Assembly (NCBI GenBank): GCA_973895155.1
Contig: OZ316897.1
Span: 1,018,515 to 1,082,514 of the forward strand
Source: Marsupella aquatica
Lineage: Eukaryota; Plantae; Marchantiophyta
Direction of reading: 5' to 3'
Length of the DNA: 64,000 nucleotides
Shown here: positions 1 through 64,000 of the stretch, one piece after another
How positions within the stretch are numbered: the stretch's first letter is position 1
Layout of the letters: each line of letters begins with the position of its first letter
The notes under the pieces: generated by a model
Told to the model about the DNA's origin: nothing
Databases searched by the model: none
What the model saw: the letters and a program-made list of their open reading frames with translations, nothing else
Translations under genes and position numbers: made by a program

Positions 1-37
1 TCTTGATTCAGTCAATCGGTTGTGATCGAACGAGCAG

Positions 38-10419
<10,382 letters not shown>

Positions 10420-13400
10420 AAAATGAGAATTTGCTTAGAGCTGTGTCTTCCACATTGTTGGATATGATGCCCAAGACGCTAGCCTGCCATTTCCATGTTG
10501 CCCTTTTTCCTTGACTCAACCACAAAGGCAGCCAATGGTGAATTGGATGCACTAGAATAGGTGAAAATGTAGTGGATTGGTCATCATCGGGAAACCTCAA
10601 AACTTGTGATTATTGTAAAACTCCTTTGCCCTCACCAACATTGGAAATTAAATCAACCCTACTCCGCTCCAAGGATTTATTTCCCAAATTTCCCACTGGA
10701 AAAACGTTTTGGTGCTTGTACTTGGCTCCAATGTGGACTAAGGGCGTTTCTGGGTAGAGTGCAGGGCTATTGAGGAGGATTTATTAAAATTACCATTGGA
10801 ATGAATATGTGAATATAGTAACATCAATCACAGGGTATTGTGGGCCATAATGCCCCCAAACATGAGTACTTTAGTACAAATATTGAGGGCTATTATTTCT
10901 CCCGAGCCCTATGCCAGTGCTTTGCACTGTGCAAGGAGGGCCGGCCCATAGGGATCGGTCCAGGGCAGTGGGAAGCACACATGTCTCAAGGGTGCACATT
11001 TTTCCCATCAATGATCAAGGAAACAGCTAATCGAATCCAACAATTGTGAATCTTTCCGGCCTAGGAGTTTTTTTGTATTGGGATGAAGGACAGAAAAGGC
11101 GGGATCCCTTATTATAGTTGTAGATAATGCTATTGTGACAGGACAATCATTAATACACTTAAATCTATGATTTTCTGTTTTTAACTATTTTTAGTAAACC
11201 TATAGGTTCATTTTTTTAATGTAAGTGTTGAATGTGTCATACACAAATATTTGAACCTTCCATTTGTGTCCATCATGGTATTGCATGTCCATCCAGGCAT
11301 CATGTCAAATAATTGTGTCCATTCAAGCTTCCACTTTGTATAATAGTAAAGTGCAAGGTAATACAAAATTCAATTCAAATTATTATTATAGCCAGTACTT
11401 TGATGATGTGCCATAGGCTCATTCTTGTGGTAAATAACATAAACTGTTCACCTTAATTAGTGTGATTATAAGTTAGTGTTCATCACGCTAATTTTGTGCT
11501 AAACTAATTCCGTGTGCATGAATTAGTGTTACTGTGGTCTCAAGAGTGGAAAATAGAGGGGGGAAACTATTCTGAAAAATCCAAAAGAATTAGTGTTCGA
11601 TCTTTTGGACTCAAGATTATTCATTTACTGACAATTTAAACAAACTAAGTGTGTTGAGCATAGACTACAATCGTAACGACAAGCCCATGAACCATCCAAT
11701 GCACAAGTATCGACATCGAGAGATACGTGATTCACCTCCTCATGAGGCTACGTCCAAGGGAACACACAAGAGTTTTACTGCACTCTAGGCCAATCGACCA
11801 TATCAAACATCCACAGCACAAACTCTCCCTATCTTTCAAGTGGCTCCGTAATAATGAGCCTGAGTTCTTACTCTCCAAGCAAACACCGCTTGGGTATAGT
11901 GTGTGTGTAACATGACTAACCTAACCTAGTCTGCAACTAAGGTTAGCCCTAACTACGGTACAGTTATTACTCTAGATCTAAGAGTAAATCCTAGCAAGGT
12001 GGAAAAAAAATTGACTACAATTGGCCTCTAGGCAAGCTTCTAGAGTGCGCCTCTAGACTATAATTCTAGGGCCCCACCAAATGTATTTGGATGGATAGGT
12101 TGAGATATATTTATGTAAAGATGATGATGCATGCTTATTATGTCATCATCTCTATTGTCATTCAAAGAATGGGCTCGTATTAAAGATGCTTGCATGGATG
12201 TTCTGAAATGTTACTTGCTACTAAGGTAGCACCTTTTGTGTACAAATATTCACCCTTTTGGTGTGAAATTTGTCTGGTCCATCATAATCCACGGGTGTGG
12301 ACGTCCTGGTCCATACAGCATTAACTTCCTAAAGAAAGAATTGTGGACGGGCTAAAAAGTAGTGGTAATGATATTAGCCTGCTTTGCATACAAGCACTCT
12401 GATCAAAATTCTCCTGTTTTAAAAGGAAAACTGATGCTTGGATGATCCACACCTTTTGACCTCAAGATTCCAAGTGGCACCAGTACTTTTTTGACACACA
12501 AAAATGTAAGCATATTCCTTTGCACAAATAAAATAATGATACTAATGTATGGATAAAGGCAATCGACTGAACATTTTTCTTTTGAGTGATGAGGGGCATG
12601 CGAGACCCACACTCTGTTCAGCTGAGCTTGGGGTGGGTCTTTTTGTTGTACAGGGCCTGTGACCAAGGGTTTGGTCACACTAAATAACATGGTAACTCAT
12701 TTAGTTGTGCAAAACAAAAGGCACTCTATCACTGGAATTATTTCAAATTCCTTCGGAGCTCATCCATGTATTTCCCACCCTTCCTAAGCACTTAAAATAA
12801 GTTCATGGACCCTATGCTTTAATGCTTGTAAGGAGGCTAGTAATATACTTGTTAACTACTAGAATTAAGTGACACTGTCTGGACTTTCCTGCCTCTCTTT
12901 CATCTGATTGGTTGGAAGATGAGGTTCATCAAAAAGTTTTGGGAAGTTTTTAATTTTAATTTTAATTTTTTAAGTAGATCCCCAAGCTAGGCAGTAGCAG
13001 GGTAAATCTCAGCCCAAATGGACTTGAGCCAATAAATTTCTGGCTACAAACTCTTTTGATGCAGCTTAGGATGCTTACCTGCCCCAGTAGCACGAAAACA
13101 ACATTATGAAAAACTTTCAATGAATAACTAACTTAAAGCACTGTAGGTTCAAAGTGCACATTCACTGAAATAATCCAACGTCTAATCTCATCCATTGATC
13201 TAAGAAATCCAAAGACATTGCTGCATTGTTTCTTGTCACCCTTGTCCACCATCCGCCTAATATTTGTTATTTGCAGTTTTGGTTTTGACTTTTCTGATAG
13301 TTTTACGGTTCCAAAGCCCAACATTCTTGTTGGCCTCATGTGAGACACAAACAGTCGGTCTTTTTGTTATTGCAAACATCACAAACAAATCAAGATATCT

Positions 13401-14065
13401 AGAGGTATGAGGAAACCCCAAATTAAAAGAAAGTGAATCAAGTATTTGTCTTGTAATATTTCCGGCTCAAAAAGATTTTGATGTTAAAAAGAATCACTAA
13501 TAATTAAGCATCCTGTTTAGAGTCTGGATGAATTTGTGATGAACCCCCTTAATTAAGAGGAAAGCAATTCTCATGTTAAAAAGAATATTAATCATTCCTT
13601 CTTAGAGTTTAGGTGAATTGTTTATGAATCATCTTAAAATAGTTTTTAGTAGCTTGGTATCTGTGCCTTCTCCTCACTAATCATGGCTTGGTGGCCCCAC
13701 TTTTAAAGCTCTCCCCACATGACACTTTTTGTACACACATTTGTTTAGCTGCTAAAAAAACAAGTTATGAATTCCTTTCAAAAAAGTAGCGCTCTGGGCC
13801 TCCTTCTCATATAATGACTTTAGTGACACATACGAGAGAGGGAGAGAAAGAGGAAAGAAAGTGAGGGCATGTGGGGAGGGGGAAATTAGGGAGGGATGCA
13901 TTGTCAAACCACCTACAACGTGGGAACAACAACGATCGGCGCAATGACAACATAGTCGCAACAACTGCATGGTCAAAAGAACCTCATGGCTGCAACAACA
14001 CATTGGAAGTCCCAAATACTTTTTTTTGCCTCTCCTACATTTTGTTTCTTCACTTCAAGTATCTT

Positions 14066-14097
14066 GTGTGCAACGCACGCACACACATTGGGCTAGT
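14066..14097 (+). mobile_element. Possible Helitron 3' terminus (GC hairpin followed by CTAG|T)
   Basis: GTGTGCAACGCACGCACACACATTGGGCTAG|T closely resembles the minus-strand terminus at 50137-50160 (CGTGCACGCACTGCATTGGGCTAG|T). The 5' end was not located. Confidence 0.45.
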
Positions 14098-14471
14098 ATA
14101 TATATACTATTCATAAAATGAGCAAGATTGAAAAATAACAATACAAATCATGGGGCTTATGATAAGAAAATTGAAAACATTGTGAGGGGGGAAAGCTATT
14201 TCAAAATTCAATAATACAAAAGTCGCACCCTGTCTAAGACGAATTGAAACAAATATACACAACATATATCTTACTAAGACAAAGTAATCTGATTAGTGTC
14301 CCTAACAAGGTTACAAGAAGAACAAATGCAAAGTAACCCCCAAAACCTGGAAAGAACAAAAAATAAGAAATACTAATAAAAAGAGCTAATAGAGCAAAAG
14401 AAAACATGTTGGGGGTCTTTGGGACGTGATTTGTTTTTGTGGGCTGGGGGGAATGCACAATGGCCATTTGT

Positions 14472-14502
<31 letters not shown>

Positions 14503-16502
14503 GATTAAATAGGGGTGGAATTTTAAAAATATATAATTGGTACGGGTGAGGACTGGAGATTCTTGACAAAATTTAATAAATTGGAACTGGGAGAAGGGAG
14601 AGACTCCCTCTTTAGACTACATCCATGCTCATTTGCAGACTTTAATTACAACACAAGTGTAGATGTGTATCATTAGTTGATCATCACACTATTGCAATGA
14701 TATTTTTTTTCCTTCCTACTTGTTGTCTTCTCCTAGGTCTTTGGGGTTTTGCACTTGCCCTCTTCTTTGTTGGAGATCTAATCTGACAACATGACAATAA
14801 TAAGAACCAACATACAACAATGCCATCAGTCGCCGACAAAGAGAGTACTTGTAAGCATAACATGTACATGCAGCTCCACAAGCTCCACTATGACCTGGCC
14901 TCTCTCACCCTCCATGGTCTTTGCACACATAAGACTGCACTCTCAAATGTGGGTGCACATTTAGGGGAGAGATGATCCCAAAGGGCACAAACCTACTAAA
15001 AGGGGGAAATGAAGGGAAAAAAACCAGGAAAGCCTAAGAGCCAAGAAGCCAAGAATAAAAAAGTCCAAGAGCCCCAACAACAAAGAACTAAAGCCGTTGT
15101 ACTGAACCACAAACTGAAACGCATGGTAGAGATATGCGGTGAAGTGCATAGGAGGGTCACAAAGAGGAGTTTGACTAAAATGATGCCCTTGTACTTTGTT
15201 TGGCCCTTTCCATTAAATTGATGCTTTTTCTTCCCTTTTAAAAAGAGAGAGAACAAATGTACTCAAAAGAGCCGACAAAATACAAGATTAGAATAGAAAG
15301 AGAAAAACATCCGACTAGGACAAGGAAAAACTGTTATTATATTACTCACCAGGAGTATCAAACATTCCAACAAGCCTCGACTCCTACTCTAGTGAGCAGC
15401 TGTTTGCATGACCTTGAGGTCAAGCTGTCATGTGCTGAGAAAACACTTGTCCACTCCTCGATCCGAGTGAGTACCTCCAAGTCCATACCCAATTCCACTT
15501 GTGCACTCCGCAAGCTCCCTCCCAGACTGGATCGATCGAGGATCTTCCGCTTCCTTTTCACCCAATTCCCGTTATGCTGCTCTGTCAGTAGAACATCTCC
15601 TGGGAGAGGTTGGCATGTGGTTGGCATGCGGGACACGTATCTCTTCACTCTGTCTGCATCCCAATCCCCACTCTATGACTCAGCAGCTCAAGTGTAGTAC
15701 AGTACTGAGGTTGGTCCCTCCTCTCAGCAACCCATCAAAATTTTGACAGATCTTTGCATTTGTTGCTCCTCTGCTGAATCAGCTCGTGCCGGGCTGTGCT
15801 CGCTGCTCTCTGTCAATGCACCAGTAAGGTGTCAACGAAATTTTCAACTCGTGTGGAGGTGATGATGGGCCCAAGTTCCATGTGCACGGTTGCATTTAAG
15901 TTCATCAGGGAACTGAGAGGAGTGTTACTTTTGAATTGCTTGTCGGATGAGCAGGAGCTAGGTGAGAGGCTATGAATGGTTGCCATGGCAGGGAAGGACA
16001 TCTACGTCCTATCGAGCGCTTCCTGCTCAGATAGAGGTTGTGATCAGTTCAGCACGAATATGAGATGAATGTCAATATTAAATTGAGTGTTAGATGGGGA
16101 GGAGCTTAGTGTGGAAGTTCGAAATGATTGTCAGAGAGCGTCCTAATGAGCAGTTCCTACTAAGATGGAGATTGTCACCATTCTTTTGTATTCCAGAGTT
16201 TGTGCTGACAAGAACATGCGTTGTAGGTCATTTCAATGTAATCCGCACACTGACGCGCAGTTCTTGTTATTGTGGAAATTGTGCTCATTGTTTGGTTGGG
16301 GATTATGGAAGTTAAGACATGCGTTCTCCTTTTCGTCTGACAGGCTTTTTCCATTGAAGGGCCAACAAGGGAGCTCCTCAAAAGAAGTTGACTGAAAGTA
16401 GGTGCAAAGGACATGATCTGTCACTCAATGAGGCGCTGCTAATTGGACGTCAGGAGGGTCCGAATTCCTGACTTGGGTGTTTGGATTATTCCACGTAACC
16501 GG

Positions 16503-19500
16503 ATGGGGATGGAACATCATTCAGAAGGCTTAGATATCCAGAAGGTGCAAAAGTTGTTGGCAATACTATGGCTAATGGCAGGGGCGCCGCTCATTGTGGC
16601 AGCGCTGCCAATTCCGGCACTGGAGCCTTTGCGTAAGTGTCTTTTCCCTTTTATCAGGCGAGGGAAGCTGCTGCGATCAAACGAGTCTGCTGGGAAGGGT
16701 CTGCAGGTCGGAATTGCCTTTCACCTCTTTTCTCGGACTCTTCCGAATTGGAAATGTAGATCTTGCTCTTTTTCACCCTCGCTCTCTGTTTTCGAGAATG
16801 TGGTGAATATTTCTACTTCGGTCCCTACGATATGATTCCAGCACTTCTTTGGTTCCTATCATCAGAAATTATTGCTAGGCTTTGGTCTAATTTTCCGATT
16901 CGTTCGGGTTCTAGTCGTTCGTGCTGGATCTCATTCATTAGGTTATCTTTATTGCTTCTCTGTTCTAAAATTCATACTCTTCCTATTTTTGCCGTGGTGC
17001 TACTTGCCCCAATTGGCGACCTGTAGACTCTAATCAATACTTTTCGTCGATGATACACGTAGGCATGGTCACTCACTTTCTTGATTTAGGCTCACGGACT
17101 ATGAAATTCTACACATACTAGTCGCTCTCGCTCGAAGGTCTATCCATTTGGTTGATCCTGCTCACCCACGGTAGACATAGAAGGCTACAGTTTATCCCAA
17201 TGTGGTTGCTCAAGGATACTAGCATTGAATTTTACCATCTAGTTACTCTCCAGGGAGTAGTCAATTCGTTCCCCACATTGAACGATGAAGGAGCACATCT
17301 TATGGGAATTTGTTTTTCGGGTTCCTTGGAAAGGCTAGTAAAGGTTATCCGCTGTGCTTGGATGAATCACAATGGCCTTCTTGCGTTGATTTATTTAGTC
17401 AGGTCCCCTTCATTCCATATGCTTAGGAGTCCTGAATTGAAAGGAATCTAATGGAACAGCAACAGACGCCTGTACTCAGCTTTGTCACCACAACTCATTG
17501 GAAATTAAAATGGTGTTTGTATCAACCATTATTGTCAGTCGAAGAAAAATAACTTCCCTGCAATGTGGGTACCCCAATTTCTGCAGAAGCTTACTGTGCC
17601 TCAGAGTTTCTTCTCGCACTTTTATGTGCTGGGTTTGACTTGGACGACTGCTCTGTTTTTCACTGCCGTCGGATTTGCTATGACGTACTCAAGACCAGCA
17701 CCCGAGGAGCATAATCTATCAGCACTGGCATCTCAGCTGATTGATGCCACGAAGTCCGATTTGCTTGGGGGCGCTACTACCAGGGGCTTGGGAAAATATG
17801 GCAAAGAAGCATGGAGGCTGGTGTTTTTGCTGCTATTGTTCCAAATCCACCTCACTCGTCGGCTCTATGAATGCCTATTTGTGTCCTCGTTCGACCCTGC
17901 CGCACGCATGAATATATTTGGCTATATAATGGCACTCGGGTAATCTAATTCACTGCTCATATGGCTATCGATCTATCTGGATATGGGCAAATGATGCAGT
18001 AGTTCGGCACGTCAAGTTTCTAGATTCTGTTTGGTTGATTCGTGTCACACACGAATTAAAACATCAGGTCACACTCCGGTCCTGTGGTCAAGTTGAGTTC
18101 CTCTGCACCATAAATTTAATTCGTATTCACCACAAATAGCCAGATTGAAATCCCTACCACTGTCAAAGATGTGGTTATGAAGGTGATCAAGGGTGGAGTT
18201 CTTTACATTTCCCTCAGGTCATGGCAACGCCTCGCACTGTCATCGTGGTCGATCTGTCGCTCTGTCAATGCTCCTCTAAAGTGGCTCGGTAGACCTGACA
18301 AGAATGAGTGATGGGACGTGGATGTCCCATCCTAGTTCCCAGCCCATCCGCACTCTTGAGTGAGCATCTTCCAGAGGTGATAAGGTAACCGGATCTGTGT
18401 GAAGTCCATGTGACGCTGATACTACGCAGACATCAGATGTGGACATGACTTCGTTTGATGCTACCAAGTTATAAGATGTGAAAGTATTTCGAAGAAACCA
18501 AACTGTTATCTGTGATCAGAGCCTTTGTTGGAAAAATATATTACCTTTTTTTTTGCTCGTATCTGAGATGTTCGCACAGGAACGATTTGTCCTCAAAAAC
18601 TCATTCTGGGGAGTTCATTGTGTGTTTCAGGTATTATACAGCGGTGCCTTTGACGCTCTTTCTCCAAGCCTTTCGAGACGAGGGGTTTGTCGACGCATTC
18701 AAAGGTTTTCTAAAACAAAAACTAATAGGACACAAGCTACTCCTGACGGATGTACCAAATCCATGGGACATGATGTACTTCCTCCAGAGAATTGGATGGC
18801 TGTGTTTTGTGGGGGCTGCTGTATGCCTTTATGGATCAGTCCACCAACATACATGCCATGAGATACTGGTGAGTCTCCTTTGAGCCTGCATTTTCTCCTG
18901 TGAAGCCAACCTCCTAGTTCGTCTCAGGGTTTCATCTACTTAACGTGGCTTGGTTCCAATATCTGACTCAGAAGAATTGCTACTCTGACTCTGTTCGTTG
19001 TACCTGGGGATGCAGGCCTCACTTCGGCCTGACGATAAACCCGCAATGTCCAACAAATATGGAATCCCCCGAGGAGACTGGTTTGAGCTGGTGTCAAGTG
19101 CTCATTACTTGGCAGAGATTGTAAGTCTTACTAATTTAGATCCTTACCATGTGTTTACTGTAATTTCTCGTGTCAAGGAGACGAGTATACCTTTTTGTTG
19201 CCAAAAGGGTACTTGCCTCGAAATGACCGCTGGCATTGTAAGTTCTATTTTTTGAACAGTAGTGTCTCTAAGCAGGAAATGTTTGCTTTAGGATTCAGTA
19301 CTTCATCGCGTGTAGTGCCCGGTGTAGTGACGAAATTTTAACAAAAGAACTGGAGTCTGGTGGGAGAAACTGCAATGGAATATGACGTTCCTGATTCTAA
19401 GAGTATCAGCATCAGGTGCCTCAGGAAATTGTGAGATTATCTTTCAAAGATGTGGGTATTTTACCCTGTAGCTGTGGCTCGAGAAATGAACGACTAACTA

Positions 19501-19988
19501 TCTGGTGTGGAACTATCAGGTGACCTATGCTGGCCTACTGATTGCCAGTGGTGGGACAAATCCTGTTATGTGGATTTTGTTCCTCAGCGTTGTAAGTGTT
19601 TCTCCGCATGTCCAATTCACTACGTCAGTTGTGGCCAGTTACCATTAAAGACAGTCCGTGATGCTAGTTTTCTACATTAGGTACTTTCTAGAAGTGAGCT
19701 AAGAAAATAATCAGAATGCTCACAAGAAACAAAGAAGAAGACATCGTGAAAGCACAAGGAAGGAAATGCGAATGCAATTAAAAGTTCTCAATCGACCATG
19801 CTATTCGAGATGCGGTTGAACTGTACAGCTTTCTAATTAGTCGTGGCTTCTCTTTACTGCAGGTGGCAAATCTTTACTTGATTGCAAAGCCTACCCATGA
19901 GTGGTACCTTTCGAAGTTTGAGGACTACCCAAGAACAAGGCATGCACTTTTCCCTTCCTACAAGCAAATCAAAGCCGCGAAAAGCTGA
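16503..19988 (+). CDS. PPRD: Polyprenol reductase (steroid 5-alpha-reductase family, SRD5A3/DFG10-like)
   Basis: Exons 16503-16706, 17587-17939, 18631-18868, 19016-19120, 19520-19591, 19863-19988 join in frame. Motifs RGKL, LTVPQSFFSHFY, HLTRRLYEC, HQHTCHEILASLR, YGIPRGDWFELVSSAHYLAEI, THEWYLSKFEDYPRTRHALFP. Start could be ATG 16503 or 16509. Confidence 0.92.
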
Positions 19989-22900
19989 GGGCACAAAGTC
20001 ATATAATCTTTGGATGATGATTTCACCTACAATAGGGGGAGAATTTATCACGCTAAAGGGTCAAGGCACCACCTCAGTTGTCAGCAGTGTTGCCTTTTTT
20101 GCTCCGCTGCAACCAGCTTTGCCTGACATAGGCTTTGCTCAGCGGGACGTTGTTGGCCGGGACGTCTAGTATCAAACCTTGGATTGTGGCCTTGTAGCAA
20201 GCTCTTCTTCTAGACAAACCTCCTTGAATTCAGTTCGAAAGACATTGCTAATCCTTCTGTGATGCAAAGCACTTCATGAGCTCGCTACCTCGCTGACCTC
20301 TGATATGTACATATGCATGTTCAGGTTCGGTCAAATGTAATGTGAATTCATCAAACTATATTCAGCCTCTAAGAAGTTGGCGTAATGCTCATCGAGGAAT
20401 GTTTTGGTTATTTTGGCTTGATTGGAAGTTGCAATTAAAAACCTTTTCCATTCGGCCGTCGTGCTTGACTGCTTGTTTGGGGATCGGTAACTCAACATCA
20501 CTTCAAATAACTGTTTCATATCGACTTTGTGGGGGAGTTAGTTGTCTGATTTCGTTGTGACTGTGAACAAGCTATCCTCCATATTAAGAGATTAGAATTT
20601 TTTTCTGTGCATGGGTCGGTGTGGTAAGGATCCCTTTGACAACCTTGCACCAAATGAGAGCGGCTAACAGTGGGACCTGACAGTATTTCTCTGCATCTTA
20701 AGGATGGAAAGGTCCAAGACCCCTCGCAAGTCTTGCCATGGCAGTCATGACAAGTTCTCATTGCGGTTCAGTGTTGTGTTGTGAACAAAACTACGTTCGA
20801 TCCCACCTGACGTTAACATCTACGGGTGCAAAATCTAACCAACTCAAGGATTTCTCTCCTTGTTCGATTTGTATCGATATTGCATCATGAGTCCTCCAAT
20901 AAATTTAGTGGAACCATAAGAGTAGTACTCCAGAGCCTCTAGTCCTATTCTGACCCTGATCTAGATTTGTGAAGCGCACGCCACGTGAAAATTTCCTTGT
21001 GCGCACAAATCAAGTGCAAAGGCTAGTACATGAAAGGGAAGCATCCCAAGGAATGCCAAATACCCGACAAATGATCAAAACCAACCAGCTAGAATAGATA
21101 CAAGCAAGGCAAGTGTACTTAATCTATGGACATCGCAATGCTGCATAAAGTAAACAGGGAATCAATTTATGTTCGAGTGCAGAGCACAAGACCTCCTTGT
21201 CAAAGCTTTCGTCACAGTACAATCAAGGAGTAGACACGGAGTAGACACAAAGAAACTAGAAAAAGGGGAAGAGGCACACAAAATATATATATCAAACTGC
21301 CAAAAAGCAGGGGGCGTAGCAGGGGGCGTTTAACCACGCAGGAGGCGCTGAAACCACAAGCCAAAAACCCATTCAAGGGGGAACAAGAAAAAGGCTAAAA
21401 GCGGATAAGCAGAAAAGACCAGGCACTAGCCCGGTGCAATGAAACAAAAGCCACAAAAACTGAAACTCTACCTATTTGCAAACTGATGAGCCTGGTAGAG
21501 CTTGGGCGTAAACTGCATAGGAGGGTCAAGCAAAGGAATCCAACTAGATGCCCAGATTGCAATAGCCTCTCCCCTATGGAGACAGGGGAGGGAGGATGAT
21601 AGAGGTGGATTTGTCCAATACAAACCTCACACTTGCCCCTCATCCTCCCACCCTTAGCTAGTACTTTTTGTAAACAATCGCACAAAGTCCAACCATGATC
21701 TACCCAGTAAATTTGACGTTTATGACAATTGCCAAAGACTACAAAGGGAAGCTAAAATTATTTATTATAATGTCAAGTAGGTCATTCTGCCACTTTTTTG
21801 TGTGAAAGCCCAGACACAGGAGAAAAAGACTTGATGAGCTCCTCCAGGGAAAGAAACCCATCAATGTGCCCCTACTAGCTTTCAAAAATGATTGCTAGGC
21901 CCTCTTTCTCATCACGGGTGTGGTCACTATTGTGGTCAGGGATCCTTGACTCCAACAATCATAGTACAACTGCACCAAGTACTCTAATCAACCTCTGAAT
22001 GTACTACTCCTGATGTGCTCGTGCACCATACTCTGGTACTCTGCAACATTACAGTCTCTCCAAACACAATTTGATAGTGGGCCATGGGGCACTCTATTCA
22101 AATTGTGCGCTTGCGGCATTGTGTTTGAGTTTTGACTATCTGCTTTAGTTTCTTAAAAACTTGCATGACATTGTCCTCAAATGTTGGCTAATTTGGTAAA
22201 TATTGGCTAGTTTGGCTAAATTGGCAAGAAAATTTAAGATACCCATAGTTTCATGGAATAGTCTTGGAATATTCCTAGTTTTGGCTAAAAACTCCTATGA
22301 TTCTTATAATTTTCAAAACTGCATCAAGACACCAATAATATTCTTTCACAAAAATTTGTGAGTTTTCCACTAAATCCAATAAGCCCTATACTTTTTGTGT
22401 ATGATAGGTCAAAAGTAAATATTAAGTGATTGGGGAACTCCTATGATTCTTATAATTTTCTTAATATCTTTTGTGTAACAAGTTCCTTTACGCAACCACA
22501 TCTTTTCCGCAAATGACATATTTTATCCAAACAACATCTATTGCGCAACACTCAAGTATTAAGCTAGTCTTGCATGATTATTGTTGCTTGGTGCGCAGGT
22601 TTAAGAGATGTCATTGAAATCTTTAGTCAGCAATGATGCCCTCCACAAATGTAAGAACTAGAAGACAACAAACTACTAACACGTTGCTTGAGCTTTAAAC
22701 ATATTGAGCTTGACCATATTTGATCCACTGGTTCACTTAGAGTGTCTTGGAACCCTTCCCTTTTCCTTTAAACATTTTAAATTTTTAGAACTTTGGGGGC
22801 CACGCAAACCCCATGGCCGGGGTGAAACAATCAGAAAAGTAGCCACAATAACCAGCACAGAAAATTGCAGCCAAGCACCATCACACACAGATGCAATCGG

Positions 22901-23655
22901 CTAGCAAACAGCACCCATACCATGTAATCCTACCAGCCATCCAGGCAAAGCAAACCAGCCTATCAGCCATAACAAACTTATCCAACCACAATCCAGCAGT
23001 CCATCCAGCCTGCTGTCCCACATTAAGTCTTTCTATACTATCCTGATGTGATCCAGCAGTCCCTACGCCTCAACCATGTGAGCCTCTCCACGTTTATCAT
23101 CTCTTTCACCCGCAGCAACCTAGTCTGTCGGTTGCTCGCTGGCAGTGTAAGCCCGACTGCTGTAACATGATCCACCGCCTCCGAGAGAATGAATCGAATG
23201 TCAATCCTCCGGGCCCCGCCCTGCTTAAACATATGCTCATTACGGCCCAACCAAAGAATCCACAATATCTGATATAAGACAAACATTTTAACTACCTTCC
23301 TGTAATCTTTGCCCATCGCAGAATTTATCATCCCAAGCAGCCCCCTAGTATGATCAGCAAATATGCCCTCAAAGCTTTGAGAACATAGCAGCCAACATCG
23401 CTGTGCATGTTGGCAAGTCATGAACAAGTGTGGAATAGACTCCAGTGCTCTAGGACACAGCTTGCACTCGCTATTACCTTTTCCAATTTTGACCGCCCTA
23501 ACCCCAGTGAAGAGCCCAGACGCCACTACTCTCCACATAAATGTCTTAGCCCTCATAGACAAGTCCGAACCCCACAGTCCAGCCCAGCTTGCACTCCATT
23601 CTTCGCCCGTGTTAGCTATTCCCCATGTCCTGTTTAAACTCTGTAAATCTCCCAC

Positions 23656-23938
23656 TTCAGGGGTTTCACTTCCACAAAAATGGCATATCACGTGCGACGA
23701 AGGATAGGGTCATTTTATTGGTTCTAAAGGAAGACTTAAGAATTTTTGTAGAAGAACAATAGGGTCTTTTAAATTCAATTTTGAGACTTATAAGAACATT
23801 AGGGTCTTTTTAATCCAATTTTTGGAATATTCCAACTTTATAGGGGTTAAAAAACAATTTTTTCTTATATTTTAGGGGGTCCGAGGCCTAAAAATGTTGC
23901 AGGTGATGGGGAGGTCCCCATATAGTGAGACCCCCGAG
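23656..23938. mobile_element. 283-bp MITE with 15-bp TIRs and 8-bp TSD
   Basis: TSD TCTCCCAC at 23648-23655 and 23939-23946. Left end TTCAGGGGTTTCACT; reverse complement of right end CTCGGGGGTCTCACT (12/15, all differences transitions). AT-rich interior. Removal restores the LINE frame. Confidence 0.85.
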
Positions 23939-24324
23939 TCTCCCACCTCCTCTCTCAGCATCTGATAGGCTCTCTTGTTTGAGATTCTGAACACCCTTAG
24001 AGCTGCTGGGTTGTCAGTGTCGTATGCTAACAAAAGCAAATATCATCAAATATATGCTAAAAACTCGGTGTTTGTTCCCGTGGAAGAACAGGAATGGGAT
24101 GAAAAGATGTTTTAAAGTGTTTTGAGTGGTTTCAAGATGGTACTCAACATCTATAAGAAAAATAGGATCTTAAAACAAAACACAAGCAATTAATAAAAGA
24201 GGAACAAAAGTGACATTTGCTGAATTATAAGAGAATCTTAGAGCTTTTAGAGGTATAGTTTAGCAATATTTAACTCCGTCACCATGTCTTAAGAAAGAGC
24301 TATGGCATTATTTGAGACGTTGAT

Positions 24325-25499
24325 AATGGAGTTGACGCCATGGGCAACGGACGCTTGGGGCGCAAGTTATGGCCCGAGCCGGGTTGGGCCGGTCGGGGGC
24401 CCCAAGCGGCAATGAGACCTGAGGGCCTAGGCATGAGCACTGGGTCGGCCCGGTCACAACGGGCTAAGGCACTCCGCTTGCGGATGCCTAACGAGTAAGT
24501 TATGGGCGTTGCCAGTTGGTGGCGCGCCCGTTATGCGCGGTAGGTTCCGGGTTGAGGGCCAAATATTTAGGGACCAAAGCTGGTCCGGGGGTGGCAGGTC
24601 TCCAGAAGCATATATGAGGGGAGTGGTGTCTCCTTGGGGGCTAAGGGCGAGCCGAAGTCGTGAGCCGCGGCGGTCGCGACACTAAGGGAAACCACCAAAC
24701 AAAAATGGCGATATATTCCCAACAGGGAGTCCGTTGGAGGACTTCTTGGGTGCGTTGGAAAGCTCTTAAGAAGGGCTACGCCCTCCTGAGCTCAGATGGG
24801 TCTGGGGGTGCCATGGGTTCTCGTGGTTTGCGGGTGTTAGCTCGCCCGCTTGCCAAATTCTGCCGAACAGCAGCCAAGTCGCGTTCAGTCTCCCAAGGGA
24901 GCTTGCGTTGGGGAGGCAAGGCCAAGTAGGTATGGAGGCTGAGTCCCCGGGGTTTTCGGCCCCTAGACCATCAGTGGGGCAAACCGGGAGTGATTGCTAG
25001 AGTCGGGGCCATTCTGGTCCCGACGTGTTGGGACAAGCTTAGGACAAGCTACGCTATTTGGGCCATGAGCATGTCCTGGGGTCAGGGCGGTCAGTTGGTG
25101 ATGGATAGGTACGAGGGGGAACCCGGGCCACGCCCAAGGAAGGAGCTGTCCTGGACGGACAATGGGCGTGGGTTCTGGTTCCGGCTTATGGCATCGGGAG
25201 GACCTATCGCTGACCTATTTACCAACGTCTATTGAGCTTGAATTAGGATGCTAGACTTGGCGAGTTCTAGATCTTGAAGGGTTACTTACTGAGGTGCTTG
25301 GTTGCTTGTGCAGACAATGAGGACCGTTGAGTAGCGGTCGTGTAGGAGAGCAAGTGCGGCTTCGTATGGGAGGGGCCGCTGGAGGTGCAAGGGGCACTAG
25401 AGTGCTTGCTTGAGGTATTCCGTGGAGGCGTTCGGGCACCAGGGGCACTTAGGCATGAGTGCTGGGATTGGTGAGGGCGCTGGGTGGCTAGGTCCACCA
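24325..25499 (+). repeat. 5' LTR, missing its first ~309 bp
   Basis: Direct repeat of 34897-36086; ends ...GGTCCACCA just before the PBS. About 14 substitutions in the first ~250 bp (counted by eye), nearly all transitions. Confidence 0.9.
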
Positions 25500-25503
25500 C
25501 TTG

Positions 25504-25515
25504 TGGTATGAGAGC
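25504..25515 (+). promoter_or_regulatory. Primer binding site, tRNA-iMet type
   Basis: TGGTATGAGAGC, one mismatch from the canonical TGGTATCAGAGC, 4 nt after the LTR end. Confidence 0.8.
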
Positions 25516-25646
25516 GATTGCTGGCATAGACACCGGGCCGAGGTTGTGCTAAGTCGGAATCCAAAAATCTTAACGGATTTTTGCGGGGACTTAGCTCTTC
25601 AACACGCCCGGCGGGTCAACTGCGGGCAGATTTGGTCGCTGGGAAC

Positions 25647-27168
25647 ATGGCAAAAAACACTCATGCAAAGAGTGGCAAGCAGGCTCCCCCCACCAAGGGG
25701 AGAGCCCAAGTTCAAGATGAACAGAAGGAGGACGGATCAACTTCCCTAGACGAACGCTACAAGCAGGATGAAGAAGATGCAACGGCCAAACCGTCGACCG
25801 CTGCGGCGAACAAGTCAAGTGCAAAGCACCGTCAACTTAAAGGGAAGGAGGCAGCTGATCCTTCAGAGGATGGGTTGGATGATGATGATTCCAACGCAAG
25901 TGGAAGCGATGACAATGCTGAAGCTGAGACAGAGGAAGAGGGTCAGGACCCAGAGGAGGAACTGATCCCAGCCTTGAGAGGGTTGAATGCGGAATCAGAG
26001 GATGATGCCAAGCCGGACGTCATTGTGGATAATTTGACCAAGCAGAACCAGGATGACGCGGGTGATACCTCAATCCCGGGAGGTCATGGTGCTCGCAAGA
26101 CGCAGGGGGTGTCACCAAAATCCACACGAGAACCTAAGGACAGGCGGCCCTCAAAGGAAAGACGGTTGGAAGACTATCCTCATACAACCCACAAGGGCCC
26201 AGCCGCTGACGACGGTCTGGGTCCGTTGATTCAAGACCAATGACTTATCTACGAGCAGTTGGAACACAACAAGGGAGCCCAGATTAAGTACTTACTTAGT
26301 CTGGGTAGTCAGAGTGCGACGCGTCCCGATGGGGGAATAGTAGTTGGGCAGAGTATGTTCCAAGTGAACCAGCTACCAACTCCTCCAACTTACAATGGGG
26401 CCTATGAGCAAAGTGGACAAAAGTTCCTCAGTTGGCTTTCCACGATGGAGATTCATCTCCAAGCGTGTGTTGAGCGATCCACTTGGGCTACCGCAGCTGC
26501 TCCTTACCTGAAGGACTATGCCTTGACTTGGTACAAGTCATGGAAGAAGTCGAGGGAAGACTCCTCCTTGCTGCTAACTTGGGAAAACCTGGTTGAGGGA
26601 CTCCGTGCTCATGTCCCCACTAAGTACCCGGAGCGGCACGCTCAGAAATGTGTAACGGAGATGAGCTTCAGGGGTGATATCCAAAAGTTCATCACTTATT
26701 ACCAAAATCAGTTGGCGTGTATCCCGACACGACAAGAGACCCTGCATACACAGCTTCACAACTTTATAGTGAAGCTCCCGCCGTTGCTCAGGGAAAAGTT
26801 ACAAGAAAAGCGTCATGAGTTCAAAACGCTTTCTGACACCTTTGACAAGGTCACTACGTTGGTGAATAACCGACCGGACTTGGCGAAGGTGGGTGGCAAG
26901 GGATCCAAGGGGGAAGCTGGTAAAGCAAAAGGTCCCCGGTGGTTCGGATCCCCAGCCCCAGAATGGAGAAGCTAAGCAAAACCGGAAGGCCGGCAACTTC
27001 AAGAAAGGAACCTCATCGACGCAGAAAGCAAAGAAGCAGGCACTTGTGGAGCAGAGGCGGGCGGAAGGTTTGTGCTTCACATGTGGTGCCATGGGCCATC
27101 AAAGTAAGGATTGTTCCACGAAAGGTGGCAAGCCAAACGGAGATGGTGGAGGGCAGAAGAGCATTTAG
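25647..27168 (+). pseudogene. gag: gag with long acidic N-terminus and CCHC zinc knuckle
   Basis: In-frame TGA at 26241 and a frameshift near 26950. Capsid-like YLKDYALTWYKSW...TWENL; knuckle CFTCGAMGHQSKDC. Confidence 0.85.
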
Positions 27169-28228
27169 GCGTGACCGCCTGCTTCATAAGCGGGCAGGCG
27201 GCAGCACGTCTTGGGGTGGACGTGCAAGAGTTGCTACAACCGTTAGTGTGCAAGTTTGCCAACGACACGAAGGGGATAGTGTCGAGAGTGGTACATAGAC
27301 TTTGAGTAGAGGTCATAGGCGAGCAACAAAATTTTGTTAGTCAGGAGATGTTCTACGTTCTAGACGGTCTAGCCGTAGACTTCATTTTGTCGGTAGGTTA
27401 TCTCAGAAAGCACAATGTTACCTTGAAACCGGGGGGTGAGGTGCTCCATTTTCCCAATAAGGGCGGTAAGCCCATCGTTGTACACGAAGTTACCAAAAAT
27501 AAAGAAAGATTTCTCAAAGTAAGTAAAGTGTCGTGGTTGTCTCTGTGTGTATCGGCAAAGCAATGGTGGAAAGACTTCAAGGGGGGACATGAATGTTTCT
27601 TCTTTCATCTCCACCCAACTAAGGAGGCTGCTTCGTAGCCAAAGGTCAAGTCAGCTAAGGTCAGGCCCGACTGCGGTACAATTCCTGAAATTTTAGAGGA
27701 ATTCAACGACGTGCTCTTGCAGAAGCTACCTAAAGGTTTACCCCCGAGGAGAGAAGTGGATCACCAAGTTGAGTTGGAGCCGGGATCAGCTCCTCAGGCT
27801 AAAGCTCCTTATCGTCTGAACCTGAACGAGCGAATGATGTTGAAGAACGCCTTAGAAGAGTTGATCGACCAAGGGTTCATTCGCCCTAGTAAGAGTCCTT
27901 ACGGGGCGCCCGCGCTGTTTGTGTCCAAAAAGGATGGTACTTTGAGATTGTGCGCAGATTACCGGGGGCTCAATAAGCAAACCATAAAGAACAAGTACCC
28001 GTTACCTCATATAGATGACCTCTTCGATTGCCTCTCCGGGGCTAGGAATTTTCAAAGGTGGACTTGCGGTTCGGGTATTACCATATCCGCATGGCAAAGG
28101 GAGACGAGTATAAGACCGCGATGCGCACAAGATTCGGATCCTATGAGTTTTTGGTTATGCCGTTTGGGTTGTGTAACGCAACCGCAACGTTCATGAAGAT
28201 GATGAATACCATCTTCCATGACTTGTTG

Positions 28229-31200
28229 TGTAGCAAGGTGATAAAGAGATAAATGATATTTACTCCCTAACAACTCGATTTTGTTCCCGTTAGGAGTGGA
28301 TAAGATCGAAAAGACCTAATTAACACAATTTGAGAAGTTTACACCAACATTCTTAGGTTGGAGAGATTTCTAATGATCTCCTTAACATAAGTGTTTAACC
28401 ACAAACTCAAGTGGGTAATCCTTAGGATTCACAGTGCAATAATAAAGACTAGAATTAACAAAGATTGAAACTAGAGAGAGAGTAGATAGGAGTTTTCAAA
28501 GTGCAAGGGAATTGAATTTCTTACCATCACCACTCCTTCAATAAGGACTATGGCCTAATTTAAGATTCAGAAATCAACATTTTCTATGCTTTTTGATTTC
28601 TCGTAGCAACTCTTTTCCATCTCTTGAATTTAGAAGACAACAATGTAAATCAACCCGGGACACTTTTCTGGTCTTGCTTAAGATGGTACTAGGATACTCG
28701 AATTGGTTTACTTCTCCTACTATCCTTAAGATTGCTTATTTGAGTTTCACGTAAATTCCAATTTCTCTTTGGTGAATCTTCTATATGAATTGGTCATAGA
28801 CCTTGCTGATCTTCCAATATCATCATAGGCACACACTAGTATTCATTGAATATTGCACAACAACTCAAAGGGTTGCTAATCTTGAAACTTCTCTTTACTT
28901 AACCATGGTAAAAAGAAGGGAAGAAAAGACATAGATTTCTCCAAAATCAAAATGGGGAAATCAAATGCATCTCTCTCTCGGTTGACTTTGGGTTCTCCTC
29001 CTTTTGTACTAAAAGTGGAGATTATGAAAAGACATGCCTCTTCAAAACCTAAGTCTAAAGAAATATGTAAATAAAAGTGAACTATCCTAGTCAAAAATGG
29101 AGTAGAGTCTCCAATGGATACATCAACAAAATACTGGAGTCTACTTACTCATATACTAATCTATATAGCTATTTCTAAGTCTAAACTAATGTGGCTCTAA
29201 CTCTCTAAATACAACTCTATTCTGGCCCGTATTCTGGTCCTAGCTTTTGGGAAGGAACCTCCTCAGGGTTAGCCATGGCAAGGGGTTCTGGTCGAAGGAA
29301 AACTCCCTGCTGGCCAGTGGTAAAAGGGATGGACGGGTCAATATCCATGTTCTCCTGATGGGCACTTGGGTCATGAGAATAAGTGTAAGAATGGGAGTGG
29401 AAGTGTGTACTGGGAGTGGGGAAACCAGGAGGGTTGAGGGGTGATGAGGGGCCAGTGGAATAGACTCCTTCATGAGGACTAGGAGAGAAAGATCTAATAG
29501 TAAAGGGAGGAATCTCAGTATCAGCTAATAGCTCCTCAGTAGTCAAATCACTCATCTCCCTTAAGGCTTCACAGGTCTTTGAGAGACCTGTAAGTGCATC
29601 ATCCACCTTGGTACTCACATCTACCACTAAATGGTTAATCTTGGAGAAAAGGATGGGTGTGGTGTTCTTGGCCAAATACTCATCATAAATTTGGGCTTTA
29701 AGAAGATCCAGAGAAGCTATCTTAGTCAAAGGCTCAATCAGATCCAAAGATTGAGTGATACTGAGTTGGAGAGTATGCTCAAGCTCATTCTTCTTCTTAC
29801 TCCTTTCCAACTGTTGTTTGAGTTCAGATACCTTCTTCTTGAGGAACTCATTCTCCTTCAATCTCCAACTTCCTCTTATCTGTGGCATCACTCATGGTGG
29901 AGATCTTCTCAAGAATCTGTCCTGGTTTTACTCCTAACTTCTGAGAAATGTCAGTGATGGCCTTCTCCATCACAGTGGTCTTCCTCTTCACTTTCTGGAA
30001 TGTGTCTGAGATGATCTGGAAATCAGCTAGGGTGTCTAGGGAGGCATGGCCGGGTGCATCCAGAAATTCAGCCGGGTCGACGAAGGCCGGGTCGGCAAAG
30101 TCCGGGTCGAGGTTCCGGGCAGCAGACCGGATCTTTCGAGGATTTGTCTCTGCTGGTTCCTCATCCTCACTGTCATCAGAGGTGGCCTGGGTGATATCTG
30201 GATCTGTCTCTCCATACTTTATGAAGTTGAACTTGGCCAATAGTAATTTCTTCTCGTCTCTAAACAAGACTCCTTCAAAGCTATATAGATGTGCCAGGTA
30301 GCAGGAGAGGGGAGTAGGACTCTTGTTGGACAGGTTCTGTACCAACTTCCTTATCAAATCAAAGATAAGCTTAGCCCAATTGACTTTTCTTTCTCCTTTG
30401 TAAGCAGCAACAATGGTAGAGCCAACTCCAACAGTAACTCTTCTTGGCTTCTCAGGGTACAGCAGGGGTAGCAGAAAGCTGAAGACTCGTCTCAGATCAG
30501 GATCCAAACACTTAGAAACATTGAACCCGTCCTTACTGTTGATGGCTCCTTTGAAGTAAGGAAGGATTAGGTTGACAGCTCTCCCCACTGGACCTTCTCC
30601 TTCATCTTCCAATACAAAAGCTCCTGCAATCATCATCTGAGTCCATCGCTCAGGTCGGCCTCTGGAGGTATCCTTAAACTCAGCCGGATACTCCTTGGAT
30701 TGGATCTCTCTGATCATATCTTCGCTCTGATAACTCCAGGGTAGCTCCATCAGAGACTCACAGCCCATCCTGAGCAAAGACTCCCTCAGTTTGACCTTCT
30801 CAGCTTCATTGTCCGGAATAGCTGGCCTCAAAATTTTCATGGCAATAGGGACCTCCTTTCTCTTTGATCGTCTCACAGGGGCTTTAACCAGAGTAGGTGC
30901 AGGTGATGTTGAGGTTGAATGCCCCTTAGAGACGCAAGAAGTGGACATTCCGGCTGGATCCGCCCCTTGCTCCATAGGATTTCCGGAAGCAACAAATTGA
31001 TTTCTGGTAAATGTTCTGCCTCCTCTACGGCAAGCTCTACAATGATGCGACTTCAGAATGTTCAATTGCTTCGGTGTCGATCACTGGTAGAAATGTCCGG
31101 GTCGACCTGGCCGCAGCATTTCTGATCAACTGAAAATCATTTCGGAAGAATTGCATCAAGATCTCGTCAACCACAATGCAGGGTCATCTAACGTGGGGAA

Positions 31201-31844
31201 AATCTGGACTCAATCGGGCCTGCAATGGTCATGTTCGGGTTGACCTGACCGCCCTTCTCACAACCGATGTATCCACGATCAGGATCTCAAACTTCCTGCC
31301 TTCACTTCCAGCGGTGGAGTAGGCATTCCCCTCACAACGAATCAGTCAGTACCCTCATATCCAGGCTCTCATCATGCAATGCAAGATTGGTCCTATAATC
31401 CGGACCCAAGATCCTCTACCAAAAGGGTAGAGCCTCCTCACTCTACTGCTTAAACAACCTAATGCGCTCGGGAGCTCAAAACCTACTAAGTTCGGCTTTG
31501 AGAGGTGTGAGAGGCCGGATCGACTCTCCTTCCTTATATTCGGATTCTGCTGTGGTCGTGCCTGTGTTCGACTTATGGTTTTAAAAACTTTGGCAATGGA
31601 CAGCTGTTGTTTAGTAGAGTCTCGGTATAAGCTTTATATCTCATTCAAGGCTTATAGTAAAAAGTTCCGGGTCGATCCTCCTTCTCTAATATCAATCCGG
31701 GTTGACCTCAGATCAGCTTGAAAGTCTCATAACACTTCAAAGTAGTTTTTAGGTCCCTCTTCAGCCTTATTTGAGATCTTAAACGTAAAAGTTCTAAAAT
31801 TTATGGTTAGTTAACCCTTCTTTTACAAACATCCTTATCTCACA
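28229..31844. mobile_element. Element A: 3616-bp TGT..ACA element with 5-bp TSD; solo-LTR-like and ORF-bearing
   Basis: TSD TGTTG at 28224-28228 and 31845-31849; removal restores RT IFHDLL|DQGVVVFIDD. No RT/integrase motifs, internal LTR pair or long TIR seen. Confidence 0.9.
29217..30975 (-). pseudogene. Element A protein: ~190-aa conserved domain, coiled coil and Pro/Ser tail; one frameshift near 29860
   Basis: ORFs 29848-31065 and 29217-29891 overlap across a frameshift (KRKLE.. / LKENEFLKKKVSELKQQLE). The core is homologous to the element B ORF. Start codon uncertain. Confidence 0.7.
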
Positions 31845-34577
31845 TGTTGGACCAAGGAGTGGTTGTCTTTATTGATGACATCCTAATCTACTCGAAAACG
31901 TTGGAGGAACATGAGCAGTTGCTCAAAGAAGTGTTCTCTCACCTTCGCAAGGCTCGTCTCTTTGCTAAACCTAGCAAGTGCGAGTTTGCAATGAACGAGA
32001 TTCAGTTCCTCGGCCATACCTTTACCCCGGAAGGGATTACGCCTAGTCAGGACAAGCTTAAGGAGATCAAAGAATGGGAGCGCCCGTCCAATGTAAGGCA
32101 AGTTAGAGCCTTCTTAGGATTTACGGGGTTCTATCGGAGATACATGAAAGACTATGCAAGGATCGCGAGGCCCCTAAACGCGCTAACGTTGAAAAACAAA
32201 GTGTTTGTGTGGACACAAGATTACGAGTTAGCATTCCTAGAGCTCAAGCGGTTAATGATAATGCCGTCGATTCTAAAGTTACCTGAGATGGGGAAGCCGT
32301 TCAAGATTTGGACAGACGCAAGTGATTATGCCATTGGCGCCTGTCTTCACCAAGATGGGCGTCCTGTGGCCTTCGAGTCATGTAAGTTGGAAAATCATTG
32401 GATCACACCGGAAAGGGAAATGTATGCTGTGATCTACGCGTTAAAGAAGTCAGTGGGAGATTTACCTTAAGAACGGTCCCAAAGTGGTAATCCACACAGA
32501 TAGCTCGCCGACCGGGTATTTCAGTTCTAAGCCAAGACTAAACCCTAAGGAAATGCGCTAGCAGATGTTCTTGGCGGATTTCAATTTCGAAGTCTGCCAC
32601 GTTCTAGGGAAGACGAATACGACAGCTGACGCGTTATCACGTAAGGACCAACATCGTGTCAATGGGATCATGATGCTCGAATCCGAGTGGCCAAAGGTGC
32701 TGGCCGCAACGTATGGGGATGACAGGTTAGCTAAGGAATGGCAAAGCAATGGGAGTAGCCAAGGCAGGGTAAGGCACGTATCATTGGGGTTGGATACGAC
32801 GCATAACGTTTAGTTATGGCGATACAAGCAGAGGCGTGTGTACATACCTGAGTCTCTCAGGTTAGAGGTTCTACAAAAGTACCACGACTTGCCCTGGGGA
32901 GGGCATGGAGGACAAGCCGCTACATATCGCAGCATCTCGCGAGATGTGTATTGGCCGGACATGAAGCAATCGGTCCTTCAACACGTGCAAAGTTGTTACT
33001 CGTGCCAAAAGAACCAAACGGTCTATAGGGCAAAAGGAGGACTGCTGCAACCCTTACCAGTAGCTGCGGCTCCATGGGAGTCTATCTCCATGAACTTCAT
33101 TGTTGGGTTACCTGAGTCCCACTTTTTCCAAGATGGCGTATTTCTTGCCTACTACGAAGATGGTTTCGGCCCGAGAGGTTGCCGGTCTAGTGTTTGACAA
33201 TGTCTTCCGACAATGGGGATTGTCATTGCATATCGTGTCCGATCGCGATACCAAGTTCACAGGCCATTTCTGGAAGGCGTTGTTCCGGTTATCCGGAATG
33301 GACCTGACTAGGGGATCAACGTATCATCATGAGACAGATGGATAAAATGGAACGGGTTAATGGTAGATCGTGGAGGACTACTTACGTCACTTTGTGATGG
33401 CCAATCAAAAGGATTGGGCAAAGCATTTAACAATAGCCGAGTTTAGGTATAACTCGACCAAGCATTCGGCGACAGGTTTGCGCCGTTTGTGTTGGCCACA
33501 GGGAGGACGCCAAGGGCGCCCTCCTGGTTTATAAATCCGGAAGCTTGGCGGACGGAAAGCAAGGTTCCTTTTGCGGACAATTTTATTCGAGAGCGGCGCC
33601 TAGTTGTGGAAGCGGCTACCAAGGGTATGACCCTTGCCCAAAGTTGGTACAAGGAGCAAGGGGATAAATATCGACGCCAGGTAAGCTTTGAAATTGGGGA
33701 GAGCGTCTGGTTGCAGTTGAGACTTGAACAATACCACGGGAACATAAGTAGGAAGCTGGCTCCCAGATATGCGGGGCCCTATCGCATCATACGATGGGCC
33801 CACAAGGATAATCCGGTTTTGGTGGTGTTGGAGACACGTACCCAAGGAAATGGGCGTGGGCAAAAGCTACCATGTTAGCCGACTCAAGAATTTTGTCAAA
33901 GACAATGATCCCAACCGGGATCAGGACTTGCGTTCGGACGCCATGCTGGTGGAGGACGCTGAGGAGTTTGAGGTGGAGGCAATTCTGGACCACCGTTACA
34001 AACGTAAGTTGGGAAGGCAAATCTTAGAGTATTTGGTGAAGTGGGCTGGCTATGATCAGGCCGAGAGTACTTGGGAACCGGAAGAAAATTTGGGTATTGC
34101 CTCAGAGATCCTTGGAAGCTATCGTAAGCGAAGCGGCCTACCGCCGTTGTGAACTGGTACAGGCAGCTGTAGCTACCTTTGTGAGTTGTATCCTAGTTTC
34201 ACTCCTCTCGGCCTCTTAAGGATAAAGTCGGATTGCGTTGGGGCTAGAGGTTGTTGGGCGGCCAATTTGCTTTTTGCGAGTGGAAGCTGACGGTGCCCGC
34301 CTTACATCTGTGGGCGGGCTGGTTCGAACCAAAGGGGAGTTCCCCAAGGAAAGGACAATGGGTCCGACAAGTTTGGAGTTAGCTTACCCGATTGGACTGA
34401 CATCCTACTTGGATAAGTGGGATAGGTTGGAATTTCCTAAGTCTGGAAGGCGCATACCAACCTGGTTTGCATCAGCCTTATGGGCAAACCATTTGTTACC
34501 TCATAAAAATTTTAAGGCCCAAAGTGGTCTAGGCGTGTTGGAACGTTTACTGAGGTCACGCGGACGTGACCATTTTT

Positions 34578-34587
34578 AAAGGGGGGG
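34578..34587 (+). promoter_or_regulatory. Polypurine tract
   Basis: AAAGGGGGGG immediately before the TG at 34588. Confidence 0.85.
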
Positions 34588-36086
34588 TGCAAGTCGCGGA
34601 ACTTGACTACCTTAACACTTAGCTCCGGCGTCGCTGACTCCGACGCCGAGCTCCCTTATGGTCCAGGCCTGGATAGGCCATTCGGGGAGGACTTAGCATG
34701 GGGAGACTTGTGGGCAATGAGACGTGGCACTGGCAAGGCAAGGAGCCTGGCTGGGGGCACACACTAAGGACTTGGATGAGCCGATGGCTGGTCGGGTCAA
34801 GGGGAAAGGGGCCGGGCTCAAGGATGGCCATCCGGACCTCCGGATGGACTTTGAGTTCTGAGGGCTTGAGTGTGAGCTCCTCTTGGGCCCAAGGCCAATG
34901 GAGTTGACGCCATGGGCAACAGACGCTTGGGGCGCAAATTATGGCCCGAGCCGGGTTGGGCCGGTCGGGGGCCCCAAGCGGCGATGAGACCTGAGGGCCT
35001 AGGCATGAGCACTGGGTCGGCCTGATCACAACGGGCTAAGGCGCTCCGCTTGTGGATGCCTAACGAGTTAGTTATGGACGTTGCCAGTTGGTGGCGCGCC
35101 CGTTATGCGCGATAGGTTCCAGGTTGGGGGCCAAATGTTTAGGGACCAAAGCTGGTCCGGGGGTGGCAGGTCTCCAGAAGCATATATGAGGGGAGTGGTG
35201 TCTCCCTGGGGGCTAAGGGCGAGCCGAAGTCATGAGCCGCGGCGGTGTCGCGACACTAAGGGAAACCGCCAAACGGAAATGACGATATCTTCTCAACGGG
35301 AAGTTTGTTAGAGGACTTCTTGGGTGCGTTGGAAAGCTCTTAAGAAGGGCTATGCCCCTCTGAGCTCAGATGGGTCTGGGGATGCCATGGGTTCTCGTGG
35401 TTGGCGGGTGTTAGCTCGCCCGCTTGCCAAATTCTGTCGAACAGCAGCCAAGCCGCGTTCAGTCTCCCAAGGGAGCTTGCGTTGGGGAGGCAAGGCCAAG
35501 TAGGTATGGAGGCTGAGTCCCCAGGATGTTCGGCCCCTAGACCATCAGTGGGGCGAACCGGGAGTGATTGCTAGAGTCGGGGCCGTTCTAGTTCCGACGT
35601 GTTGGGACAAGCTTGGGACAAGCTTAGGACAAGCTACGCTATTTGGGCCATGAGCATGTCCTGGGGTCAGGGCGGTTAGTTGGTGATGGATAGGTACGAG
35701 GGGGAACCCGGGCCACGCCCAAGGATGGAGTTGTCCTGGACGGACAGTGGGTGTGGGTTCTGGTTCTGGCTTATGGCATTGGGAGGACCTATTGCTGACC
35801 TATTTACCAACATCTGTTGAGCTTGAGTTAGGATGCTAGACTTGGAGAGTTCTAGATCCTGAAGGGTTACTTACCGAGGTGCTTGGTTGCTTGTGCAGAT
35901 TAGTGAGGACTGTTGAGAAGCGGTCGTGTAGGAGAGCAAGTGCGGCTTCGTATGGGAGGGGCCGCTGGAGGTGCAAGGGGCACTAGAGCTGCTTGCTCGA
36001 GATATTCCGTGGAGGCGTTCGGGCACCAGGGGCACTTAGGCGTGAGTGTTGGGATTGGTGAGGGCGCTGGGTGGCTAGGTCCACCA
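34588..36086 (+). repeat. 3' LTR (~1.5 kb, TG..CA)
   Basis: Starts TGCAAG after the PPT; 34897-36086 matches 24325-25499. The end could be 36086 or 36090. Confidence 0.9.
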
Positions 36087-36512
36087 CTCAAGTACAAGGG
36101 ACAAAACTCCAAGATGAGGAGATGCAAATAACTATCCACACTGTCTAAAAATGAGACTGGTATCATAATAAGTACATGAGATCGCCCACGGGCTAAGGAG
36201 AATGAAGAGACATGCCTCTTCATTTCCTAAGTCTAAACTAAGTAAAAATAAGAGTCAACTTTGACTAAGGGATAGTCAAATAGTCAAAGCTAAGTAAAAG
36301 TCTACAAAATAAGTACTAATCTCATACTGTAATAGGAGGAGGGTCGACTACAAGTAGAGGGAGGCAAGCTACATAACCAAGGGCTATCTTCCCTTTGGTC
36401 CTCTATCCCTTCATATATTGTTGACGGAAAAGGTCCTCACGATAACGAATCAAACGGGTCTCACTGGTCTTCCGGATGGGATGTCCATCCGGTCTGATCC
36501 AAACAAAGTAAT

Positions 36513-38136
36513 CTAATGCCATGGAATGTCTGGAGCTAGAAGAGGGAAAGGTGCTATGACCTTTCTACAGTGATAAACCCAACTCCAAAGGTCAGGAGTC
36601 TTAATCGTGGGTAGTCTCAACTTGTCGATAGGTAGCCATAGAATACCACGAGAAATTGGAACCATGTCGTAGGTGTGTGGAAAAGGAAAAGACTCACGAC
36701 CAAACATAAGTGGAGGTAAAGCAGGTGCAATTGGAGGAGTGCGTGCGTCAATGAGTGACGTAATCATCCTATCAAACTGGGCGGGAAAGACAAAAAGAGG
36801 CTCAATGTCGGAAACAAAAGAGATAATAGGAGGCTGAGACATCAGAGGAGTAGGAGCTATAAATGGTACACTGGGAGGCTCTACAGGCTCAGGAATAGGT
36901 TCATCTCCTTCCCTGGTAGGAGAGGGCAATGAATCATCAAGGGGTGATAGGGTGGTATCCTCAATGGAGCAAATGGATCTGGAGGGGGTACTGGTGAAGG
37001 GGGTAAAGGCTTAGGGGTAAATGATGGAGGGATAGGGGAATTGATAATAGGGGAAGGAATGGGATCAGGTAGAGGGGCAGTAGGTATGGATGGAGGAGGG
37101 AGTGAAGGATCAACAATAGGTACCTCCAGCTCATCTACATCCATAGGGTGATCAGGCTGTGGTGAAGGTGCAGGGGGTGAAACATGAGGGCGTGGGGCGG
37201 TACGAGACTCGGAAAGCAAAGAATGAATACAGTCAAGTAATTGCAGAGGAGTACAACTCAAGAGTCTAGTGGCCTCATCTACCAAATGCTGGTTGAAACC
37301 AGCCACACTAGCTAGTTGCTTAGCATCACCAACAAAATCAGTCCATGACGGGTAAGAAGTGGAAGCAACAAAAGAGGGAGTTCAAGCATCCCTGGTAAAT
37401 CCGGTGCTGTCGTTTGCTCCACTGGAGGGGGTCTCGGAGATGTCGTCGGTGGTGGAGTCAACTCTCTCGCTAACTCTGGCTGAGGGAGCTCAAAGTGTCT
37501 CGCTCTCCTCCTCCAATCGCTCAGCTCCACTGGTAACAAGCAGCCTCTCAAAAAGTAAATGTGCACCAAGTAGGGTGTCAGATATGTATCACCGGTAGTA
37601 GATAGGATAGCCACCTGCTTGGCAATCACCTCCGAAAGAGCTAAGGCCCAGTTGATCCTCCTCTTGCCGGTCCATGAAACAATGATAGACCTGGTCAAGT
37701 AAACCATAGCCCTGGTGGGTTTGGTCGGATGAAAGATAGGTACAAGGAATCGGAGTAGATGAGCTAACTCCCGGTTCATGCACTGATCAATCTTCCAACC
37801 AGACCTCCGGTCCCTGGTACCTCTAAAGTAGGGGACAGTCAAGTCCTCCCCAACGGAAATCAGTCTCTCTCCCTCCTGGCTCAACTGGTACACCTCAGAA
37901 ACAATGGTGGCGGTACAAACATCAACTGAACCTCTAGTAGAGCTCCGGAAAGTGCCAGCTTGGGGTGGACGAAGAAAATCGGCAATGATGGACCCATGCA
38001 CCATATCCCAAGGAAGAAAAAGTAAGGAACTCAAACCCATCTCTACCAGGTTACTAAGGAGTCTAAAGTAAGCCTTAGGACCTGGGGGTAAGGTCACCCT
38101 AATGGCCTTACTAATTGGTAAGCTTCTGGTGGCCAT
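36513..38136 (-). pseudogene. Element B protein: same conserved domain as element A, followed by a very Pro-rich tail; frameshifted
   Basis: ORFs 37312-38136, 36881-37306 and 36513-36929. MGLSSLLFLPW / PYFRG..SGW / FLVPIFHPTKPTR / INWA / LTPYLVHIY align with element A MGCESLMELPW / PYFKG..DGF / FLLPLLYPEKPRR / VNWA / LSCYLAHLY. Confidence 0.7.
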
Positions 38137-41100
38137 AGCTCAGAAAATCTGAGAAAGCTCGAGAGCTCTCCTCCTAAAAACGGTTAAGCGTCGAGGCTCA
38201 AGAATGAAATCTCAGGGATCTAAGGTAGTTGTGCTGTTGTGAAAGAAGAAATGAACTAAAAAGAGATAGAAATGAAGGAGTTCTGATCAGGCAAAGCTCT
38301 CAAAATTGCAATTTCTTCAATTTCAAGAAATCAGAGAGCATCGATGACCCAATACTCCTCAATGTCTTATCAATGGCAGTTCAGAATTGGGGTGAACATT
38401 CTCTAGGCAGTTGCGCTACTATAGCAAGTGGAATGAGATCGAATGGAGGTCTAACAAGAGAGCACTAAGGATCAAAGCTCGCGCCCTACTGCCGGCCTCC
38501 ATGGACGTCCCTCGAAGAAAAGAAAAAATGATCAGGCCGGCGCGGACGTCAAATTAGGTCGTGGCGGGGTGGACGTCCCGGACGTCCCTACGTAGAGGCC
38601 GTCCAAGACGTCCTCGAGTTTTTCATGCGGGCCAGCGCGGAAAGAGTCGGCCGTCCTTGGCAAAAAATGGTTGCCATCCCGGCCGTCCCTGTGTGGAAGC
38701 CGTCCAAGCCGGCGCCGTCTTTGTCGTCTTTGTGAGGAAGTCATCCAGGACGGTTGCCGTCCTGGCCGTCCCTGTGTAGAGGCCGTCCAAGCCGGCACCT
38801 CATTTTTGAATCTTCTTTCAACTTCTTGCCGTCTTGACGCTTACTATGTGAAAACCAGGGTGGCCTTGACGTCTTCCAATGGTATCCTTACCCATTTGAG
38901 CTTAAACTAACTTAATTTTGCTTAAAGGGCTTATAAAAACTTAAAATTTAAAAATTTTATGATTTTGATACTTTAACTCTCCTTTTGGAATAATCACCTA
39001 ATTATAGTCAGCCCAGCACCAGCTCTCGCCATCCATTCCTTTTGCTTGACCATAAATCTTGCGTGCTCCTAATGCCCAACCACAAAGGACAGTCACTGAT
39101 TCCCTATCGCAAGTGCTCCACGCCTGCGTACCCTTTAAACACCGGAGCACATCACCAATCGCCCATCTACCAGGTATCCTCTCTGAGGGACAGAAAATCA
39201 GATTGGTTCTCAGCAATTCCCAGGCCTTCCAGAGATCCCCCGTATATGCCATTCCGTGGAGTGCCCCGGGGCAGCCCAGTACCATCTTGTCACGGAAGGT
39301 ATATCCATTCCTCCCGCCATTCCTCCGCACCACTTTATAGTTAGTCCAACCAATCCGATTAAGATTTTCTGCAAACATTCTGGCCCATTCCGTATCCGGG
39401 TAATCCATTGCACAGGTAAACCATTTTGATAACAGCGCATCCGAGTGACTTTGGAAATCCTTGAACCCCAGTCCGCCATCCATCTTGGGACGTGAAAGAC
39501 GTGCCCAGGAAACAAGCAAAACTCGCTTACCCCCTTCATTGTTATAGCCCCATAAAAAATCCCTGCACAATGCAGTCATTTTCCTAGCCAAACCAGCGGA
39601 CGCTTTTAAAAACATTATATGATAAATTGGAATTGCTTGAAGAATGTGCCTAATCAGAAGAGAACGTCCCTTAAAAGTAAGCATTTTGTTTGACCAAGAA
39701 GATAGCCTCTTCCCAATTTTATCAAGACAAAAACTATGCAGTTGTTCAGTTCTCAAATCCACCCCTAGAGGTGCACCCAGATATTTCTGTAACTCTCCTT
39801 TCTTACTAATCACACATCCAGTGGCTCTCAACCATACTGGAATGCTCATCATTGCTAGCGGGATAACAATAGATTTACGCAGATTCAATCTTGCCCCCGT
39901 GGCCAATTCATAACACTGTAGCACCGCTGTTGCTTTCAGAAAACTCCTCTCCTTAGCCAGGATAAACATCCCCAAGTCATCAGCAACAAATCTATAGCAT
40001 ATCCTCAAGTCTGCCGAGACTTGAATGCCCTCTAAATGCCCAGCCTCAATCTCAGCATCCATAAAATCCATTAAAGGCTGAGTTGATATCACAAATAGGA
40101 GAGGTGAAAGAGGGCAGCCCTGCCTAACTCCCTTCAATAGTCCAATCTCAGAGGAAAGCAGCCCATTCACATAAATGCGTGAAGATGCCTCTTGTAATAG
40201 CGCCTTGACTAGTTTTATGAACGTTCCACTTATCCCCAGCAAGTGCATGGTTTCCCAAATATAGCTCTGATCCACCCTGTCAAACGCCTTCTCAAAGTCT
40301 AGCTTAAGGAAAAGTGATTCAACCTTCCTGTTTTTCACCCAGTCAAACTGAGAGTCAAACATTAGCCAAGCCAACAAAATGTTCTCCACGAGGTTCTCCA
40401 GTATATTTCTCCCAGGGATGAACCCTGTTTGTTGAGGACTAATAATCCTTGGTAGGATTCGAATTAGCCTTAATGCCAGTAGCTTTGCAATCAGCTTGTA
40501 TACTGTGTTCAGCATAGTAAGAGGCCGTCAATCCCTAAGATACTGCTTATCCGGTTTCTTTGGAATAAACTTAATCATCCCCTCTTTAATCCCTGCAGCT
40601 AAGTTCCCTGTTAGCCAAAATTCTTGCACCATTGCTACCAGGTCGTCCTGCATGAACACCCAGCAGGCCTGGTAAACCTCTGTTGTCATCCCATCTGGTC
40701 CTGGGGCCTTATCTCTGGGTAGCATCCACAAGACTTCTTTGATTTCTTCTTTTGTTGGCAGCCCTTCCAACATTTGCATTTCCGTAATTGTCAACACACA
40801 CCTTGTGTGCGCCAGCAATCTGCTACGCTCATTCAACAATTCCATCCGTTCCCGCCTAGATGGCTCCTTAGGCGCATATAACTCCTTACATGTCTTCTCT
40901 ACTTCTCCCAATATCATCATTGGATCTGTGATCACCCTGCCATTGTCCACCGTGAGGCTCCTCATTGCCTCCCGTTCTCTTTTCGCCTTTACAGTTGCGA
41001 AATAAAATCTCGAAGGTTCCTCCCCCTCACCCAACCATTTAATTCGTGCTAACCTTCGTCCTCTGTGTGCCTCCTCCAGTTCTGCAGCATGTACTTGATC

Positions 41101-42846
41101 TTCCATATCGATGTAGTCTCTCAACTCCTCGTCTATGTATTCATCCAGAATCTCCATTTTCAACACACGAAGCTGATTTCTTAAAAGTAGCATTTCTCCC
41201 TCTTTCTCTTTAGGCATCGCTTGCTTCTCAATGTATTTACTCCTCATATTCCTGCAGGCCTTGTCAAAGGCAAGAATAGGTTCAGTACAGTCACCCTTTC
41301 CCTCCGCCCATGCCGCTCCTAGTGCTTCGACCATGCCCTCCATCCTTACCAGGGCTGGATTGGCCTTAAACAAAGATCTTCTCAGTCCCAATTTTCCCTC
41401 CTGCCTTCCTTCCATTAAACTAATGCAAATCATAACCAGGTCATGATCAGACAATGCCGATCCCCCGTCATGCACCAAATCAACCAGTTGATATATCCAG
41501 TCACCGTTCGCACTAAGATAAAACCGATCCAATTATCTCGATTGGACCAAAGACCCCATCCTGCTCCTTCTCCAGGTGTAGCGCGCCCCCCGTACCTCCC
41601 CCTTGATCAGCAAAGCATCCACCAGATTGAATCTAACTTTCAGAAATCGCCAGAACTCTGCTTCTCTTCCCTTAATCACGGGCGAATCACCATTGGAGTC
41701 CTCCCTTATGTTAAAGTCCCTGCATACAATCCAGTTCTCCTGAGGCAGATGCATTTTAAGCTCATGCCACAAAATGGCTCTAAGGCGAGCAGAATTCGGT
41801 GCGTAAACACTCAGGATACCGAATTTACAGTCCGGATACTCTACGATCGCCCATACTGCTCGCCCCCTATCCACCAGCCCGGAACCCTTCCCTTTTATAC
41901 CTTCAGATAATGAATGAATACTGGTAGGGACCAAAATTTCTGGACAAGTTTCTAGAAAACTCATCAATGACTCTGAAGTGAGTCCAACAAGACCCATAGA
42001 GGCATGGCTGTGTGATAGCTCACTCTAGTGGAAAATAGCTCACTTGAGTGGAAATTAGGTCTTGGGTTCAAATATTATGACTGACTGTTCCATTTAGGTG
42101 GGGTTTCATAGATTTTCCCTTGAAAAGAAAATGTGAGTCCACCAAGGACCCACTTCCTCTCCCAAACACATGCTCCCAAAATCCCAAAGTTCTCCAAATA
42201 AATGCACAAGTTTGCCAAAAATGAAGGTGCCTGGAAAACATATTCAAGACTTCCTCAGCAAAAGTGAAACATCTTGGCCTCCAAAAGCAGTCATCACTCT
42301 TCCCTGGTAAAAATTGACTGATGACTTTATGCAGTCCATGGGGATGAGCCAAACAAATCCCTCAGGCCATAGCTTAATACTTGCATGGCACAAGAGCCCA
42401 TTTTCAAAGCTTTCATCACAGCTAGTACAGTTGAGCAATTTCACTTTGCATATCTTGTTTCCAGTTTTTAGTCTGCAGGTGATAGCAAGCTAGGAGGGAG
42501 TCTCAAACCTTCAGGTCTGCAAAAAGATCCCTCGTCCAAAAATACCAGTTTCTAGTCTAAGGTCACAAGTGTGTAGACAAGCTTTTTGCTTTTTTGTGTC
42601 CACCATAATTTTGGTTAAGGGAAAATGACCTTGACCTTGACCGGAGGCAAAAGGGACACGTTTGAGGTGCCCTACTAGTAAAGAGAAGAAAACATTGCCA
42701 GGAAAAATGCAATGTTGCATCACAATCAGAGACATGAAAAAACTCGCTCTCTTACTCAATTGTGTCAATAAAGTGTTCTCATTTCAGAAAGTGATCTGTA
42801 TCTTTAACTCGAATAATCCAGACACAGATAATTTCCTAACCTTTTA

Positions 42847-43034
42847 AATATCCTGTCTTTCAAGGATGTAACCAAGTATTCTGTTCTAAGGAATGAATGT
42901 AATTGACTCAATATCCTGTCTTTCAAGGATGTAACCAAGTATTCTGTTCTAAGGAATGAATGCAATTAACTCAATATCCCGTCTTTCAAGGATGTAACCA
43001 AGTATTCTGTTGAAAGGAATGAATGTAATTAACT
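42847..43034. repeat. Tandem repeat, 3 x 63 bp, just 3' of the hydrolase stop codon
   Basis: ATATCC(T/C)GTCTTTCAAGGATGTAACCAAGTATTCTGTT at 42848, 42911 and 42974. Confidence 0.92.
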
Positions 43035-43140
43035 TTCCATTGTACCATACACCGTTCACAGCAGTTCATGAGTTCGTAAAGAACTAGGAACAGGAATGAT
43101 TGTCGGTCAAATTCCCAAACAGCTTGACCAAAGGTATGCA

Positions 43141-46100
43141 CTAAGAGCGAGTCGAAATTGCTTCAGATAAAAACTGCGTGAGCATGGTGTAGGATCGTGA
43201 CTGTTTAGTCCCTGGTTTACAAACCGTAAAATGACCTGAATCCATAATAGTGTAGTAATTGTCCACGTCAAATCGAGCCGATGCCTCTGGAACCACTCGG
43301 CCAATAAACCTCTGCAATGAATAATGACAGAAAAAAGGTCAGTGTGTGCTAGCCAGCTGCTCTACGACGTCAAGATTCTGGGTTGGTTAAAAATTGCCAA
43401 AACCAAAATGGCTCTAGATATATCATGGGTTTGCTTTGGCGATGAAGGTACTTCGACTTGATGCCTCAGCTGAAAATGATACTGGAAATTCAATTATATA
43501 ATGATTGTGCGGGACTTACCCCACACTTCGTGTCAAGACCCTCCGCCACCGCTGCCGTCCGTACTAATCTCCGCTGCATTCTAAACTCTTCACTGATTCT
43601 CGCCCTCTCCTTATCTATCGTTTTCAGAAGTTCTAGGATTGGACTTCTACTTGGGAGAGAACTTGCAAGATCCCCTGTCCTAGAAAAACTATGTGGGGTT
43701 GCAAAGTAGAAAACTCCTGCAAAGTTGTTCAGAAAACACATAATTCTGCTAATGGTCCCAGTGTCTCGGCCAGGGTCCATCAGAGCTCTCTGTATGATAG
43801 CCGATAGAATAAATTGCTTGAGGAGAATTCCTCCCAGGCAATGACCTACAAGGTAAACCGGGCAATTCTGGCCTATATTGCACATTCTGTCTAGTATGAT
43901 ATCCGAGACCAACATTTCCGCTGCTAAATATGCGTCAATTGCACCTGTTGCACTCACGGATAGTATCCGTGCATCAGGAAAGTCTTGGGGGATCCAATCT
44001 CTGGGCCAAATTATTTGTGTCTCATTTGGCGGGGATCTGACCGTCCAAGTCTTCCAAAATGCATTTTGAAAATCATCCGGTTGAAGACCGTGAAAAAATA
44101 TTATTTCCATCTTCGGGATCCCCTGTGGAGAGTAAAATTCCCAGACAGAGTCGTTGAGCTGCGGAGACAGTGAAAAGACAGCATTGATTCAGACGTGTTA
44201 ATGACAAATTTCGACGTCAAACTCGTTCAAAATTCGTGTCAAATTTGGTCGGATGCGAAGAAGAGTGGCACGCCGGGGAACAGTAGAGGAATTAATGGAT
44301 GCAGAATTTTTTGGTGAAGCACTGGAATGTTTAATCAGCCAATTTCTGCTTCACATTAAGTTTTAAGGGAGGGCATGTTTAGAGGTGCAAGTCTGATGTA
44401 GCGAAGTGAACATCCACGAAGCTGGAAACATCACTAACCTGTCTTATATCGGGCGGCGGGTCCACGTTGGGCCGAATCCCTGAAGTTCGCAACTTGGGCC
44501 AAAGTCGTGACATCTGCAGATCACATTAATCAAACATTCTTATATATCTGAGATGACACTCGACGTGGAACAGGAATAGATAGATAGCGTGAACCTGATC
44601 CGTTAAGTTCAGTGGCCAATTTCGGGAAGCTAGGGAAAATACTTCATGCACTTACAACCTTAAGCACCTACAGAAAAGTATGACAAATCAGTTTCCACTT
44701 TCAGAGCAAGCACATAAATCGAAGGCAGGAAATATATCTGAGATGACACTCGACGTAGCAAATCCAATCGAGCACTTTCAAGGATCACTAACCTGGGTGA
44801 TACCCGGAGGTCGGTGAGCCTGCAGGCAGGCCTGCAATTTCGTCGTGAAGCTCAGGGCGAGGTCCACGGTTCCTGCCGCCTGCAGATCCAATTCCCGGGG
44901 CAATTAGTGTCTCCAATTAAGCATTCAATATCTCAAATTTCAGTCAGGGGAAGCAGATGAGAAAGTCTGGGATTTAGTGGAGGGCACGCCGGGGAAACAA
45001 CAGACGAATCAAAGGATGCAGAATTTTCAGTGAAGCACCGAAACGTATAATCAGCCAATTTCCGCTTCAAATTAATTTTTTGAGGGAGGATCTGTTTAGA
45101 GACGCAAGTCTGATGTAGCAGTCAACACCCACAACGCTGGAGCGAACACTAACCTGTGGTATACACGATATCGGGTTCATGTCGGGTTCATGTCGGGTTC
45201 GCAACTTAGACCACCATGATCTTGACACCTGCAGATCCCATTCAAGCATTCGTCAGTGATTCCTATTTAACTGCTCGATACCGCGAACCTGATCCATTAA
45301 GTTCAGTGACAAAGTCCTTGATACGGAGAAGAGTGGCACACCGGGGAACAACAGAGGAATTAACGGACGCATAAGTTCTTTGTGAAGCACCGAAATGTAT
45401 AATCAGCCAATTTCTGCTTCAAATTAAGTTAATTTGAGGAAGGATATGTTTAGAGACGCAAGCGAAGTGAACAACCACGACGCTGGAATGCTCGACCAAA
45501 CTAAGTTCATCGATTACTAACCTGTCTTATACCGGGTGGCGAGTTCACATCGGGCAGAATCTCTGCTGTTTGCAACTCGGGCCGGAGTCTTGACACCTGC
45601 AGATCACATTAATCATGCATTTATATACGGATTCCTGTTTAATTTCTTGATAGCGCGAACCTGATCCATTAAGTTCAGTGGCCAATTTCGGGACCGAAAA
45701 TACTTCATCACTTACAACCTTAAGCAACTACAGAAAACATGACAAATCAGTTTCAACTTTCAGATCACGGAGATAAACTTGAAGGCGGGGATATATCTGA
45801 GGGGACACTAGACGTAGAAACGTGAACAACATGACGCGAATCCAGTCGAGCATTTTCAGAACTCACTAACCTCGGTTTTCCGGCGCGATAATTGGCTGAG
45901 CTCCACGGTTCCTGCCACCTGCATATCAAATTCCCGGGGCAATTAGTGTGTACAATTAAGGATCCATACTCAAAAATGTCACTGAGGGGAAGCAGACGAA
46001 CATGTCTGGGATTTAGTGGAGCATTTATGTCTACGGTACAGTCCCCAAAACTATAAAATGCCTAGAGATTCATTGCATCCAGTCCTGAATAATCGTCATG

Positions 46101-49053
46101 CAAGATCAACCCAATTCCTCACCTCATAATCCTGAGCAAGATCCTCGTGCGCCTGTTGATTTTGGGTTTCCAAACGTTCTCTGACTAAATAAAAGACCTT
46201 TCTCTCCACCTCCTTGACGCCATATCTTTCCAGTTCTGCGTTTGTCCCATACGGCCGTGTCAATCCCCCACTCTCGTTCTCGAACAATAAGTGTTTGCTT
46301 TGTACAGTAGCGGCACGTCCATATATCTCCCCAAGTTGCTGTAGAATCTCCTTCCACATTTTGGTATTTGCTGGCAAAAAATGATCATTGTACCACTCGT
46401 CACTTACCTTTGACTGCAAAGCCAGTTTCAGATAACACCGGCGGATATGACAGAATTGGTCTCCTAGCATGGTGGTATGCCGTCGTACCCCCAACTTTTC
46501 TCTAAGCTTGCCGTTCGCACTATGTTCATCTGCAGGTTTCTGCAAATGCTTCCGTACCAACATTAGACAAGGTCGGCTGTGTCCCGACTTGGATTCTTTA
46601 GACTGCGCAAAACAGCCTCCACGCGGAAGAAATTTGCTGATCCCCCTCATCAGAATAGTATGCACCATGTCTTCCTTATGATGTCTACGGCGAATTCCGA
46701 GGAGCCTGAGGCAGAAGCTAACTGCAAGCGAGCCACAGACAGCACTGCCAATGCTGGTGGTGGTTGCCATATTGCCATACAAATCTTGTACTAGTGTGAG
46801 TGACGAAAACCCAGCAGCAGCAAATGCTCCCAAAACGCATATGATCGAACAGACAAACATGAAGGCAGTGAATACCAGCCACCTTCGAAGGCTCTCAACC
46901 GAATCTTCAATATATACATTGGCCTGTGGTAGGACAGCTTCAGCACCAGCTATTACAGTGCCGATGGCACAAAAGAAGGACAAGCTGTTGAATGTCCAAA
47001 ATATACGCAGCTTGGTATGTGTTGACTCGTGCCCATCACCCAAGGGGAGTTGCAGCCATCCTCCAAATGTTACACTTGCTATGACCGCAGCACCTACTAA
47101 AATTGCATTGGCTGCATCAACATAAACTTGTCTATCTCTATACAATCTCTCCACTCTATCCTTCACTTCTGGGACAGACTCCAACAGGTCCTGCATATCC
47201 CTCTTTCTCTCTTGACTTAAAGCTTCTGCCAGTTTGTGAGGATGCTGCCCGTCAGCGCTCTGGGCCAACATTCGGATCCCCTTCGATTTTGCTTCCGGAG
47301 AGAGCAAAGATCTGACCATTTCAGTCGCCCCTACAAACACTGCCCAATGTAAAGGAGTGAATGCACAACAATCCTCTGTGTTCACTACTAATTGTTTACT
47401 CTTGAGCAGCTCTAGAAGAACTGGAACTTTATCACTTTCACTATCACTATCACTACAGGCCATTTGCAAGGCCGTGCGCTTGAAAATGTCAAAGTCATTG
47501 ACATGAAAATTAAAAAAAGCCCACTTCATTAAACGATTCACAACTAAAGGGTGATTCCCCAAGACCGCATGATGCAATGGGGTCATCTTGAAGGTATCAC
47601 GAAGACTGTCTCTAAGGACAGTTTCTATTGTTTTCTGACTTGACTTACCTTTAAACTCTATTACCCATCCTTCAGGAAAAGTTTTACTCACCAAATCATA
47701 AGATATAGTGAGGTCGTCCAACACTGCGTGATCACCTAGAGCTGCCGCCAGGTGAACTGCTGTCCAACCGCTATTGCGTATAATCTCGTCAGTGATTTCA
47801 GGACAGAGATAGGAAGCAGGAACTCTGCAAGAAAGGTTGTATACAGAACACACTTGCCAGAAGTGCTCACTATGCGCAATTTCAGGAATGTTTTGATCAT
47901 GAACATCCTTAATCACTTGCTCAACTATCACGATTATTTTCTGTAGAGTTGCAGAACGTTCCTCGGGAGTGTCGCTACTGGCACAATTGTGCAAGACCTC
48001 TCCTGCCACCCATTTTGTCGGACCTGGAGAGTAGGAGTGATGATACCTGGACCATGCTTTCATATTAGTTAAATCTGTGAGGCGGTCTGGTTTCCACAAA
48101 TTGAAGCTCTGGATGATGTCAGACCGTCCAGAAGCACACGCCCAAGCCAAGACCACGGTCCACAAAAAGTTTTCAATCGCGGGAGTACTGCAGCCCGAAG
48201 TCTCAATGAAGCTCAGCGGGCTCTCTTTATCAACCATTTTGAAGCGTTTCGGCTGGGTCTTCAGGGGGCTCGCTTCATCAGGATCCTTGCCAATAGCTCC
48301 TTCAAAACATTTCAGAAACCTTTCAGCTTGTTTATATGCTGTAGGGTTTGGCAGAAAACACCACAGAAGAGCTCTTTTGATGCTCTCGAAGCAATCCCCA
48401 AAACTCCATGCGCCCTTAGGATCATTGCGGTACTTTTTAAGTCGGCGACATATGCCTGTCCCAACCAGGTTAGCATTTGTCCTGTGTTCACTTAACAGCG
48501 GCACTATCTCCGGCAGGCCACACAGTACGGCCCCGTGCAAAGCTCCTAATCGGTCGTTTATTACCCAGTCGGGTTCAAATTCATCCTTCTCTGCATCAAC
48601 ATAGTCAATGCCGTCAAGGAACAATTGTCTTTGAATAACGTCCGGAAAGTTCAGGATGAGGTAATTCCAAGTGAGAGACACAAATGCCGAGTCGATGGGT
48701 TGAGTCCCAGACTTATTCTTCGACGGGGACGAAAGCAACAAGTCTAGCCATACAAAACGAGGATGCTCGTAATTTGCCATGAACTTTTCCATTTCTTCAA
48801 CGTTATCCTCCATGCACATCACGCTTTTGAACTTGTTCCTGAACTCCTCGGCCCCCTTGCTCTTTTCCCGCTCGACGGGGACCTGGTCCAGTCGCTTCCG
48901 TAGCAGCTTCCGTCGCGCTGCTTGCTCTGATGAGTCCCCAGCTTCCTGGTTATTTTCTTCCTGCTGCCCAGCCTCATGTCGAGCTAATGGCTCCACTCCG
49001 TCAGCGTTCATTTGTTCATGTTCCCCTGGCTCGTCTCCAGTTGACTGCTGCAT
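43141..49053 (-). CDS. Ankyrin-repeat + PGG (4-TM) protein, predicted fused to a C-terminal alpha/beta-hydrolase (~1366 aa)
   Basis: Exons 49053-46123, 45918-45871, 45596-45522, 45228-45154, 44879-44793, 44513-44439, 44158-43520, 43311-43141; all GT-AG, phase 0 and stop-free. Ankyrin motifs WTAVHLAA, MTPLHHAV, RTALQMAC, FTPLHWAV. PGG motif RDRQVYVDAANAILVGAAVIASVTFGGWLQLPLG. Hydrolase motifs IIFFHGL, WPRDW, ARILSV, LVGHCLGG, FYFATPH, VVPEASAR, HFTVCKP. Both domains are well supported; the fusion depends on the inferred splicing. Confidence 0.75.
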
Positions 49054-50136
49054 TGCTTCGGCGTGTCTTTTTTCCTGATTCCTAGGCTCTTCTTCAGCTG
49101 ACCACTCCACGATTTTCCGCTAGTATGATTCCTGATACCCACGAATTTGTTGAGGTGACGCCTCCGGTACTGCTGCTTCTGAGTGAATTTCTTCCTGCTT
49201 GTCTCGAGCTGACGTCTCCCTTGCCATTACAGGAATACACTAAACTCGCCTCGATCGGCTCTCTTCTTCCTTACGTAAGCTTCCTGCTTCCATCTCTACT
49301 GGAGCTCGAGCTTCTTACGACTTCTGCAGCACGTCTTGAGCTTCTATAGGGTTTCTTACCAGTTTCCCTTGAATTGCTTGCCCCGACCTGACGACTCCAC
49401 TGACATTCTGTGAACACCGAGAACTCAAGCCTGCTTTCGGCTGTACTTCTGCCGCTCGTCCACTCTCATTCAATTCCTAAAATCCATCGGACCAACATCC
49501 GTGCAAAATCGATGTGAGCCCGAGCCGTTTCGAGAGGAAGCATGGTGAAGTCATATATGATCATTTATCTCTCCAAAGCGACTACACCAGGCCAGGCAGC
49601 TGTCATTTAGGACTTCACAAGACTGGTACATACAACACGACTGAAGGAAAGGAACTGCACTGCCGACGACACCAGCGTGGACGCATCCGATCATGAGCAG
49701 AACCTATCGAAGACCTCGAATGTGGTGAATCGAAACACACGTCAAAAGACTCGAGAGTTATCAAAGACTGTTATTCAGAGAACGAGTTAGAATACAGGAC
49801 AAAACAATCAAGCTACTGTAGTGCTCCCACAATCTTGATCATGAAAACAACCGATGAGAGTGTTGGAATTCAGTACAAAATAGATAAACCTCTCCCACTG
49901 TCACGCTGACTATAAATAAATCACTGATTAGAGTGATCCTTGGTGAGCAGAGATAGAGTGCAGATGTCATGTAGCACTGACTAATTGGCTGATCTAGAGC
50001 CATTTGGTCCATTTGGACTTTGGAGTGCCTCGTGACAAAGGATGTCAGATAACGCATTGAATACAGTACGACAGAATGAAAAGGAATCAGAATTCACTAC
50101 CGTAGTCCATTTGCTTTAGATAATTATATATGCTAA

Positions 50137-50160
50137 CTAGCCCAATGCAGTGCGTGCACG
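50137..50160 (-). mobile_element. Probable Helitron 3' terminus
   Basis: Minus strand reads CGTGCACGCACTGCATTGGGCTAG|T: a short GC hairpin, then CTAG, then host T. Base composition changes abruptly here and a repeat array begins. The 5' end was not located. Confidence 0.55.
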
Positions 50161-50840
50161 AAAGATGTCGAGGTGATAAAAAGATGTCCAGATGATAAAA
50201 AGATGTTGAGTGATAAAAAGATATCGGGTGATAAAAAAATGTCGAGGTGATAAAAAGATGTCCAGGTGATAAAAAGATGTCGAGTGACAAAACGATGTCA
50301 AGGTGATAAAAAGATGTCGAGATGATAAAAAGATGTCGGGGTGATACAAAGTTGTCGAGGTGATACAAAGATCAAGGTGATAAAAAGATGTTGATGTGAA
50401 AAAAAGATGTCAAAGAGAGAAAAAGATATTGAGTTGAGCAAAAGATGTCTAGATGAACAAAAGATGTTCATGAGAGAAAAGATGAGGAGGAGATAAAAAC
50501 ATTTTGAGATAAAAAAAAACATATGTCTAGGTGAGGCACAAATGTAAAGGTGATCAAAGATTTAGGGTTATATAATTGTTCATATAACCCTAAACTTTAA
50601 TGCCTGCGCACAGAAGATGTTGGGGTGAGGAAAAAATGTTGAGGTGATGACAATATCAAGGAGAGGGAAAGATGTCAAAGTGACACAAAGATGTCGAGAC
50701 GATGCAAAGAAATGTAGGCGAGCGTTGCACAAAAACTTTTGAGGCAAGGAAAAGATGTGAAAGCAAAGTCAAGGTGAGGAAAGTATGTTGAGGGATGAAA
50801 CAATTTTGAGGTGAGGAAAAGATGTCAAGGCAACGCAAAT
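50161..50840. repeat. Degenerating ~20-bp tandem array (AAAGATGTCGAGGTGATAAA)
   Basis: About 12 regular units at 50161-50400, with progressively more decayed units out to ~50840. Confidence 0.9.
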
Positions 50841-53164
50841 GAATATGGGCGAGCCCATTCTCCTTGCATTGCACAAAAAAATTGTTGTGCAAAAGATGTC
50901 ATTGCATAAAAATATTGTTGTGCTAAAGATCATATGTATAAAGATGTTGTTATGGAAACAATATTGTTAACAAAAGAGGTGATGTAGAAAAATTTTCATT
51001 ATGTAAAAGAAATTGTTGTGTAAACACTGTTCACTTGTTGCATATAGGGTTTCATTGCATATAAATATGTCTCGGTGTAAAAGATTTAGTTTTGTAGATA
51101 AAAAATGGTTATCGTCACCAATCTTGCATCCCATTCTCTCACCAAGCATGGTCTCGCAAAGGGAGAGTTTTTTTTTGAAAAATAATAATTTTAATTTCAA
51201 TTTTTGGTGTGCACAAAAATATTAAACTATCCCCGGATTATTTTACTTCTCATCTTTTCCCCACCTTTTACTACTTTTCCCTTCCTTACTTATTTTTTCT
51301 ATATCCCCCCCCCCCCCCCCCTTTTTCCTTGAGGCCAACTTCTTATCCTTATGGTGCAAGTGTCGTATCTTTTGGGGAGTGTATAACCTCTATGAGGAAC
51401 CAAAAAGTAAAATCTAATTAGCCCCATCATTGCTGTACTTTCAAGTACAATTTCCCACAGGCATATAGCATTAAATGGTCAAGTGTGCCTTGGAGGTGGT
51501 ACCTTGGCCTTACGTGCCTTTGACAGTGTACCTTTGCCTCTGAAATAAAACTAAAGAGACAAATAGATGATTTTGGTATATTTGATGGTCATTAAAAATT
51601 ATCATTTCAATGGATGATCTATTCCCGCCTTTTCAAATTTTTGTAAGCAGACGAAGCCCAGAAATGGGCCGGATTCGATATTATAGTAACTTGATACTTG
51701 ATATGTAGTGTCTCGTGACAAAGGGGGCCGGGTCAGACGATGCATTAATAATGTCTGACAGAATGAGGGGGACCAACAAATCTCATTTATCGTACTTGAG
51801 TGGATCCACCAAGAGCGCACTTTCTCTCCTTAATTAATATCACATGTGAATGTGGTGCAGATCGTTTCAGGTTCAATAATCTCATCAGTCTGACTGTATG
51901 ACAGTGCCTTTGGGCAGAAACCATAATGTCCGGACTCAAATAAACTCACCTTTTTTTTCCCGGCTTTGAAAGCCCAGACCGATCCAAGTAAGTATGGACG
52001 TTTTACTTGGGCATATGCACCACTAGGGTAACCCCTACATCAGGAAATTAGGGTTCCTATTATTTTACAATTAAACAATGATTTATAAACCCACGAAGGT
52101 GCGATAAGAATACACTGTAAAATCATAAATGTTATCATGTTGACCTAGCATTACTGGATATTTGTGGGTGCCACAATGATTCATTGCTTTGTAATTTTCA
52201 CAAAATATTACATTAACAAATCATTGGGCTCATCGTGATGATTCATTGTCAACTTATTCCACATTTATTCTTGCATGATTCTACAATGAAATACATTGTT
52301 GGATCATTAGATTTTCATTGTTAGATCAATGTTTGGTCAATATTGTATGGACAATGTTACAATGTATTTTCAATACATTTGGTAATAAAAACCATTCTTC
52401 AATTAATAGACTTTCATTGATAGATCAATATTTGGTCAATGTTGTCTCAATATTATAACAATGTAGTTTCAACGTCCAATCATCAAGGATCAGATTAAAT
52501 TTCATTGATAATATATCAGTAAACCAGCATCTCTTCTTCTTCTATATAATGATAGGTATCTAATGTTGATAAGACAATGATAGATACCTTTATTTTCATT
52601 AATATGTCATGGGTCATTGGTACTTACTATCTACATTATATTTTGGACAAGCATATATCAATGTTTTTCCTTATCTTCTTTGCATAATCTCTAAGGTTTA
52701 TGGATAGTTTATTTGAGGGTACAACTTTACATTTTACATCAATGTTTCAACATCTTTCATTTATCTTTACACCAATACATATTCTTATATTCCATGTTGA
52801 ACTAATAGAATGGAATTAATTTGTCATTTCAATATAGTTTCCGAGTCTAAGATACAACATTATTTCAATGTTGTTGCGTATACATTCCACATCACATTTA
52901 GGATAGGGGTACTAAAATTGACATAGGAATCACTTTCGAAAGACCTTTACAAAGAGAAATATGTCAAGTATTTGCAACTATGAAAAAACTTCAAAACATT
53001 TCATTTTAAAGACAAAGACGATAAAGAGTACATGATACAAGAGGGTCAACTCATCCCTCTACCTACATTCCGTCTCTTCATATAGCCACTATAATAGTCT
53101 GCAATTATTCAATAGTCACATATCTTCCTATCATCAATTAGGACAAGACTCACTATCCTAAATC

Positions 53165-55517
53165 TCATTCCATCACAATACGAATCCTACTCATGTCCTT
53201 TCTGTATCCTTTAACTTTTTCCTCCATCTCACTCATGCACCTGTGATGGAGATGCATTCGTGATGCCTCCATCACTCTGCCCTCCATAGCCAACTCAAGC
53301 TGCAATTACAAATGAATGATTAGAATCCATTATATGTGCAAGAAAAACCTTAATTAGAGATGTACTATACCTTAAATCTGTAATAAAGAAACTGAACACC
53401 AAACTTGTAAAGGAGTAAATAATGATACTCACATTATGAAAAAAGAATCCAGCCTGATGAACACTGATTGATATAGGACATTCTTTGTCATATCTAATTC
53501 CCTTCAGCACACGGGAAATAGAATGATGAATGGTCAAGGTACCCCATGGATCATATCTATCTCCTTCACTGTCACTCCTCCACTCTCTATTCCTTCTCAA
53601 TGATGCTAATCTGTCTTTCCAGTCTGTTACAGCTATGTCTGATCCATCTCTGGGCTTAGGTGTTCCAAGCTGAGCATAGAACTCTTCCCTTAGTACCTGC
53701 AAAAACATTGAAAACATAACAGCCATAGTTAATAATCAATAAACAATACAAGTTATTATAAAACAAACACTGCAGATAACACTTCATCAATCCAATGACT
53801 GAAAAGGACTGGATGATGAAGGAAAGAGAACTTACTCTCAAGATAGCCCCTCGCCTATCCCGAATATTGTCAAAAACTTTCCCCATGATACTTTCTTGAC
53901 CTCCTTTCCCCCATTGTGTAAAAAATTGTTCCACTTTATCTCTGTCATTCATGCCAACACCAAAAGCTTGCAAAATTCTGGGAATCAATTGATGTTCAGA
54001 CGGATACAGTGTACACTCTGCATCAGAGCCAAGTAGAAATGACGAAACCACATCAGTCAATACTTTACTGACACATTCCCATCTACAGTGTCGAGGCAGC
54101 TCCACAATCTTATGCAAAACTCCGGTTTGGATCCTCTGTAGGTTGGCCACAGTGCTCTTATATTCTTTTACTTGTTCTATCATTGCCTTGTAGTGCAATC
54201 TCTCAAAGGCATCTGGAGTATCTGTTCTCTGTCTGCACACCATGAAAACAACTATTAGTATCTTCATTGTTTTACCAAAAGCATCAAGTCTGAAAACCAA
54301 ACCTTGTGAAATAAAAATAGATGTTCACATAATGATCTTTACCTGCAAGGGCTCTGATTAGCCATATCATCAGGCTGTTGTCTGCTTGGATCGCTATCAA
54401 GAACTCTACTTGGATTTCTGCTCCTATCCCAAGCCACTATCTGGTCTCTACAAAGATTAAACAAACACATTAGTTTATAATAGTAAACTTGACATAATCT
54501 GTTAGGTAAAAGAAACTTGTATCACTTTCATATTTACCTGATAGGTCCTTCACTGTTCATAGAGTCTCTTCTGTGTACTTCTGACCTTCCTGGTCTAGGA
54601 ATTTCCTCTCTGCAAAAGAGGAAAAAAACCATTAGTTCACAATACTAAACTTTACATGATCTATTAGTTAAAATAGAATTGTATAACTATCATATGTACC
54701 TGATAGGTCTTTCACTGTTCACAGAGTCTCTTCTGTGTACTTCTGACCTTCCTGGTCTAGGAGTTTCCTCTCTGCAAAAGATTAAAAAAAACCATTAGTT
54801 TTCAATACTAAATATTACATAACCTTATACATAAAAGAGACTTGTATAACTTACATGGTTACCTCATAGGTCCTTCATTGTTCACAGAGTCTCTTCTCTG
54901 CACTTCCGGCCTTCCTGGTCTAGGAGTTTCCTCTTCCTCTCTGCATTTTAACAAAATGCGAATGGCAAATTATTGAATCGTCAATTCCAATACAGTTCAC
55001 AAACCTAAAGCAAAAATTAATAAATTAAATCAAGAGTACAATGTACCTGATATTTTCGTCATCAGCCAGATCAACATACTTCCTTCTCTTGGTTGTTGTA
55101 ACATCTGTTTCATTACCAGTGGTAGACCTGGGCCTGGGTGCCCTCTGTGTTTGAAATCTACACAATCCCAAGAAAGAGAAGGTTATATAATCATATAAAT
55201 CTAGATCATCTCAATAGCAATACATTTTTAAAAAACACCTTGTACCTCATGTAAGGTGAGTGCCTTCCACTGCCTCCATCTTCTTCTGGAGTTGTTTCAT
55301 TTCTGATGGGGGATTCCGATGTACCCATGTTCAATTTTTTCCTGGCGGCACCATGCCTAGTGCGAAGGGACCAGTCATTGTCTTGAGATGAAAAAATTCC
55401 TTCAGCGGATGCTGTGTTAGCTCTCCCTTTACCCTGAGTTGGTTTTCTCTGTGATGACATCACAATGTCATAAGCTGCAGCGGGCCCATTGGCTGTCAAC
55501 CGTCTTCTACAAGTCAT
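53165..55517 (-). CDS. Uncharacterised 501-aa protein, 9 coding exons, one exon triplicated
   Basis: Exons 55517-55246, 55157-55047, 54940-54863, 54771-54700, 54609-54538, 54447-54343, 54232-53836, 53696-53433, 53299-53165 total 1506 nt; all GT-AG with matching phases and no internal stop. No family recognised. Confidence 0.7.
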
Positions 55518-56283
55518 CTGTAGAAGTAAAAAATGCAGGTAGATTAATATTCGTCCAAAAGTTGGCTACAAACTACAGTCACACTAACATAGGATAAAAC
55601 GACCACACAATCACAGAAAGGTCTAAACACTTGTCCAAAACTATTCTCTTCTCTTCCTCCACCGACTGTAGCTCGCAGCTCCCTTGTCTCCTCTTGCCTT
55701 GCCTCATTGCCTGCTCCTTCGTGGTCAGCCGCCACTCCTCTCCACTTCCACAATCGACACTCCCAATTCCAACTCCCGCTCAGCAGACCTGCAGAGTCTC
55801 ACTCGATGCAAATCGGCCATTGGTTGGTCGGTACAGAAATCTGCAAGCTTCTGCGCAATGGCAGGGACTGGGTCTGGGTCTTTGGGACCAGGGCCTGGAG
55901 CTGGAGCTGGAGCTGGATGCAGCACGGTAGAGGTTGGACGCAGATGCAGCACAGCAGCAGTTGGTGGAAGAAAGTTGCAGGCCAGCCAGCGAGCAAGGAA
56001 GCAGATTCTCCGGAGGAATAGAGAAGCTCGAGGACGGCGACCATAGTACTAGTTTGAAACTCTTCTCTTCTCTTCTCTCCTCCGCCTTTCTTCCACTCAC
56101 TCTTCTCTTTGACGGACGCAAGGCAAACAACAACAACTGATCCTCCTCCACCCGCACGAAGTAGAATAAAAGATCGCAACATACCTCGCCAAATGCGTAA
56201 TTCTAATACACGCTGCTTTCCTTTTCCTTTCCTTTGCCTCCCTTCGCCTCGCCTCGTCGTCTCGTGTAGTCTGGTCTTGTCTT

Positions 56284-56357
56284 CTTCTGTTCTGTTCTGT
56301 TCTGTTCTATTCTGTTCTGTTCTGTTCTGTTCTGTTCTGTTCTGTTCTGTTCTGTTC
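56284..56357. repeat. (TTCTG)n microsatellite
   Basis: Near-perfect pentanucleotide run. Confidence 0.95.
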
Positions 56358-58914
56358 TCGTCTCGTCACTGAATGCTCAAACATCCCGCATACAGACACA
56401 GAGTTGTAATGGTAAGATATCTGTGCTGAGCTTTGACAAAATGAGTAAACCAATCATAGTCGCGAACGAAAGTAGAGACAGAGTTTAGATTTTGTTGCGG
56501 GGGCTTAAAAAAATGCGTCGACCTGAGAACTTCCTGCCAGCCCACCCGCCTCTCTCCCTGGCGATCAAGTTCATCGAGCGCCACATTTTCGGCATCAGCC
56601 AAATTCTCACATCAATGACGACAACCCAACGATTCACTCCCACACTTACACATCCATCAATCGTACCCGAACAGTAAGACATAAAAGACTCTTTGACACA
56701 GCAAAAAATTTCAAAAATATTCAAGAAATCATCGGATTCAGTCTTGCACTTCCTACTTCTCTTTCCCCATTGATGACATGGAGACGACGTTCGGCGTGAT
56801 GACATGAGATGAACGAACGAATGAATGCACGACGTATTATAACATGCACCTGATAATTCTGCAACAAAAGATGATCAGACGCAGCAACAGATATCTGCAC
56901 TGCAACTCTGGTTGGCCTTCTGTATCAAAATGAACTGCTTGACTGTAGACTCCCTACTTCAAAGTCTGCACAGTACGGTGGAGCATCAGCAGGCCCTCCC
57001 AGAGAAGCGGGGAGAGCTCTCAGTTTTCTTTACGAACACCTAAAATTTGGCGACAATAGATGACCAGACGCAGCAGACGACGCCTACGCCTCCGCTCTGC
57101 TACTACGCTCTATGAATGTGCTCCCAAAGACTGAGTGAGAGAAGGGACAGCACAACGAGAGTTGCCGCTCCTGCACAAACGCATTATGTCCTTCGCTCAA
57201 GACGTCGATCCTTCCTCGGCGATCTGGAAAGGCCACACGAGGCACGAATAAAGGTAATAAACAAAAAATGGCAAAGAACTTGAACCTCTGAAGGTGACCA
57301 AAGGTTGCAAGAGGCCCGAGTAAAGCCAATTGAATCACAACATTTGGCTTCGACATCGAAACGTGCTCTGAAGGTGTGGCAGGAGTGAGGCGTGAATAAA
57401 GCTACTTAAATCAAATCAATGGCTCAGAAATCAAACCTGAAAGTGAGTTTTAGGTGACAACTTCACTAAAATCTGGAGCTCAGATACAGAGCATGTATCC
57501 CACGATATTCACCACCGATCGTTTGGCCCACGCCCTGGCCTCTGCTCTCGCCGGTCGTCTCTATTTTCTGTTGTTCTCAAGCAAATGTTCGCCAATAAAC
57601 TTGAAAGGACAAGCACTAGTACCTTCAACTACCTTGATGTTGGCCAGAGCAGATCCGAACATGTGACTGATGTACTGCACAGAATTATATTACAATGCTA
57701 GTACAATATCGATGCAGAAACGTCGGGAGCAAAAGCCTCCCGTTGATTACAACTTTAGACAACGGGTAGAGAAAATACGTACCTGGTACCTGAGTCATGG
57801 TCTTCATGCAAGATGAATCGCGATGGACGCTGAGAAGAGAATGGACCTCAAGGAATACGGGAATTGAGAGCATCAGCGCATTCCTTTATCTCATCTACCA
57901 GTCTTGCTCTTCCCTACCTCTCCCTCCCCCTAGTTCGTCTCCCCCTTGCGGAGTTCCTCCCCTTTCTCGGAGTTTCTTCCCTTTCTCCCCCACAAAAAGA
58001 AACAACAGCAGGATCATCAAAGGAATGATGTCCGAGCAGCATGATTGTGTCCAACCTCGATCCTCCAAGTAAACCTTTAATTAAAAAAAACTTAATCAGA
58101 CAAAAAATAATACAAGTCTCAAGTTCATCAACATATTTACGTAGCCCCGCCTTATGCCAATTCAAAAAATATAACCATGGATAAAATTATTAACCATAGT
58201 GAATCTTGAAATTTACAAGAGACTATCAACAATTCCAGATTTTGCGACTGCAAGCAGAGTGAAAGAAGAGGGGTCTAATCACTCCGTCACGTAAGTTATC
58301 TCCATTGCAAACCATACAAAGATAAATACGTAGCGACTGCAGGATGCAGGAGTAAACTATACTATTTAAATTTCTTAGCTGGAGCCACTCTCGAAATTCA
58401 CATTGAAAAAATAGCACACCTACATATAGTGTCAAAAGCCAAGATACCTCCAAGGTCCAGTCTCACACTGCAAAACAAAAACGATGTGGCGATAATGAGA
58501 CTACTTGAAACAGAGATGAGAACGTACTGTATCCTTTGCTGTCACCTCATCCAGCCCAGGACTCTTATGCTTTGGTGGCTCTCCCAAAGCAGTCATTCCA
58601 CCTGTTCCAATAGCGCTGGTAGTAAGCCTCCTTCGGGCACCCTCAACAACATCAGCATTTCTTTGTGCCTCGCGACCTTCCTGCCCTCCTATTCCCCCAC
58701 ATATCAGAGGACCATAAGTCAATAGCAAACCTTAGTACTGCCAACATAGCCTCGATCCTGTAGAAAAACACCATAACATGACCCCAGAAACAGCAAAGAA
58801 GAATAAGCATCTCGCTCTCATCAATCTCCAATCCCATTTAGTTTGAATATATGGCAACCAGCGCCAGGAGCCCAAGAAGCAAGATAGTAAAATTGAACCA
58901 TTCTCACTAGACTA

Positions 58915-60543
58915 CCTACAGCCCTGTCTGCAACTGCAGTTGCCCCGCTGCTTGTACCTCCGAGTCCAGGCTGCAAAAGAATCACTGTCATGTTATTGCA
59001 TTGAAAACAAGCCATACGGTAAAATGACCTTAAAGGAGGTCCCCAACAAACACACCATGATTCTTGGCACCAGACTACCAATCCATGTATGAGAATACTT
59101 ACAACAGATCGTGGAAGAGCGCCAGCGATTTGGGATTGCTGATACTTTAATATTATCCAGTCGAAAACATAATCAAACTGGAAACCTGCCAACTCCAAAA
59201 GGAAACGATCATACCTAGGCGCTCAAAAATCACATCATTGAAACGTAATCCATCACAGGTAGGAAATTTGAGATTCCACCAGTCGGAACCAAACTTTTTG
59301 GAAAAGGCAATGGATTCAACCAAACTGCAATGATACTAGTCAGAACTTAGGACATTCAGAAGGACGTCCATTTTGTCCACACAGTTGTCACAGTGGTAGT
59401 ACTAGAGCGCATGGTGCCCACAAAATGGCACGGCGACTGTACTCAATGAGCATCGTCTGGCGAAGCCCACTCCAAAAAAATGTAACTGCGACCGTGGATA
59501 GGACTGAACAAGAAATTTACATGTGACAATAGTTAATTTACTAAAGAACTCCAGAGAGAAATCTACTTAGACAAAAATGACAAGGCACAGTTGAAGGACA
59601 AGAACACTCCGAGAGGCTCACCTTCCTCTAAGAAAGTACAGGAGGACATACCACACACCGAATCCATGGTTAAGATGGTAGCCCGAGACATCAAGAAATA
59701 TACAACTGAACGCCTCTGTTTCAGATACAATCGAAGGAGAAAAGAAGACTCTAGAACAAAATGACCGTGAATACCCACCGATGCCGAGATGTGTGTTTAT
59801 GCTGGCGTATCTTGTGGTGCCAGTCAGGTTCTTGTTTTCCCTGCAATATAAGGCGTTTAGACAATGATATAATTCAATAACGACGAGAAACTTCAATTCG
59901 TTATTGACACGTTATGACTGGCAATCCTCTAGATGAACTCTGCAATGTGCGGTAATACCATGGACATACCATCTACAAGCAGTTCTGACCCCTACGAATC
60001 TGAACAGAACGAAGTCTAGAAAAGGAAACGGCAGGCCTCACCTGTAGGGAATGTGTTGGTGAGTTGATGGATCTTGATACTTCTTGGCAAGACCAAAGTC
60101 AATGATGTACAGCTTCAGGAAATTACAGGAGGAATGTATGTCATCACCGTTGTCTAGATCATCGAAGAAATTTACAATGAGCGATAGCATATAGTTGCTC
60201 ACGCAATGGGGATAACGGCCGAGGAATCCAGGAATACCTGATTTGCTCGCCTGCCCAGGCCCATAAGAAAATTGTCCGGCTTGATGTCTCGGTGAAGAAA
60301 GCTCTTTGAATGCACATACTCCACTCTGTTTGATCTACAATGGAGAACAAAATGATAAACATTCGATGCGATCCTTGAAACCATTGCCAATCCGAGGTCG
60401 CGGACATAACAACCTTTGAAGTTCTCCAACTAATTTCTTGAAACAGAATTGAAAAACTGGATTATAAAGAATGCCACTGTCACCTATGATACATACCAGC
60501 TGGTTCGCGAGCATGAGAACAGTCTTTAGAGAAAACTTCCGAT
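58915..60543 (-). pseudogene. CK1: Casein kinase 1 gene fragment with introns retained
   Basis: Exons RKFSLKTVLMLANQL (60543-60497), [31 protein letters not shown] (60334-60238, +1 frameshift), [31 protein letters not shown], a decayed ..YVLLYFLRG exon, and GFQFDYVFDWIILKYQQSQ. N-lobe exons and the SLPWQG..LFIRE exons were not seen. Confidence 0.88.
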
Positions 60544-61474
60544 CTACAGAAATTGAATAGATCTTAGAGAAACTGTTTCTAATTAGTTCCACTCACAATC
60601 AATGGGAAATAATTATCTACAAGCATCCGTACCAAGCAGCCTATAGGAGATAACTGTTGGCTGTCCACTTGTTTCTGGGATAACCTTCCAGCCAGCCATC
60701 GTCATCAGCTCTGCCTCCTTCACCGACACCTTGATCAGGTGTCTCCAGATGATAATCTACCTGTAACGGCAGACAAAGATGTTTTGAACATAAGAACCTG
60801 ATGTGCTCTTGCTGAGTTCTTCAACCGTACTTGCTGAGTTCTTCAAAAATGTCCTCGTAAAAGTCCTCCACATAGAGAGAGAGAAACCAGATGTACAAAC
60901 ATCGTGAAGAGCGGCTCAATGCAAAATACCTGAGGACAAAAAGCGTACCCCAAACAGACGAAGCGGAACAATGAACCTCCACCTCGAGATAATGGGAATG
61001 AGTGAATAATTTTGAAGGTCAAGCCTCCAAAAGAATCAGTCCTGTAAATATTTAACCCCGGGTCCCTAGCTTCTCTTCTATTCAAGTATTTAAAGATTGT
61101 TCCAGACTTTAAAAAAAGCAGCATGGACACGAGTTGCATCCTGTCTAGACAAACTACCACACAGCGAAGAGCTGCCTCCCGGGGTGCTCTACGTCCCATT
61201 GTGGAAATTGGGCCCCTGACCAACTGCCGGGACGGGAATCCATGCACTACTTCGCCACTTTGCGGTCGGTGTACAGAGCAGGAGTAAATTTGAAAACCCT
61301 AAAAAGTTGAAGAAGCTCGTTGGTCACTCAACAGGACAACTCATTCTTCGCATCAAACACTACCAGTAATTGGTCAAGTTTACAGCACCGTGAACTAACA
61401 AACCACCCAGAAGAGAAGAGTATTTCAAACAGGTCTGATGGCCAGTCTGCAACCTCCTCAAAAGTGACACTCAC

Positions 61475-61720
61475 CTCAAAATGCTCCTGGAGCTTGTGGG
61501 GGTCAGACTGCTGGATATTTCCGTCCTGATCAACTCTGCAATGAAATTCTGCGTCGGGGGACGGGTACATATTTGCCAGAAGCAACGTCTGACTCGCAGT
61601 GGGACGGTTGTGCAGTCGGGAGCATCTATCTCCACGCCGACACAGTCCAATCTTGAAGTAAAACGGGCAATTCACTCGATCCTTCTCCGTGCCAAAAATG
61701 GAGGCCAAATGCTCTGCCAT
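61475..61720 (-). pseudogene. U2AF35: U2AF small subunit (U2AF35) N-terminal fragment
   Basis: [52 protein letters not shown]...LQEHFE followed by a GTGAGT donor. The rest of the RRM and the second zinc finger were not found downstream. Confidence 0.85.
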
Positions 61721-63214
61721 GGTTGCAGCAGACTCACAACGCCGTCGAATCCCTTCGCCACGAAACTTTTCCTCCCCTTTCTGTTCCTCCTCCCTTTCCG
61801 AAATGAAATGACAAAGCCAAAACAAGACAAAAAACCCTCACTCTCCCTCCCACTCGATAAAACCCTCACTCTCCCGAGCTGGAAGGGAACTTTCCCGAAT
61901 GTCGACGGAGGTGCCACACCGTGAATCTGCCATCCTTGGCGAGCGCCCTGGTGCTTGCCTCCCGCTGACGGTGGTGCTCGCACTCCACAACCTCAGCTAT
62001 GTCCACTCTCTCCTTCAGTCCTTCGCATTCGCCTTCGCTTTGCTCTGAAGGAGGCGAAAAGCGTTTCGATGTCTATCTAGTTTGGTTACCCTAATGATCG
62101 AGGGACGGGGGACAATTAACCTTTCTAACAGTAAAACAAATATGAATTCATGGGGAGCAAGGAGAGATAGTGGCACGGGTTTTTTCATTTGGAATGATTC
62201 GGGTGTACTCTTGCCTTGATCAAAAAAATAAAGAATAAAGTGAAGAACTTAGTATAAATTCTTCATGTCTTAGTAATGGCTATGAAGAAAAATAAATTGC
62301 AAGGGTTTGAACCAATTTGAAAACATTCAAGATTGGGGACGTACAACATTATGTGTGAGGTAAAGTAACCAAGATGAGTATCCCCACTAAGAAACTCTGA
62401 TCACATTAGGGAGTAAGGGCCCCAAAGACAACCTTGCAGATGCTCACACGCATGGGGGTTTGCGTCTCACATGTGCCAAGCATAGGTCCACTGCTAAAAT
62501 TAATCAAATGTGGGTTCCTGGCTAAAATTAGTGGAGCATGTATCAAATGCTAAAATTAGTTGAGAGTTGGCCCAATGCTCAAATTTGAATTTCTAAGCTT
62601 GCATGCTCAAATGTATGGGGTTTATACTTAAAAAACAATTTTTAACTAGAGAGTTTTGATCTTATGAGTTCTAGTTTAGTTTAGAATGACAATTGAACTC
62701 ACTCTCTAGTTCAAATCTCAGGTGAGCTTTAAAGTTTGTATGGAGATCACATCCAAGCTTATGATAATATTCTTGGATTGAAAAGTTTTTGGCAAAACTT
62801 GATAAACAAGGGTGTTCTTTCCTTTCGTGGGAATTTTTGCCCAAATTCACTTTTGCTGTCAGTCTTTGGTCTGATTGGCTAGTGTCCTACCAAGTCTGAG
62901 GCCTACTAGCAGAATGTGATGGATCTCCTTCAAGCTAATTAAGTAGATCTTATGGTCAGAAACAAATATGGAGAATTGAACTTGGAAAAAATGGTAATTT
63001 GGGTTTCACAACTTTCCAACGGCACTGTAGAAGCAAGCATATATTGGCTTGTGTCAAGGAGGAGACCCTAGAAATCTACCCAAATATACTACCTTTTAAG
63101 CTATACCTTTTAAGCTATATTTAAAATGGGTGGAACCAAGAAGGGAGATCGTGGTACCGTATTTGATGAGGAGTAGTAGCTTTTTGATACTGAAGAAGCG
63201 TAGATGGAGAACAA

Positions 63215-63557
63215 TGTAAAATAGTCAGAAAAAACAGGGAAGAAAAGGGCCCTTTGCAATTAAGCAGGCTACGCACTTCTATAGTGTGCACTTAAAGAAG
63301 GGTGTAGGAAGTCTGCCCGTCCAAAACCAATGCCTGTCAAAAAGAACGCGAGGCAAAATCGCACAACAAAAGACAAGAAATTGTAAAATAGTCACGAAAC
63401 AAACAGGGGAAGAAAGGGGCGCTTTGCAATTAGCCAGGCTTCGCACTTCTATCATGTGCTCTGAAAGAGGGGCGAGTGTAGGATGTCTGCCACTCCAAAA
63501 CCAATGCACGAAAAAGAGAGCGCGAGGCAAAATCGCAAAAGGAAAGACAAGAAAGTG
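63215..63557. repeat. Diverged tandem duplication, 2 x ~170 bp, followed by (GAAG)n
   Basis: TGTAAAATAGTCA...CTTTGCAATTA..CAGGCT.CGCACTTCTAT...CCAAAACCAATGC...CGCGAGGCAAAATCGCA occurs twice. Confidence 0.85.
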
Positions 63558-63915
63558 AAGAAGAAGGAAGGAAGGAAGGAAGGAATGAAGGAAGAGCGAT
63601 CGCCACAGAATGATGAGGCCCACTGTAGACATAGAATACCTCGACTGTAGAGGGAGCGAGCTGCTGCTGCTGTAACGTAGTGATGTAGTGGAGCAATGGA
63701 GAATACCCTGTTCGCCATTCCACGACGGTGCCGCGCTCGTGGATTGCGGCTCTGCTTTCTTTGATTCTCATCATTCTGCGGATTGGCGGCGCTGCGGAAA
63801 TCGGAGCAGAAAGTAGGCAGCCCTGCCCAGCCCATTCAGCAGTGGAATGGGCGGATTAAACGGACGCTGTGTGCAGTTGAGATTCACATTTCATTGTATG
63901 TTTTGCGCTTCCTCG

Positions 63916-63949
63916 AGGAGAGGAGAGGAGAGGAGAGGAGAGGAGAGGA
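63916..63949. repeat. (GAGGA)n microsatellite
   Basis: Pentanucleotide run. Confidence 0.9.
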
Positions 63950-64000
63950 TGATTATGCTTGAAGGAAAGAATGTGGAGGGAAGGACCTCGGATAGGGCAA

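What the first reader, a model, noticed from the sequence alone, without database searches (positions are those of the whole stretch)
43141..49053. Candidate new immune-receptor architecture: ACD6-like ankyrin-PGG membrane protein fused to an HNL-type alpha/beta-hydrolase
Seen: the 1004-aa ankyrin/PGG ORF has a phase-0 donor (GAG|GTGAGG at 46123/46122) 8 codons before its stop. Five phase-0 mini-exons follow, then two hydrolase exons (44158-43520, 43311-43141), giving one open ~1366-aa frame. The ORF track shows these as unrelated ORFs. Established: ankyrin+PGG proteins (ACD6/ITN1 family) are membrane immunity regulators with channel-like properties, and this SERAC1/PGAP1-like hydrolase type is the N-terminal signalling domain of bryophyte hydrolase-NBS-LRR receptors. 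Inference: here it sits at the C-terminus of a 4-TM protein with no NB-ARC or LRR, so sensor repeats, membrane domain and effector would be one chain with both ends cytosolic. I do not know this architecture from the literature.
Basis: partly seen in the sequence, partly recalled or inferred. Interest (0 to 1): 0.88.

Follow-up and report, generated by a model that had tools for sequence, protein, structure and literature searches.

The report
Ankyrin membrane gene joined to hydrolase
In a liverwort genome, a gene for an ACD6-like ankyrin membrane protein is followed in the same reading frame by five duplicated mini-exons and an immune-type lipase-like hydrolase; sequence comparisons favour one spliced fusion protein of a kind not yet described, but no RNA data could be found to prove it.

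Summary
On the minus strand lie a 1004-codon ankyrin+PGG ORF with four membrane helices, and a strong phase-0 donor (GAG|GTGAGG) eight codons before its stop. Five phase-0 mini-exons follow, then a two-exon alpha/beta-hydrolase. Counted from the ATG at 49053, the exon lengths sum to 1366 codons.

A second species (locus L001) has the same layout with three mini-exons. All 9 coding indels between the two keep the frame, against 4 of 22 in the introns. The 8-codon tail after the donor is frameshifted in L001.

The hydrolase is homologous to the hydrolase domain of liverwort hydrolase-NLRs. In Calypogeia fissa gene models the same cassette (linker mini-exon plus two hydrolase exons, same intron positions) follows other front ends: membrane anchors, malectin-LRR-TM, Roc-COR and lectin. 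A relative of the ankyrin-PGG protein carries an HMA domain at the same attachment point.

I put the fusion at about 0.6. No RNA run was available. An in-frame ATG two codons before the first mini-exon keeps a separate hydrolase gene possible. No protein with this architecture appeared in the searches. The scan had already noted the mini-exon array on this same stretch. Verdict: new variant of known kinds.

The parts
46123..49053 (-). Single large exon: acidic N-terminus, about 450 aa with no Pfam match (ankyrin-like in places), ankyrin repeats (about aa 450-650 of the 1004-aa ORF), PGG domain with four membrane helices (about aa 662-805), and a 190-aa cytosolic tail. It ends at the phase-0 donor GAG|GTGAGG. 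The ORF is open from 49110 (GTG); the first ATG is at 49053.
   Evidence: Ank_2 3e-15, PGG 2.2e-7; hydropathy, charge flanks; dN/dS 0.57 overall, 0.24 in PGG/TM against L001.
45919..46122 (-). Proposed intron 1 (204 nt). It includes the 8-codon read-through tail and the TGA (46098-46096). Its 3' ~100 nt are a copy of the intron sequence in front of mini-exon 4.
   Evidence: family D2: 45898-46021 matches 44859-44982, 84%. (86% identity to L001, three 1-nt indels, one directly after the donor that shifts the tail frame). (1-nt insertion behind 46112 in an organism B contig). (GC 0.42 and T 0.32, like the other introns; five out-of-frame ATGs; no AATAAA-type signal).
45871..45918 (-). Mini-exon 1: 16 codons, phase 0-0, an A-type unit shortened by an in-frame loss. 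An in-frame ATG lies two codons upstream at 45924-45922, inside the acceptor (gatATGcag|).
   Evidence: orthologous exon in L001.
45522..45596 (-). Mini-exon 2: 25 codons, phase 0-0, B-type, ending ..PPGIRQ.
45154..45228 (-). Mini-exon 3: 25 codons, phase 0-0, B-type.
44793..44879 (-). Mini-exon 4: 29 codons, phase 0-0, A-type, ending ..PPGITQ.
   Evidence: 6-nt in-frame indel against L001.
44439..44513 (-). Mini-exon 5: 25 codons, phase 0-0, B-type, ending ..PPPDIRQ. It is the ancestral linker exon directly in front of the hydrolase.
   Evidence: 3-nt in-frame indel against L001. (the same P-x-x-I-T/R-K/Q | LND junction and intron position in Calypogeia fissa gene models).
43520..44158 (-). 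Hydrolase exon 1: 213 codons. It holds the HG oxyanion motif (IIFFHG), the nucleophile elbow GHCLGG (Cys) and a TPH motif.
   Evidence: Abhydrolase_6 4.9e-4, below cut-off. (719 homologues; 272 at E<=1e-10). (alignment). (three indels against L001, all multiples of 3; 3.7% chance of staying open after 102 random substitutions).
43141..43311 (-). Hydrolase exon 2: 56 codons plus TAG. It holds the conserved ..EASARFD.. segment and the His motif (DSGHFTVCK).
   Evidence: colinear with the C-termini of homologues. (same intron position in C. fissa P0011).
44159..45870 (-). Tandem array of a roughly 350-370-nt unit (mini-exon plus intron), five copies, with a higher-order repeat of about 1060 nt. 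It is not found elsewhere in the window.
   Evidence: L001 has three units.

Best explanation
One gene of eight exons encodes a membrane protein of about 1366 residues. Its parts, in order, are cytosolic ankyrin repeats, a four-helix PGG membrane domain, a cytosolic tail, a roughly 120-residue proline-rich linker built from five tandemly duplicated phase-0 mini-exons, and a C-terminal alpha/beta-hydrolase of the liverwort hydrolase-NLR type with Cys at the nucleophile position.

Origin (inferred): the cassette 'linker mini-exon + two hydrolase exons' normally sits behind a membrane anchor or a receptor-like front end in leafy liverworts. Here it was captured behind an intronless ankyrin-PGG exon through a phase-0 donor near that exon's end.

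Mechanism (inferred): the ACD6/Lr14a-like membrane module multimerises in a membrane and holds several hydrolase domains at its cytosolic face on flexible tethers. The length of the tether can change by exon duplication, loss or skipping. Either the hydrolase is the output (a lipase-like, cell-death-promoting activity, as reported for Marchantia NLR hydrolase domains), or it is a fast-evolving bait whose disturbance alters the channel-like module.

Shown: the exons, their frames and their conservation; the domain homologies; the cytosolic placement of both ends.

Not shown: the splice from the ankyrin-PGG exon to mini-exon 1, expression, catalysis, and any role in immunity.
For: 1. There is a strong phase-0 donor, GAG|GTGAGG, eight codons before the stop. 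The chance expectation is about 0.14%. It is identical in the orthologous locus L001.
2. Coding constraint stops at that donor. Across 2046 aligned nt of the upstream ORF, all four indels against L001 are multiples of 3. The 8-codon tail has a 1-nt indel directly after the donor in L001 and another 1-nt insertion in an organism B contig.
3. The roughly 100 nt in front of mini-exon 1 copy the intron end in front of mini-exon 4, acceptor included. Mini-exon 1 therefore looks like an internal exon that needs an upstream donor.
4. Only 171 nt lie between the TGA and the alternative ATG. They have intron-like composition, five out-of-frame ATGs and no AATAAA-type signal.
5. The mini-exons and hydrolase exon 1 are kept in frame. 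All five of their indels are multiples of 3, against 4 of 22 in introns (Fisher p=0.0016; all coding 9/9, p=3.5e-5). The chance of hydrolase exon 1 staying open under random substitution is 3.7%.
6. In C. fissa gene models the linker mini-exon is internal and follows an anchor exon. The intron positions are identical. The same linker-plus-hydrolase cassette follows TM anchors, malectin-LRR-TM, LRR-Roc-COR and a PP2 lectin.
7. A relative of the ankyrin-PGG protein (P0002, 45% identity) carries an HMA domain at the same point of the tail.
8. Four TM helices with positive flanks place the C-terminus in the cytosol. The TM-anchored relatives also have positive residues after their anchor.
9. Marchantia NLR hydrolase domains gave HR-like cell death in N. 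benthamiana (PMC11218826). ACD6 and Lr14a stimulate Ca2+ influx (bioRxiv 10.1101/2021.01.25.428077; 10.1101/2024.12.10.627212, abstract).
Against: - There is no RNA evidence. The four runs that hold the stretch gave contiguous genomic-type contigs without joints.
- An in-frame ATG lies two codons upstream of mini-exon 1 in both species, so a separate soluble hydrolase protein is possible. Soluble relatives exist (P0164, P0019).
- No protein with Ank+PGG+hydrolase was found. It is absent from the 10 ankyrin-PGG relatives and from those of the top 150 hydrolase relatives that were checked.
- The layout is seen only in the window, the closely related L001 species (about 9-19% DNA divergence) and organism B.
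- The hydrolase evolves at dN/dS about 1. It has lost the conserved YNSSA stretch and changed TPHxGS to TPHSFS, which could mean relaxed constraint.
- In the two C. fissa models the anchor-to-linker intron is phase 1, not phase 0.
Confidence: 0.6

Rival explanations
1. There are two adjacent genes. The ankyrin-PGG gene ends at the TGA at 46096. A separate gene starts at the ATG at 45924, two codons before mini-exon 1, and encodes a soluble protein of about 390 residues: a repeated linker plus the hydrolase. The donor at 46122 is not used.
For: - The in-frame ATG inside the first acceptor (gatATGcag|) is present in the window and in L001, whereas the other units have gatCTGcag.
- Soluble stand-alone relatives exist (P0164, P0019, P0016).
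- No annotated protein combines Ank/PGG with this hydrolase.
- Protein tails often tolerate frameshifts.
Against: - Only 171 nt would have to hold the upstream gene's 3' end plus a promoter and a 5' UTR.
- That stretch has five out-of-frame ATGs and no AATAAA-type signal.
- Half of it is a copy of an internal intron end.
- A consensus phase-0 donor at the ORF end is unlikely by chance, about 0.14%.
- In the C. fissa models the linker mini-exon is never the first exon.
Confidence: 0.25
2. The hydrolase part is a decaying remnant. Either the ankyrin-PGG gene is the only functional gene here and the mini-exon/hydrolase stretch drifts neutrally, or the whole locus is silent among retroelements.
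For: - dN/dS is 1.07 in hydrolase exon 1 and about 2.4 in the mini-exons.
- Substitution rates in these exons are higher than in the introns (JC 0.185-0.20 against 0.107).
- Motifs are degenerate relative to the family consensus.
- The locus is flanked by LINE and Ty3 fragments.
Against: - There is no stop or frameshift in 389 codons in the window, nor in the 291 codons seen in L001.
- All five indels are multiples of 3, against 18% of the intron indels.
- The chance of no stop under random substitution is 3.7%.
- Core motifs are unchanged between the species and the changes cluster in loops: IIFFHGLQPDDF, NCPVYLVGHCLGG and the FAGVFY..ATPH segment.
- Splice sites are intact at every exon in both species.
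Confidence: 0.08
3. This is a nested or alternatively started gene. The hydrolase gene keeps an ancestral membrane-anchor first exon somewhere upstream of 49110 and splices across the ankyrin-PGG ORF, or it uses several promoters, so that fused and unfused forms coexist.
For: - Relatives start with a short anchor exon followed by the linker mini-exon.
- Alternative first exons are common.
Against: - tblastn with nine anchor-bearing N-termini found nothing upstream; matches begin only at 44161-44155, at the start of hydrolase exon 1.
- Such short hydrophobic exons are, however, hard to detect this way.
- This reading does not explain the in-frame consensus donor at the ORF end.
Confidence: 0.05

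Closest known systems
ANK-TM (ankyrin + PGG) proteins: Arabidopsis ACD6, BDA1 and ITN1; wheat Lr14a
   Same: - N-terminal cytosolic ankyrin repeats are followed by a PGG membrane domain (Pfam PF12796 and PF13962 above cut-off).
- Liverwort homologues exist in Marchantia, Riccia and Calypogeia.
- ACD6 and Lr14a stimulate Ca2+ influx and act in immunity (abstracts).
   Different: - The window protein has an extra ~450-aa N-terminal region and a ~190-aa cytosolic tail, shared only with P0001 and P0002.
- It has four hydrophobic helices; five are reported for ACD6.
- If the splice is real, it has a C-terminal enzyme domain that no described ANK-TM protein has.
- Orthology to ACD6 was not tested.
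Bryophyte hydrolase-NLRs (HNL, Xue et al. 2012, PMC3352924; Hyd-NLR, Chia et al. 2024, PMC11218826)
   Same: - The hydrolase domain is homologous. NB-ARC-LRR proteins with this domain are among the best hits (P0013 E 5e-75, P0042, P0022).
- The short motif before the domain (..G-x-x-K | L/I-N/S-D-S-V-Y/W) is shared.
   Different: - The window gene has no NB-ARC and no LRR.
- The domain is C-terminal rather than N-terminal.
- The window copy has Cys at the nucleophile position, as about a third of relatives do.
Membrane-anchored and receptor-like hydrolases of Calypogeia fissa (P0011, P0015, P0018, P0168; malectin-LRR-TM-hydrolase P0089)
   Same: - The cassette and exon structure are the same: a linker mini-exon ending P-x-x-I/V-T/R-K, then hydrolase exon 1 starting LND, then exon 2, with identical intron positions.
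- The hydrolase sits just behind membrane helices on the side with positive charges.
- Protein identity is 50-54%.
   Different: - Their membrane part is a single helix or a receptor-like ectodomain plus one helix, not an ankyrin-PGG module.
- They have one linker exon rather than five.
- Their first intron is phase 1.
Ankyrin-PGG protein with a C-terminal HMA domain (P0002, locus L002)
   Same: - It is the closest full-length relative outside the L001 species: 45% identity over aa 79-965, with the same N-terminal region and tail.
- An extra domain is attached at the end of the tail, at the point where the window has its donor.
   Different: - The added domain is HMA, not a hydrolase.
- It is encoded in one continuous ORF without introns.
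Animal TRP 'chanzymes' (TRPM2 with a NUDT9-like hydrolase, TRPM6/7 with a kinase). This comparison is from my own knowledge.
   Same: The concept is the same: a multimeric cation-channel-type membrane protein with a cytosolic C-terminal enzyme domain. ACD6 ankyrin repeats resemble those of TRP channels.
   Different: - There is no homology in the membrane or enzyme parts.
- The ACD6 membrane helices do not model on TRP pores.
- This is an analogy only.
Fungal NLRs with lipase-like N-terminal domains (SesB-like; Dyrka et al. 2014, PMC4986451, seen only as a title)
   Same: An alpha/beta-hydrolase of the DUF676/PGAP1 kind is used as a module of non-self-recognition proteins.
   Different: A different kingdom and an NLR context. 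The relationship to the window domain was not tested here.

Membership tests
ANK-TM / ankyrin-PGG family (ACD6, ITN1, Lr14a type) | Ankyrin repeats N-terminal to the membrane domain | tested here: met
   Pfam Ank_2 3e-15 (57 bits, cut-off 27.3); Ank, Ank_3, Ank_4 and Ank_5 are also above cut-off, around aa 503-607.
ANK-TM / ankyrin-PGG family (ACD6, ITN1, Lr14a type) | PGG domain (PF13962) with several membrane helices | tested here: met
   PGG 2.2e-7, 31.1 bits against cut-off 24.1, aa 665-766. Four hydrophobic peaks between aa 662 and 805.
ANK-TM / ankyrin-PGG family (ACD6, ITN1, Lr14a type) | Orthology to ACD6, or channel-like or immune function | not tested
   I built no phylogeny against angiosperm ANK-TM proteins. 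Function cannot be tested with these tools.
Bryophyte hydrolase-NLR (HNL / Hyd-NLR) | Alpha/beta-hydrolase domain of the HNL type | tested here: met
   phmmer of hydrolase exon 1 gave 719 hits, and NB-ARC-LRR proteins carrying the domain are near the top (P0013 5e-75, P0042 2e-31). Pfam on those proteins shows DUF676/PGAP1/Abhydrolase_6 plus NB-ARC plus LRR.
Bryophyte hydrolase-NLR (HNL / Hyd-NLR) | NB-ARC domain and LRRs in the same protein | tested here: not met
   Pfam finds no NB-ARC or LRR in any exon. The hydrolase ends at a TAG where homologues end. The downstream ORFs are a LINE reverse transcriptase. The gene is therefore not an HNL; it only shares the domain.
Catalytically competent alpha/beta-hydrolase | Nucleophile elbow G-x-Nuc-x-G with Ser (or Cys) | tested here: inconclusive
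   The motif is GHCLGG with Cys, as in L001. Among 127 elbows of relatives the residue is S 69, C 42, G 9, D 7. A Cys can act as a nucleophile, but activity is untested.
Catalytically competent alpha/beta-hydrolase | Catalytic His and acid residue; alpha/beta fold | tested here: inconclusive
   His is present in exon 2 (DSGHF), aligned with the conserved His of relatives. The acid residue was not identified. The AlphaFold model of the relative P0164 (pLDDT 70.5) matches generic alpha/beta-hydrolases at TM 0.4-0.55. There is no PDB relative by sequence. The window's own two exons were not joined or folded.
Membrane-tethered hydrolase cassette of leafy liverworts | Linker mini-exon ending P-x-x-I/V-T/R-K/Q, spliced in phase 0 to an exon starting L/C-N-D, with a second intron before the ..VVEE.S.R.D segment | tested here: met
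   The window junctions at 44439/44158 and 43520/43311 correspond to the junctions in C. fissa P0011 and P0018, mapped on L005 and L004. The motif is also present in P0089, P0166 and P0168.
Single fused transcript (the architecture claimed) | mRNA joining 46123 to 45918 | not testable with these tools
No RNA run holds the stretch, and the four runs laid show no joints.

The most novel reading that the evidence does not exclude
Leafy liverworts have a family of ACD6-like ankyrin-PGG membrane proteins that carry exchangeable C-terminal 'integrated' domains: an NLR-type hydrolase here and an HMA domain in a relative. The conserved channel-like membrane module would be the executor. The fast-evolving C-terminal domain, on a tether whose length is set by duplicable or skippable phase-0 mini-exons, would be the bait or catalytic trigger. 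That would be an NLR-independent, chanzyme-like immune receptor class built by exon shuffling of the same cassette that hydrolase-NLRs use.
Probability: 0.3. Interest if true: 0.85.

Novelty: new variant of a known kind. Interest (0 to 1): 0.62.

Why it matters
How ACD6-type ankyrin membrane proteins signal is still unclear, and so is what the hydrolase domain of bryophyte NLRs does.

A natural fusion of the two would act as a 'Rosetta stone'. It would suggest that both work in one pathway at a membrane, and that the hydrolase acts when held and clustered at the cytosolic membrane face. That reading fits its frequent membrane anchors in relatives.

The fusion would also make both questions testable. 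The fused protein or its halves could be expressed and assayed for cell death, Ca2+ flux and lipase activity.

Independently of the fusion, the data show three things:
- The hydrolase cassette is shuffled behind many receptor-like front ends in leafy liverworts.
- This ankyrin-PGG subfamily accepts foreign C-terminal domains (HMA).
- A linker can grow by tandem duplication of symmetric mini-exons while staying in frame.

Tried and rejected
- RNA evidence. The look-up of sequencing runs listed only four runs of unknown kind. Laid on the stretch, they behaved as genomic DNA: contiguous across introns, with no joints. Expression and splicing therefore stay untested.
- Joined model. Every search used single exons by reference. 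The fold used a database relative (P0164) as a proxy.
- Fusion proteins in databases. The ankyrin-PGG ORF gave 10 hits over its whole length and only P0001 with its tail alone. None has a hydrolase.
- Hydrolase relatives. The C-terminal-hydrolase proteins among the top 150 relatives turned out to be NLR, Roc-COR, malectin-LRR, PP2 or metacaspase fusions, not ankyrin. Only 150 of the 719 hits could be seen.
- Metagenome scans with the tail and with hydrolase exon 1 found nothing.
- Locus L003 (P0003) has no hydrolase within about 1 kb downstream.
- An ancestral anchor exon upstream of the ankyrin ORF was not found. This is weak evidence because such exons are short.
- The mini-exon/intron unit is not a dispersed repeat in the window. 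Tandem Repeats Finder missed the array; the repeat finder showed it.
- A PDB sequence search found nothing. Foldseek gave only generic alpha/beta-hydrolases, so I make no specific enzyme assignment.
- My first intron alignments used gap penalties that were too lenient. I redid them.

Full report
**What is there.** On the minus strand the window holds a 1004-codon ORF (49110-46096; first ATG at 49053). Pfam finds ankyrin repeats (Ank_2 3e-15) and a PGG domain (2.2e-7), both above their curated cut-offs. Hydropathy gives four membrane helices between residues 662 and 805. Positively charged stretches lie before the first helix and after the last, so both ends should be cytosolic.

Eight codons before the stop lies GAG|GTGAGG (46123/46122). 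Downstream, a script confirmed the following exons:
- five mini-exons: 45918-45871, 45596-45522, 45228-45154, 44879-44793 and 44513-44439 (16, 25, 25, 29 and 25 codons);
- two hydrolase exons: 44158-43520 (213 codons) and 43311-43141 (56 codons plus TAG).

All exon lengths are multiples of three. All acceptors are ..cag| and all donors are |gttagt or |gtaagt. Every search below used single exons by reference. All seven introns have stops in every frame.

**The mini-exon array.** The region 44159-45870 is a tandem array of a 350-370-nt unit (exon plus intron) in five copies, with a higher-order period of about 1060 nt. It does not occur elsewhere in the window. The mini-exons are GC-rich (49-66%) and the introns AT-rich (40-45% GC). 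The proposed first intron (42% GC) matches the introns.

**A second species.** The best protein hit of the ankyrin-PGG ORF (P0001, 83% identity) lies on a 4.3-kb genomic contig, L001. L001 aligns colinearly with the window through the ORF, the donor, intron 1 and mini-exon 1. It then skips about 680 nt (two units) and continues to the end of hydrolase exon 1. It has three mini-exons of 29, 27 and 26 codons, all phase 0 with the same splice sites, and the same donor GAG|GTGAGG.

Indels against L001:

| Region | Indel lengths (nt) | Multiples of 3 |
|---|---|---|
| Ankyrin-PGG ORF | 27, 3, 3, 12 | 4 of 4 |
| Mini-exons | 6, 3 | 2 of 2 |
| Hydrolase exon 1 | 3, 9, 9 | 3 of 3 |
| Introns | 22 indels | 4 of 22 |

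Fisher's test gives p=3.5e-5 for all coding indels against introns, and p=0.0016 for mini-exons plus hydrolase alone. After 102 random substitutions, hydrolase exon 1 would stay open only 3.7% of the time. The mini-exons and the hydrolase are therefore coding sequence kept open by selection, not chance ORFs.

**Rates of change against L001.**

| Region | dN/dS | JC distance |
|---|---|---|
| Ankyrin-PGG ORF, overall | 0.57 | 0.09 |
| PGG/TM part | 0.24 | not computed |
| Tail | 0.66 | not computed |
| Hydrolase exon 1 | 1.07 | 0.185 |
| Three comparable mini-exons (68 codons) | about 2.4 | 0.20 |
| Introns | not applicable | 0.107 |

The exon-versus-intron differences are significant (p=1e-4 for the hydrolase exon and p=0.002 for the mini-exons). 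Core motifs are unchanged and the changes cluster in loops: IIFFHGLQPDDF, NCPVYLVGHCLGG and the FAGVFY..ATPH segment. This fits diversifying selection. Gene conversion from paralogues or partly relaxed constraint cannot be excluded with two sequences.

**What the hydrolase is.** Pfam on the window exon gives only a sub-threshold Abhydrolase_6 hit. A full HMMER scan of 1.84 billion representatives found 719 relatives, 272 of them at E<=1e-10. Named relatives come from liverworts: Calypogeia fissa, Marchantia paleacea and Riccia sorocarpa. Their Pfam hits are DUF676, PGAP1, Abhydrolase_6 and LCAT.

Many relatives are hydrolase-NB-ARC-LRR proteins (P0013, P0042, P0022, P0083, P0159). This is the HNL or Hyd-NLR class (PMC3352924; PMC11218826). 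The same domain also sits in other contexts:
- at the C-terminus of LRR-Roc-COR (P0110), malectin-LRR-TM (P0089) and PP2-lectin (P0145) proteins;
- before a metacaspase (P0014, P0020);
- behind a single N-terminal membrane helix (P0011, P0015, P0018, P0166, P0168).

An AlphaFold model of the relative P0164 (pLDDT 70.5) matches only generic alpha/beta-hydrolases, and no PDB relative is found by sequence.

The nucleophile elbow of the window and of L001 is GHCLGG. Among 127 elbows of relatives the residue is Ser 69, Cys 42, Gly 9 and Asp 7. The His motif is present in exon 2. The acid residue was not identified. The window/L001 lineage lacks the conserved YNSSA stretch and has TPHSFS or TPHEFA where the family has TPHxGS.

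**The cassette and its exon structure are ancestral.** In membrane-anchored and receptor-like relatives a short motif, P-x-x-I/V-T/R-K, directly precedes L-N-D-S-V-W/Y. This is exactly the junction between the window's mini-exon 5 (..PPPDIRQ) and hydrolase exon 1 (LNDSVWEFYSP).

Mapping two annotated C. fissa proteins onto their loci shows the following structure:
- an anchor exon;
- a linker mini-exon of 10 or 25 codons, ending ..K|gttagt or ..R|gttcgt;
- hydrolase exon 1, starting cag|LND or cag|CND;
- hydrolase exon 2.

Both intron positions are identical to the window's. The first intron there is phase 1, whereas all the window's are phase 0. The window's linker exons therefore descend from an internal exon of a membrane-tethered hydrolase gene. 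They became symmetric and were duplicated.

**Is the ankyrin-PGG exon spliced to it?** This is the crux, and it is inferred, not shown.

Points for the splice:
- A consensus phase-0 donor within the last ten codons of an ORF is expected about 0.14% of the time.
- Frame constraint ends at the donor. L001 has a 1-nt indel immediately after GTGAGG, which gives a different tail and stop. An organism B contig has another 1-nt insertion behind 46112.
- The 100 nt before mini-exon 1 copy an internal intron end.
- Only 171 intron-like nucleotides separate the TGA from the only alternative start. They have five out-of-frame ATGs and no AATAAA-type signal.
- In relatives the linker exon is internal and the hydrolase is membrane-tethered on the cytosolic side. 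The four-helix PGG topology would provide that.
- The nearest other relative of the ankyrin-PGG protein (P0002) has an HMA domain appended at the same place in one continuous ORF.

Points against the splice:
- No RNA run was available. All four runs laid were genomic-type, without joints.
- An in-frame ATG sits two codons before mini-exon 1 in both species (gatATGcag|, where the other units have gatCTGcag).
- Soluble relatives exist.
- No database protein shows the architecture.
- Two metagenome scans found nothing.
- A search for an upstream anchor exon also found nothing.

I put the fusion at about 0.6, two separate genes at about 0.25, and decay or a nested gene at about 0.13 together.

**How it most likely works (inference).** ACD6 sits in large complexes and stimulates Ca2+ influx. 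Lr14a is reported as a Ca2+-permeable channel (abstract). Two Marchantia NLR hydrolase domains gave HR-like cell death when expressed alone.

A multimeric ankyrin-PGG module would hold several hydrolase domains at the cytosolic membrane face on tethers of about 120 residues. It could activate them by proximity, as an NLR resistosome does for its N-terminal domains.

The rate pattern (conserved membrane part, fast linker and hydrolase) and the HMA relative suggest the opposite division of labour just as well. In that reading the membrane module is the executor and the C-terminal domain is a variable bait or regulator. Animal TRP 'chanzymes' are an analogy for this, from my own knowledge. The symmetric mini-exons allow tether length to change by duplication, loss (five units against three between the species) or exon skipping.

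**Comparison and novelty.** The gene is a member of the ankyrin-PGG architecture family. It shares the HNL hydrolase domain but is not an HNL, because it has no NB-ARC or LRR. It uses the membrane-tethered hydrolase cassette of leafy liverworts. The combination was not found in any search or paper consulted. I class it as a new variant of known kinds, conditional on the splice.

**Earlier notes of this scan.** They report the same mini-exon array on this stretch. Elsewhere in this genome they report membrane-anchored hydrolase-NLRs, a membrane-anchored tandem hydrolase and a Cys-elbow hydrolase-NLR. These agree with the picture of membrane-tethered hydrolases, but they are not independent evidence.

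Noticed in passing
L002:2007-5333 (protein P0002): An intronless 1108-aa ankyrin-PGG ORF from another sample ends in an HMA (heavy-metal-associated) domain (Pfam 2.3e-5, aa 1049-1085). HMA is the classic integrated-decoy domain of angiosperm NLRs. It is attached where the window ORF has its donor.
   Followed up: partly
Proteins P0089, P0110, P0145 (Calypogeia fissa) and P0014, P0020 (P0014 from Marchantia paleacea): The same hydrolase cassette appears in several other architectures:
- at the C-terminus of a malectin-LRR-TM protein (a receptor-like 'hydrolase' in place of a kinase), an LRR-Roc-COR protein and a PP2 lectin;
- N-terminal to a metacaspase.

I found no paper describing these, but I did not search for them specifically.
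   Followed up: partly
window 43520-45918 against L001: The mini-exons and hydrolase exon 1 diverge about twice as fast as the introns between them (JC 0.19-0.20 against 0.107). Both dN and dS are raised. This points to diversifying selection, gene conversion from paralogues or constrained introns; it is unresolved.
   Followed up: partly
window 38998-41532, minus strand: Two long ORFs lie directly downstream of the hydrolase stop. One (38998-40515) has a reverse-transcriptase domain (RVT_1 3.5e-20). This looks like a LINE-type element on the same strand as the gene.
   Followed up: partly
window 23038-32470: There are retroelement fragments here: zf-RVT (23038-23691), a Ty3 capsid-like ORF (26259-26975), and RT plus RNase H (31844-32470). 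The gene sits in a transposon-rich stretch.
   Followed up: no
window 50087-50522, minus strand: Overlapping ORFs are made of a short repeated peptide theme (..FYHLDIFLSP..). It is a low-complexity tandem repeat just upstream of the ankyrin-PGG gene.
   Followed up: no
window 47550-47586 and 48300-48500: In the laid runs, a 37-nt piece inside the ankyrin ORF also lies on an unrelated short contig. Word depth rises two- to three-fold around 48315-48513. This suggests short repeats or paralogous sequence inside the ORF.
   Followed up: no
window 46099-49110 (the ORF as a whole); L002: The roughly 3-kb ankyrin-PGG coding region is a single exon, both here and in the HMA-bearing relative. Whether this subfamily arose by retroposition was not examined.
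   Followed up: no
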